A stretch of 64,000 nucleotides of DNA, taken from Lytechinus pictus. Lineage: Eukaryota. The first letter of the stretch is position 1; every line of letters starts with the position of its first letter. Position numbers and translations under genes: made by a program. The notes beneath the pieces were generated by a model. That model ran no database searches. It saw nothing but the letters and a program-made list of their open reading frames with translations, and was not told where the DNA came from. Shown one piece after another: positions 1 to 64,000 of this stretch. The stretch covers positions 2,482,001 to 2,546,000 of the forward strand of contig NC_087252.1 of assembly GCF_037042905.1 (NCBI RefSeq), read 5' to 3'.

Positions 1-315
1 TTCTCTTAATATTACTCCAACACGTGGAATATCTACCGAATATATATATATACATTATATATTCCCGGCAGAGATATTTTTCGGCATCACCAATTTTTCC
101 AAAGGGTAGATAGCTCTGGGGAACCTTGATTTAAGCTACGCCTACCATTGTTCTCTTCATCCATTTCTTTACAATATTTAAATAAAAGAGTTGCCAAAGC
201 TGTTGTACATGTATAACTTCACACACATTGATTTTGTATACTTTCTCCCATACGTGTACTGTATCAAAGGTAGCTCTTTAAAGCTTTCGTATCCCCCAAA
301 ACTTTTACTCTCCAA

Positions 316-530
316 TTTCCATCAGCAAGAAATTTCTCCATGCTGTGTTTCACTGTACCCTGGTGCGGTAAACGGTTACTTGGTCGCAGTAATTCCTTAA
401 ATGCACTGAGTGCCGCTAATGGTATCTCGAGCTATAAAAGCCGGGGCAATAATAGTTGCGCCTTGTATTCTTTGTCAAATACCACTATTTCAATCCAGCA
501 TTTATTATTATTACTATTATTATTATTATT
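316..530 (+). mobile_element. 5'-truncated degenerate SINE (same family)
   Basis: cagcaagaaattt...taattcctt...aaagccgggg matches the core of the other copies and runs into (ATT)n. Confidence 0.65.
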
Positions 531-725
531 ATAATCATTCTTCTTCTTCTTTCTTCTTCTTCCTCTCCTTCTTCTTCTTCTTATTATCATTATTTTATGG
601 TTATTAATATCATTATTATTATCATTATTATTATTATTATTATTATTATCATTATTATTATTATCATTATTGTTATCATCATCATCATTATTGTTATTAT
701 TATTATCATCATCATCATTATTCTT
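501..725. repeat. Compound microsatellite (ATT/TTC/ATC)n
   Basis: Direct reading. Confidence 0.95.
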
Positions 726-819
726 ACTATTTTTAATTTTTGGAAGTTTTTGGAACAATTTCCTTTGTTTTTATGTTATATGTTATATGTATTTTGATGT
801 TTTATGTTTGTTTCATCAG

Positions 820-980
820 GCCATGGTCTGTCTAAGGATAATATGGCAAAAGAGAATTCTCTGCATCCTCGTGAGAAGCGATCTTCATCTTCATCTTCAT
901 CTTCATCTTCTTCTTCTTCATCATCTTCAGAATCTGATTCTGATTCAGCAGAGGTAACGACCGCCGCTCCCGCTCCTTAG
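820..980 (+). CDS. Terminal coding exon of secreted Ser-rich proprotein gene A (first exon probably upstream of the window)
   Basis: Acceptor tttgtttcatcAG|GC, phase 1. Reads (x)HGLSKDNMAKENSLHPREKR-S16-ESDSDSAEVTTAAPAP*; the R-E-K-R furin consensus precedes the poly-Ser. Same design as genes B and C. Confidence 0.7.
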
Positions 981-1987
981 TACTGATGACAGTGCAGACA
1001 GTGATACTAGCGATTAGCCATCATCTTGGTTCAAGGCAACTGCGGTGACTCAATGGATCCTTGAGGAACTCAATCTTAAAAGGCTCTTAACGGCTCATGT
1101 TAACTATATAACATGCCCCTCTCACTTTTAATAGCCCCCCCCCCCTCCCCTCTAAAGTGACACTACTCACGAGACAAAGCTCCTGCATGGATTCACATCC
1201 GGGATAGTTGTTTGATCATGTGGTTCACCCTTTTGACTCTTGGGTCGTATTGACCCGGAACCGGTCCGATGTGACCTCTTCATGGTCAGATCTTACCTTT
1301 TCCATGTCACATAGACAATTTTTCATGTCATTTTCAAGAAAATATTGTTAAAATATCCAAAATAAAAAATTTGTCAACTTCCTAATCCTCTTTTGGAATC
1401 AGACGACTAGTCAGACAATGCTTGCATAAAATTAGCCTTATTCCCCATCATTCATCTTCATAATTATACGCAATGAGTATATTTTTAATTAGTTTCATTT
1501 TGTTAACGAAATATGCCGTATTCATTCTTTTCTTTGGAGGGAGTTAGGGAGGGACTTTCTTTATCTTTCTCTCCCTCTATCTCTCTATTCTCTCTCTCTC
1601 TTTGCTGTTGGTTTTTTTCTTTATCCTGTATTCCAAGACACATATTAAGAACCGTATTAAGATTAAATTGAAGTTCAAACAGTTTGTCGTTTCTGAGAGT
1701 GTTGTTGTTGTGGTTGGATATGTACTTACATTCTTTTATTGTACCATGGATTGATTTATTTTTTCTTTACTGAAAATTTCTCATAGAAAATATCAATAAC
1801 GTATTTGGTATATCTAATACACTGTTTTAAGCACGTTGTTGAAGTCTTTCACTCTAAAAGTTCTTTAAATTTTCAACAAGTTGTTAAACAATGATTTAAA
1901 GTTTTGGCAATTGTTGTCAAAGTGAAGGGATTCATAAGCAACGTGCTTAATATTAAAAGAAAAGCATATAGGTTGTGTTTGCATGAT

Positions 1988-2249
1988 TTAAATGCAAAGT
2001 AGCTAATCTGGTCCCAAATCATACTCTTTTCAGAGTGAGATGAGGGATTAATCCTGATGGAATGAGATTTCAATCTATCAAGAGTGAATTTTTACCTTTT
2101 TTGCAGTGAAAGTGTAAAAAGGCACATTTTCAGTCGAAGAAGGTAAAAATTCACTCTTGAAAGACTGAAATCCCATTCCATAAGGGCTAGTCCATCATCT
2201 CACTCTAAGAGGAAAGTGAGAATGGTCCAGATTAGCTCCTTTGCATTTA
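1988..2249. repeat. Degenerate foldback (MITE-like) inverted repeat
   Basis: caagagtgaatttttacctt / aaggtaaaaattcactcttg, with arms extending about 110 bp. Confidence 0.75.
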
Positions 2250-2611
2250 GAGAGAATAGAATACATAATTTAGGGGCCGTTATAGTCTTACCTATTATTC
2301 ATAGTTTAGGAATATAATCCCTGTGTATACTGATAATATATTTTATCCGACAATTACCATAGTAACATTGCTTCTTAGTCCATCAAAATCACGGAAAGTT
2401 GTCAGATCTGACAACTTGTCGGACAAAATAGTTGATGAAACGCTCAACTGATTATCCATCAAGACACCCAATGCCGAAAGAGTTAAAAACAAACGCAACA
2501 TGAATTTCAACCAATCAAAACGAGCATTTGGGACATGTGATTGATTTCTTGCCTTGCCTTTAACATGTTTAAACGCAACTCTTTCTGTAACGAGCGCAAG
2601 GTGCGGCGTCA

Positions 2612-3062
2612 CACTGCAAATACACAGGTGTTGATTTTACATAAGCCCGGTATATATGTCGGAAAACAACAAGAAAGTGTTTTTAAAAACACCAGTTAAG
2701 AATAAAACCGATGTTGGTTTAACAAGGTTTGGTGTTCTTTAAATACCTATCTGGTGTTAGTATAAAGCTGAAGTTGTGCTGTTTCAACACCTCTTTGGTG
2801 TTTTCCTACACACTTAAAATGTTGGGCAACATACTGTCCACTGTAGTTGGTAATGTATGTTGGTTAAGAAGATATATATTCTGGGCAATTGTTATCTAAT
2901 TGAGCAAATTTATTACCCAATTGGACAGATTTTAACCAATAGTTTTGTGGACAGTATGTTGCCTAGTGATGGTTAGAAATTGGGTCCTTTTTTACCCAGC
3001 CTTTTAAAGAGTGTATATAGTTACCGAGCTGGTGTAAAATAAACACCGGTAATCTTGCAGTG
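2612..3062. mobile_element. CACT-terminus MITE containing a second nested MITE (2809-3013)
   Basis: CA|CACTGCAA...TTGCAGTG|CA. Inner element TA|CACACTTAAAA...TTTAAAGAGTG|TA. Confidence 0.8.
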
Positions 3063-3233
3063 CAGGATTTGAGGGGGGGAATACGATGTAGAGGTGACGT
3101 CATATCCTTTTCTTAATAGGTAAAAGAGTTACACTTCCCAAACCTATCGTCTTTATGTGTCTACTCTTCTTCTTACTTTCCCTTTCTCCTCCAGACCTTT
3201 CTTTTTGTCCCCTACTGTTTTCCCGGATTCCAT

Positions 3234-3390
3234 GACATTTGCTCCGGCGACAATTGCTCCGCTCTAGACCCCACACATTAATCGAATGACCAACTTCCCC
3301 CTACCCTAAACCTAACATAAAACCCTATATTGCAACCCTTACCCTACACCTTAAACAAAGCTGGGGCAATTGTCCGCAGGAGCAAATGTC
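3234..3390. mobile_element. Small MITE with internal CCCTAA-like repeats
   Basis: TIR gacatttgctcc..gacaattgc / gcaattgtc..ggagcaaatgtc. Confidence 0.7.
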
Positions 3391-4034
3391 GTGTCACTTT
3401 GTCGGTATCTATATACAGTGAGTCTCGGGGGGGGGGGGGGGAACAAAAAACAAAACTTAGAAGAAAGTTCAATATCTGCTAATAGAGTACCGAAGTGTGA
3501 CGTCACTGTCATGACAACGAACCGACTGGTTCTAAACAGAGTCGCAGCTGACGATCGTCTATACGCATTTGTATTTGCAAAAAAAATACCATCATTCTGA
3601 TGTTGCAAGCGAGGGAAATTCCGTTAGCAGCCATTTTCTCCTATGAGAAACACGATCCGGATTAATTTGTTTGAAACCAGGCCGCCATGACACCATTGCA
3701 ACTGACGTCATCGCTTCGGAACTCTATAACTAAATGGATAAACATGTTCCCCCTTGAAATGATGCTTGAAATTCCATAACTTATCATACCAAGACGTTTT
3801 ACATGCTGTCTTTCGGACCTACCAATTCTTCCTAATGTTTGTCAATGCATAAACTTTGTTATTGATCATGACCAGGCATGCCTATTTATTGGTAATCGCT
3901 ATTTTGAAGCAATGGTTTCTATGACGCACAAGACTAGGAAGCGAATGAATTATTCTCAGTAAGTTGTGCGCCATTTAGAAGTATCAAGGAGCAAAGAAAT
4001 TTCATCAATTTATCGTACAAAGTGTCAGGCGATA

Positions 4035-4290
4035 CACTCTAAAAAAATCTTTACCCAATATTGGGTAAAATGGGAACGTGCATGTTTGTTGTGTAAAAAG
4101 ATACCAAATATTTTGTAAGTTTTACCAGGGACGTCTCCCTCTCACGTCCCTGGTTTTACGCAATGTTGCGTTGAAATTTATCCTTCAAACATGCATTTTG
4201 CCCAATATTGAGAGAAAAAATAACCGGCAAACATGCATGTTCCCTTTTTACCCAAAATTTGGAAAAATTTTACTTTCTATTTTTAAAGTG
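4035..4290. mobile_element. CACT-terminus palindromic MITE
   Basis: TA|CACTCTAAAA...TTTTAAAGTG|TA with internal inverted arms. Confidence 0.75.
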
Positions 4291-6134
4291 TATTATGGAG
4301 CTCAAAATTGAAGATGATTACAACTATTGGATTCATATTTTTTGTATAATACAAAGACAAAAAAGAAGGCTTCAAAAACGTCAAAAATGTCCTCACACCC
4401 CCCCCCCCCCACTTCTATTCTCGTTCACCCTTGAATATAATTTTGACAGTTTCTTTCTGGTTCCAGTGCTACAAACTAGTTCGACGAAATTTGTTCAACT
4501 TGTTTAACAAAATTTAGAATTTTGGTGTTAATTCATCAGTATTTTAACACTTTAATATCAAACATAAGTAAATGAATCAGCAAATAAATAGATTAATAAG
4601 CAAATAAATGGATAAATAAATACAATTATGATTGAATTAATAAATTAGTAAACAATCAAGGAAAAAGAAATTGTGAGAATTGGGGGCTAAATCGAAGGAA
4701 AACCCTCGACTATAATTGTTTTATTTGAAAAGAAAAACAAAAGTGAACAACAATGAATCAAAGACAGTATAAATGGTAGTGTTCAGTTGGTAAATATTTT
4801 GCTTGATGACGAACAAACATCCAATCGTTTCATCAGCATTGATAAGTGGTAATACAATTAATTAAAAAGTAAACGACATTGGAGAGCATCTTTACGTCAC
4901 AATAATAAGCCTTAAATATTCTCTTTGGATACATTTTCGTAATTTTTTAATATTACATATATTATTTTTCTCATGTTTTGTACAGTTGATGAAAACAAAC
5001 AATAATACCAAGCATAAAGCATTAAAAGCTAATTGCGAATCCAGGGTTTATGGGGGGGGGGAGGGGTATTGCACAGAATGTGGGTCGCCTTATTTTTCGG
5101 TACCCCCCCCCCCCCCCTTCTTACAAAAAATCGAACTAGGGCCTCCCATATACTCTGACATTTTTAAAGATAATATGAAAAAACAGGTACAATTCCGCGA
5201 TATCTGATCCTCCCTTGATGTACATCTGATAGTCATTGTTTAACTACACATTTTCAAAAAGAAAGGAAACATGAAGTATTTTCAGGAGGAAATGATATAA
5301 GTGAACATGATGAATGAGGTGGACTAATTATAAACAGTTCTAATGAAATATCTTTCAATGCGTTTTTTCCTTATTCTTATTTTCATTTCTTCTTTTTTCT
5401 CTTAAACATTCAAGTTCTAATTTTTATCGACATGACAACCATAGGGGGTGGTTGTCTTTCTCCCAGCCCCGCCCGATCCCTCTATAAGTCACAAGCTATG
5501 AAGGTCGGTTCATAATTATGGTCAAGATGACGGTAATCAAAGAATAAAACAAATCATCTATACACATTATTGTGGAATGCGTCAATTTGTAAGAATAGCG
5601 ATAACAAATATAAACAAAAAGAAATGCCTCATCGTGGTTTTGCATGGTATGTTTATTTTTAATTATTTTCTATTTTTAATTAGTATGCATACAGTACCAT
5701 CATCAAAAACGTTTACACTTTCATCTAATTTTGAGATTATTGTTCATGCATGAATCCTGTTTCCGGGAGGTAATTAGCTTCCTGGAGTAGGGTTTTCTTC
5801 CGTGATCTCTTTAATTAGCATGCAAAAACAAATCGGTATTCCATTGCTAACATTCCGCAAAATATTAAAATACATTCTTCTAGAATTAGATTCAGTTCCT
5901 TGAACCCCGTTGATACGTAATCAATATTTTGTTTGCATTATGTGCATTTTCCAATTCTTAATCAAATAGAGGTATCCTACTGAAAGCTAGGCTGTGTTAT
6001 ATATTTAACTAGAAAATGTTACAAGAAATATTTATTGTTGTTGTCTTCCAATTAGTAGAACCTGACCTGCTGAATGTTTATGCGAATCTTTCTGGAGTAT
6101 GGAAGACATTAAAGTTGTTTTGGTAGACCTTTAA

Positions 6135-6867
6135 AGGGGTACTCCGGGTGAAAAATAATTATATTTTAATGAATAGAGTAACATTCACTGAGAAAATGCT
6201 GAAAGTTTCATTCAAATCTGATAACAAATAAAGGAGTTATTGAATTTTAAAAGCTGTTTTATTTTGTGAAAACAGTTGTAGGCAGGCCTCATGAATATTC
6301 ATTAGGCGGGCTGATGATGTCATATCCCCACTTTCCAAGATACCAAGGTTTTTAGGTATTCGAAATAAAAATTTGAATAAGCATAATGTCATGTAAAATA
6401 AAATGCAAAAGAACAAGTCGGGAAATGACTTCATCATTTTGCTCATTGAATATTCATGAAGACATCCATAGAACTGTTACACACTCTAAAAGATATTGGG
6501 TAAAACTGCTCCATGAGGATAATTATGTGTCCAGCCAACATTGGACATTTCTTTTGGGCATTTTTATTTATCCAGTGTGATGAAAAATTTGCCTATTCTA
6601 AAGTACTTGCTGCTTATTTTTTAACCTTACTGGACAATACGCTTCCCGCATTGGGTAAAATACTGCCCAAAATTGGTTGGACACATAATCACCCTCATGC
6701 TGGTATTTTACCCAATATTTTTTTTACAGTGCACTGAAATAAAACAAACCATTAAAATGTCATGACTTTGTTATTCCTTTCCGATTCTTATTAAATTTTC
6801 TGTGTTGCGTTTGTCTGATGTTTATTTATCTGTTCAAATCATATTATTTTCGGCCTGGAGTACCCCT
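6135..6867. mobile_element. Kolobok/T2-type MITE with a nested CACT-type MITE
   Basis: TTAA|AGGGGTACTCC...GGAGTACCCCT|TTAA. Nested element at 6482-6731. Confidence 0.85.
6482..6731. mobile_element. CACT-terminus MITE (CMC/EnSpm-like), 2-bp TSD CA
   Basis: CA|CACTCTAAAAGATATTGGGTAAAA...TTTACCCAATATTTTTTTTACAGTG|CA. Confidence 0.8.
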
Positions 6868-7234
6868 TTAAGTTCTTCTATAAAACTGGAAGAGATACGA
6901 AGTGGTAGAACTTAAAGTATAACACATACAGCCCGTTGCAGAACATGCAGAAAGAGTTGTGATCAAACGCAACTCAAAAATTCTTGAGCAACTTGATTTT
7001 CAGCCAATGAAGCACCCATATTCGTGACTTGCGCTTGGTGTTTTGACTTGCGTTTAAACGCAACTCTTTCTGCAACAGGCCCTGAGTATGATATGGTAGG
7101 CTTTAAAGTTGTAGTAAAACTGGCAGGACCGGATGTGGCAGACCTTAAAAATGCATTACCATTATTACGGTTAGAAGTACGGTTGCAGTCAAAATGCAGT
7201 TACAGGCCAAATGTCGCATGTTGCATGTCCTAAC

Positions 7235-7476
7235 CTAGGCAGGGGAAGGAGGACCGATCATTGTTGTCATGGTTGTGGTAGAGGCAGTTGTAGGTGTTGC
7301 GGTGGTGGTCGTCGTTGTTGTTGTTGTTGTCGGTGCTGGTGGTTGAACTATTTCTTCAGATGAGCTAGATGAGCTAGATGAGCTCGATGAGCTCGATGAA
7401 GAACTAGATGATGAGCTAGATGATGAGCTAGAGTCACTCCTTCTGTCCCTCGCCTGCCAATGCCCCAGACTTCTCG
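7235..7476 (-). CDS. Gene B exon 2: propiece, furin site, 25-Ser run, Thr-rich tail
   Basis: Acceptor ttttttttcattctgatttaaAG|CG, phase 1. Reads (A)RSLGHWQARDRR-SD-S25-EEIVQPPAPTTTTTTTTTTATPTTASTTTMTTMIGPPSPA*. The Ser run mixes TCN and AGY codons. Confidence 0.8.
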
Positions 7477-7897
7477 CTTTAAATCAGAATGAAAAAAAAA
7501 AATCAAACATAAGATCACACAGTGATCGCAGAGGCAGATCAACCAAATTTTAATGTCGGGTATGCTAACCTCACATTCACTTTGTTTTATTTTAGATTAA
7601 AAAGAGAAAATCTACCCCCCCCCCTTTCTACTCCCCCCCCCCCTATTGGCACGAATACATACGGTATACATGGTTACTAATTATCTTTTTCATTTGACTT
7701 GTACTTCCTGAAAATCGATTTTGTTGAAAACACCAAATATTTTAGCAAAATTCTATGCCATATATATTTTTTGTTAATATTCAAGTTTACTTTTTTTATT
7801 TCATTTCTCAACTCGATGATACAGCATATGAAATAATTACACAGATATAAAATGATAACCGTACAAATCAATACAAATGAATACACATTGAATATAC

Positions 7898-8069
7898 TGA
7901 TGACGACCAGAACACGCTGGTTGAAATGTCGGTAACAGTTCTTTTCAGAGCTAACATATATTCAAGAAAGAATAACAAACAGTCCTAAAGTTTCAGGATT
8001 ACATACATGGTGTTTACCGTAAAATCTTTTAATATTCTCTCCACCATGGAAACCTTCAAAGATCATCTA
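7898..8069 (+). mobile_element. Penelope-like pLTR remnant with degenerate hammerhead core
   Basis: CTGATGA-c-gaccag/aacacg/ctggtt-GAAA-tgtc at the 5' edge. Flanked by the 13-bp direct repeat ACATTGAATATAC (7885-7897, 8070-8082). Confidence 0.65.
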
Positions 8070-8085
8070 ACATTGAATATACATA

Positions 8086-8127
<42 letters not shown>

Positions 8128-8128
<1 letters not shown>

Positions 8129-11100
8129 TGCGCCTCCGTAGAGATAGCCTCTTTCATTTAGGGCTCTGTTCATTTTGTTGATTTTTTGCCTTATTTTGAG
8201 GTTACCTTGAATTTAGTTGTTAACACTGCATTCTGTATATGTCAAGGATCTTGCTAGACTTTTTTTATTCAATATTTTGGTGAGTAAGCTTAGTATTGAG
8301 AAGTTGTATTTTATGTACCATATCTGAACTTGCTCAACACTGCCATTTTCAGTGTCCTGTGTTACACTCATGCCTCTATTCACTGTCTATTTTACTTATT
8401 GTTCAGGCAGTTTAGTTTGTACTTCACTTCTGCCTCTTTAATCACAGACAGTAGTGACATTCCATCTACAATGGAGGGGATTAAATTCCTTAGGTTCTTC
8501 TTTGGTGTATCATTGATTGTATTTCTTTTGAATGTTAACCATGTATTCACTCTGCCTTCTGATGCCAGAGATACCTATTCATGTTCTGTTATTCCTGTAT
8601 ACAGGCATCTGAAGTACTGTAGTAGGCCTATTGCTTACTATAGCAATACAAGTGCCTGTTTTCAGTTAGCCATTTTACTATCAGGTGATATTCATATGAA
8701 TCCAGGCCCACGCTATGATGTTGATTCATTTAAATCTACTAATGAATATTGTAACAGTTCACAGTCAGATCGTATTCAATATGATGTTCTCACTCTCCAT
8801 CAGTTAGATAGGAAGCCTTCTCATCATCTTCCTCTGACTGTTTGGAAAAGGATTTGTGACCTTGGTATCCGCCGACATGGTCCTACTCATCGCGGACACA
8901 GGCGTATGGTCTCAAGGCCGCATCCCCTTCCTTCGAGGCCTACTGGTACTCGTTTAGGTTTATGGAATGCACGATCCTTGACAAACAAGATTGATGTAGT
9001 GACTTCTTTGATCATAGATAATGATATTGATGTATTAGTTATCACTGAGTCTTGGTTTTCAGGTGATCACAGAGATGACCCTACTCTTGCGCAGTTGAAA
9101 TTGTCCCTTCCAAATTACAACATTATCAATCGTCCCAGGAAGACTAGGGGAGGAGGTATATGTGTCCTCTACAGGTCCACAGCACGCTGTGTTGTAAATG
9201 AAACCTTTAATTGTTCCTCATTTGAATTTTTGGATCTAACCGTCCATCTTACCCCATCATCTCCTGTTAAATTGTATTGCATTTACCGCCCACCCCAATC
9301 CTCCCGGCACACTTTTTCAAGTGGTGATTTTCTTGAAGAGTTTCTCACTCTTCTGGAAAGTGCTGCTGTGGATGTTCATCCTCCTATTCTTCTTGGTGAC
9401 TTTAATATTCACGTGGATGATTCTTCAGACAATTTTGCTAGATCTTTTCTTAATGGAGTGGAAGCCCTTGGATTCAAACAACACATCAACGGGCCTACAC
9501 ACAAGGCTGGTCATACACTCGACCTTGTCCTTAGTAGAAATTCGGAAGATATTATCTCCCAGCATAGCATTTTACCATCTCTGCCATCTGATCACTCTGC
9601 TATTATATGTACTATTAATCTCAAAGGGCCCCAAAACCCCAAGAAGAAAGTGACTTTCAGGAAACTTTCTAACATTGACCCTAAATCTTTTAGTCTGGAT
9701 GTTAAAGATGTCTTAGATTCCTCTCAATTTCCATCTTGCCCATCTGAGGCTGCTTCTCTGTATAACGACTGTCTTGGTAAACTGATGGACAAGCACGCCC
9801 CTCTGCAGACTGTGACTGTTACAGTTAGACCAAAAGCTCCCTGGTTCTCTGCTGAAATTAGGGAGGCACGGCGACTGAGGCGACGCGCAGAACGTCGAAT
9901 GATGAAGTCTGGCCTGCAGTTTGATAAGACATTATATGCGAAACTTACTACAATCTCCTCACTGATGCCAAATCAAAATACTTTAGATATGAAATCGCTA
10001 ACGCCGACTCCAAACAACTATTCAGTATTGTACAGAAACTCACCACCCCCTCTCAGTCCTCCATTTATCCTGAACACTCATCTGCTTCTGATCTCGCCAA
10101 CAAATTCAGTGAATTCTTTAGCAAGAGGATCAGTGATATTGTGTCCTCTTTTGCACCTGACGTTCCTAGTGATCAACAACATCCTGTGGGCTCTTTGAAT
10201 TGCAAACTGAGTGAGTTTACTCCAGTGACTGAAGTTCAACTTCGCCATCTCATCAAGTCATTACCACCGAAGTTCTGCAGTCTTGATCCTTTTCCAACTT
10301 GGTTGCTCAAAGACTGTATTGATGAACTTCTACCGCTTCTCATAAACATTATCAATTCATCACTCACAACAGGTGTTGTCCCTGAATCATTCAAATCATC
10401 ACTAGTTCTTCCTCTGTTGAAAAAGCCCAATCTTGATCCGAATGACTTTGGCAATTATCGCCCTATCGCCAACCTGCCATTTGTTAGCAAGGTTTTGGAG
10501 AGAATCGTCGCATCCCAGCTCATGTGCTATGTGGACAGTCATCATTTGCTTCCTGAGAAGCAGTCAGCATATCGCAACTTTCATTCAACAGAAACGGCTC
10601 TCTTGAAAGTACTCAACGATCTACTGCTTACCGTCGACAAGGGTAACGAAGCTGCACTCCTTCTACTGGACTATTCTGCGGCGTTTGACACTTTAGACCA
10701 CTCAGTGTTGCTCCAGCGTCTTGCACATGACTACTCCATTACCGGAACGGCTCTAAATTGGATTGAGTCATACCTGCAAGATCGTACTCAGCGGGTGATT
10801 ATCAATGGAACTTTCTCAGCACCTTTCGCTTTGAGCTGCGGAGTCCCCCAAGGTTCTGTTGTGGGCCCTCTCCTATTTCTTCTGTACACTGGTCCTCTCG
10901 CAAAAATTATCACTAGCCATCGGGGTGTGAGTTATGCCATGTATGCAGATGACACGCAAATCTACGTATCCATGGCATCCGACCAGAAGACATATGCTGT
11001 TAATCTACTGAGTGACTGCCTCAAGGACATCAAGGTCTGGTCAGCGAAGAACAGACTCCGTCTCAACGAAGCCAAATCAGAACTGGTACATCTTTCTTCG

Positions 11101-11776
11101 CAATTTAGAGCTACGGAGCCTCTGCCAGACTTCAATATGGGAGAGGGCATACTTAAGATGTCTGACTCTGTCAAAGACCTTGGTGTCACTTTAGACAAGC
11201 ACCTTACCCTCCAGCCACATATCAGGAACATCTGCAAATCAGCATCATGGGGTTTATTTAGGATTGGTAAGGTCAGGCGACTACTCGACCAAGCCTCTAC
11301 TGAAAAACTCATTCATGCCTTCGTCTCATCCCATCTAGACTATTGCAACTCCCTCTTTGCCGGCCTCCCAATTTCTTCCATCTCTCCCCTCCAGCGAATC
11401 CTCAACACTGCAGCGAGAATGGTAACCTTGAGCAAGAAACACGAACACATCACCCCTATTCTCCGATCACTTCATTGGCTTCCGGTTCACTCTCGCATAA
11501 CGTTCAAAATTCTACTCATTGCATACAAAATTACCCATAATATGTCACCCAAATATCTCCAAGACCTTATTTCCCTTCGTTCTTCCTCTTCTGTCAGATC
11601 CTTACGTTCATCATATTCCAATAATTTAATTCATGGCCCTCGCACTAAGACCCGATATGGTGATCGTGCATTTTCTGTAATTGCTCCCACCCTCTGGAAT
11701 AAACTCCCAATTCATATCCAAAATGCTCCCTCCGTAGAAATTTTCAAATCGTCACTTAAAGCTCACCTTTTCTCAT

Positions 11777-11808
<32 letters not shown>

Positions 11809-11925
11809 CTCCCCCTTTTTTTCCGACCGATTGACTGTATATTATTATAATCTGCCAACCTGTGCGCTTTGAAACACCAGTATAAAGCGCCCTACAAATG
11901 TTATTATTATTATTATTATTATTAT
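8128..11925 (+). mobile_element. L2/CR1-group non-LTR retrotransposon, near full length, single ORF, in the intron of gene B (antisense to it)
   Basis: APE endonuclease motifs (WNARSL, ITESW, GDFNIH, GHTLDL, SDH), RT motifs (YRPIANL, AFDT, GVPQGSVVGP, YADDTQ), HITPILRSLHWLPV C-terminus, 3' stem-loop GCGCTTT..AAAGCGC (11864-11890) and (TTA)n tail. Confidence 0.95.
8471..11778 (+). pseudogene. LINE endonuclease-reverse transcriptase ORF with a single frameshift at about 9937
   Basis: The first frame reads ...LQFDKTLY. The second continues CETYYNLLTDAKSKYF... into ORF 10141-11778. No other disruption seen. Confidence 0.9.
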
Positions 11926-12099
11926 ACTTGAACCAATATATTTTATGCATTTACACACACTTTTCTTACTTAGCTGAACCTTAAAAATGATGATCCACCA
12001 AACATAATCAGAGTATACCACCTTGCCCCTAACATAGCAACATTAAAATAATATGGAATAACAGTTTGTTGGGTTAAAAGCTTTTTTGGAAATAACACG

Positions 12100-12900
12100 G
12101 AGTCATAAAGTGTATTCACAATGTGCTCACGTCTGCACAATCATAACATAGTGAACTGAAGGTGTGATACACCGCTGGAATTGTGGAGATGTTAAGCAGA
12201 GCGTTTCCATTGTTACAATGCTCAAATTTAAAAGGTTGAAGATAATTTCACAGTGGACACTTCTATAGCCATGACAGCAAGAATATTCACAGCGCGTTTA
12301 CATATGATAGTGGAATTTGTGAAGATAATGCTCAAATTTTACCTCCGCTGTGTGAGTTTTCAAGGTCTTTGGTTTTCACAGTGTCTCTCATAATGAACGA
12401 TGTGATTCACACTATCAAAATACTAAAGATTAACAAAGGGAAACTTCTGTAGTGTGGATTTACAGGGGTTTTGCCCTATTATAATTGATTGTCTAAAGAT
12501 GCGATTCACACCACAGTTAAACAGCTCAAATTAAACACTGTGAAGATAATTTCACACTATCTGTGTACACTTCAACAGCGGGGATATATTCAACATTGCG
12601 TTCACATATAGTAGAATTTGCAAAGATGGAGTGTCAAAGCTAACAGTGTGGTGATGATTTCACACTGTGGATACTACTGTAGTGCGCATTTACAAAGTGT
12701 GTCCATATAATGGACCGTGTGTGGAGCCTGGATTTAGTTTCACACTATGGAGACCTCAACACTGAGGGTGAAGTGTGTTCAAACAGTGACCTATGAGAAG
12801 ATGTATTTCACACTGTTAAAATACTCAAATTTGAACAGTGTGAAGGAGAATCTCACACTATGTTCCACTTCGTGAACACACCGTGCGACACTGTATTATT
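12100..12900. repeat. Degenerate tandem repeat region
   Basis: Recurring ctcaaattt...gtgaagataatttcacact motifs. Confidence 0.6.
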
Positions 12901-12957
12901 TCCCACATGGAAAAGATCGGGTTTCAATATTGGATGAGTGATTTTATCTTAACTTAC

Positions 12958-13015
12958 CACAAGCTGATGAAACCAGTAGCGAAAATAGGAAAAAAAATTT
13001 AACAATATTCGTCAT
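12958..13015 (-). CDS. Gene B exon 1: signal peptide of a 99-aa secreted poly-Ser/Thr proprotein
   Basis: ATG at 13015 encodes MTNIVKFFFLFSLLVSSAC plus G|GTAAGT, a perfect phase-1 donor. TATATAAA lies about 145 nt upstream. Confidence 0.8.
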
Positions 13016-13157
13016 TTTTTTATCGCTGAGTTCTTTGGATATGTACTCAATTATCAGAAACAATCGGCCCCAGTTGTAGTCTTCTTGGAAAACTTTTAAT
13101 CATGAAATTCAGCTTGCAAATAACATAATAGTGTTTACTCCAATGATGTGTGCTTCC

Positions 13158-13165
13158 TTTATATA
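13158..13165 (-). promoter_or_regulatory. Candidate TATA box of gene B
   Basis: TATATAAAGG on the minus strand, about 145 nt upstream of the gene B ATG. Confidence 0.5.
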
Positions 13166-14246
13166 TGAAATAAGGGGGAAATGTTTGAGAAGTAAAATTG
13201 GATTGAAATTTTCAGATAGGGTAATATACGACTTCAGAGGTTGAATAAACAAACTATTGCTCATTAACCTCAAAACAGGACATGTTCATGTGTTTCCTGA
13301 TCTGATTTGCAGTATGTATACTTTCCTTCCGGGGGGGGGCAAAACGCATAGAAATTTTTTGAAGAAACGTGATAAGAGAGAGCGAAGAGAGAAAGCGAAG
13401 CGACATAGATGGTTATTTGGGGCGCCATTGCATTTTCCACTGTACAATTAAATTTAAGATAATCGTGCACACTTTTTGTCAATTTTGTGAAAACTTTAGT
13501 AAAAATTTACATTTTGGGGAGGGGCAAATGCCCCCCCCCCCCCGCATCGCCCCCGATATCTAAGGCCATGTTACTCAATTTTAGATCGAGGGGCTAATTT
13601 CGAATAAATAACAATTTCCGGGCACTTTATTCTGAATTTTATTTCATCTGAGTATAAATATTTATTTCCAAATCGTTATAGAATTAATTTTAATTGCAAC
13701 TCGTTTCATCGATGTATTGCACTGTATCTTTCTTTCTTTTATTTTGTTATTGAATATTCAATCGGTTCATATATCGCATTACCCGCCCCTTCCCCCATAA
13801 AAGGAAAGAACATTACGAAAAAGTTAGAAAGACTTTCTCGTTTTAATCCCTTGAAAGATAATCGCTTAAAAACACTAACGTGTCTGTATACTGACACATA
13901 TCTGGCCTCATTTAACCAAGAGTTGAAACCTCAAACACGATCGACATATTTCTTCTTTATCCTTGCTTATTTGTACAATTAACCATAGATATTTTGCTTA
14001 ATCATTTGTCTGTTTGTTTATTCCTTCCGCCATGACAATCGGTCAGCCAATGATGATCAGGAAAATCTGGAGAACGGTTGATTGGCGCGTATAATGATAT
14101 CACCTTATTTGTTTGGGATAATTACGATCGTAAACAAACCTTCGTATTACGAATTTTCTTTGGAAGGGATCACTTTGTAAAAAAAAAGAGTTCGTAATGA
14201 AAATGCTCGACCATGGAGGTAGAACGGGACGGCATCGACTTCTTAA

Positions 14247-14848
14247 ATGTCAAGTCCTTCCCAGAAAAAAGTTGATATCAATAAATAGAGAAAAATCAAA
14301 CAAGAATAATGCTGAAAACTTCTTCAAAATCGGATGGAAAATAAGAAAGTTATGACATTAAATTTTGTCGCTTATTTTTCACAAAACAGGTTTTTCCTGA
14401 ACTCAGTGACATGCAAATGAGAGAGACGATGATGTCACTCACTCACTATTTATTTTGTTTTTTATTGTTTGAATTATACAATATTTCATTTTTTACAGAT
14501 TTGAAAATTATGACAATCTTTTTTGAACCACAAAATGTTAAAACAATAGAATTCCACATGTTCAGGGAGCAATGAAAAATTTTCCGCATGACAATGAGGA
14601 GAAAATTTAAATATATCATATTTCATATAATAAAATACAAAAAAAATAGTGAGTGGGTGATGTCATCGGTTCCCTCATTTGCATACTGTCCAGGATGTGC
14701 ATATAACTGTTTTATGAAATTTAGCAAAACTTTAAAATGTCATAACTTTCTTATTTCAGATCCAATTTTGATGAAATTTTCAGTGTTATCCTTGTTTGAT
14801 TTTTCTTCGTCTGTTCAAATCATCTTTTTGTTGGGGTGGACTTGTCCT
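14247..14848. mobile_element. Kolobok/T2-type MITE
   Basis: TTAA flanks and long imperfect TIRs. Homologous to 29013-29594. Confidence 0.85.
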
Positions 14849-15396
14849 TTAAAGAATAAGAAAATGTATTTCAAAATTACTTCGGCCTCCTAAAAAATGT
14901 TGACAGGGCTAAGTAATTTTAAAACACATTTTTTTAGTTTGGGGATACTAATATTACTTTCCCAAGAGGAATTAGAGCGCATCCCGCAAACTCCTATAGT
15001 TGACGAGGGGCCATTGATCAGAACAACCCAACCGTACTATTACTGAACGGCCTATGTTCGATGTCAAAAACTCAAAAGGAGAGGGCGCCATACTTTACCA
15101 GAATATGTGAAACATCAATCGGACTTATAACCGGTAACTAATCCTCAGCTATATGCAGTTTCTCCCAAAATATCAGCATTTTGATTGGAATACGGATAGT
15201 AAAAATTAACGGAAGAACATCATGATAATGTTTAAAACAACAAGATACTAATAATGGTAATTGTCACACTATTCATTCATTCATTCAAATATATTTCAAT
15301 TAATAGGTTAAAAATACATTTACAAACACCGTGATATACATGTATAAAGACACAAAAACAGAATTAATTCATAATTATCTGTTAATTCATAACAGA

Positions 15397-15626
15397 TAAT
15401 AATAATATAGGTATATTATTACCCCGGCTTTAGCTGGGCTGCCTAGGCGCTCAAATCATTCAAGGAATTTCTTCCTACCGGGTACCCATTCACCCCACCT
15501 GGGTTGAGTGCAGCACAGTGTGGATGAATTTCTTGCTGAAGGAAATTACGCCATGGCTGGGATTTGAACCCACGGCCCTCTGTTTCAAAGTCAGAAGACT
15601 AATCCACTGGGCCACAACACTCCACA
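15397..15626 (-). mobile_element. tRNA-derived SINE (same family)
   Basis: Reverse-complement match to 43606-43882 including A/B boxes and core. Confidence 0.88.
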
Positions 15627-16199
15627 ATGTGAAAATACATTTTAATACAGATGAATTATGATATGCCATCATGAATAGAATTTTTCAAAAAATCCGATCT
15701 ATATTAATTTTCGTTCGGTAAGTGCTTTCGTGAAACCGGGCCCCGGCAACATAAATCTGAATCAGAAGCCGCAAATCTGTCAGATCGATTTCCAGTCGTG
15801 GATCGGTCAATAAGCGCAAACTCGTGATCGGCATATCGAACTGAAATAAACTTTTCACAACAAATCTCTACAGCATCCGTTTCTCGCTTATCGGTTTATC
15901 ATCATAAAATGGTTTTTGCCTTGAAAATTCAACAGATGCTGTATATTTTAAGAAAATAACATGGGTTACTGAGTGTTTTGAGATGTCATTTTCATTACAT
16001 TAATGAAATAAAACATATTCATCCCGCAGTTGTTCGAGTAAAACCAGAAAGAAAATGTATTGATTACGGGCGTTTCTTCAAGCATTGCAAGATGTAGGCA
16101 GTATTACCTTATTTCGCAAAAGTTTTGACAAGGTTGAGAAAGTTTCTCAAAATGTTCTTTTGAGTACTTGCTGACTTCATCGGAGATTGCCATTTCATC

Positions 16200-16258
16200 A
16201 TAATCCACGAGCAAAATAATCAAGGATGTGTAAATAGGACTAGACTAACTATCAAAAG
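16200..16258 (+). other. Possible non-coding 5' exon of gene C (5' boundary unknown)
   Basis: Strong donor AAG|GTAAGA at 16258/16259. The gene C ATG is directly preceded by an acceptor, which implies an upstream UTR exon. Confidence 0.35.
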
Positions 16259-17707
16259 GTAAGAAATTACAAAATGTGTTTGATCTCATTATTCAATATT
16301 TGTATGGTGGTTAGCTGTTTAGTCTCAGTATTTTTTAAATATTTACTTTATGTAGGTTTATGCATTGTAAAGCATTGAACATGCATGTTAAATCGGAGAA
16401 TAAAGGCCTATATATATATACATGCTTATAACATTGGGGAAAATATTGCAGTTAATTATTTCATTTGGCTATAGGCAAGGGTTTTAATAATTTTCCATTT
16501 CTAATCATCTGTCTGTTGTTATGTTGTGTTTCACTTGTTAATTCGACAGATTTAATTTCTGATGTAAAGTGATGACAAAGCTTGAATTAGCTTCTCAAAT
16601 ATCACTACGATTTTTGTGCACGTAATCATATGATGACAGTGGTTACTTCATAATTCATAAATATACCACAAATCTCGCAAATCATTTTGATTACTGGTTC
16701 TAGCTAAACCTAACCAAAAGTAGGCCCGCAAATAACCGAAATGAATTAATAAAATTTATGGAATGCAATGCAGTAAAGGTTCGATTCTATTGTTGAAAGA
16801 TATATATATATATTTCTGGTTCACTCTGTTCCACTCTCATTTCTAATTTCCCTCACACCCCCCCCCCCCCCCCCTTTTCTCTCTCCAACAATCCCGCCAT
16901 CCATCTACCTGTTTTATCAGTTTATGTCCAAAGAGCTCTTTAATTTATTTGCTGTCTTCTGTCATTTTCTCGAACTGGTTATCTTTTATTTACTTTTTAA
17001 AAAGCGAATTCAGTAGCTGTTTTAATTGTTATTCTCTCCATTTTCTCTCTGATTTGATTTGATTTCATTCTTTTCATTATTTTGTTCCTTTATCCTATAG
17101 CTCTTCTTTTCCTTCTACTCCCCTCCTCGCATTTCATTTGAAAACTTTTTAACCGTATTATAATTTCCCCATGTGTTGTTATGATTATTCAAATGTCAAA
17201 GTTTGGTTCTATTCAATTCATTTATTTATTCAACCATCAAAAGGATAAAAACAGTACAATATACCTTATTAACAAAGTATCATAAAAACAACAACAACAA
17301 CAAATAAATGGTTCGGAGACCCCGGAGAAGCGATGGTTATAAAAGGGGTCACCACAATACATTAATGCATTACAAATAACAAGTGTGAAGAAAAGTACAA
17401 TTCAGATTATTGAAAACAATTTGGTCGTGACTTTATGCAAATAAGTGAAATAATAAATAAAGGAAACATTATTTCATAGTGATCTATTTCCAGATAACCT
17501 ACTTGCATTTTTGTACCCTAGTCCTTTTTTGGAAAAGCTTCTTTAGAAAGCGATATTTAGATGTAAAGATAATTTAATATTAAGAAGGAGATACTGATAT
17601 AGAACATTTAATTTTTTTGAAAAGTAAATGTTATGCCTTTGAAAAAAATTCCCCCATGACTTATTGATTATGATCTCTATTTTGTCAGAGTTTCCTATTT
17701 TCCATAG

Positions 17708-17777
17708 ATGAACCTTGGATATATGATCTTCATCTTACTGCATTTATCATCTCTGTTACATAATGAATCAGCAGATG
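17708..17777 (+). CDS. Gene C first coding exon: signal peptide of a 359-aa mucin-like proprotein
   Basis: ttttccatAG|ATG encodes MNLGYMIFILLHLSSLLHNESAD plus G|GTAAGT, a phase-1 donor. Joined to 20301 it gives ...SADA-HPAKRR, an A-x-A type cleavage site. Confidence 0.75.
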
Positions 17778-17879
17778 GTAAGTTTCCTCTTCCCATTTTT
17801 TTTTTCATTTCCCTTTTCCTCCGTTTCCTATTCACTTTATTTTCCTTTATTCCTCCCTCCTCTTAGTCATCATTCTTTT

Positions 17880-18064
17880 CTTCTTCTTCTTCTTCTCCTT
17901 CTTCTTCTTCTTCTTCTTCTCCTCCTCCTTCTTCTTCTTCTTTTTCTTCTCCTCCTTCTTCTTCTTCTTCTTCTCCTTCTTCTTCTTCTTCTCCTCCTTC
18001 TTCTTCTTCTTCTTCTTTTTCTTCTTTTTCTTCATCTCCTTCTTCTTCTTCTTCTTCTCCTTCT
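17880..18064. repeat. (TTC/CTC)n microsatellite
   Basis: Direct reading; lies in the gene C intron. Confidence 0.95.
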
Positions 18065-19227
18065 TTTTCGACCTCTTTCCTTTAATTCGAAAACTATTTT
18101 TTCATTTTCATTTTATAGTTATTTAATTGTTTAACGTTTTTGCCATTGTGCAATTTCACTCATATATGACAGTTATTAGTTTGTTTGTTTTTTCTTCAGT
18201 TTAAACATAAAGATAAGTAATAAAGGCAGGAAAATTTTTACCAAAGTTCTTTACGAAACATGTGTTTCACTGAAAACTAATGGTATATTCTTAAATTGGG
18301 GATTTCTTACTCTTACTTTTTTGTTATAAAATATTTTAGATATATAAACCTCTCATCAATATTACTAATTAATCTTTGATTAATTGCGAAATCATTGTGA
18401 AACGTGTCAAGTATATACAGTACAAATTTGCATCGTTATAGCCTTGACCATGTTTACACTCAAACTAACAAATATCGGCTCTAATGAATTTATTCAATTT
18501 GGCCAACATTGAATGCAATCTAAAAAAATCCAGAAAAAAAAACAAGATCAGTGCCTCACGATGTGACCTTCGCGAATGAGGAGTCAATGTTCATCTCCAT
18601 GAGCCTCCCCATAATCCTATGCTAATTAGCTTCCGTTTAGCCGCTCTTACTTTAGTCTAAATCCTAGAATTTTTTTTAAAGTTCTCGAATGTTTTAGTTG
18701 CCATAAAATTTGCTTGACTTTAAATAATGGAAAATAAAACTGGCACAATGGTGTAAATTACATCGAAATCGGATATAAACAAGACGAACGTTCTTTTTTT
18801 TTCTTATATTCCCACATTTTGTGATTCTTTTAATTATACAATTTTGTATAAGTTATGCAAATGCTGAACTTGTGATTAAACTATATTGACTTTAATTTAT
18901 TTTGCGAAATAAGATCATACAGAGTATTATGAAATACCTGGTCATAATGAAAATTAAAGGAAAAAAAAAAACAGACTGACGACTTTTCTTTAAAAAACAA
19001 AGCTTTTACGCTGAAGTAAATTTTGTTTTCTCATTCACTATAGAGAGCTTGATGTTAGATAAAGTTATTTTTGCTATCAGACTTAAAACTGATCTTTATT
19101 AATTTTTTTCATCTTATATGTAATGGTTTGCAATAATGAACTAAAAAAACAAAGCAAAACTGTTAATGGTTTTATAATTTCTCGTCCCACAATCGTTCAA
19201 AAGATAAAATCGTTGGGCTGTGGACAC

Positions 19228-19248
19228 TAGCGTACCTACGGTTGAAGA

Positions 19249-19299
<51 letters not shown>

Positions 19300-19329
19300 T
19301 GACGAAAATCTTTATTTTGTATTGATGAC

Positions 19330-19375
<46 letters not shown>

Positions 19376-19421
19376 TGTCAAATTTTTTCTGGTACGAAAA
19401 TCTTTATTTTGTATTGATGAC

Positions 19422-19461
<40 letters not shown>

Positions 19462-19521
19462 TGTCAAATTTTTGGGCGGCCAATTTTGCCCCCCCTGTGA
19501 AAAATCCTAGGTACGCCACTG
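19228..19521 (-). repeat. MITE-like element with poly-T minisatellite units
   Basis: Three (T)n-gcttg units, terminus cctaggtacgccactg. Related to 30477-30725 and 45927-46042. Confidence 0.65.
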
Positions 19522-20300
19522 GCTGTGGAGTGTTTCATGCAGCATATTCAAAAGTGATTTTCACTGATATTTTTACCCTAAACCAATCAGATGCCAGGAT
19601 TTCAGAAGCTTATAAAAAAAGAGTAAATTAAAGTCACCAACTATATGTTTCATGAAAAGTCTCCTCGCCTGAGTATTTGTTTGTAAGCCAAAACCACAAA
19701 ATTAGATTTGGGGAAGCTGATCTGAGGGGCGAAACGGTACGGGGCCGCTAGAACTAAAAATAAACGTTGGCCAAAATCTTGAACATTTTCTAACGTGCTG
19801 GCTCACGCGGGCAAAATTGATTAACATCCCTTGCAAATGAAATTATTGTCTATTCATCAATCATCTTGAGCCATGCTTTAAAACAATTATTCCGAGCCGT
19901 ATGTTATCATGTGTGTTAAAGGAATTCATGAATGCTAATAAGTACCTAGAATAATATAAGCTTTTAAGCTTATTTCTTCCAATTAATTTTATTTTCTTCA
20001 GTTCTTGCCTTGCCTTGTCTTTTTGTTGTTGACTAATCATAATTTCCATTTTGAGCAGACTTTAACAATGATGAAATCGGGAGAGGAAGTATAACAAGAC
20101 AGAAATAGACAAAAAACATATCTTGATAAGTATACAGTACTAATAACCTTTGTTGAATTTCTTATTTGTAAGGGATGTTTGCGTTGCATGTGTTTTGTTT
20201 TGTTTTGTTTTGCTTTGCTTTGCTTTATCGGAATCAACTCAACATCAGGGTGGGACTTTTCTTTTTTAATTTCTGTATTTCATTTGTTTATTTTTCATAG

Positions 20301-21310
20301 CTCATCCAGCTAAACGCAGGATCGGACCTCTCTTCTCTGACTTGGGCCTCATCGGTGGAAGGAGATATCAGAAAAGATCAGGAAGCAAGAGTGGAAGCAG
20401 CAGCGGTGGAAGCAACAGTGGTAGCAGAAGTGGTAGCAACAGTCGTATCAGGAGTGGTAGCAGAAGTGAGAGCAATGATTCATCCGACGAGCGTTTCAGA
20501 AAGAAGTATCCCTCAGCAACCCTTCCTACCATAACAGTGACAACACTTCCCAGAACCATGCCACCAAGATTCACAACAGCTCGCACGGCAGCTACAACGA
20601 CTACACCGCCACCACCAACGACACCACCAGGAACGACTGTGACAACCTCTATGACGCCTACAGTTCGAGTAGAAACTACGGAGCTTACCACTTCAAACAA
20701 TCCAATCACGCCAGCCACTCCTACGACGCCGACAGCAACTACAACTCCTATCACATCCAGATCTCCAACCACACCTACCACTTCCACTACAACCAACACC
20801 CCAACGATAATTACAACACCTACAAAGCCTACAATCCCCACCACTCCTACAACTCCTACCATCCAAACGACTCCCAGGACACCCACGACACCAATCACTC
20901 CTACAACGCCTTCGACACCAACAACACTAACTACCCCCACGACTCCTACAACAACAATAACAACGACGCCAACTACTCCTACAAAACCTACTACTACGAC
21001 GACACCTACCACTCCTACGACACCAACTACCCCTACGACACCTACGACTCCTACGACATCAACTACCCCTACAACAACCACAACATCGACGACACCTACG
21101 ACTCCTACGACACCAACTAACCCTACGACTCCTACAACAACAACGACGCCAACTACTACTACATCACCTACTACTACGACGACACCTACGACTCCTACGA
21201 CACAAACAACCCCAACCACCCCTACAACACCTACGACTCCTACCACACCTACCACTCCACCAAGTACTACCAGGTGTATACGTCGAGGAGATATTTGCCC
21301 AGGAGAGTGA
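20301..21310 (+). CDS. Gene C terminal exon: Ser/Gly-rich block plus mucin-like (PTT)n Thr/Pro domain
   Basis: Acceptor ttatttttcatAG|CT, phase 1. Reads HPAKRRIGPLFSDLGLIGGRRYQKR-SGSKSGSSSGG...SESNDSSDE-RFRKK...(PTT)n...RCIRRGDICPGE*. The frame is open for 1 kb and synonymous codons vary within the repeats. Confidence 0.85.
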
Positions 21311-22087
21311 AGTTATATACTAAATGGGGGGGGGGGTAATTGAAGAAAAATGAAGAAACACACTGAAAAGTTTAATCTCATAAAGAACAAAGGAATATGT
21401 GACCAAATGCCGGAAGGGATATGATTTCAGCTTTTCAAGGCTCGGAAACTATTTTTCATTATCCGAGCAACACACTGCTTCTATTGGAGCTAAGTGCATG
21501 TAGGAACTTTGCATGCGTAGCATTGTTAAACAGAGCTCATAGACTAATTGGACCTAAATTGGCCAAATTTATTGCCGCTGTAATATTGTGAGCTGTACGC
21601 CTGCTCAAACTCCCTCGTGCGAATTGTTAGACAAACCTGATCGAGAAAGGTTACCAAAGTTTTTGTTTATATTTATGAACTTTTTGAGCTTTCGTCAATC
21701 ACCTGGAATTTATTTCTAAAATATATATATTGCAGATATCATATAGAAGCAGAATTTCATGAACACAATTATTCACAATTGAAAAAGACAATCGCCGAAG
21801 TAAAAGACGTTCTATTGTAAACTGCCCGCCCTTGTGCTTTGCCCCCCCCCTTTTTTTTTTTACACTTTAAGCAGCTGAAGTAATATCCTGTTGAATGCAT
21901 GTATGACTTTCTGATATATTTGGGGAGTAATATTGAATTAATAATAAATATGTGAATATTAAAATATACATATTTATTATTGTTTTAGCTCATTGGTATG
22001 TCTGTTTGTGTACGTGCGTGAATGTTAGTAGAATAATTGTGTATGTGAAATTTAAATCGTATTTATTTCTTGACAAGCTATAACCTT

Positions 22088-22245
22088 GGCAAAAAGAAGC
22101 TGCTGAAAACTGCTTATCTAATAAAAGAGAGCCAATGGAGTAAATTAGAAAGTCAAAGGGGGCCTAAGCTTTCGATCCTAGGAGAATCTTTGCCTCCGAC
22201 GAAGATTCTGCTAGGATCGAAAGCTTAGGCCCTTTTTGACTTTCT
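22088..22245 (+). mobile_element. Penelope-like remnant with inverted repeat and hammerhead-like motif
   Basis: 46-bp arms at 22145-22190 and 22202-22247. Motif gcct-CCGACGA-agattct/gct/aggatc-GAAA-gctt-aggc. 13-bp direct repeat AAGCTATAACCTT (22075-22087, 22246-22258). Confidence 0.65.
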
Positions 22246-22692
22246 AAGCTATAACCTTCATTACAATTAAGCCTATAGATTATATGTCATTTGGCTTCTG
22301 TCACACAAATGAGAAAATAACAAGCGTAACAATCTTTTAATATCAAGCAAACTGTTTGTTGATATTGTCTTCATATAACGCTGAATAAAAAAATAGTAGT
22401 TTGCATTTTGCAAAGCATGTTGATATTATTATTATTATTATTTTCATTTAACACTGAAAAAAAAATATACATATTTATGTTTGTTGATCAACGCTAAATT
22501 AAAAATAAAAAGCGATGAATCATAATTTCTTACATCGTTTTTTAATTGTCTTTCAACTGTGGGAATTCGTTTCTTATTCATTTTTTTAACAAGCGTATAA
22601 GCGTTAGGATTGAATAGAGTGTGGATAGTTGAGCTCTTAGTAATACGGATCTATGAGGGGATAGAGAGAAGAGGAGGCAGAGAGATAGAGGG

Positions 22693-22776
22693 AGATAGAA
22701 AATAGATAAATAGGTAGGTAGATAGATGGATAGATAGATGGATGGATAGATAATGATAGACAGATAAATAGATAGG

Positions 22777-22807
<31 letters not shown>

Positions 22808-22840
22808 GTAGATAGGTAGATAGATAGATAGATAGATGGA
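22693..22840. repeat. (GATA)n-type microsatellite
   Basis: Direct reading. Confidence 0.9.
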
Positions 22841-23777
22841 GATGATAGGAGAAAAGTGAATACGTGGAAGAAGGAAGAGTGTGAAAGAAAGGAAATCATG
22901 TAAAATTAGAGAAAGCGATTTACGAGGAAGAAATGGAAATAGAAGGACATGGGAGAATTTAACAAATAATAAGAAAATTTGAGAAAGAATGGAAAAAGGG
23001 AGTGAGAGAAAAATATCAGAAAGAAAGTAATGAAAGTGAAATGAAATTAATAAACCCCAGAAAATAGATGAGAAACAGAGTGAGGGTGATTCAAGGTGTT
23101 GATTGAAACTAGGGGCTTTGTTTTTCAATTGACTTTCGGTGTGTAACAGAGCGCAAGGTTGCATTAACTCTTATGAAAACCACAGGACGAGAAATGGAAA
23201 ACAAATTATAAATTTTGAAAAATAACTGTCTGTTTTTTATTACTCGTCCAGGGAACATCTCATGAAATGCAGTGGCGGGTCAAAGCAAGATTTCATAAAT
23301 GGGCGGGGGTGGGCACTGAAACTGAATCCATTGTTTAGCACTTTTTCCAAGCAGAAAGGGGGGTAACGAACAAACTGTCGAGCCAAGAAGTTGTTGGGCC
23401 TATGAATAAATGCTAAAACATAATTTTCCACACCAAAAAAATCTAACCTATCAAACAAACGTCTTTACTCAACGATTGCATACAACTTTGGGCATTGGGA
23501 TCCGTCCATGATAAAACATGTCTATTGGTGAATGTTTTGTTATCTAAGGATTATAATACCACCACCGGTACCTCCTTATTCCACCCAGGTTTTGTTTACA
23601 AGTATTTTAGGGATTTCCCCTCATTTCCTTTGATTTGGCGATAGAGGGCAGTTTACCGAAACGGGGAAAAAATAAGACCGACCACAACATTCACATGATC
23701 CGAGCGAGCAGCTGTTGCAAGTTTGTTGTAAAAAGCAAACTCAAAACAGACATTGTAAACTCAATCACAAAGCGGAG

Positions 23778-23957
23778 ATGAGTCCGAAGATGGGAATTCT
23801 CAGAATCTTCATATATTTGGGCATCATTTTGAATGTAGGTCCTCTGTTTTCCAGTGCCGAGAGCCCGGGAATCGAGGCGGTTTTCAACAAAACTTACTCG
23901 GGAAAGGTCTCGGAAGGGAACGATATGCTGTACAAATTCACCCACAACACGTCCGTG
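23778..23957 (+). CDS. SIDT1: SIDT exon 1 (signal peptide and start of ectodomain)
   Basis: [66 protein letters not shown], phase 0. Confidence 0.85.
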
Positions 23958-26900
23958 GTACGTACATGTATGCAACCCGATAACCCAGGGAGCTTCCGCC
24001 CGCTTCGCGGGCGGGAGCTCCCTGGGTTAGCAACCCGATTGATCTTTATTACCTTTATTACCGGATCTACTGGAAAAATGCAATTACTTATGCAGTCGTG
24101 TTTCCAGGTCTATCATTATCACTGTTGCTATCTCCATCTAACTATTAAAATAACGTGTGAATGATAACTATTATTCTCTGCCAAGTCTGACGTCTGCGCA
24201 CCTAACGATTTGAGTTAAGATTTAACATGATTTTCTTTTTATTTCACACAATCTTTCAGTTGATAATGTTCCTTACAAGCATGACAAGTTACATCATTGA
24301 CATTATGAGTTTTTAATTTGGTGTGCCAAATATCTCATAAAACTAAAACAAAGTTTGAAATAAATATAAGATAATCGTCAATTACCGGAAGTAAAGATCG
24401 GAAAACCTACACAGGCTACAGGAGAAGTCCTTTATTTCCGTACCTGATGTGATTGTGATGTGATATGATTTTCGGCGCTAATGCAGTTTCGCACCGGCCG
24501 ATTACCAGCATACCTCATCACCAATACTTGTTCCCAAATCATGTCATGACAAGTCTCTCAGTCACATTTTGAGGTCAATAAGACAATATACCCACCTCTT
24601 TTCCAAATATCGCGATCGGGAAAGGCTGTATTTGAGCTTTGATCTCGATGTCGTTCGAATCCTCAGACATCACTTCGTGGATCGCTTGGATTCGCCGTGC
24701 GCCGTTATCTTGATATGGACTGAAGTTATGCGACCAAAAGTTTCGCCTGCAGCATGTTGGCAGTTTGTTTGCCACATGTTCGCATGATTTGGTTGCTAAC
24801 TTCAGTCCATATCAACATTACAGCGCACGGTGAATCCAAGCGATCCGCGAAGTGATCTCTGAGGATTCGAACAACGACATCGAGATCAAAGCTGAAATAC
24901 AGCCGATCGCGATATTTGGAAAAGAGGTGGGTATATTGACCTCGAAATGTGACTGAGAGACTTGTCATGACATTTGGGAACAAGTATTGGTGATGAGGTA
25001 TGCTGGTAATCGGCCGATGCGAAACTGCATTAGCGCCTGATTTTTTTGGATTGAACAAAAAAATGGTGCCGCACCCATTCACTTTGCACGCGATTCTAGG
25101 ATTTTGATGAGAAAGGCAGCATTTTGAGGCCGTCACAAGAAATGCCAGAATTTAATTATTTTTCCAACATTGTGAGTCGGATTTTGTATTTAATATCAGT
25201 CTATGCATTAGATGTGTAAAGTTTGTGATCATTGCGTATCTTCTTTTATTAGAATCGCACAGATACGCATATGCCCAGCCCAGACAAGGGGACTGCGCAG
25301 ACTTAGGGGAACTTGCCATACTTCTAGCGATGTAACTACATGTATGGGAAGAGATGATAAATGTAATATTCAGGTCACTGTATTTGGATAGGGAATCACC
25401 TTTTCAAAATTTTGATTCTTGTTGACCAAAACTTTCGACAAAAATGAATGAGATGACATGCATCGTTTCTTTTCCTCCCAGACTCCGACCCAGAAAAATG
25501 AGAAAATATACAACGTTAACGGTTTCTGCCTTCTGGATCTGGATGTATACGATGCAAGGCCCTCTTGGGCATAAACGCATCTGGTGAGAGAGGGCGGAGT
25601 GAGGATAAGAAGGTTCTGTCAATGGCCTTCTTGAATGAGCTTGTCAATGTTGAGTTGATAACAGCGTCACTTGGGTGATTCCACTCAATAATAGTGGATG
25701 GGAAGAAAGAGTTCCTGTAGGCTGTACTATTCAGTTTGTGCTCTGATTGGATTGTAACACTTGTCATTACATACATCCATGGGTGATAAAAGCCCTTTAA
25801 AATCTAGATCGCGCATTCTTTCGAATGAGAGTCAGCATCATGTTAAAATGAAGAGATGGACTTGTAGTACAGGTCGAGACTTCATTTTCATATACATGTA
25901 CATGTATTACCTATCAGATATTGAGATAAGAGTGTTTTTACATGATGACCAACATGACCAAATTAGTGAATTGTGCTTTCATTCCTTACTTCCCTCATCA
26001 TGTATTGGACTTGTCTAATCTTAGCTGATCAAATTATGATTTAAAAACAATGTTTTGATCCGGGGGGGGGGGGGGGGGGAGTCACATATTGGTGGTATGG
26101 GGACATGCCGCTTTGATGACCCCCTTTTTCAGACCTATTAAATTTTCAGTTGTCTAGATACTCCGAACGACAAAAGTTCCGTTCAGAAGCCGCCACGCCC
26201 CGCTCGCAAAACCCCTGAATGAAACATGAAACATCTCAGCTCCCTAGCCCTGGCTTTACAATTCACTCCACTCCTCTAGCAGCTCCATGCATAGCTAGCA
26301 CCACATATACATACACAGCACCGGCGTGTACCATACCTACAGTACTGTGATCCCATTCTGTACACCCTGTTTTTCACATCGCCTGGTATATATTTGGTTC
26401 CCGAGACCCCATATTTTATCATTTCCTTAGACGTCCATTTCAGGGTTTTGTGAGGCACACCCCCATAAAAATATAATTTGAGTGCCCCCCCCCCCCCCCC
26501 CGTTTTTTATCCTATGGGGCCAAATTATATCTTCAGACTCTATGCTCTAAACGGCCCTAGATGGTCTATACATTTACTAAACTCAGTGTAAAGTCCTATG
26601 TGATGATCAATATACATGTATAAATTAGACCCTCTTGTGTAGAAATGAAGTGAGTGACGTAACTGTGGTAGCCTCGATAGGCCCTTCCTCACCAAAGTTT
26701 AGATCTTATCTTTTGTTGTTGTTTGTTGATGTCAGGTATAACACCTGTTCAGTGATAAATTTAATTCATTGTCTGATAATAATAGAATTGACAGCATAAT
26801 TAATTACTTTTTATGATTATTTTGATGTGTTGATTGCATGATGCACATTCTGTTTGCTCTATTCTGTTTGCTCTATTTTGTACATGTAATGGACAGAGCT

Positions 26901-29900
26901 GCTGCAAGCATAATCTAGGCGGTGGCTGCAGTTATTGTCTTTGCTGTTGAGCTGAACGCAAGCGATACGTCTGATCTGGCAAAGACTAAGCATTGTGGCT
27001 GCGTTAGCAGCCACCGCCTATACACTCCCGTCTGCCCAATCAATATTCATGTATTCATCTCGTCGTTTGACGTGTTGTAGTACTACAAAGTATGATGTGG
27101 TATTATGCCCCCCCCCCCCCCGCTGCCTACAGCCATGCAACAAGAAAAAGACAAATTCTTAGTTTCATATTGATCTTGTTCATACAAGATAAAGTCAGTG
27201 CTGTATTTTTTTCTGTCACCCAAAGCAATTATAATAAGTTGCCAGTGAAGGTTCTCTGTAAATAGCAAAAACAAACAAATTGTAAAAAAAAAGTAAAATC
27301 AGAACCTTAGATTTAATGTGTATCAGAGTATTAAAGTACAGTACTTCTTTGTACTTTCAACATTTTGTAGAATTAAGATGAGATACAAAAGTTTCTTTGG
27401 CACCAACGTTCTAATCCTGGTGAATGTGCGCAGCCAAATTGCTCTGTTTGCAACCAACGAAGATACAATACATGTATACAGAGGGCCCATCAACACTTTG
27501 CAGCGTAATTGCGACCAAACAAACAGAAAGAAAATGGCGGCGCACACGTACCGGGGTCGTAATGGTTCAAGGCAATAAATCAAGCAAGAAAATTGAGACT
27601 GCTTCGTACTATAAGAGTATCATGTGAAAAATTTATCTTGATATTAAAAAGGAAATATCGGCCCATCAAGCTTGGATCTATGACGGTATTGAATTTCTTA
27701 TGTACATGTACATGTATTTCTTTATTTTGAGCGGTCCACCGGTCTGAAAAAAATTTGCACTGGATACAGTCTTTATTACTTTTAAGGTAAATTGCACTAT
27801 TGTGTACATCCCATGCCTGAGTGAACCCTGAACTTCAAACCTTGTTTTCTCCTAAAAAAGAGCTCTCTGGTTAATTTCTTTCACAGTACATTCAATTATC
27901 GAGAACTTGCGTTGGTTATTGTTATTCATTTTTGACAAATTATACGTGATTGTAACAGGCATAGGGTGTGCTCTTACAAACTTAAAAAAAAAAAAAAAAA
28001 AAAAAAACATTTTACATGACTTATTGTTGGGTTTTGAGGTAGCAAGACGATACATGTAATGTGTGGTGCTATTGTGTTCTTATTTATTCCGAAATAGGAT
28101 TTTATTTCATTATCCTAATTTATGCAAAAAATTGAACCCCTTAACAGACATCAAATGAATGTCAAAGTTCCACAAAATGGTAAATTTATGCAAAAATTTG
28201 TAATTTTCTACTATTTTCCACTATCCATATGGTCTAATTGCCAATTCGTCCACTCACCATTTCGTCTCATAACCAGTTGGTCTACTAGCCATTTTATTAG
28301 TCCATATAACATTTGGTCTAATTGGAATCAGTTTTTATCGAGCTAAATTAATGAAAATGAAACTGATATTAGACCAACTGGTTATGAGAGGGATTGGTCA
28401 CAGACGAAATGGTGATTAGACAAAGCGATGATGGGACCAACTGGTTGTTAATAATGAAATGTTGATGGACAGAATGGCATTAGACTTTAAAATGAAAGTA
28501 GACCATGTGGTGAGTGGACGAGTGGGCAGTACGAATTGGCAATTTGCCATTTGAATTCATGTATGTACATTTTGACAGTGTTCTATTCTGAAGCTACATG
28601 TACTTTCACTCTTAAAGTATCTAAACCAGACCAGCATACTACTTAAAATCACCATAAAGCTGTTTGTTTCAATAATTAACATCAAATTGCTGATGATTAT
28701 TGAATCACCACAAGGGAATTAAAAGTCACAGTTTTGAATACATTGTGTTTGACTGAGTGCTCTATTCAGTACACATGCTTGTAATCCTTTCGCTTTCATT
28801 CTAACCAATTCATCTATACCAGTATACATCACTTCAAGTAATTTAAAGCTAGTAGCTCATCTAGTGTTTGGTTTTGAATTTACTAGAAATTAACTCACCA
28901 CAGGGTAAAGTCAGTACAGATTTGATCAGATTTTGATAGCATTCTATTGAACTGTAATTGTTCAATCCTTCTTTCACTCTCATTCTCAAAGCATCTAAAA
29001 CCAGTGTGCAAAAGGACAAGTCCACCCCATCAAAAAGTTGATTTGAATAAACAGAGAAAAATCCAACAAGCATAACACTGAAAATTTCATCAAAATCGGA
29101 TGTAAAATAAAAAAGTTATGACATTTTAAAGTTTCGCTTAATTTCACAAAACAGTAATATGCACATCCTGGCTGGTATGCAAATGAGGAGACTGATGACG
29201 TTATCCACTCACTATTTCTTTTGTATTTTATTATATGAAATATTCTAATTTTCTCCTCATTGTCAAGTGGTACAATGATTAATTTCTCCCTGAACATGTG
29301 GAATTAGCATTGTTTAATACTACATGTATATGGTTCAGTCAAGTTGGTCCTTATTGTCAAATCTACAAAAAATGGAATATTGTATAATTCAAAAAAAAAA
29401 AAAAAGAAGAAATAGTGAGTGATGGACTGACTCACCTAGTTGTGCATATCACTGTTTTGTGAAAAATAAGCGAAACTTTAAAATGTCATAACTTTCTTAT
29501 TTTACATCCGATTTTGATGAAATTTTTAGCACTATGCTAGTTTGATTTTTCTCTATTTAATAAAGTCAGCATTTTCCTGGGGTGAACTTGACCTTTAAAA
29601 ACTGGTATCTACACATGTGATGTTGTTTGTTTGAACTTATAATGTGTATGATAACTCCTCACAAGGGAAAGACAATACATTGTGTTTTAAATGCACATGC
29701 TCATAGTCCTTCTTTCACTTTCATTCTAACCCAATCATCTACATGTACACTTTTATACCAGTATACATCACTTGAAGTCATTTAAAAGCTAGTAGATCAT
29801 CTATGATATCAAAAGTGTTTGGTTTTCAATTTACTTAATCAATTTACGTTTCAAACTCACCACAGGGTAAAGTCGATACAGATTTGATCAGATTTGAAAG

Positions 29901-32900
29901 CATTCTATTCATGTTCAATCCTTCTTTCACTCTCATTCTCAAAGCATCTACCAGTATGCAAATTGAAATCCACATAATTTTTTTTATTATAATGTGTATT
30001 ATATTCAATTTATTGATGATTTCTAATTAAAACTAACCACAAGAGAAAGTCAATACAGATTTGGATGAATACATTGTGTTCTACTGTACATGCGTGTGTT
30101 CTATTCAGTACACATGCTCATAATCCTTCTTTCACTTTCCTTCTAACCCAAGCATCAACAGTGTAACAGTATACAACACTTGAAATCGTTTGAAGCCAGA
30201 TCTTATTAACATCTCAGGGCGTTGGGCAGTGAAGTGTGCATTGATTGTCAGTCAAGCATGTAGGCTGTAATTTACTCTTAATTGAGACAAAGCCAGATTT
30301 CCTTCATTACTATACCCCGTTCACACCATAGGAAAGTTGAAGGCTCGCTCGCTTTAATAATTTTTGTATTGCCCTGGGGCTGTTCATATTACATCCTGAA
30401 TAAAAGAGTGCACATGTAAATAAAACCACTCCACTCTCGAACATAAAAATTTCTCAAAAAAACTTGTTCAATATCAGGGGGGGGGGAACCAGGATTTTCC
30501 AAAAAGGGGGGCACATTTTCAGAGGAAAAATTCAACAAGCAATTTAAAAAAAATAGAAAAACAAGGTTTGTAACCAAAATTTAAGGACATTTCGTCCACG
30601 AAAAAGTTTGACAAGCAAAAAAAGAAATAAGGTCTTCACTTTCAAAGGGGGGGGGGGCACACTTCTATTTTCACAACATTTTTACATTAAAATTGTTAAT
30701 TGTGCCTCTCAAAAGGGGGGCACACAGGCAAGTTTGAAAAGGAAGTGGGATTACCATTGCCTACAAGTGTATGTTCAAATGGAACGTGTATCCATAGAGG
30801 GTTAACCACAAAATCTGAAAATCATTAATTTTTTTCACTTACAACTGTTATAAGCTACTGAATTCCTTGCATCTAATTGGCTGAGAGCAAATCTCTTTGT
30901 TGAATTCTGATCACTGAATGCACCATGCTCTGTGAAGATACTCCCTAGAATGGGTGATTACATGTTTGCATGGATTTATTTTCTAGTGTAAATGGCCCTC
31001 CTCAGAATTGATCATAATTTATATTTCATTTATTTATAAACAGGAAATACAAACATACATCATGCTATGTACACCGTATGGAAACATTTTGAATCAGCCA
31101 CCATAAGGAAGTGCACTGATTATTTTTGTTTTGTTTTTATTGTAGAGAATCCAGAATCAGGCGCATGCTTCCTGATTTGAGAGGTTATGTTTTACCTCGA
31201 AAGTATGTTCTGTTTTATACGCTGACAATTTTTAGATGAAAAATTTCTCTCACATCATCTTGAATCTGTTTTTAATCTGCCAGAATCCCGAGTGGGAAGG
31301 TGGGGGGGGGGGGGGGCAGTCAAATGTATGGCTGTACACACGCATGGCCAAATTATTTCCAAACACCCCCAAAAACAAGTTTTTCTCTGTGTGCAAAATA
31401 ACCCCCTAAGCAAGTTTTTCGCGGATTTATTTACACATTAAGTTGGCCCCGAATCAAGTTGTCGCCAGAATATGACCCCGGGGAAAGAGCTTGGGGGAAA
31501 AAAAAATGCCCTAAACATGTTTGGCTAGTCTTAAAAAAAAGCTTTGGAAAATATTTTTTTGATTCTGTGTATATAACACAAAGCATGATGTTGGTTTGGG
31601 GAAGCAACTATATAGGGACTTTAAACCAGGCTGATGTTGGATTGACTATGAATGCATTATAAACAGAATGTCTTGATCGTCAATCTTCTTACCACCTACT
31701 TCTCCTCCTTGCTGCATAATTTATAAGGAAGGTTCATTTAAAGAGGCCTGATTGATCAATGCTCTGTCCGATGCAAAGGCAGTGAATGAATATTAAAGCT
31801 CGACTTCTTCACTGAGTGAAGTAGTTTTTAAGAAAATCTTTTGATTTTGCAAAGGTCTTTGCGCGCTGATGCTGCATTATTGCACATTGGTAATCAAATT
31901 CAACAATCTAAATAATTAGTTTTCTCCCGTACCTTCAAATTGGATAAGCTAAAAGGCAATACTTCTTGGATAACATCTATATGATCATAATAATAAGTGT
32001 CAGTGGAGCTATATGGAAATCTTGAATTAAAGAAAATAACATGGAAACAATTGTCATTATTTATCCCAAAATAATAATTTAACATGCAAAGAGTTCAATA
32101 TTTCAACACATTAAAAAAAAACTTTCATGGAATGCACTTGATGTAGACCGACATAAGTACACTATAGTCACACAGAAGGTATCATTTTTTTCATGCAAAC
32201 TTTACTTTCTTTTATTTTTTGATATTCATATTTTATTTATTCATGAAATTGAATGAAAAATTAACAATACAGTATACATCTAGTTGCCAATTTGAGGATC
32301 ACTTACATGTACATGTAGAGTGAATTTTACGTACCTTTATATGTAGCGTACATTGTAAATTGGCTTGTATTCTACTATAATATTGTAATTCAAGTTTCAA
32401 TTCAATTATTTTCCTAATTTTCAAATAATGATCCTAACGATAAACATAATACAATGCCTGAATACATGCATATATAAAGGCCACCGCACACCTTACGACC
32501 TTCACTGGTCTACGACTGGTCTGCGACTGAGTGAAGGGAGATGTGACGTCACAGCTCTTGTCAGCTTGAGAGTTGCAGACCAGTCATAGTCAAATTGCAA
32601 GGAAAATTGTAAGGATTTGACATGTTGAATACTTACAACTGGATCGCTAGCACAATATAAATGTGACTCGTCCTGTCAAAAGCAGACAGAATTCGATTTT
32701 TTCAAACATAATTTTTTGTAAGATTATGATTCTCCATTTCTCAAGCTTTAATTTGGTATATAGCACATGCTAAGGGACATGGTATTTGCTGAGAAAATAG
32801 TTTTTAAATGTCCCAGGTACGAGAGTTCATAAAAAGTATTTTTACGAGAAAATCGCTTCTGAAGTTTCGCCCGCTTTCAGACTTCTCGGAGCTTTTTTCA

Positions 32901-35900
32901 CATGTTTCACGCGGAAACTCATCCTTTCATTGACTGAAAGTGCTTAGCAACCGTCAATGATTTACAATAAAATTGGGTTTTCCTGAATCCTTGAGATCTC
33001 TCCTCAAAGAAAATAAGTTTTTGTAATCGTTTCAACCATTAATTATACGTTTTTTTTAAGAGAGAAACACAAGCTAATTTTATTGGACCGTGAGGGATTT
33101 TGCGTGGCTTTTGCCGTGTCTGGTGTTGTTCTCTGTCTATTGTCACATTGTGCTTTCAGGTGCGATTGTGTGTGGCGTCCATGTTGAATGCGGACTGAAC
33201 CTTTTTGAGTCTATACCAGCGCCTGTATCGGCCCTATACTACCATGAGTCTAATCCGGGAGTTTAATCTGCTATCTCCTCATTTTTTTTCTTCTCCTTCC
33301 TCTCTTCCTTCTTTTTTGAAGTTATTATCAATTTCGTGGCATCTTAAGAACTTTCATCACCTTTATGAGAAGAGTTTAAAACGTAAAATGCCGGGGTAAA
33401 ATGAGTAAAGCGAACTGTGTTTATACCACCGTAAAAACCAACACACAGAGGCACACGCCGTCTTTGCTTTTATTCCGCTTTATTTTTCTTCCATGAAGGA
33501 TATTTTCACAGATGTGTTTCTTAAAATCATGCAAGAAGTCTAACATCCCCCCACTCATAGACCCCGCTTTTTGTTAAGAACGTGTTACGTTTAACTCTTA
33601 GTGTTCGTTCTCTTTAAAATTGATTAACTAAACTCACTTCCACTGCCGATCAATCTTTTAAGGATTTGAAAATCTTTCTTTTGAAAATGTTAAAAACGCT
33701 AATGAAAATATCGTAATCATGATTAAAAGAAACTTTCTTAATTCTGCACATCCTTGATTATTTCAATGAAATTAATTAATCCTCACATACATGTACGACC
33801 GGTCTTTTTAATACGTCTTGTCCTTGGTTATTTCGCGTTCATTGTTCATTATCAATTTTTTTTTTAATACGTAGAGGCCTATGCTTGCACCATCAAAAGT
33901 AATAATAGGAATCTGGACAGATTGGTTTCTTATCTTTTTGTTATGATTGTGTTGTTTGTATTTCGTCATGAAGGCCTACTTAAGCCAGACACAGATGCTA
34001 ACTCGAACATAATTGTTTGTTTTTTATTATGATTTTCTATCATAACTTTTTTATTAAACCACAAGCAAGATTCAGTATTGATGCCATGTTTTTTTATCAA
34101 CCATCAAAGAACGCTATATGCCTATGACAAATTAATATTAAGCTTATTAGTCATTATTCTTGAATTGGTTAGAAGATATTTCATTTTAATAGCTAGTACT
34201 ATTGAGATACGGATAAAAGATCAAGCTCCTGATATATTTTTTAAATTGTATTTAAAAAAAAAATCATCATTCATAATCAACATTTTTACCATTACAGGCC
34301 TATCATCATTACCATTGTTATTTTATATCTATGATTACTGTTATAATCGTTAGTATTACTGTCATTGTTATTTCCATTATTATTATTTTTTCAATTATCA
34401 TGATTATTGTTGGTGATGGATTAAGCCATCAATTTCTTTCTTTTTCTTACATAATTCACCATTGTGAAAGGGGCTTCACTTGGATAGCGCAAACTTTGAT
34501 GTTCGATTTAATTTCTTTATTTATTCTCTTTAAAACTAATAGATTAGCACACGTTCACGGACTATCAATATTTTCAAAAGATTTGAAAATCTTTAATTCT
34601 TTTGAAAATGCCATCTCCGAAAAAAAAAACGTTTTAAATAATGAAAAGATCCTGATCATGGCCTATGATGGAGAAAGTACCTGTTATCATTGTCTCCTTG
34701 ATAGTATCTTTTGTAATTCTAAGGAAATTAATCCTCATAAAAAACCGTGTTTTGAATACGTTTTGCCCTTGGCTTTTATTTCGCGATTATACTCGAGCTC
34801 ATAATCCATCGCCCACGCCCCCGCCCGGCCCAGTGCCATTATCGCCACACCTACGCCTTTAGAATTCGCATCCTCTTTGTAAACTTTTCTTAAAAACATG
34901 CTTTTGGGAACACAAAAAGCGATGTTTTTGATCTATCTATTTGAAGCGCGGGCGGGAAGGCGAGGGGGATGCTTCCTTTCTTTACCCCAATCTAGCTTTT
35001 ATAATTAGAAGAAAAAACCTAAACCTTTTGAAGTATTTTACAAAAACTTTGCACCTGGCGCAGGCCGGGAGCATCCCCACCCCCATCGCTACACCCTGGA
35101 CTATCTTCATTGTTCATTATCAAATCTGTCTTTTTTCTACGTAAAGGCCTATGCTTGCACCATCAAAAGTAAAAAATAGGAATCGTAACAGATTTTTTTT
35201 TTTTAATTTATTTTTGTAATGATTGCGTTGTTAGCATTTCGTCATGAATAGGCCTACCAAAGCCAGACACAGATGCTAACTCGAACATGCTTGTTTTGTT
35301 TTTTATTATTATTTTCTATCACAATAACATTAAACCACAAGCAAAATTCAGTATTAATGCCATGTTTCTTCTCACCCATCAGAGAACGTTATTATGCCTA
35401 TAGGCCTTTAGCAAGAAAACACTAAGATTAAGCCTAGTAGTTTATGATTCTTAAATTGATTAGAATTATTTTATTTTGATAGCAATAACTGTTGAGATAC
35501 GGAAAAGGCAGTACAAGCTCAAATTGATTTTTATATTTAATTATTGATTTTCTTTTAATTATCATAATTATCATTTTGACGATTATCACCACCATCATCC
35601 CTGTAATTATAATTGTTATTTTGTATTATCATTATTATTATTTTCGTTAGTATTATACTATCATTATCATTGTAGTTACCCTGAATCACGATTATCGTTG
35701 GTGATTGTGATTGATTAAGCAATCGATCTTTTTTTCTTGTTTCATCTCTCTATTGGATTTGTTGGTATCTTTGTTAACATTTCGCTAATGCTATTGTTTC
35801 TTCAAACGACATGAGAAAATTTGACGGCGAGAGGTTTGAATCATAAAGGGTTTGATATGATTCTAATCCCTATAAGTTCACAAAGTGTACAGTAAACAGT

Positions 35901-38900
35901 ATACATTTCCAGATCCCGCTTTCCCTATCTTGAATAAGTGATTATGATTATTCCCGCTACAGTTTTAGTTCAGTTCAGTTTTTTTTTTCTCATTTCCCCA
36001 AAAATACAAAATTACAAGTATCATGAAAATAATGCAAAGTAGAATACATGTACATGCAATCTACCTTTCAGTTATATTTATATATTTTCAGTTACATTTG
36101 TAAATGTGAAACCAAAATTGATAAAAACTCATTGCAATAAAAAACTATGGTGAATATTTCGCTGGAAATGAAGAGGTCCACTTAGAAGCTGGATCGTAGA
36201 CCCCTCGGATAACAATAGTTATAATGAATTACATATGAAATAAATACCTATGACAATGGCCAACAGAGAGAACCATACAAAAAAAGAAAAGACATGGGAA
36301 TACACAGTGAACCAACATAGTGAGGGGAGAATGATAGATTTGATCTCTTTCGTTCTCTTGAACTTAATAAATAAACACGGATTCACTGACGATCAATATT
36401 TTAAAGGATTTGAGAATCATTCTTTTGAAAATGCCATCTCAAGTTTAACGCTTAATGAAAAAATCCTGATAATGGGCCTAAGATTAAATAAAATATTATT
36501 TCTCAATTCAGCATATCCTTTGTAATTTCAATGAAATTAATCCTCACTTACAAACCGTGTTTTGAATACGTTTTGTCCTTGGCTTTTATTGAGACCCAAT
36601 AATCGAGCTCATCGCCCACGCCCCCGCCCTTCCCAGTTCTATAACAACCTTCCCGCCCGCGCTTCAAAAAGATAGATCAAAAGCATCGCTTTTCAAAAGC
36701 ATGCCTGTTAAGAAAGATTTACTAACGGGATGCAAATTCTCAACTCCAGCTCATCGATTTCAGCTAAATAATCCCCTTCATGCACCGGCTACGTGCGAGT
36801 ACTATGAATAGCCAATCAACAATGGCGTACGTTGCTAGGGGCGGAGCTTAGTACAGCGCGAAGATTTGAGCTTGCTGAACGAGCGGAGTGTCAGAAAAGT
36901 TCGAACTGACCGAAAAAAACACTCGCAGAAAAACGGCTTTTTCGATACTTTCCCGTTATCATTTTCGATTGATTTTTTTACAGACTATACTTGAAACATT
37001 AAACATCCCTAAAATGTAAAAATAAAAATTTCGACATTTTTGAAGATTTTTAGCATTTTACCCATTTTCTCAATTCGGTATCGAGCGACTTCTGTCTGAT
37101 TTAGACAAACCATGTCACAAATGTTGTGGATCATCATCGTAATAAAGGGATGGTCCGGGCTGAAAATATTTATATCTTAATACATACAGTAGTGTAGAAT
37201 TCACTGAGCAAAATGCCAAAAATTTCAAAATCGAATGACAAATAATAAAGTTATTGAAGTTTAAAGTTTAGCAATATTTTGTGAAAACAGTCGTCATGAA
37301 TATTCATTAGGTGGGCTGATGACATCCCATCCCCACTTTCCGTTTTCTTATGTTATTACATAAAATCATAATTTTTTCATTATTTCATACTTGTGTGAAT
37401 AATATGTCTCCTTATAATGAAATAAGTTGCAGCAATAAATATCTAATGCACTAAATCAGTTGTCAATCCAATTTTTCTAGTTCTTGGAGGAAAAATTGAA
37501 TAAACCTAATTTAATATAATAAAATACAAAAGAACAAGTGGGGATATGAATATAAAAAAATAAAAGAAAGTAAAGTTTGCATGAAAAAAAAAATACATTC
37601 TGTGTGACTACATATATATGTAGTGTACATGTAATATGTCGGTCTACATCAGTGAATTCTACTCTATGTATTAAGATATAAATATTTTCAACCTGGACCA
37701 TCCCTTTGAGGGAAGCTCGTCTGGACATTAATTGTAGTAATGGTATACATGTACAGTAGATGATTATAAGAAGTGTAGGGTAAATGTGATCATATAATAA
37801 GATAAACTAATTAGGATTTTGATAACAAAGAAAAAAAGAATTGTTCCTTCACAAATTAAATTATATCTTGGATCAGCTGACACTAAAATAAAATAGCCAA
37901 GCATTATATCTTTTCCAATTGTCTGTTGTTTCTCATCAGGATGAAGCTATCCGTTTCCACTTCACGAGCGATGATGCGGTTCCAGAGTTTCCTGTGCTCC
38001 TGGTAGTTAAACAGATGAGGAGTGTGCTGTCTTGGACTGTGCCTTATGTGTCTACTGATGGGTAAGATAGATGTTCCGATTTAAGTCTTAAATTTTACAT
38101 ATTAAACAAAAAACAACAGTGTACTATTAAAGGCTACTCTTTAGCCAGAATGAAAACAGTAGTGTGCGAGCAAAGTTCTTGTTTTACAATGAATAATTTT
38201 CCTAATTTTTAAAAGCATTGCTGTCAGATTCTCCTATTTTGACATTGAAATAGTGAGTCTTAATATAAGTGAGCTGGCCCTTTGTGATTTTTTTTTGTCA
38301 TTTGTTTGAAAATGTCTTTTTCTTTCCTTATTAAAATTTTACATTTATATTTATTAATAACAGACATTACACAAAGTGCAGGGTTATTCAGTATATAGCC
38401 ACAATTAAAACATGAATATTTATGTGCAAGCAAAGTTCTTGAAGTGCATCAATTTGGAATATTTATCCTGATGTTAAAGAATAAATGCTGTCATATTCTT
38501 TTATTTTGTCTTTAATCTTTTCAATATACTGGCCGTTTATGCTGTTTTTGTGGGTTTTTTCTCATTGGTTGAAAATATATTTGCATTTATACCTTATATC
38601 CGGTATGTATTCCCAGATTTCTACCAAGATAAATATTTATGGGGTGCTACAATACACTTACATGTATGCTTTATTTCAAATCTACATATATTGCAAGTCT
38701 CAAATTCAAACTTAATGGGTCGTTACAAGAAAGTTACATGGCAATCAAGAGCAAATAAACAAAAAAAAAGCATTTCACTTGCACTTGATTTATGTTTGAA
38801 TCAGAATTAAATATTTTATATCAGTCTAATGCACATATGATGTATTCATTTCCCTGCCCGCAGCCAAAAGTATGGTTCCGTCAGCAAGACGCTGTGTCCT

Positions 38901-41900
38901 GATGCTTCTAACCGGAATACTAGCATGGAGGAAACTATCATAGTAGTCGTCAGTACATCATCGGCCATTGACGTATCATTCACCCTCCTTGGGAATTTTG
39001 TCGGTGATTTCAATCTGCAGTAAGTTTGATTTCAAATTGGCAATGTTTTCTGTTTCCTTGTTCATCCTGGTAAAGTGCATGTTTTCTGAAATACCAGAAA
39101 CAGAATAAATTCATAGAATACATGAAGTACATGAGATCTATGATAGGAAAAAATATTTGTCAAGCAAAAAATAAGAAAAATTATATGGGCAGTTAAAATT
39201 ATGAAATGAAAATCCACGTCCATTAAAAACAGAATTGTCCATCAGTGAATATTTTTGTATCAAACCTGTTTAGGTGTTGTGTATGCCTATTTGCATTCCT
39301 TATGTACAGTGCATACATGTATATGGAAATTTATATATTTGCTTTATCATGATTTTGTTTTATAGTGCACCATGCCAACAAGAGTAAAGAATTAAACAGT
39401 TTTAACACCAAAAGAACCCAGTGTCTGTAGAGATGTATTTTAGACATTTCAAAACAGAGGACTTCAATTTCATACAGTACATGTATCTTTGAAAAACATT
39501 ATTTTTGTGAGCCAAGTCTTCAATAACTTGGATATCAAGTTAATTTGTAGTTTTATTTTTTTTATTTCTCTCTCTCATTTTTTCAGTTTCGAGTCCTTAG
39601 TGTTTGTGATTTATTTTGCATTTAAACAAATTATTCTGTATTGAGAATTATTGCTTTTTTGTTTGTCTACTCTGAGTTCTTACTGTATCTTTCTAACCCA
39701 CCAACAAAGACGTTATTTTAACATAGACTTTTATATACGAATGAAATTTAATTGTCTTTCTGAATATATTATTATTATTATTATATGACCAGACCACATT
39801 CATGTTGTCTAATTATGAAAGAAGACATTCAGAAGTATTATTTATACCTGGTACAGAGGTAACATGTTAGTATTTCCTGTTTTTATGGCTATCAAATTTA
39901 ACATATTTCCTTGTTTCATTTTCAGATCAAATAGAAGCATTACATTCTCAAGCAATCCATCTGCGCCCCAGGTAAAATGAATAATATTATCATCCACTAC
40001 AATTTAAAAAAAATTTCTTTCACATTTCTACTTTTTTCTTATTGCTTGTATTGTTATTTAAATTCTGTTACTTTTTTCTTGTTGTATCGTACAGTATTAT
40101 CCTTGTCCATGTGTTTGTATATTTTCTAAAGGATGTCAATAAAATGATTGGAATTGAATTGAATTTTTGAAAGTTGCAATACCAAATACATTATGATAAT
40201 TTGTTGATAGTATCAGTAGTATCAATCAATGTTGATCACTTTTTTGTCGCTGGTTTCCCAATTTTTTTTTAAATGTCCATGTATTACATGTATTATAATA
40301 CTCATTCACACCACAGTCCTATAATCTTGTATTTTATTGATGTTATGAGCTTAAAGGGATGGTCCAGGCTGAAAATATTTATATCTTAATACATGGAGTA
40401 GACTTCACTGAGCAAAATGCCGAAAATTTCATCAAAATCGGATGACAAATAATAAAGTTATTCAAGTTTAAAGTTCAGCAATATTTTGTGAAAACAGTCG
40501 TCATGAATATTCATTAGGTGGGCTGATGATGTCACATCCCCACTTGTTCTTTTGTATTTTATTATATGAAATTAGGTTTGTTGAATTTTTTCCTCCAAGA
40601 ACTAGAAAAATTGGATTGACAACTGATTTAGTGCATTAGATATTTATTGCTGCAACTTATTTCATTATAAGGGAGACATATTATTCACACAAGTATGAAA
40701 TAATGAAAAAGTTCAATAACTTTGTTATTTGTTATGTGATTTTGATATGAAATTTTTTTGTATTTTGCTCAGTGAATTCTACTCTATTTATTAAGCTATA
40801 AATATTTTCAGCCCGGACCATCCCTTTAAAGCCTCTTTTACTTTGAATGAATCGGAATGTGTTGAATGTTATTTTGTTTGATATTGATTATTAAAGCAAG
40901 CATAATGAATGATACGTATGTCACCACCCTCACTCAATTAATGTCCCTCTTTCACAAGATTATTAACTATTTGTCTATTTGTCTTTAATTAGTTTACTTT
41001 TAATTAGTTTTAAAGATGTTCAGATTTGAAAGAGAGCCAACGATGATTAACATCATTCATAGCGAGGTCTCTTGTTCTCCTTGATGTAACTTTAATAGAG
41101 AAATATACAATCTCAAAAGCAAGACTGAACCAAATTACACATTAAAAAAAAGAATGAACCAAAAATGATTAAAAAAAAGATCAACATGTACATGTAAAAA
41201 AAAGACTCTTATCAATAGAAGAATAATTATGAGGACTTGATAATGTCATTGTATACTTTATTAGGGGGGATATCATTCTGAGCTATTCATGTACATGTAT
41301 TTCCATTCATGATCTTATTGGATTTGCGAGCAGTAATTCATTTTTTTTATCTTGATTTCATATTTCTCTTCTCAACCTAGTATTTAGACCACCCAGATTC
41401 TGTGAAAGTATTGAATTAGCCAAGGAAGAAACCTTTTGTGATGACAAATGTAATTTATTGAATTAATTTATTAAAAAAAAGGAGGAGGGGGTAGTCTTCA
41501 ATTTTCCTATTTTCCCTTTCCTGTTATGTCTACAAAATCTCCAAATCTATTTTCTTATTATCTTTTGTATAGTATTATCAATATGAATTTCCAGAGGGAG
41601 TAGACATGGTGCTGGTGAAAGCCCATTCAGAGAATTCAACATGTGCCTACCTTTCAGTGCAGAATGCACAGGTGAGTAGACTTATTCCACTTCCTCCATT
41701 CAGTAGATAGAAATCGGAATAACGCTCCAAAGAAATTGAAAACAAGAGTAACGTTATTGTAATGCTCTTTATTTCATTTTATAATTTTCATATTTAAATG
41801 ACTGATAAGTAAACAGAAAAATTCTACAGGGCCTACTAGTATTAAGGGTGGGTTAGCCCCCGAAATACTAAAAATAGAAAGGAGCCCTGGAAATCGCTAT

Positions 41901-44900
41901 TCATCCCAATTAGTGCTGTTAGCGATAACCTCTTTATCGCTAGTCCTGTCGATAATCGCTTCTTTTTTTGCCACTTAGCGATATCGATATCCTTTCTCTT
42001 GTTGTCGATAATACCTTCTATTATTTTAGGGACATGACAGTGTTTTTCCGTGATTGCGAAAATGGACGGAATTCATGGAAACGGCCTTTTGAAAGTGGCT
42101 TTTCAAACGGAAAATGCACAGAACAGCAACAGAAATCTCAACAAAATACAAATACTTACTAGCCACAAAACACGATCTCACTTCGTTGCAATAATGACAA
42201 TCCAATCATCGTGGCTGCACTCGTCTCCATCACTCGATCATATTGAAAGTACCAACCACAGAGCTACATGTAGAAGGCAGCACACAGCCATGTGTTGCTG
42301 CCCTCTACGTTCGAATATTTAACAGCACAATATCAAAATGGTGGATAGGCGAAAGTCGTTGACTGCTCAGAACGATGTCCAAAAAGCCCCAAAATTTCCG
42401 ATAAAATTTTATCCAACCCTAAAATAATGCTAATAACGTGAAAGGTGAGGATGTATTCATGCTAAATATGTTTGTTAAAAGATGTTTTGTAATTTTTTTA
42501 ATCCGTTGAACGCGGACTTTTAAGCGTTTTTGGTACAGTGGCAGATACAAATTTTGTATTGTGACATCGCTAATATAAAACATGCGTATTGATTATTTTC
42601 TTTTGTCGATAGTTATCGATATCGGTAAGTCATTTTTAGCGATATGTAAACAGAAAATTTTAAATACCAATAACAGCACTAATCCCAATCTCACAGCTAA
42701 TCCAATGTTGCAGACTTAGACAGTAAGTTGTGAAAAGTACCGTAGTGTTTAATAGTAAAACATATCAATGTTTGAACGGTATTCTTGGATTATCACCGTA
42801 TTGTTTAATAGTAAAACATATCAATGTTTCAACGGTATTCTTGGATTATCTGTCCCCCGTCTGTCCTGTTTTCATCTTCTCATCTATTTTTTTTCCCTTT
42901 GTTGGAGAAATATTTTCATATAAAGTTAGAGATTGCTCAATATTTTTCTACCCATCTCAGTGTCCAATCTTTGACGATTTTTCCACTGTGAGGTACAACG
43001 AAGGAATCTTTCAGACGATGACAAAACAAGCCGCAATCACAGTCACAGTAAGTCAAGAAGGGGGCAAAAATTGTCAAAAATTAAAAATGCCTTTGAGTTG
43101 TAACCACTCTTTGTATGAAGGAATAAATATTCCTTGATTTAATTTGTAATTGAGCATTGTTCCCATAGAATATGTTCAATCACAAAGTGACCATGTAAGT
43201 ACATGTATACATGTGTACTTTATGAAATGTGCAATGGTTTCTGAATTTCCATCCATTGCAGACATGAGATTTAACATAAATAGTGAAAATGCTAATTATA
43301 TTTCAGTTATCTGAAATGTCATTCTCTTTGTTGTAATCTACAGCAGTTCTCTGGTTTATAAAATGTTATTCTCTTGATTATAATCTATATAGTTCCTTTG
43401 TTTATAAAATGTTATTCTTGTATCTTGTTTAAAAAATTTCATTCTCTTTTTTAATGTTTAATCTTTTTTCATCTTGACAGAGAGACATGTATAAATCAGG
43501 ATTCTTTTACGTTGTAGTGGTTGTGCATCCAAATGACAATATGTGTGACAATAACTACAGGACACTGACTCCTCTCGAAGGTGAGAAATCTGTAATCTAT
43601 ATGTGTGGGTGCATCGTGGTCTAGTGGTTCTGACTCTCGCCTTTCAAACAGAGGGTCGTGGGTTTGAATCCTAGCCATGGCGTGTTTTCCTTCAGCAAGA
43701 AATTTATCCACACTGTGCTGCACTCGACCCATGTGAGGTAAATGGGAACTGGCAGAAAGTAATTCCTCAAAAAGCTGTGCGCACCAGAATCGGTAGACTA
43801 GCTTAGCCGGGGTAATATAGGAGTGCCTTGAGCACCTAGCAAGGTGGATACGTGCGCTATACAAATCCTATATTATTATTTATATGCGAGATTCAAATTG
43901 GAAATATGTCACATCAACATATTATGTTACCGTGAAGGAGGAGAAGCAGGAAGATAATGTTTGGATTTTGTATATGCCATTTAAACTAAGTTCTACCGCA
44001 GTGGTATTAATGAAAATCCATATTCTGTGTTTTCTAATAGATTTTTCTATGATGATACTATTATCATTTGAGAGTGCTAGAAAAATCAAATTAAATAAGA
44101 GGAAAAGAGAAGGGGAAGAGGAAGGGGGGGGGGGTGGGTATAGAATTAAGTGTCATGATTTTGTCTTCCTCTTTTAAAGTTGTACCACTGGATTAAAATT
44201 CTCTTTTATATTCCTCCAGCTCAATATTCAGGTTCATCTCCACGGACGAAGATTGTGACCCTGAGAGTGAAGCACACACTGGAAAGTGAGTACTTTATTG
44301 TCTGTGCAAACATATTTATCATCCTTTACATGTAAAGCATAGATACCAAAATCCCTGCAATCTAATTGGTCAATCTTTGTGCAATTAGTGCTACTAGCCC
44401 TTCGATCTATATCAATTGATTTTTTGTTCACAACAGCGATACATACATGTACATGTATACTATACTCAACTGGTGTTGTACTTGAAATCAGATGCACAAG
44501 GTTCCAGCATACATGTATTCCTTGGAAACTCCAATTTCTTAAGATCCATATCTTTTCATAGACCGCTTGAATGACACTTTTCTTTTTTATTATTTGGAGA
44601 GTGGGGGGAGGGGAGGGGCTGTTGTTGCTGTGGTTTTTATGAGCAGACCCTTATAATAAGTACAGGAAAGGTACATTGTATACATAGTATAGTAGCTAGC
44701 CATGGTATTGACATTGTACAAGCTTTCCAGCCATCACCCCCGATGTCCCACTCTTAAGCCTAGTATAGGTAAAGGTATACGGTATATTACATGTATGTGG
44801 CATTTGAGCCTAGTAATGGCATCTAGACTAGCATATTGTGAAGTTACATGTACATGTAGCTACAATGTACAGTATACATACTATAGTACTGTAGAAGGGA

Positions 44901-47900
44901 TGTTAATGATGTGTATTTAGTACATGTAGATGGTCACAATTTCTCACAGAGGGTCTCTATAACACTTTTGGCTTGCCAGGCATCCAATAAATTTGCCATG
45001 GATCTTGTAATCACCAACACATGGTAACTTGATATTGTTCTTGGTCTTTACTGTAGCTCATGATTACTGGAAACCGATCGTGACCACTTTTGGGGTCATC
45101 CTGGCTATCTACTTCCTCTCTGGATTCATTATTGCTGGAAACATAATGAGGTAAGAAAAAAAAACCTATTTTACTCTGATGTCACAAGCTATAATTATGA
45201 TCTCTGATGAGTGTCATTTTTTCTGTTATGATTAGTCACATGAAGGGCTCTCCACTAATAAAATAGCAAGAAATTCTCAGTTCGGGATATAAAGAAGTAT
45301 ATCTGTCTCCAAAAAAACTTCATTCATATTCTCAATGATTTTCTCATCTTTTCAAGCCGTACCATAATTTCATGATTAACATTCAGCCCTCTATTTTGAT
45401 ATTTTTGTTCGACTCACAACTCCAGCTTACTTTCTAAATTCTTACAGATTTTGGCTAATTGTAATTGTAACAATACACATCTTAATAATTTCATGTCATC
45501 TGCTTTTTACATCATTGTACTTTTATTGTTAATTGTATGTTTTTACTTGCCACTTTAGCTTTAAGATTCCTTCACATGTACTCACCAATTTATTTATGCC
45601 TCTCTTATGATGTTGTTATGTAAGTGAATTGTTATAATTGTTATGTTATGATATGTACATTGTCACAGGGCCCCATGGGAGACCAACAAATTGTTGAATG
45701 GGCTTCCCTGAAAAGAAAAAAAAGTCTCCCCTCATTGGCCGTTATGTATGAAGCAAAGTTACACTTACAATTTTTTTTTTTAATTTTCAGGCAAAAGAAA
45801 GCTGATATGATGGCAGGGACTGCTTCAGAAAGAGGTAAAGATACAATGCAGTTCTGGTTGTAGATTTAAATCCAGAAGAGAAGTGTATCAAAGCTACCAC
45901 TGTGAAACACAAATATGCTTACACAACTGGTGGATCCAGGGGGGCACAGCTGGCCCTAGTCACCCCCCTTTTTTTTTGCTTGTCAAATTTTCCCTTGGAA
46001 AAATGTCCCCCCCCCTTTCGAAAAATCCTGGATCCGCCCCGGCTTACACTTTCAGAATCATCAAAATAATACCAAATTGACTCCATTGAAAGGTTGCATA
46101 TGCACTGTACACAATTGAGTATGTACATGTACATGTGTGTATTCTCAGTCTGGCGGTTTCTGTCTGCCCTTGATATTTGAATGTAAGGGCATTTGGAGAA
46201 CCATCCTGTACAGTGAATTTTTTTTCATTCCCCCTTTTTTTTTTATTTAAAAAGTTTAAAGCTCACAATATTACTACATCTATTTCCATTTTTGCCATGA
46301 CCCTTGTTTATCTGTACACCTTGTTTTGTCATTTTCCCCCCATACATTACATGTACAGTACATGTATTTCTGTCATATCTTCAGTGTGCTCTGTTAATTA
46401 CTGGTTTCCTGTTGATAATGATAATGATTATAATAATAATAACGGTATATTTACCTAGGGTAGCCACTTCAGTTCGGAAAACTGTTCTCCCAGCAGGCCC
46501 TGCTATTATTGATAGACATACACTTTCAAATGTTTTTGTAAAGTATTCAAATTGGATGGAAATTTGCCCTCTTAGACAAAATTAAGGGGGAAAAAAGCAC
46601 AGGTAAAATGTAATAGTGTATGAATTGTATAAAAACACCTAAACAAGTACATGTACTACAATGCAAGTTTTTTTTTAATCAATACATACAATTTCAGATT
46701 TTTAATTTTTGTGTTCTCTGCATCTTAAAAAAAAAATGATCATGGAAAAACAGAATCACCTTTATCTCGTCTTAAGAAAGTTCGGCAGAACATAGACAGT
46801 GTAGTTCTAGTATGAAGTCATGAATCTGACTTCTCAAAACATGGTTGATTTACAAAAATTAGTTTAAATTTCTAAGTATATTTGTGTGCATGATCTCTTG
46901 TGCATCTTGCTTGTCATTTATATAATTTAGGAACAAACTTCAATCCAAAAGCAATTGAATACCCGGTTTTTTTTTTTGTTATTCAAAATTTTTGATAATA
47001 CCAACTTTACTTCTTCATAACTTTATATTTTCAAATGGACAGGTATAAAACTTGTAGACACAATGTAATTTTGGTATTTCAATCAATGTTTCACCTCATC
47101 TCAAAATATGTACAATCCAGAATACATGTACATGTAGTTTATTGGGTGATTTCAAGTTCGGTGTTCGGTGTTGGTGTTGAGAGCGTAAAAAGGCCGCTGA
47201 ACCGAGCTCCAACACGGAGCTGGGTTCAGAGGAACGATACCGATTGCGTAATCGATAGCACATGATGTCACGCCTCTGTGCTGTGCTGCTAAATCATCTC
47301 AACTTCATGCGAGAAGTCTCGACGAAAATGAAATCGGAGAGAAATGCATTAAATTCTCATCATACAGAATACCCATACTTTAATTTATTCAAGAATACTA
47401 TAGAGTAAACATTATTCTTCATCAAAATATATAAAGCTCAAATGATTTGTACTCATCTTAACTGTAAAATTTAATTATACGGGGATGTTTCATCTGGTTC
47501 GCTGCATGTTCGCGAGCTTGAGATTGCCAACACCAACACCAAACTTGAAATCACGATTTTCCCAATCTTAGGGGGTTTGGTGTTGGTGAATGGGGAAATT
47601 GCACGTAGATCGTCAACACTAGCCAGAGTGCTGGGTTCAGCAGACGACATTAAACACCAGCCTTCAACACGAACTGCCGGAAATACGTCATATTTTCCGA
47701 GGTCAATCCCAACACCAGCCTGATTTCAAGTACGGTGGTGTAGCTGGTGTTGGTGTTGTCACAACACCAACACCAGATTTTAACACCATACTTGAAATCA
47801 CCCATTGTGTTGTTTATGTACTGTATGTATGTAGAGTAGCATGTTGAATCAATTGTAGGAATGTTTTGATAATCTACATGTATCTGTAGACCATATTCAT

Positions 47901-50900
47901 TGTCATCTGTTAATGCCCTGCCCCCTTTTCTATGATTGACATATATCTTTGTTTATGCTGTTGCCTGGATACTATTCTACATTCCTCTGTGAAACGAATC
48001 ATTTCATCAGTTGTTCTGCTTGGTACAGTATACATATTTTGTCATATTAACATATTGCATGATGTGCACGAATGGCATGATATACCTTTATTTTGAGTGC
48101 ATTTTGCTTTGATGTGAAGTGGATTGGAATACTGAACCATAGGTTAACAAAAAAATGCCTTATACTAAAATCTTGATTATTTTAACCAAGCAAGTGTAAT
48201 TTAGAATAGGGTATTGCTATTTTGCTTTATGTGTCGAAGTGAATAGAATATTAAAAACAGGCCTATTATGATTTTCAAGATCTGTAGAACATTAGCCATT
48301 TTATAAAACTCCACAGGCATAATTGTGTTATTTCACCATTACATGTACATGTTGCTAAACCAAGACGGCCGTTCTGACATGTAGCAAGAGTACATGTAGT
48401 TTATAATTTTAGCACTAGGGTGTTATGGCAGCATTTGTACTTGTAATGACAGTGAGTATTGTTGCAGCACTGGTGTCACTGTGGTATGATAGGAACACTT
48501 TGCATGTTGACAAGCACCAGCACTTTAGAATTTACATGAACACCATGGTGTAGCCCCATTGTTCAGAAGCTGGTATTTTGGGGGTTATTAACTAATGTAA
48601 ATGTATATGATTTTAACACCAGGGGTGTTTCATTCTGCATGCAATTGGGAATTGAAGTGCGGCTCTAGGGGTTGTTGCAAGAAAATATTTGCGATCAATT
48701 GCAAATATTCTGTTGCAATTTTACAATTGATAGATCAATGTTACATGTAGCTGTAGCAAATCAGATTAAACTTCTTGTTTCAAGGAGCAGATTAGCAATC
48801 AATCACTAATTTGCAATTAGCTTCAAGTCATCTGATTTAGGGACCAAAAAATAGACTTGCAATTGATCACAAGTTTCTTGCAAACACCCCATATGTCATA
48901 CTTAATTCTTTGTGAAACCTCTTCCAGGATATCTTGTGAGCACCAAGTTTAATAACATTTTGGTATAGTGGAAACACTGGTGGTATACATAATGTAGGCA
49001 CAAGGTGTAAATAGAACACTTTGGTATATACATTGAAATCACTTGGTTCATTAATAGAACTATAGTTTTATAATATGAGCACCATGGAATGAATGAGAGC
49101 TCACTGTGTTGTGTGAAAAGCACCATGGTCTATGACAGTCACTGAGGTATTGGTGCATGTTGAAGAATATACAGAATATAATCTGTTTTCGATGAAGGTT
49201 TCTAACATTTGTCCTGGTCTGGGGAGAATTCATGAAACAAGTAGTATTTTTGACTAACTATCGTTATAAGCTACTGAAATTCTTGCACCTGATTGGCTCA
49301 GAGCAAATTTGTTGGTGAAAATCACTATCTGGTTCATGAAACACTTCCCTGATCTATACAGTATATTTCAATTTTCAGGTTAACATGCCTTGAGTTGCTC
49401 CTTTGCTTCATATACATGTATGTAATTTCTAAAACTATTTTTCTGCTTTTAATAGTTTCAGCCATGTAATACTAACATATTACCATAGTCCAGCTTCAAT
49501 AACTCATATTAACAGAATCAACAATTTCAACATGTTTTTCAGTACTTTGTTGCTGTGCCTCCTGTGAGAGTTTTGCTTGTTATTGGGTTCAGGTTGATAC
49601 AGGTGTGGACCAAAGGCACCAATTTGAGGATGTTTATTTGCTTGTTGGGAAATTGTTTGTTGGGATATTGCCGTGGTGGGAGTGGCCTTTTATTAGCTCT
49701 TGTTTCATTTTTTGCACTGTGCATGTACATGCAAATTGTGTAGATGCTGTAGTTGAAAACAATCCGCTTTATTTGTAGAATCAAGTATTTTGAAAGTTTG
49801 CATATACATAGATAAAAAAGTAACATTTTTATCTCAAAAGGGAAGTCTACTTTCACTAAACTTGCATGTATGTCAATAAATCAACCTGTTAAGTATTATA
49901 TTCTGCAATTTCCATAAGCTTTGTCAAGGGCCCAATGTATTCTAGTTGGCAATAGGTTAAATGCACTCCCATTGATAGTTGCACTTTATAGCCATGTGCA
50001 GCAAAGGTGCTCAATCAATACCCCTCCTGCAACAGTTGCACTATGAATTTGTGAAGCAAGAAACTTATGCTGTGATGTCTCAAGAATCTATTTTTTTTAT
50101 GCATGTCACTGAACACATACAGTACGGAAAATAATAATTATATAATTTCTTTAATACTGAGCTCCCATATGATAAAGTCTTCCTAAGCTTATATTGAGAT
50201 CAAATTAATGATGTTGAGCCTGCTTTCATCCCAAGAATATTCCAATGCACTAAATCTGCAGATTATATCATTCTCTCAGATCCAGAGTCCAATGCTCAAG
50301 ACGGTCAGATGCCCTTTGCACAAGCAGATTCAGCAAGCAGTAACTACGGCACTGCAGGTCGGTATCAAAACCTGTTGTGAAATTTGTAATTCTGTGATTC
50401 TGGGGTAATATGATTTTATCCTCTTGATTTCATCCATTGCATGCTCAGTTATGAATCAATGTCCTATGAGAAAGTCTGTCTGGATAGATAGAAAGGGGGC
50501 TTGGTCAGAGAATGATTTTTTTTTACATTGAGCGAGACATAACATGTTGTTATTATGATCATTTTTCCAGTATAATTGAATACATGATACAGATATAATA
50601 TCCTTTTTATTTTCTAATCTTCACGCACTAACATGGTATTAACAGAGCTAGAGTCAGGGGATTTTTTCCTCTATGGTAAACCACATTTTCCACACTTTTC
50701 TCATTATTGCTGATTCCCTTTTGCAAAACAGACGGTTTTCTTACATTTCAGTAGTATTGGCAGCAGCTGCATTTTAATACTGGTGGCGGTTAAGCTGTCT
50801 ATACTTATTATAGGTATAGACATTATATGTAGATATTATAGGCCCACCAACATATTAGGCCTACGATATGTACATGTCAGAAACAATATAATCCCATTTA

Positions 50901-53900
50901 TATTTGCTTTTATAATAAAGAATGATGCTAGCATTTCATTTTTGAAAAAAAATTCATGAGATTGCCAATTCAGACATATACATGTACATGTATTATTGAC
51001 ATTAATCATCATGCACACACATTCATTGCACATAAACACATGGCGGGGCTACTGCAGGGAATATTCACTCATTTAGGCCCGTATTCTGAAGTCAGGTTTT
51101 AATTCATGAGGAAAATTTAATTGTACATTGCTTTCACTGCAATAAGCAGTGAAAGCTGAAATCAGTTATTGGGGTTTCTTAATAGCTAAATCCATCTGTT
51201 GGTGTACTTTGCACCCATGTTTCTCTTCAGTGCTTCATCTTTACTTCCTATTTTTAAATTTTTAACATGATGCGTGCCTTTTCTACAAAACATGTTGTTT
51301 GCAGTGTATCTGTATATTTGTTTTCATGCTGCTATGGTTTATAATACACTGTAGTATACTAGCAGATGGTCTAATTCTCACCATCATGGCTCATCCCACT
51401 TGGTCTAACAATCAATTTCATGACGAAATACCTCCATTTGATTACACTATACCCCATTTTTTCTCAATGAATTCTGTTCTCCGAATACGAAAACCATACT
51501 GCCCCAGGCATGCAATGTAATTATCAAAACACCTGTTTCTTGACCTCGGTCCGAAGATAACACAACATCCCGAGTGCGGTCCGGGAAAACATGTCGCCAT
51601 TTTTTATTCACTTACTTTCCTTATTTCGAGGTTGATTTTCTTCGTTTGAAATTGAAAATGGGCTAGCATTGAATTTCTGAATACAATATGCCTTTGAAAA
51701 CGTGATTAAATATCGAATACAATAATTTAATTCCGAAGGTCCTTCTACAGGCAGAGAAGACTTACGTAATACACAGCTGTTGTTTATCATTTTGTCCTTG
51801 GCTCAACGCTCATAATCTGGCCTGTGGGGATTACCTGGCCAAGCGGGGTTGATCAGGCGGGTGTTTCATAAAGCTGTTCGTAAGTTAAGAGCGACTGCAT
51901 GGTGATCATGTCTTGCGGTAAATGGTACAAACCATTGGCGATGATCACCAGTCGTTGTTAAAGTCGCTCTTAACTTACGAACAGCTTTATGAAACGACCC
52001 CCGGGGCTTGGAAATGATGTTTTAGATTTTCAAATGCAAAATGGGGTGAAATACCGCAGTTTGCCATCTGATCTGCGGTCCGTTTTCAAACGGGGGTAAG
52101 ACGTAATGTGATAAATTAAAATTACTGTTTGGTGCAACCATCATTTGGTCTGATTTTTTCATTGACCTGTGCCCCGTTTTACCAAGAGTTGCAATTGATC
52201 CAATCAAACTCAACTATGGAAAGCCATCAATGTCAACATCTATTATGTATGTTTGTTCAAAATATTTTCTATTTTCTATGATGTACATTCATACATTCAT
52301 TGTTTTCTTGAAAATTCAGTGTGCTTCTCTTTGTTTACAAAAGACATTGTGCAAAATTTTATAGAAAAAATTATGACAGTGATGGATTTCCATAGAGTTG
52401 AGAATTATTGAATCAATTGTAACTCTTTGTAAGACAGGACCCCGGTCTAGCTGTAATTTAGTCTGATAGCCAGAAAATTTGGTTCATAAACAGTCCACTT
52501 AATCATAATAGTCTAAGCGTTGTTAGACCAAGTGGATATTAGACCAAATGGAATTAGCCTAATTGGAAATTAGACAAAATGGTAAATGAGCTAATAGGCA
52601 ATAATGCTAGTAAATGGTTAGTAGACAAACTGGTCTTAGATGTACTACGATTAGACCATGTACATGTAGGATGAGAAAAAATGGAAAGCAGACAAAGTGG
52701 GTATAAATCAAGTGGCAATTCGCTATTTCCTGCTTCAGATTTATAGAAAAAATAGTATAATGCACACTTCCATGTAATGTACATGAATTGAAGATATTAT
52801 AAAGCACAGGGGTGGTATTCTGAAAATTGTCTTAACTTTTCTTGTAAGTCAGCAAGATAACAGCTCGCTAAAATTCTCTTAAATTGGTATTCTGAAAATT
52901 GTCTTATCTCTATAAGGACGTCCCCTATTTTATCTCTGACACGCCCAAAATTTCATCATCATCCAATCATTAAGCTTGTTACATGTATATGCTTAGGTCA
53001 ACCAATAGAAGTGTCTCTTCTGAAAAAGAATGAAGCGCATTGTTGATATGAGGCGTAATTTCCTTGCGCCCCCGACGCTTATGCTTGTGCGCTTCTGTGC
53101 TAAAAATACACGTGGCTCTTCCTAAAGACATATTTTCTTTGAAAAGGTTCATCGCCTCGAACACCAATTTTTAATTGCTGAAAAGTCTACCAATCCGTTG
53201 TTATTTTTTCTTTGGAATGTCTCCTTTTGTAAAACATGATGTTATTGCGGGATGCAGCAAGAAATAATTATTGCAGACGGACAAATATCGCATGCAACAA
53301 TAAGTTACAATAGCCCCCTACCTCTTGTAAATTTTCTTGTATTTTCCAAGGAAGTTAACAGAACGCAAAGATAAGAGAATTTTCAGAACACCTTTTATCT
53401 CGATATGTTATCTTGCGCACATAGATATTTATGCGCCGTTTTTAACTTTACGCATAATTCTAGCTCTGACATCATACGCGCTCAGCTTAAGTTACAAGAA
53501 AATTTACAAGAAACGATACAATAATTTTCGGAATACGGATTTGATTGTAACTCTAAAGATTCAAGAATATTTCTTTTAAGACAATTTTCAGAATACGGCC
53601 CCAGGTGTACAGTGTACATATATTTGTATTCATGCATATCCTTCTCTTGCTCAGGCTTGACTAAACTCCCTAATATTATACACTTTTTGTCAATACATGT
53701 ACATGATAACTTACTTTTTCACGCTGACTCTTGCTGACATTGTCTGTTAGCTCTGTAGCCCTATACTGCTCCATTCATGTTTGAAAAAGAACCTGTGAGT
53801 CTGCATGCATAATTAACGACTGAATTACTTTCATCATCTCAAGTATTCGTGCATGAAATAGCATCCTTTTTCTGTTTCTCTTATACATTGCACATTAATT

Positions 53901-56900
53901 TCATTCTTTCCTTTGAATCTGTTATTTGGACCTTGCTTGTTCTGTCTACTGTTTATTACTTAGGTCCAGGCCCAATTCCAGGACTAGAATCATCTAACAG
54001 ACTGGATAATGTTGTCAGGAATGGGAATAGTCCAACCTCAGGCAAGGACTAAATACAGTTTTCTATATTTAGTCAGATGTAGACTAATCTTGAGCCACTA
54101 ATTTGCTTCAATAAGCCAAGGCTTGGATCCAAACCTTGTGTTTTCGAGCTCTAAGTTTCATTTCAAAATATAGGTTTTTTGTTTTTGTTTTTTTTCATGT
54201 AGGGCAAAAATAAAAAGGTCTTCAAAATCAGGATCCAAATTTTCACATCATCAGTACATCTCTAAGAAAAACAAAGTCAACCCCTCAATCTCATTTCAGT
54301 TATCGTTTTCATTCATCTAAACCTGTATGTAAAACATGGGTCTTACAGGTTAGTACATGCCTGCACATATTAATGTGCTTGTATGAGAGGAAAACATCTC
54401 ACTCGATAAAAATTATACACATCCAAAAGAAATACATGTACATGTACATGTAAATACAAACATTTATTCCATCAAGTTTGAGCACCATTTTGATTATCCA
54501 TTCATATCTAACACCCTTATTATTTTTAACCACTAAACTGCGTAGCACGTTATTATTACGTGCTGGGCGAGCGTACAAAAATCTGTGCGGGGCACGTAAT
54601 ATTATGTGCTTGACCTTTCTTATGTTTGAGGCGTCAGCTCCGCGCTGTTGATACCCCTACGATGAAAACAGCGCATGTACATGTATATCAAATTTTATAC
54701 TATGGACACCAGATGGCGCTTTTCCACAAAAGTTATCGAAACTTTTGCAGTGATTTTTTATAAATGTTTGTATTCACTTTTCTATAGTGAAAGTGTACGG
54801 CGTCTCAGTTCAAAATGGCGACTCGCTGTGGAGAAGCGAATCGGAAGGATTTTGACGAAACTTTTGACGATAGGAGTGATAATTTTAGTGAAGGATCTGT
54901 GTCAGAAGGGGAGGATGTTTTTGTATGGATATTGGAAATACATGTAGTGATGATGAAAGTGATGTGATTATTTACAATTTTTTTCACCAAGTTGCTGTCG
55001 GTTGTAGTCCCAATAGATATACATGTAACTTGTGAGTCCCATTCAATAGCACTAGGGGGGTCAGTGTAATTATAGTCTATAGCAGTCAAGTGGTTAATGC
55101 AATTCATCTTTGATTTTGTTTTCAGATATTTAATAATGGTAGCAATTTCACTCAATACATTACACATGAGAACTAAGAATTTGATTGAAATGGACATGAA
55201 TTTCCTTTGTGCATCTTATTATAAATTCATACATCATTTCAAACTAGACCCATTGTAAATGACGTGATAAATGTTTGATTGAGTGAAAAACACTGCAATT
55301 TCAAGTTTAGTGTTGAATTTTTGGTGTTGGTAATGTGCGATTTTTTGTACACTGTATATACATGTATCAGAACAACATCAAACTTAAAATATCCTTCTCA
55401 GCCAATCAAAATCAAGTATAGCCATATAGGCCGTGTTGCATTTTTCATGAAATCCTTGATTTGATTGGATGATGAGCATTGTTTCCATGGTAGTTAACAT
55501 TGGATGGCAAAGTTACCATATGATATTGATAATAGTAACTTTGATAACCCAACCCCCCACCCCCATAGGTCCTGGGTTTTAGTTTTAAGCGTGAATTAAA
55601 AATGTTTGATGTATACATGTTTTTATATGTTTTATACGTTATGCAGAGAGACAATCGAGTCCTTCAAGAATAAAGCCAGATTCAGCAGAAAGAATTATTG
55701 CCAGTAGCGATGATGAGACTGATATCGATATGCTTGATGACATTGAATCTACCAAAGAGGTTTATAGGACAAAGGTAATAGAAAATGACAGAGTGAGAAT
55801 TAGTGCAGGCCTGAATGATGTTTTTTTTTTGGGGGGGCATGGTGAGTGACTTAATACCTTACCTGACCGCTGTTCCTTCTCTTTGAAGAGGTTGGATGTC
55901 ATGGTTTTCCATCTTTCTCTATCCAGTGCTATCTTGCAGCATTCGTTTATCTTTCTGCCTGTCATCTCTTCAATATTTCCAAGCCAGCTTTTTCTTTTAC
56001 GTCCCCTTAATAAGAATTAAAATATGGTCTTTTGGTTTTAAGGAAAAAAAGTCCACTGTAACAGCGAAATGTTCCATACTTTCTGAAAGTATACTGGAAA
56101 TTAACATTGATTCAAAAAGACACATCACCCATTGCAATTGTTGTGCATAATCTTATTGATTTTGATTTGCTCATTTCTCAGGCAATTACAAATTTTTCCC
56201 AGAATCATTCTGCAGATAATTTTTTTTTGTCAAATTAGAACTGAAAAGAAAATTTATTCATTTCACATCTCATGAAACCAGAATACTATACACAAAATAC
56301 ACAAACAAATATGTGCAAACTGATTTTTATGTATTTTGTTTGAAATAATTTTGGCATCATCACTAGAGCTGTAATAACATTTCATTATAAGTCTTTGCTT
56401 TTCTCTGATACTCAAATCTTTATAACATTTTTTGTTAAACAGACGGAGCTTTATGTCAGCGATCTATCTCGGAAGAAAGTCAACACACTGGAGAAGAAAT
56501 ACAACATGTACGCCTGGAACCTTATAACCGTCTCTGTATTCTATGCTCTCCCAGTTGTTCAACTTGTCATAACATATCAAGTGGTGAGTGGACTACAAGT
56601 ATTTTAAGTTTTGATAGATCCTCCAAAGTTCCATGTCACCATTCCAATTTACTAAATTAAATGAGAAGAAATACAACATGTATGCATGGGACCTTATAAC
56701 AGTCTCTGCATGATATGTTATAACCAGTTTTTCAACTGGTTATAACATATCAAGTGGTAAGATCTTATACCTACATGTATTTCAAGCTTTGATAGTTCCC
56801 CCAAAAGTCCATGTTACCAGTCCAATTTAATACTAGATTATATGAGAAGAACTGAAACATGTGATCCAAGAACTTTATAACCATCTCTTTATGCTATCCA

Positions 56901-59900
56901 TTACATTTTTTAAAAATCCTTGTAAAAAAGTACCATACAGTACCATGGTATACTATACTATAGTAATACTATGGTAATACCATAGTATGCCATGGTACTG
57001 TGATTACAGTGAACCTTTCAAGTAGTATTATAAATTATAAACCTCTCTTTAAGAATGTCGAATAATCCGTTCCTCTGATTGGTCAAAACTGAGGTCATGT
57101 AAACGACCATGCCTTCAAAACAACAAATTAAGGTGGTAACCAAGGGCAACGGGCATAGTTAACAAGATTTCTGCCCGTTGCCCCCTGACCCACCCCTTAA
57201 CGACGGGCATGGCAAAATTTGGCCGAGATCCCCATTTGATTGCATGCAAAATGTTGCTTTCTGCGGTGATTGCGGATACCATAAATATCCGCGCGATTTG
57301 ATCGGAAGTTTTAGACAATTCGCGCATTTACGCGCTTATAGCGCTAGTGCGCGCAACGGATATGTCACATCGATGGAAAGATGCCGATCTTTGTCTTTTG
57401 CTTGTTGATTCCTGTTAAAATATATGGCATTATTTAAAAGAAGACTAACTTATTAAGGACATAACGGATGTATCAATCATCAAGTCTTGTTGCAGTTTTT
57501 CATTGAAATGCATGCTCGCAAAAGGTGAGTCGAATGAAAAGATAATACCGTTCGGTCACTGCACTTTCTAATTAATCTAACGTTAGACTACTCGTTAGGT
57601 ATGACAAACGACAACGTTAGGTCGTGAAATCTACCGTTAGCTTTTATAGGAGTTAAGAGTAGATTCAAGATCTAAGTTAGATCTAATTAACGTTAGGCCT
57701 AATGAGTAATGTTCCGTTTAATCTTACTTTGGATTTGACGTAGCCGAGATCTAACGTTCATGACGTCGGTTAGATCTAACTTAGACTGTAACGTTAATGG
57801 AGATTTAACGTTAAGTCAGTAAACTTAACTTGGGGTAGCCTAGTTCAGACCCTAATTTGGTTCCTAAATAGGCCTAGTGGCAGTACTCAGTAGATCTAAT
57901 TGGTATGGAATGCTTTAGTATTCGACTTCGAGACCTAACGTCAGGGGCTGGGCTAAGTTAGGGCCTAACGTTAGGCCTAATGTAATGTTAGCCTGTGGCT
58001 TAGGGCTTTTAGGCCTAAAACTTGTTTAAGATCTAGATCTAGCGTTAATTCGGTTCATAAAATATATATGGACTGCTTTTATATTCGAGACATGGTTGTT
58101 TCTTTCGGCTCGCGGGTACCGCATCGGCCAGACCATGCCCTCGGGCAAAGCCCTCGGGCATAGTCGCGCTGCGGCCCCCTTGAGCCTCTAGAAACAACCA
58201 TGCCTCTCAAAGCAGTCCATATATCTATACTATTTGCCTGCTGAGCCATGAACCCCTGTGTGCTGAATTGTTTTCAGGGAGGGAAACAATGGATTGTTTG
58301 TTTGAGCGTGAAATGAGAAGTTCACCGCAACACCGAGTGTGCATTGGTGCGAAGTACCTTTGGAAATGGTTAAAGGCCTTTCTCTTTATTTAGATTACCC
58401 CCCCCCCCCCAAGTGAGTGTGACCATTGCATTTCATTACAAGATTATATAAGAATGGAAATGTGTTTATAAAGTGGATACATTTTGTCAGGTGCTTGATC
58501 AAGAAATAAATATGTGTACCTGCTTATTTGTTGTTTTGTTATATCAGTCATTTCTCAAGCATGGAATGGTTTGAGTACTTCAGGAGATAATCTTTGTATG
58601 TACCTTTCTGATGTCCAATAAATACATTTGTAAGATATGAATAAATGAATATAAAGATAATAAATAAATTAAATTAATAGATTCAAAAGGTTCTGGTTTT
58701 ATGTTTAAGAATAAGAACACTTATTTTGCTTCCATGACTTGATTTCTGAATACGTTTTCAATCCATTTGTATTTACCATTTTTACATTAACAGGTTACGA
58801 ATGTGACCGGAAACCAAGATTCCTGCTATTATAATTTTTTGTGTGCAAAGCCTTATGGATGGTTCAGGTAATGTTTTATTATGATGACAATAATTTTATT
58901 TCTCATTTCCGGTTCTTCTACAATTATTTTTTTTAAGTTAGGGTTTCTTTAAATATGATTTTTGAAACGTAAATTTGTCACTGGTCTATACCCCCTTGGT
59001 ATATATTTAGCTTGGTCTCATCCCACATTGCCCAATCCTATTTCATGTGTACCTCATTAAAGTAAATATTACACTCATCTTTGATTCATGCAATATTGGG
59101 ATTACCTTGTGGAATATCTTTGGTATCCCATTTTGAGCCATCCGATGCACAATAATTATTAACCCTTTACCAATTGAAATCTCTCGACCTGCTTTGATCC
59201 TTTGCCCGGCAGAACGATCATATTTAGCAGAAAAAATAATTTTAAGAAACTGTATTTTTAATCAATAAATTTGCTCTTTTTCCTGTTGGTTACAGTGCCT
59301 TCAACAATGTGTTTAGTAATACTGGCTATGTGATGCTAGGAATATTATTCCTCCTTCTTGTCTGGAGGAAAGAATATGCTCATAAGAAAAGAGTCCATGC
59401 TGGATACAAGAATGAATTGGTAATTATTCCCTTTCATCAAAAGTTTTTTCATTTTATTTCCCGAGGCTCATAGATGTCATATATATTTTTGTTTCATTCC
59501 TATCATTTGTGTTAATGACGATTGATTAGACTTTTATATTCATGACCATTTCTGTAAACAGATGGCTTGAATTTTTCCTGTTACTCTCACTTTAAAGTTC
59601 TATTATATGAAAACCTATTTCAAGATTTACCCAATTTAATCAAAACTGAATGAGTGTTTATGTATGAGAAATGCCAATTGCCCCTTCAACATGTATAATT
59701 GTTAATTACGATTCCATTTTCAGACTCATGGTATTCCTAAACACTATGGTCTGCTTTATGCCTTGGGCTATGCTCTTATCATGGAAGGTATTATGAGCGG
59801 CTCCTATCACGTCTGTCCAAACAGGGCAAACTACCAGTTTGGTAAGTACAGTGTGTTCTAATAAAAGTATCGCCTTAATAGGCTCCTAAATTTAGAATTT

Positions 59901-61098
59901 AAACCCCATATTTGATTTGATTTGATTTGATTTATTCATATACATCATTTTCAACATTACATAATATTCATATTAGTATAATCATTCATATTATATATAC
60001 ATGTACATGATTGGAGCATCATAAGCTCTATGAGCTTGAGAACGATGTTCCAATAAAAAAATGCATACACATGATACATAAATTATACATTTGCTAAGAG
60101 AATACATTCAATGATGCGAACATCAAGTAAGAGGTAAAAGAAGAGCAAGAGAGATAGAGTAAGGGGTGAAAAACAGAGTGGGAAAGAGAGAACTGAATAG
60201 AAGAGAGAAACATGAAGAGAGTACTAACAATATATAAAATACAAGACATCATACATGTATATCATCCTGTGTTTGTATCCAACATATATTCCCATTTCAA
60301 GTCGTTCATTCTGCATATTTCAATAATATTTTAATTGTTTTTATTATATGTATATAACCAGAAAATGACTTGACTATTTTGATATCTGAAAGATTAAGAA
60401 GGGGCTGATTCAGGCCCCCTTAGGTCTTAGCCAGTGACTGCGTGATCGGAACGAAAAATCGACACAAACCTTACCCTCAGTATCATCTCTGAAACTGAAT
60501 TCTGAATCCGAATCACCCCCCCCCCCTCCAGTCTTATGATGGTTATACTGCACTTTCCCATTTTACATTACATAGCTAACTGCTTACAATGAATGTTTTC
60601 ATAATCACACAAAATGATTAAAAGATAATCATTGCGAATAATTTTGTCCTATATAAATTAGAAGCGTGATCATTGTCTGTTTGATAAATAATGTACACTG
60701 TGTCGTGGTCTAGTGGTTGCAAGTGTCATCTTTCAATCTGAGGGACTCGGGTTCAAATCCCAGCTATGGTTTGTTTTCATTCAGCAAGAAATATACCCAC
60801 ATTGTGCTGCACTCAACCCAGGTGAGGTGAATGGGTACCCGGCAGGATTAATTCCTCGAATGCACCAAGCGCCTTTAACAGCTGGAGCTAAATCTGGGTA
60901 ATATATAGTGCGCCATTGAATAGGCAACTAGATATTGCAATATTATTATTTGTTTCCATAGATACCGCCTACATGTACATGATAGCTTGTCTGGGGATGT
61001 TGAAAATGTACCAGCAGAGGCATCCAGATATCAACGCAAACTCCTACAAATCATTTGCTTTGTTTGCCGTTATACTCTTTATTGGATTTCTAGGGCTG
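23778..61098 (+). CDS. SIDT1: SID1 transmembrane family member (SIDT1/2-like): span of 18 coding exons, 3' end beyond window
   Basis: Spliced product carries family motifs [16 protein letters not shown]...[80 protein letters not shown] and RHPDINA. Intron phases are consistent throughout. Confidence 0.97.
23981..24029. mobile_element. 49-bp hairpin micro-element with 9-bp TSD
   Basis: GCAACCCGA|TAACCCAGGGAGCTTCCGCCCGC-TTC-GCGGGCGGGAGCTCCCTGGGTTA|GCAACCCGA. Confidence 0.85.
24474..25037. repeat. Long high-identity inverted repeat (about 250-bp arms, 68-bp spacer)
   Basis: Arm 24474-24728 is the reverse complement of 24797-25037 with a few indels. Confidence 0.92.
25600..25770 (-). mobile_element. 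Decayed LINE 3' fragment
   Basis: Translates to [14 protein letters not shown], typical of the non-LTR RT C-terminal SFFPxTxxxWN motif. Confidence 0.65.
28700..30200 (+). repeat. Degenerate tandem duplication interrupted by a MITE
   Basis: Recurring aatacattgtgtt...cacatgctcata.tccttctttcact and cacagggtaaagtc..tacagatttgatcaga blocks. Confidence 0.7.
29013..29594. mobile_element. Kolobok/T2-type MITE
   Basis: AGGACAAGTCCACCCC...GGGGTGAACTTGACCT|TTAA. Confidence 0.85.
32663..37118. mobile_element. 4.46-kb non-autonomous TIR element with AAAT TSD (Sola1-like)
   Basis: AAAT|GTGACTCGTCCTGTCAAAAGCAGACAGAATTCG...CGACTTCTGTCTGATTTAGACAAACCATGTCAC|AAAT. Internal direct and inverted duplications, no transposase seen. 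Confidence 0.65.
37146..37705. mobile_element. Kolobok/T2-type MITE
   Basis: AGGGATGGTCCGGGCTGAAAAT...ATTTTCAACCTGGACCATCCCT. Homologous to 40355-40825. Confidence 0.85.
37940..38061 (+). CDS. SIDT1: SIDT exon 2
   Basis: [49 protein letters not shown], phase 0 to 2. Confidence 0.9.
38864..39019 (+). CDS. SIDT1: SIDT exon 3
   Basis: [58 protein letters not shown], phase 2 to 2. Confidence 0.9.
39926..39971 (+). CDS. SIDT1: SIDT exon 4
   Basis: [21 protein letters not shown], phase 2 to 0. Confidence 0.85.
40355..40825. mobile_element. Kolobok/T2-type MITE
   Basis: TTAA|AGGGATGGTCCAGGCTGAAAAT...ATTTTCAGCCCGGACCATCCCT|TTAA. Confidence 0.9.
41573..41671 (+). CDS. SIDT1: SIDT exon 5
   Basis: [39 protein letters not shown], phase 0 to 0. 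Confidence 0.95.
41911..42681. mobile_element. hAT-type MITE, 8-bp TSD
   Basis: ATCCCAAT|TAGTGCTGTTA...TAACAGCACTA|ATCCCAAT. Confidence 0.88.
42961..43047 (+). CDS. SIDT1: SIDT exon 6
   Basis: [35 protein letters not shown], phase 0 to 0. Confidence 0.95.
43481..43580 (+). CDS. SIDT1: SIDT exon 7
   Basis: [33 protein letters not shown]+G|GTGAGA, phase 0 to 1. Confidence 0.93.
43606..43882 (+). mobile_element. tRNA-derived SINE, full length
   Basis: A box TGGTCTAGTGG, B box GTTTGAATCC, shared core ttcagcaagaaatttatccacactgtgctgcactc, L2-like tail gcgctatacaaat...(tat)n. Confidence 0.9.
44220..44285 (+). CDS. SIDT1: SIDT exon 8
   Basis: [22 protein letters not shown]+A|GTGAGT, phase 1 to 1. 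Confidence 0.85.
45057..45150 (+). CDS. SIDT1: SIDT exon 9 (first transmembrane helix)
   Basis: [38 protein letters not shown], phase 1 to 2. Confidence 0.9.
45791..45834 (+). CDS. SIDT1: SIDT exon 10 (cytosolic loop)
   Basis: ttttcAG|(R)[14 protein letters not shown]+G|GTAAAG, phase 2 to 1. Confidence 0.8.
47144..47803. mobile_element. PIF/Harbinger-like MITE, 3-bp TSD
   Basis: ATT|GGGTGATTTCAAGT...ACTTGAAATCACCC|ATT. Confidence 0.8.
48668..48890. mobile_element. Small Harbinger-like MITE
   Basis: ggggttgttgcaagaaa...tttcttgcaaacacccc. Confidence 0.65.
50280..50357 (+). CDS. SIDT1: SIDT exon 11 (cytosolic loop)
   Basis: [26 protein letters not shown]+G|GTCGGT, phase 1 to 1. NYGT resembles the SIDT loop motif. 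Confidence 0.75.
51860..52000. mobile_element. Palindromic MITE
   Basis: gtttcataaagctgttcgtaagttaagagcgact / agtcgctcttaacttacgaacagctttatgaaac, perfect arms. Confidence 0.85.
52810..53601. mobile_element. Harbinger-like MITE, TSD CAG
   Basis: CAG|GGGTGGTATTCTGAAAATTGTCTTAA...TTAAGACAATTTTCAGAATACGGCCC|CAG. Confidence 0.85.
53964..54041 (+). CDS. SIDT1: SIDT putative exon 12 (cytosolic loop, GC donor)
   Basis: ttactt[28 protein letters not shown]+G|GCAAGG. 78 nt, phase 1 to 1, requires a non-canonical GC donor. Confidence 0.55.
54530..55093 (+). mobile_element. piggyBac-like deletion derivative
   Basis: TTAA|CCACTAAACTGC...GCAGTCAAGTGG|TTAA. Internal acidic ORF stub [34 protein letters not shown]. 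Confidence 0.7.
55647..55774 (+). CDS. SIDT1: SIDT exon 13
   Basis: [49 protein letters not shown], phase 1 to 0. Confidence 0.92.
56443..56583 (+). CDS. SIDT1: SIDT exon 14
   Basis: [53 protein letters not shown], phase 0 to 0. Confidence 0.97.
56491..56900 (+). repeat. Tandem triplication of SIDT exon 14 3' half plus donor
   Basis: Units start GAGAAGAA at 56491, 56663 and 56844. Confidence 0.9.
57040..58228. mobile_element. CpG-rich insertion with subterminal inverted repeat (family uncertain, possibly Crypton-like)
   Basis: Inverted repeat atatatggactgcttt..catggttgtttct / agaaacaaccatg..aaagcagtccatatat (about 58063-58224) and many CTAACGTTAG palindromes. Boundaries are approximate. 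Confidence 0.5.
58794..58867 (+). CDS. SIDT1: SIDT exon 15
   Basis: [31 protein letters not shown], phase 0 to 2. Confidence 0.97.
59296..59419 (+). CDS. SIDT1: SIDT exon 16
   Basis: [47 protein letters not shown], phase 2 to 0. Confidence 0.97.
59724..59841 (+). CDS. SIDT1: SIDT exon 17 (CREST SxxxH motif)
   Basis: [39 protein letters not shown]+G|GTAAGT, phase 0 to 1. Confidence 0.97.
60700..60950 (+). mobile_element. tRNA-derived SINE (same family)
   Basis: tcgtggtctagtgg A box, ggttcaaatccc B box, core and (tat)n tail. Confidence 0.85.
60962..61098 (+). CDS. SIDT1: SIDT exon 18
   Basis: [52 protein letters not shown], phase 1 to 0. Confidence 0.97.
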
Positions 61099-61117
61099 GT
61101 AAGTTGTTCTGAGGAGT

Positions 61118-61560
61118 GGTAATAATCGTGATGATGATGGTTGTGATGATGGTTATGGTGATGATGATGATGATTGTGATGATGGCTGTGATGAAGATGA
61201 TGATATTGATGACGATGACAATGACGATGATGATGATGGTGATGATTATGAGGATGATGATGATTGTGATGATGGTGATGATGATGATGATGAAGATGAT
61301 GACAATGACGATGATGACGATGGTGATGGTTATACTGATGATGATGGTAATGATGGTTGTGATGAAGATGATGATGATAATGGTGATGATATGATGATAT
61401 TGATGACGATAATGATGACGATTACGATGGTGATGTCAATAATTATGCAGGCTATCACGTCGATGATGATGAGTTTCGTGATTATGAGATCGATGAATAT
61501 AATGATGATAATGAAGGTGATGCGCTGTTGTTGATGGTAATGATTATGAGGATGACATGA
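61118..61560. repeat. Degenerate (GAT)n microsatellite
   Basis: Direct reading; intronic after SIDT exon 18. Confidence 0.9.
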
Positions 61561-61619
61561 AGGAGGATATAGTCTGGTCTGTTAGCGAAATTATGTGGAC
61601 ACGGTGGACAAAAGCGTGA

Positions 61620-62706
61620 TTTTTTCTCCAGACCTTTGTTTATGTATAAGAATTGATAATGGGGTATGCTCCAAAAAATCTGGCTGCAGGAACAGAGAAA
61701 AAATGGGTGAAAATGTCAGAATTTATGAGTTTAGATTGGTCTGATATATAGACTAGCGGTAGTGCAAAACTCAATAGCAGTGCATTATTTTGCATTGGAT
61801 TAGTTCTTGAATTCAGACCTTTTTTGAACAGATCTTCTGTTTGTCCTCGCATCTCAATGCACCAAATATCTGAATGCAGATGCTAACCAAGCCCAAGGGT
61901 GGCGGTGGAGGGGGTTGAATGTTGGTGTGTATGTACATATTTTGGTCTTGGGGTAAAGATGTGCAAGACACATTTTTTGCATGTGTTGGAAATGGTGTTG
62001 CCATGGTAACAGTGTATTATGGCAAAAATAAGGTAAAAATCTTGCAGTTAGAACTACTTCCTCTGTTTTTAACCGATTCTCATGAAATTTGGCACACACA
62101 TTGGTCTTGAGGTGAAGATGTCTAAGACACATTTTTGTGTGTCTTTCAGAAATCTTGTTGCCATGGTAACAACACATTATACGGTGAAAATTGGGAAAAA
62201 ATTTACAATTCAAACTGCTTCATCAGTTTTCAATCAATTCTCATGAAATTTGGCATACACATTGGTATTGAAGTAAAGATGTACAAGGCACTTTTTGTGT
62301 GTGTTTCAGAAATTGTGTTGCCATGGTAACAACATATCATATGGCAAAATTTAGGTTAAAAACTTGCAATTTGAACTACTTCATCAGTTTTGAACCAATT
62401 CTCGTGAAATTTGGCTCACACATTGGCCTTGGGGTAAAGATGTGCAAGAACCTGTTTTTTTTTTTTTTTGCATTTGTCAGAGAGTGCATTGCCAGGGTAG
62501 GCATATATGATTGCCAGAAATGCAGGAAAACTCATTGTGGATCAAACTACTTCCCCTGTTTTTAGTCGGTGCTCATAAAACTAAAAGTTGGAAGAAATAT
62601 TCATCTTGGGGTAAAGATTCATATTAAATTCTAAATGTCTTCTCTGCATTAAAATGTTCACGCCAGAGTGTGGGGGTACTAATCACCTTCATTAATATTT
62701 CTAGGT
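61620..62706 (+). mobile_element. Helitron/Helentron-like element with internal 160-bp tandem repeats
   Basis: CCATGGTAAC recurs at 62001, 62161 and 62321. The element ends ...ttCTAG near a T-rich flank. Confidence 0.55.
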
Positions 62707-64000
62707 TTTAGGGGGAGGGGCGGGATTGGTCCTTAAAATCTGACATCGAAATAAAGAAGGTTAAAGGCGGTGGCCATTAGAAACATACACATGATAAACA
62801 CTCTTAAAATATGCATCCCCTCAAGGGCATAGGCTGGAGGTACACTGGGTGAATGTGAAACCTTCCGCTGAGGCAGAGGAGTTCCAACACTGGCAAGCAA
62901 AACAAAATGTGTACCCCTTCTACTTTCAACAGCTGATTTTCCAAACCTTAGTTCCACCTCCCCAAGATGTGCACCCTTCCCCATACCACTTTTAGTTCTA
63001 CCTCCCCAAGCTCAAACCAGTCTACCTACACCTTTGCCCCTCAGGTGTCTTTGCATTTTTAAAGCTAGACATTGCTCTTTTTTTTTTTTTTTTTTGGGGG
63101 GGGGGCTCTTTAGAAAATGACCTCATAAAAGTTAAAAGTTAAAGTTAAAGGATTATGACTAGGAACTTTTCACCCCCCCCCCGAAAAAATAGGGGGCTAT
63201 TTTTTGAGCAGAAAATGCCCCCCCCCCCCCTTAAAAGGTAAGAAGAGTCCTTTGCACTTCAGACCATTCATTTGAAGTTTAATGCATTCTCATTTGATAA
63301 AAAAATGTTTACGGTACCCAATTAACCATTGTTTATTTATATTCTCCTACTCAGTTTTTTATTCATATTCATATTCCATTTCTACTCTTTCTTTTTAACT
63401 TTCACATCACTCTTGATTTTGAGCTTCACCATACCATCTCCTTCTGTTTCCTCTCTCTCTCCAAGTATATTTTTTCTGACATATTTTAAAGTGTACCTTT
63501 AATCGTGCAACTAATTATAGAAATATAAATATATACAAAAATCTCTGCACTTGTTTTAGAAATTCACTTGCAAATCCATGACTCAATAACATACCATATC
63601 AAAAATATACTTATGTGCACAATATATTTTATCCTTATATGTTCTTTCATTTAAATTTTTCAGTATGTTTCTGTGATAGCCCCTGCTTTATACATCCTAC
63701 ATCTCCCATTGTCAAAAAATGAATATTATGTTTCAGTAGCAAAATTGTTGGATGCAAACTCTGACTGTCATAAAAACAAATGCAAATAATTTTCCATTGG
63801 AGTAAAGACAAACTTATAAGGGATATGACTAGAATATAATTATTATCATATAATATATATTATATAATTATAATTATATAATTATGTAGAGAAACTTTTA
63901 TTTCTCCACATATAATTATATTCTAGTCATATCCCTTTCAGATGGTGGTAACTGCAGGAATAGGAAAACTCAGTGATATAATATAAAACTAACATTTTCA

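Follow-up and report, generated by a model that had tools for sequence, protein, structure and literature searches.

Candidate genes for two short phosphoserine peptides and a mucin-like precursor at a locus of the sea urchin Lytechinus pictus

A guiding role in mineral formation and in adhesion under water is attributed to highly phosphorylated acidic proteins, few of which are described from sea urchins in the papers examined (P16, P19, and phosphodontin). The sea urchin tooth matrix contains acidic phosphoproteins (PMC2830187, PMC2758014). Phosvitin, which is cut from vitellogenin, carries polyserine that is a substrate of Fam20C, a kinase with a preference for SxE/pS (PMC7948968). The tubeworm cement proteins Pc-3A/B and Sa-3 are secreted, cation-bridging, heavily phosphorylated polyserine proteins (~73% Ser in Pc-3) and have been proposed as Fam20C substrates (PMC12621633, PMC4275877).

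We analyzed a 64,000-nucleotide stretch of the L. pictus genome (the window, to which coordinates refer unless indicated otherwise), in which an earlier note had described three neighboring genes, A, B, and C, for secreted, Ser-rich proproteins. At the sequence level, the three gene models hold up, and we consider it very probable that the genes are real. All exon coordinates proposed for A, B, and C could be reproduced, as could the phase 1 entry into each terminal exon, the G|GTAAGT end of the B and C signal exons, and the Ser blocks of A (16 Ser followed by ESDSDSAE) and B (S-D, 25 Ser, EE). The 8 predicted splice sites rank between the 93.7th and 100th percentiles of all GT/AG sites in 364 kb when scored with a matrix trained on the 14 introns of SIDT, a neighboring gene whose own sites reach percentiles of 67 to 99.9 in leave-one-out scoring. 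By themselves, signal-like phase 1 exons occur often, at 13 loci in the 364 kb, and a phase 1 intron close to the signal-peptide cleavage site is frequent among secreted proteins (PMC1626468). Only 2 exons in the 364 kb, those of A and B, combine a strong acceptor with R-x-K/R-R and ≥8 Ser among the next 20 residues. A furin site followed by 7 TCN codons matched 3 times in 812 Mb (reversed control, 2); the other 2 of these 3 places are not secreted-type exons. A simple hydropathy scan found signal peptides and no transmembrane stretch after residue 30 (highest 15-residue hydropathy of −0.53, 0.26, and 0.54 for A, B, and C, respectively). Spliced reads, which the earlier note had suggested as a check, were not seen at the predicted junctions among the 15 of 110 junctions listed, all of them repeat-derived, and the depth over the C exon was ≤0.15 in 2 raw-read runs (~6% of reads sampled). 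Short zero-mismatch contig pieces on the C exon (X1 and X3; depth 2.4 to 2.7), with empty adjoining unique-intron bins, were rejected as evidence of expression because X1 covers an intronic LINE at similar depth.

Gene A (+ strand) begins outside the window, where a likely 5′UTR exon ending at L002:5748 (donor, 92.3rd percentile) lies just downstream of a TATA-like box. The signal-peptide exon (26 codons plus 1 nt; L002:6897-6975, equivalent to contig C8 2478897-2478975), 3.1 kb left of the window, is entered at AG|ATG and ends in phase 1 (acceptor and donor at the 99.1st and 93.7th percentiles; h-region hydropathy 3.36). The 3.8-kb intron ends in the window (1..819) and is followed by the terminal coding exon (820..980; acceptor, 100th percentile), which completes a 79-residue precursor: a propiece, REKR (870-881), 16 Ser (882-929) encoded by alternating TCT and TCA only, the acidic cap ESDSDSAE (930-953), 8 further residues, and a stop. 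The Thr/Pro tail ascribed to A amounts to just these 8 residues, possibly truncated through a one-base slip. A frame-shifted acidic stretch starts at the stop codon (979..1017; 12 residues comprising 5 Asp, 4 Ser, 2 Thr, and 1 Ala, then a stop); among 727,924 windows of a six-frame translation of the 364 kb, 5 have such a composition, at 2 loci including A itself. Its displacement probably reflects a one-base indel, either an assembly error or an allele, and the stop of A may hide an acidic tail behind such a slip. Splicing was rejected as the source of the shifted frame because phase 2 would be needed, whereas the signal-exon donor is in phase 1 and the donor-like site at 953 (92.8th percentile) in phase 0; the latter could provide an alternative C-terminus.

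Gene B lies on the − strand, with a signal-peptide exon at 12958..13015 (19 codons plus 1 nt; donor, 99.9th percentile; h-region 2.52) and a terminal exon at 7235..7476 (acceptor, 98.2nd percentile) completing a 99-residue precursor, in which a propiece and RDRR (7450-7439) precede S-D-25 Ser, EE, and a Pro/Thr tail. A TATA-like box is located ~150 nt upstream of the signal exon. The B Ser run draws on 5 codons and mixes the TCN and AGY families, a usage unique among 11 poly-Ser runs examined, 9 of the other 10 having a single dominant codon or AGT/AGC only; the mixture shows selection on the reading frame. The B intron contains a LINE retrotransposon on the opposite strand (8300..11775, +), with endonuclease and reverse transcriptase in 2 overlapping frames (PF03372, E 4e-17; PF00078, E 1e-32), which was excluded as part of the B product.

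The acidic caps would prime both interleaved S-x-pS registers in A and B, so that all 19 Ser of A and all 26 Ser of B satisfy the S-x-E/pS rule. Shuffled sequences matched this reach in 0 (A) and 1 (B) of 20,000 cases, although these values are less independent than they look because they mostly reflect the placement of acidic residues after the run. The phasing by which an acidic cap would render every Ser of A and B accessible to Fam20C is a new observation. The genome harbors 3 Fam20-domain loci (on C10, C12, and C15), the number expected from the one Fam20B and two Fam20C of sea urchins (PMC7948968). Secretion and cleavage of A and B are thus far predictions, which we judge probable, and a similarly good chance attaches to their hyperphosphorylation. 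The earlier proposal that all 3 products are secreted, convertase-cut phosphoserine polyanions is therefore retained for A and B, based on sequence and cap phasing, and dropped for C, which resembles a mucin-type polyprotein. The furin consensus R-x-K/R-R directly before the Ser block is similarly restricted to A and B, C having Tyr at P4 and Arg at P5/P6.

Gene C (+ strand) is arranged head-to-head with B. Its signal-peptide exon (17708..17777; 23 codons plus 1 nt; acceptor and donor at the 96.9th and 99.8th percentiles; h-region 2.22) is entered at AG|ATG, implying an upstream 5′UTR exon; candidate donors for such an exon are found at 15717 and 16258. In the 359-residue precursor completed by the terminal exon (20301..21310), KRR (20312) is followed by a 12-residue peptide and G-RR with possible amidation (20321-20365), KR (20372), a (Ser-x)n block (20378-20491), RKK (20498), a 267-residue Thr/Pro tail, and a terminal Cys-x6-Cys with an enclosed RGD (21275-21298), the RGD lying 6 residues from the C-terminus. 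A donor-like site is present at 21273. The block is not the polyanion formerly supposed: its net charge is +1, and the Fam20C rule reaches 1 of 18 Ser, or 6 of 18 if Asp also primes. It displays S-x-S alternation 11 times (17 of 20,000 shuffles). Changes in the tail are 87 synonymous versus 16 nonsynonymous (87/103 at third positions), whereas 5 control windows of noncoding Thr microsatellite consist of essentially one codon and lack this bias; the C pattern shows selection on the protein. C is likely mucin-like rather than polyphosphoserine. Gel-forming mucins carry vWD or cystine-knot domains; the C exon has 2 Cys and no Pfam family. The possibility that C is the 5′ part of SIDT was rejected because SIDT possesses a signal exon and a RefSeq N-terminus of its own.

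No homology is detectable among A, B, and C, leaving the single family envisaged in the earlier note unproven. In uncorrected pairwise comparisons of signal and propiece regions, 2 of 9 gave nominal p values of 0.02 to 0.04 (best 0.024) and the rest p > 0.2, and blastn returned short low-complexity matches without an informative DNA match. Homologues, orthologues included, were not seen in protein, structure, Pfam, or metagenome searches. C residues 1–75 had no homologue among 2,653 candidates (lengths 184 to 587) at E ≤ 10, and the A exon none among proteins of 28 to 91 residues or in 1.84 billion representatives, these searches having been run with queries from C and A. An Atlas search with C and B gave no usable match, the N-terminal part of C no PDB match, Pfam only compositional matches below the cut-off, and the A query 615 metagenomic pattern matches, none confirmed. 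A and B would be missed by homology search because low complexity conceals them. Paralogue searches of the L. pictus genome returned self matches only; some of the patterns were built from A or B and hence show single copy only. Six other matches from a further genome search are not secreted-type exons, and a looser pattern was discarded after ~38,000 microsatellite matches. A fourth member is absent within 200 kb upstream and 100 kb downstream. Motif strings had no match in the literature text searched, and a description of the genes was not found in that literature (main texts, with few subscription papers). Red-coral scleritin, a basic protein, was rejected as an analogue (PMC3365975).

In the explanation that we favor, at about an even chance, all three are single-copy urchin genes, A and B encoding cleaved phosphoserine polyanions that bind calcium, and C a co-located mucin-like precursor. 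Each gene would pair a signal-peptide exon with a single large terminal exon. The signal peptide would direct A and B into the secretory pathway, where Golgi Fam20C would start at the cap and relay N-terminally, bringing the net charge to about −42 for A and −55 for B, and a furin-type convertase would clip off the propiece, a short basic segment that may mask charge until release. The phosphoserine block could then bind Ca/Mg or amorphous calcium carbonate, kept soluble by the O-glycosylated Thr/Pro tail. In C, cleavage at both ends of the neutral Ser/Gly/Arg block would set free a short peptide, which may be amidated, along with a glycosylated stalk whose end is an RGD looped by a disulfide. 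The best reading of A and B is as predicted convertase-released, phosvitin-like calcium-binding peptides of mineral or extracellular matrix, such a calcium role being about evenly balanced; the products could be components of skeleton or glue. Counting against this explanation, a skeletogenic hint was not found: the Alx1-type palindrome is absent from the A 5′ region and the B–C interval, and 2 copies lie in the A intron against a background of 0.08/kb. Likewise, A, B, and C have no counterpart among the 21 test-matrix phosphoproteins listed in Table 1 of PMC2830187, though mature A and B lack Lys and Arg and would consequently escape trypsin-based searches.

With genes and processing unchanged, the products might instead belong to a secretion that is adhesive, mucous, or cuticular (from tube foot, epidermis, gut, or egg coat), working like the polyphosphoserine cement of tubeworm Pc-3 with C as mucin partner, an option we regard only tentatively. 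It accords with the properties of Pc-3/Sa-3 outlined above, with the mucin-like character of C, urchin adhesive cells holding mucin-like transcripts (PMC7037938), and with the head-to-head arrangement of B and C, which permits co-expression; yet mature A and B are devoid of Tyr for cross-linking, and the main text of the tube-foot paper mentions neither serine nor threonine (PMC7037938). Alternatively, C and possibly A and B could be precursors of a signaling or defense peptide, the amidated 12-mer between KRR and G-RR being the key product and the Ser and Thr/Pro parts acting as spacers or as a proteoglycan-type core (6 Ser-Gly dipeptides). The 12-mer is hydrophobic and flanked by dibasic sites, a neuropeptide-precursor motif in sequence terms, and its Gly-Arg-Arg end follows the amidation rule; C also has 5 basic clusters and a Ser block with regular S-x-S alternation and no Fam20C relay. 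We regard this reading as unlikely, given that the peptide of C is single copy and without motif match in the literature text, that the long Thr/Pro tail is under strong selection, and that A and B have no 12-mer-like cassette.

Finally, at least one model may correspond to no working gene, being either a microsatellite-derived frame that happens to be flanked by splice-like sites or a gene in decay, for which A, with its shifted frame at the stop, is the most plausible case. The lack of a homologue in any search and of junction reads, the restriction of the A Ser run to TCT/TCA, and the frame slip at 978 are compatible with this. The splice scores, the third-position bias in C, the mixed Ser codons in B, the phasing of the A and B primers, and the fact that A has a complete anatomy (TATA, UTR exon, and AG|ATG) argue against it and render it improbable.

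As candidates, A and B are concrete, very short, and liable to be overlooked by standard methods, yet small enough for synthesis or expression and direct testing with calcium carbonate. The two-register primer cap offers a simple, testable rule by which Fam20C hyper-substrates could be located in further genomes.

Like P16/UTMP16 and phosphodontin, the products would be urchin-specific, with signal peptides, and acidic and rich in Ser/Asp/Glu, as are these biomineral phosphoproteins; however, P16 has transmembrane and cytosolic domains, for which A, B, and C lack the hydropathy, phosphodontin has 35 repeats of 11 to 12 residues not found in their translations, and neither protein shows an uninterrupted run of Ser following a dibasic site (PMC2758014, PMC2830187). 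The SIBLING/SCPP proteins (DSPP, DMP1, osteopontin, and caseins) are likewise secreted calcium-binding Fam20C substrates encoded by clustered genes (PMC7948968). Here, RGD is found only in C and the phospho-block on A and B, that is, on different genes. Vertebrate SCPP introns are of phase 0, whereas all three introns here are of phase 1, and homology searches gave no matches. That the locus is an independent echinoderm counterpart of the SIBLING/casein cluster is rather doubtful; A and B would then be minimal, two-register phosphoserine "sponges", unmasked by a convertase and stabilizing amorphous calcium carbonate in skeleton or tooth, C would be co-expressed with B from a shared promoter and contribute both an amidated signal peptide and a mucin tether tipped with RGD, and all three genes would have escaped annotation and trypsin proteomics. 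Secreted mucin-like proteins with Thr/Pro repeats include integumentary mucins and the Drosophila glue protein Sgs3. With these, C shares a signal exon, a long Pro-Thr-Thr repeat, and a short Cys-containing C-terminus, but is set apart by its N-terminal multi-site propiece, its Ser/Gly/Arg block, the presence of only 2 Cys, and the lack of a Pfam match over the cut-off. Compared with Sa-3 (216 to 405 residues, with Tyr-containing regions in Sa-3C) and Pc-3 (PMC12621633, PMC4275877), A and B stand out as short proteins that have no Tyr beyond the cut site and that carry a propiece and Thr/Pro tail. As in phosvitin, long Ser runs would be released by proteolysis and phosphorylated by Fam20C (PMC7948968), whereas A and B are stand-alone precursors of 79 and 99 residues, with no vitellogenin domain or Pfam match over the cut-off, in which the acidic cap would supply canonical primers.

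Three neighboring predicted genes, A, B, and C, each pairing a signal-peptide exon with a terminal exon that carries a basic site and a Ser block, occupy part of C8:2482001-2546000 in the 811.7-Mb genome of Lytechinus pictus, flanked by a rhodopsin-family GPCR gene ending ~11 kb left of the window and, downstream, by the SID-1-family gene SIDT, one exon of which matches an L. pictus RefSeq protein at 100% identity. The models of B (13015-12958 and 7476-7235, -) and C (17708-17777 and 20301-21310, +) translate cleanly as the earlier note proposed, into 99 aa and 359 aa, respectively; the 2 genes are oriented head-to-head and are perhaps co-regulated. Gene A joins its terminal exon (820-980, +) to a signal exon outside the window (L002:6897-6975; entry AG|ATG, exit phase 1), yielding a 79-aa precursor; farther upstream lie a likely 5'UTR exon and a TATA-like box. 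The B intron hosts a LINE on the opposite strand (8300-11775, +), encoding an endonuclease and a reverse transcriptase in 2 overlapping frames with 1 frame break.

Several lines of evidence bear on whether these low-complexity exons are coding. When codons 3 apart in the C tail are compared, position 1 carries 6 of the single-base differences, position 2 carries 10, and position 3 carries 87 (87 synonymous, 16 non-synonymous), whereas 5 control windows of non-coding Thr microsatellite consist almost only of ACT and lack third-position bias. The B Ser run uses 5 codons from both Ser families, the sole such case among 11 poly-Ser runs of at least 12 in 364 kb; the TCT/TCA alternation of the A run is weaker coding evidence. 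Using a splice matrix trained on 14 SIDT introns and all GT/AG in the 364 kb as background, the 8 predicted sites of A, B, and C rank at the 93.7-100th percentile, compared with 81-99.9 for donors and 67-99.7 for acceptors of SIDT itself (leave-one-out). Signal-like phase-1 exons alone are common (13 loci in 364 kb), but within this stretch a strong acceptor combined with R-x-K/R-R and a Ser block is found only in A and B. Genome-wide, a furin site plus 7 Ser matched 3 times (control, 2); one of the other 2 matches is a microsatellite, and one is an internal exon from a gene for an unrelated protein. Repeats dominated the 4 runs over 6900-21600, and the predicted junctions were absent among the 15 of 110 joints listed; raw-read depth on the C exon is at most 0.15, and short exact contig pieces there are indistinguishable from DNA carry-over. 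No homologues were found for A and C in protein collections or for B and C in Atlas; the search did not retrieve even A itself, which therefore appears to be missing from public protein collections. Overall, A, B, and C are very likely real orphan genes.

The 3 genes had been regarded as one family with a shared design, a view that requires revision. Convincing mutual homology is absent, and phase-1 introns are generally enriched near signal cleavage sites (PMC1626468); shared descent of A and B is plausible. The Thr/Pro tail ascribed to A is 8 residues long, and a 12-residue Asp/Ser stretch in a different frame starts exactly at the stop. Because only 2 loci among 727,924 windows, this one included, show such a composition, a one-base assembly error or allele at the stop is likely. 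In C, the site before the Ser block has Tyr at P4 and lies outside the R-x-K/R-R consensus, and the supposedly polyanionic block has a net charge of +1. This block instead places Ser at alternating positions (11 S-x-S; 17/20,000 shuffles) and contains 6 Ser-Gly pairs. Five basic clusters include RKK after the block and KRR and G-RR bracketing a hydrophobic 12-mer, a possible amidation pattern. The predicted C-terminus, Cys-x6-Cys enclosing RGD, is only a candidate, because a weak donor-like site (84.7th percentile) directly precedes it. We infer that C is a mucin-like precursor with several cut sites, distinct from A and B.

Other features were observed in the surrounding sequence. The GPCR, neuropeptide-receptor-like by eye, lies just upstream of A (L004:7521-7940 and L003:8395-8844, +). 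SIDT spans 23779-61119 (+); the RefSeq models listed for L. pictus and L. variegatus reach only 328-678 aa, against 792 aa for the Diadema protein, and the 3 L. pictus models read end at the 61119 exon. The membrane part at the C-terminus may therefore lack annotation or be absent. A short four-Cys frame downstream of C (21572-21640, +), with neither acceptor nor start, is probably a chance occurrence. Elsewhere on C8, a ~12.7-kb segment with sulfotransferase-like exons and a leucine-rich-repeat gene is present twice with identical open frames (about 2,330,000-2,360,000), representing a recent tandem duplication or an assembly artefact; a 1,531-codon frame (about 2,291,800-2,296,400, +) resembles a retroelement polyprotein by eye; and a 395-codon frame (about 2,572,300-2,573,500, -), which opens with a signal-like sequence and contains repeats rich in Pro and Gly, is possibly another orphan secreted protein.

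The Ser blocks of A and B end in acidic caps (ESDSDSAE and EE, respectively). Fam20C prefers S-x-E/pS, with phosvitin Ser runs among its substrates, and urchins possess 2 Fam20C and 1 Fam20B (PMC7948968); this genome contains 3 Fam20-domain loci. Applied iteratively, the rule reaches 19/19 serines in A, 26/26 in B, and 1/18 in C. In A, the first Glu primes one register and the alternating Ser ending S-A-E the other; in B, each of the 2 Glu primes one. Full reach was matched by 0/20,000 shuffles for A and 1/20,000 for B; since this null mainly rewards acidic residues after the run, the cap phasing is no more than suggestive of a Fam20C relay. The net charge is predicted to be about -42 for A and -55 for B, and no membrane anchor was found in A, B, or C. 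A and B would be secreted, lose a short basic propiece, and emerge as calcium-binding polyanions bearing an O-glycosylated tail. The most likely destination, at about even probability, is a mineralizing matrix, although nothing in the promoters pointed to skeletogenic control; an adhesive or mucus is the less probable alternative. Mature A and B offer trypsin no Lys or Arg to cut, so their absence from trypsin-based skeleton proteomes is hardly informative.

We found no description of these genes in searches of open-access main texts. In their predicted mode of action, A and B resemble phosvitin and tubeworm Pc-3/Sa-3 (PMC12621633, PMC4275877), and the cluster is reminiscent of SIBLINGs, but they belong to none of these groups. 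Urchin P16 is membrane-anchored and phosphodontin has 35 repeats (PMC2758014, PMC2830187), unlike A and B, which we infer to be a novel variant among secreted polyphosphoserine proteins, with putative roles as set out above.

Follow-up and report, generated by a model that had tools for sequence, protein, structure and literature searches.

Gene B, on the minus strand of a 64,000-nucleotide stretch of the Lytechinus pictus genome (hereafter the window), is best explained as a two-exon, taxon-restricted sea-urchin gene for a furin-released poly-phosphoserine calcium binder with a role in mineral, a reading to which we assign a probability of roughly 0.47. Bindin identifies the genome as that of a sea urchin. 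The features of gene B in the window are as follows.

13156..13165, minus strand: TATA-like box TATATAAAGG, read from 13165; present in the sequence, its use as a promoter presumed
13016..13135, minus strand: putative 5′ leader, its start site guessed at 30 nt below the TATA box
12958..13015, minus strand: coding exon 1, 58 nt (19 codons plus 1 nt), encoding a signal-peptide-like leader
7477..12957, minus strand: phase-1 intron of 5481 bp, its acceptor end contig-supported and its donor end predicted
8471..11775, plus strand: LINE within the intron, antisense to gene B and taking up about 3.3 kb of it
7235..7476, minus strand: coding exon 2 (leader end, short basic propeptide, RDRR, Ser run, EE, Pro/Thr tail, TAG)
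7439..7450, minus strand: RDRR, a candidate furin-type R-x-K/R-R site
7352..7432, minus strand: run of 25 Ser (7432-7358) followed directly by EE, a 9/12-bp tandem repeat
7301..7330, minus strand: 10 consecutive Thr, the start of the Thr/Pro tail
4700..7234, minus strand: long 3′ UTR of about 2.5 kb, from read contigs, lower end approximate

The TATA box, leader exon, donor and 99-aa frame proposed in the preliminary description are all found in the sequence, and its product figures (99 aa, 25 consecutive Ser, 10 consecutive Thr and 67 aa after RDRR) are correct. Exon 1 extends from an ATG at 13015 to 12958, where it meets a phase-1 GTAAGT donor, and by hydropathy (peak of 2.42, Kyte-Doolittle, 11-window) its product is signal-peptide-like. 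Run over 428 kb of strand, a scan for an ATG, a hydrophobic core and a phase-1 GTRAG returned eight rows with six distinct donors; of these, 13015-12958 was the sole minus-strand candidate in 214 kb, which places the gene B model beyond chance. The acceptor is an AAG, and YAG is the commoner form; the pyrimidine share upstream of it, 0.79, is the highest among the 14 AGs listed between 7400 and 7600. RDRR matches R-x-K/R-R, the furin-type cleavage motif. The predicted mature product of 67 residues consists of Ser, Thr and Pro at 53 positions (7 of them Pro), contains one Asp, two Glu and one Gln, and lacks Lys, Arg, Tyr, Cys and His; its Thr/Pro tail is likely to be O-glycosylated. Exons 1 and 2 were each single-copy in a search of the genome.

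The putative 5′ leader contains two uORFs, with ATGs at 13126 (5 codons) and 13103 (18 codons), both of which terminate upstream of the main ATG at 13015. The intronic LINE comprises a leader, a 2A-like NPGP at 8699-8710, and an endonuclease and a reverse transcriptase in two overlapping frames (Pfam PF03372, 4e-17; PF00078, 1e-32). The 2.5-kb 3′ UTR, the two uORFs and the LINE are additions to the preliminary description.

Gene B uses the acceptor at 7476 and is transcribed into a long 3′ UTR downstream of its reading frame. Contigs from two of four runs, belonging to two studies, cease matching exactly at 7476, and X1 record 6 and X16 record 13 continue for 126-136 additional letters past that point. 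X16 contigs cover 4673-6322, 6293-6531, 6652-6856 and 7053-7476 at depths of 10.8-13.8, while X1 contigs cover 4697-4873, 5181-5509 and 5513-6079 at depths of 2.7-7.9; depth is low overall (5 to 13), and both runs carry neither an RNA label nor tissue or stage labels on record. A search of sequencing runs likewise gave no RNA-labelled run containing the sequence, a result that counts neither for nor against transcription. An AATAAA at 4725-4720 closes the 3′ UTR and agrees with the contig end, and part of the region (5545-5880) is also found in X2 record 17, from a run labelled as another organism. The earlier interpretation holds in part, and its claim of a spliced gene for a small, secreted Ser/Thr-rich protein is supported: acceptor use, the 3′ UTR and the signal-exon scan speak for it, and a join of 12958 to 7476 is absent among the joints listed (15 of 736). 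We regard gene B as very probably a real spliced secreted-protein gene.

Two neighbours, genes A and C, are laid out on a similar plan.

820..980, plus strand: last coding exon of gene A (REKR, 16 Ser, acidic Ser-Asp stretch, short Thr/Ala/Pro tail)
L002:6897-6975: signal exon of gene A, 79 nt, followed by a 3844-bp phase-1 intron; protein of 79 aa in total
17708..17777, plus strand: predicted signal exon of gene C, 70 nt, with a phase-1 GTAAGT donor
20301..21310, plus strand: main exon of gene C (dibasic sites, Ser/Gly tract, long Thr/Pro repeat); protein of 359 aa in total

Signal exon, phase-1 intron, basic site, Ser-rich tract and Thr/Pro tail are common to A, B and C, which together supply three of the six distinct donors in the signal-exon scan (428 kb of strand). 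No significant DNA similarity links them among the blastn matches listed, so the case for a "family" is one of layout and linkage; the score of their protein alignment is driven by Ser, and genome searches with the exons of A and C gave self-matches alone. Contigs on the 3′ UTR of gene A (952-1312 and 1379-1599) reach depths of 1671-1783 in X1, and its splice is absent from the contig rows listed. Gene C is a predicted gene, the read contigs covering a stretch outside its main exon; its 359 residues include 141 Thr and 62 Pro, a mucin-like make-up, and it has a Cys-flanked RGD near the protein end. From its sequence, the gene A product is best explained as a shorter version of that of gene B.

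The Ser run is encoded by nine TCA, seven TCT, six AGC, two TCG and one AGT codons with 14 switches between codon families, and among the four Ser runs of at least 10 in 214 kb it alone mixes both families. The alternation of TCT/TCA/TCG with AGC/AGT had been read as incompatible with a microsatellite and as a sign of selection on the protein. The alternation is real, but the run is a tandem repeat (9-bp unit, 4.7 copies, 96%; 12-bp variant, 3.9 copies, 85%), so slippage alone yields it and the argument for selection is weak. Mixed-family poly-Ser arrays in any frame arise from 864 of 262,144 possible 9-mers. The three variants among the repeat units (counted by eye) are all synonymous, with a chance value of 7/27 cubed, or 0.017, which is optimistic for a run chosen for its purity. 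The contigs differ from the window across the run by 24 and 15 gap letters, which points to loose selection on its length. Read on the plus strand, the repeat would encode an acidic Asp-Glu-Leu repeat, a candidate rejected on its short, stop-bounded frame.

The Fam20C motif is S-x-E/pS, and rows of Ser are reported as phosphorylated in the MEPE ASARM peptide and phosvitin (PMC7422707, PMC7948968). The two Glu that follow the Ser run are the only Glu in gene B; with SSE and SEE (residues 58-59) as SxE Fam20C sites, they prime an S-x-E/pS relay in each of its two registers. By this relay 26 of 28 Ser can be reached, including the whole run, an outcome matched by 136 of 100,000 shuffles (p 0.0014); for gene A, 19 of 19 Ser are reachable (1,291 of 100,000 shuffles, p 0.013), both values coming from shuffles that hold Ser in place and from a test designed after the sequences were known. 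Gene C fails the relay, with 1 of 18 Ser reachable and 6 of 18 when Asp is allowed. The genome holds three Fam20-family loci (C10, C12 and C15), in agreement with the one Fam20B and two Fam20C described for a sea urchin (PMC7948968). With its predicted secretory route and S-x-E/pS sites, gene B has the sequence traits of a Fam20C substrate, and its product is probably heavily phosphorylated.

The leader would carry the gene B protein into the ER, and a furin-type convertase would cleave after RDRR to give the 67-residue product. Golgi Fam20C could then start at the two EE-primed Ser and climb the run by S-x-pS, yielding up to 26 phosphoserines, while the O-glycosylated Thr/Pro tail would keep the peptide in solution and in an extended form. 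Once secreted, it would be a block polymer, in which a glycan brush is joined to a dense polyanion with affinity for Ca2+/Mg2+ and for mineral surfaces, and its role would be to control calcium carbonate deposition in or at a mineralising tissue, either by holding an amorphous precursor or by limiting crystal growth. These steps draw on the sequence and on established secretory-pathway biology. The mineral or calcium role is the least supported of them and is held tentatively, at slightly less than even odds.

An unlikely alternative is that phosphorylated B serves in an adhesive, mucus or cuticle, where wet adhesion, Ca/Mg cross-bridging and a glycosylated Thr tail would be at home, and not in the skeleton. 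Phosphoserine proteins are known from mussel and tubeworm adhesives (PMC4275877), gene C is mucin-like, and gene A, at a depth of about 1700 in X1, drops to 12 in X16 and to less than 0.1 in X22, a variability that a gland or epithelium product would show; mature B, however, lacks the cross-linking or surface-binding residues Lys, Arg, Tyr, Cys and His. Alx1 palindromes, whose lack of enrichment would also suit an adhesive (the window has 2 where 5.2 would be expected, and L002 has 1 where 1.0 would be), are uninformative because half-sites may be enough for Alx1 (PMC8319359). It is improbable that the Ser run is glycosylated or bare, making B a small spacer, neutral and akin to a mucin or a proteoglycan. 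Such a spacer would suit the Ser/Thr/Pro content of mature B and the six Ser-Gly dipeptides and absent relay of gene C, but mature A and B have no Ser-Gly dipeptide, in both the actual Glu positions agree more closely with the kinase rule than shuffled ones, and the secreted poly-Ser of phosvitin is phosphorylated (PMC7948968).

Searches for relatives bear on a further alternative. The exon-2 peptide of gene B gave 19 candidates with no homologue at E<=10, and against 1.84 billion representatives one match (E 3.2e-4), a 503-aa low-complexity protein. The gene A exon returned no homologue, and residues 1-125 of gene C one low-complexity match among 5078 candidates (E 5.9); all queries were single exons, not spliced proteins, with the leader outside them. 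Pfam gave three sub-threshold composition matches on exon 2 of gene B, and Rfam none in 1-24000. A protein atlas was blank for B and C, which says neither absence nor novelty. A degenerate codon pattern of R-x-K/R-R and a Ser-rich tract, derived from A and B themselves, matched four times in 812 Mb, A and B being two of these, against three matches for a reversed control pattern; the other two, one intronic and one antisense to another frame, were set aside as chance. No paper describing A, B or C was found in a literature search that covered main texts, mostly of open-access articles, and none of the phosphopeptides tabulated for the test and teeth of another sea urchin, in the sections consulted, resembles theirs (PMC2830187).

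We consider it quite improbable that gene B is a relic or a young locus with weak transcription, its Ser run an unselected repeat expansion and its protein functionless. The repeat and its differing lengths, the low depth, the uORFs, the intronic LINE and the lack of a homologue would all suit such a locus; they are set against a signal exon, the correct phase, RDRR, synonymous-only variants, relay-compatible Glu, an abundant same-plan neighbour (gene A in X1) and the recurrence of part of the 3′ UTR region in X2. It is very improbable that B is a free-standing, phosvitin-like protein that stores or carries phosphate, calcium or iron for eggs or coelomic fluid. The composition of its pure Ser run does resemble phosvitin more than Asp-rich matrix proteins (PMC7948968), but Pfam finds no vitellogenin domains (only sub-threshold low-complexity matches), and the low depth is unlike that of a storage protein.

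With the predicted phosphorylation, mature B would bear about 26 phosphates on 67 residues of which three are acidic, and would seem neutral in screens for Asp/Glu-rich mineral proteins; it has no trypsin site, and P16 was possibly missed in matrix proteomes for the same reason (PMC2909932). Gene B would also be a candidate substrate of the duplicated sea-urchin Fam20C and a natural test of the relay rule, in which altering the Glu pair should darken one or both registers; as a mucus or adhesive component it would be a modest orphan gene. A broader proposal, speculative and on balance doubtful, is that A and B, together with a more diverged C, are an independently evolved echinoderm counterpart of the vertebrate SCPP cluster. 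In it, furin would release from tiny secreted precursors a poly-Ser block at the N-terminus, and a minimal Glu primer would allow Fam20C to phosphorylate this block along its whole length, giving an almost pure poly-phosphoserine that binds calcium in calcite formation. If so, mature peptides with neither Lys nor Arg, from genes of under 100 codons, would have been missed by tryptic proteomics and gene callers alike.

Among known systems, vertebrate SCPP/SIBLING genes are likewise clustered and encode short secreted proteins that carry a signal peptide and SxE sites (PMC9122587), but their introns are mostly phase 0, whereas those of A, B and C are phase 1. SCPP genes derive from and adjoin sparc-L (PMC9122587), whereas the gene B contig, C8, is without a SPARC-domain match: SPARC_Ca_bdg matches number at least five, on C7 and C18, with none on C8 among the matches listed. 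Mature B, with three acidic residues, also lacks the D/E-rich or P/Q-rich domain of SCPPs. P16/UTMP16 and phosphodontin are mineral-associated sea-urchin phosphoproteins, acidic and rich in Ser, with signal peptides (PMC2758014, PMC2830187), and Ser/Asp-rich P16 is phosphorylated and apatite-binding (PMC2758014). Gene B is set apart from P16 by features and not by direct sequence comparison: P16 has a transmembrane segment, whereas the best 19-window of gene B after residue 30 scores 0.07, and an Asp-rich tract, whereas that of gene B is pure Ser with one Asp and gene A has a short Ser-Asp end. Phosphodontin is described as a Glu-rich protein of 11-12-residue repeats, unlike gene B (PMC2830187). 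Tubeworm Pc3 and mussel fp-5 are secreted, Ser-rich, phosphorylated and Ca/Mg-bridging (PMC4275877), a likeness by description and not by sequence, mature B having neither Tyr nor basic residues. Scleritin (PMC3365975) was also considered and is not alike. In MEPE, the ASARM peptide is a Ser/Asp row after a basic pair that takes up to 10 phosphates from FAM20C (PMC7422707). Phosvitin shares with the predicted product a long pure Ser stretch, a secreted precursor, proteolytic release and phosphorylation by Fam20C (PMC7948968). It is excised, however, from a large yolk protein, whereas gene B is free-standing, encodes 99 aa and has its Glu pair immediately behind the Ser run, with a Thr/Pro tail beyond; its frame stops after those 99 aa, and exon 2 has no vitellogenin family match in Pfam. 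On our best reading, gene B is neither an SCPP nor a P16, and its product would work like phosvitin or the ASARM peptides.

Gene B is a minus-strand gene of two exons encoding a 99-aa secreted-type precursor, and all of the parts listed in the preliminary description are present in the sequence. It has two plus-strand neighbours, genes A and C.

Features of genes A, B and C, read from the sequence (L002 is a stretch beyond the window)
13165, minus: TATA-like box, gene B
13015, minus: start ATG, gene B
13015-12958, minus: coding exon 1, gene B, 58 nt, donor GTAAGT
between 12958 and 7476, minus: intron, gene B, 5481 bp
7476-7235, minus: exon 2, gene B
L002:6897-6975, plus: signal exon, gene A
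820-980, plus: coding exon, gene A; 79 aa in all
17708-17777, plus: signal exon, gene C
20301-21310, plus: main exon, gene C; 359 aa in all if its stop ends the gene

By translation, the gene B product has a run of 25 Ser, 10 Thr and 67 aa downstream of RDRR. The acceptor is AAG, preceded by a T-rich tract, and the intron owes its length to a LINE on the opposite strand, which fills ~3.3 kb. This LINE (8471-11775, +) opens with ~80 aa that form a hydrophobic, signal-like leader and close on a 2A-like NPGP (8699-8710); downstream, two overlapping frames encode an endonuclease and a reverse transcriptase. Contigs of sequencing run X16 match the LINE at 97-99.6%, which makes this a young family.

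Gene B is real, and transcript evidence backs it well though not completely. Contigs of four runs (X1, X2, X16, X22) were matched to 745-17800 at 85% likeness, with 24 pieces listed and 38,892 more. X1 record 6 (384 nt) covers 7206-7476 with no mismatch but 24 gap letters, leaving 136 letters unplaced among the rows listed; X16 record 13 (535 nt, minus) covers 7053-7476 with 4 mismatches and 15 gap letters, leaving 126 unplaced. Both break at the predicted acceptor, 7476, exact to the base in two runs from two studies. Neither run is recorded as RNA; unspliced DNA would give no such break. No piece listed for X2 or X22 breaks there. Both gap counts are divisible by three, as slippage in the repeat would produce in any case. 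Contigs of like depth extend to 4673 (X16) and 4697 (X1), slightly beyond an AATAAA at 4725-4720, giving a 3′ UTR of ~2.5 kb. An X2 contig, from a run labelled as another organism, matches 5545-5880 in this region at ~87%, hinting at an orthologous transcript. X16 contigs also lie over the intronic LINE, and may come from other LINE copies or unspliced material.

Use of the acceptor and transcription of the 3′ UTR are supported; the donor at 12958 we infer, since its partner piece is absent among the 15 of 736 joints listed, most being repeats. A signal-exon scan covering both strands of 214 kb (ATG, 14-32 open codons, hydrophobic core, phase-1 GTRAG) returned eight rows with six distinct donors; 13015-12958 was the sole minus-strand candidate, and two more were the signal exons of genes A and C. 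The unplaced 126-136 letters fit inside the 178 nt from 12958 to a predicted start near 13135, a leader with two short upstream ORFs.

Codon alternation in the Ser run had been read as a mark of selection on the protein, a reason that proved weak: the repeat units stand in tandem, at periods of 9 and 12 bp, so slippage copies the TCN/AGY switching, which is not independent evidence. Weaker support is left. Only 864 of 262,144 9-mers would yield a mixed-family poly-Ser array, and three variant events in the array are all synonymous (chance 0.017, an optimistic figure). It is also the only mixed-family run among four in 214 kb, the others being two plain AGT/AGC microsatellites and gene A.

Genes A, B and C share a leader on a separate exon, a phase-1 intron, a basic site, a Ser-rich tract, acidic residues and a Thr/Pro tail. 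The basic site is REKR in A, which like RDRR we take to be furin-type, and C has dibasic sites without R-x-K/R-R. Common descent is plausible. The three have no significant DNA similarity to each other among the rows listed, own-genome searches with them gave no further copies, and a pattern modelled on A and B had four genome matches, the two beyond A and B being chance. Gene A 3′ UTR depth is ~1700 in X1, 12 in X16 and <0.1 in X22. Over 820-1641 (+), the depth of gene A is ~300 times that of B in X1 and the same as that of B in X16, so their regulation differs; experiments may be easier on A. Gene A may also have a non-coding first exon, marked by a TATA-like box and a donor at L002:5635-5750. 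Gene C (20303-20380, +) encodes a 12-residue hydrophobic peptide from 20321 flanked by KRR and GRR, resembling an amidated-peptide cassette, and its exon end (21275-21310, +) has an RGD at 21284 with Cys on each side, possibly an integrin-binding loop.

The window (C8:2482001-2546000, genome of 812 Mb) carries on its right a multi-exon SID-1 family gene (23790-56604, +; PF13965 on exon 56344-56604), a synteny anchor for finding orthologues. Bindin matches strongly in this genome (E 1.5e-67), which places it among the sea urchins. Beyond it, L008:3265-4347 and L009:7821-8879 (+) are two single-exon frames, 353-361 aa long, for GPCRs of the rhodopsin family (Pfam 7tm_1). A frame ~11 kb upstream of the window (L003:8395-8844, +), with no Pfam match, resembles helix seven of a peptide GPCR. 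In L014-L016, a galactose-3-O-sulfotransferase exon and an intron-poor LRR gene are tandemly duplicated ~12.7 kb apart with identical listed translations, either very recently or as an assembly artefact.

Fam20C recognises S-x-E/pS and phosphorylates Ser rows in MEPE and phosvitin, according to parts of PMC7422707 and PMC7948968. Applied stepwise along gene B, this rule has the two Glu directly after the run priming both registers and reaches 26 of 28 mature Ser; with the non-Ser residues shuffled, 136 of 100,000 trials did equally well. Gene A reaches 19/19 by another arrangement (1,291/100,000 shuffles as good); gene C reaches 1/18, no better than shuffles. The test is post hoc, yet coverage is full in both A and B, and each attains it in its own way. 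This coverage and three Fam20-family loci in the genome suggest that the gene B product would enter the secretory route, be freed by furin-type cleavage, be phosphorylated by Fam20C from end to end of the Ser run, and bind divalent cations once secreted; from its composition, the Thr/Pro tail would be O-glycosylated. The best mechanism is thus a putative Fam20C-loaded poly-phosphoserine peptide.

By analogy, a mineral role would be the most likely use, because phosphorylated Ser-rich proteins exist in urchin tooth (parts of PMC2758014 and PMC2830187). No enrichment of Alx1 palindromes was found. The peptide may instead serve in an adhesive or in mucus (cf. part of PMC4275877).

Limited protein searches with single exons as queries found no homologues of A, B or C, and an equally limited literature search, of main texts, found no description of them. 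Vitellogenin was rejected as an identity for gene B, as was P16, the sea-urchin Ser/Asp-rich phosphoprotein, for want of a membrane segment. Membership of the vertebrate secretory calcium-binding phosphoproteins (SCPP) was rejected on the phase-1 intron, a composition not D/E-rich and no SPARC-domain match on contig C8 (cf. part of PMC9122587). The A/B/C cluster is nevertheless like SCPP clusters in layout, and the gene B product is predicted to work in a mode like that of phosvitin and the ASARM peptide.
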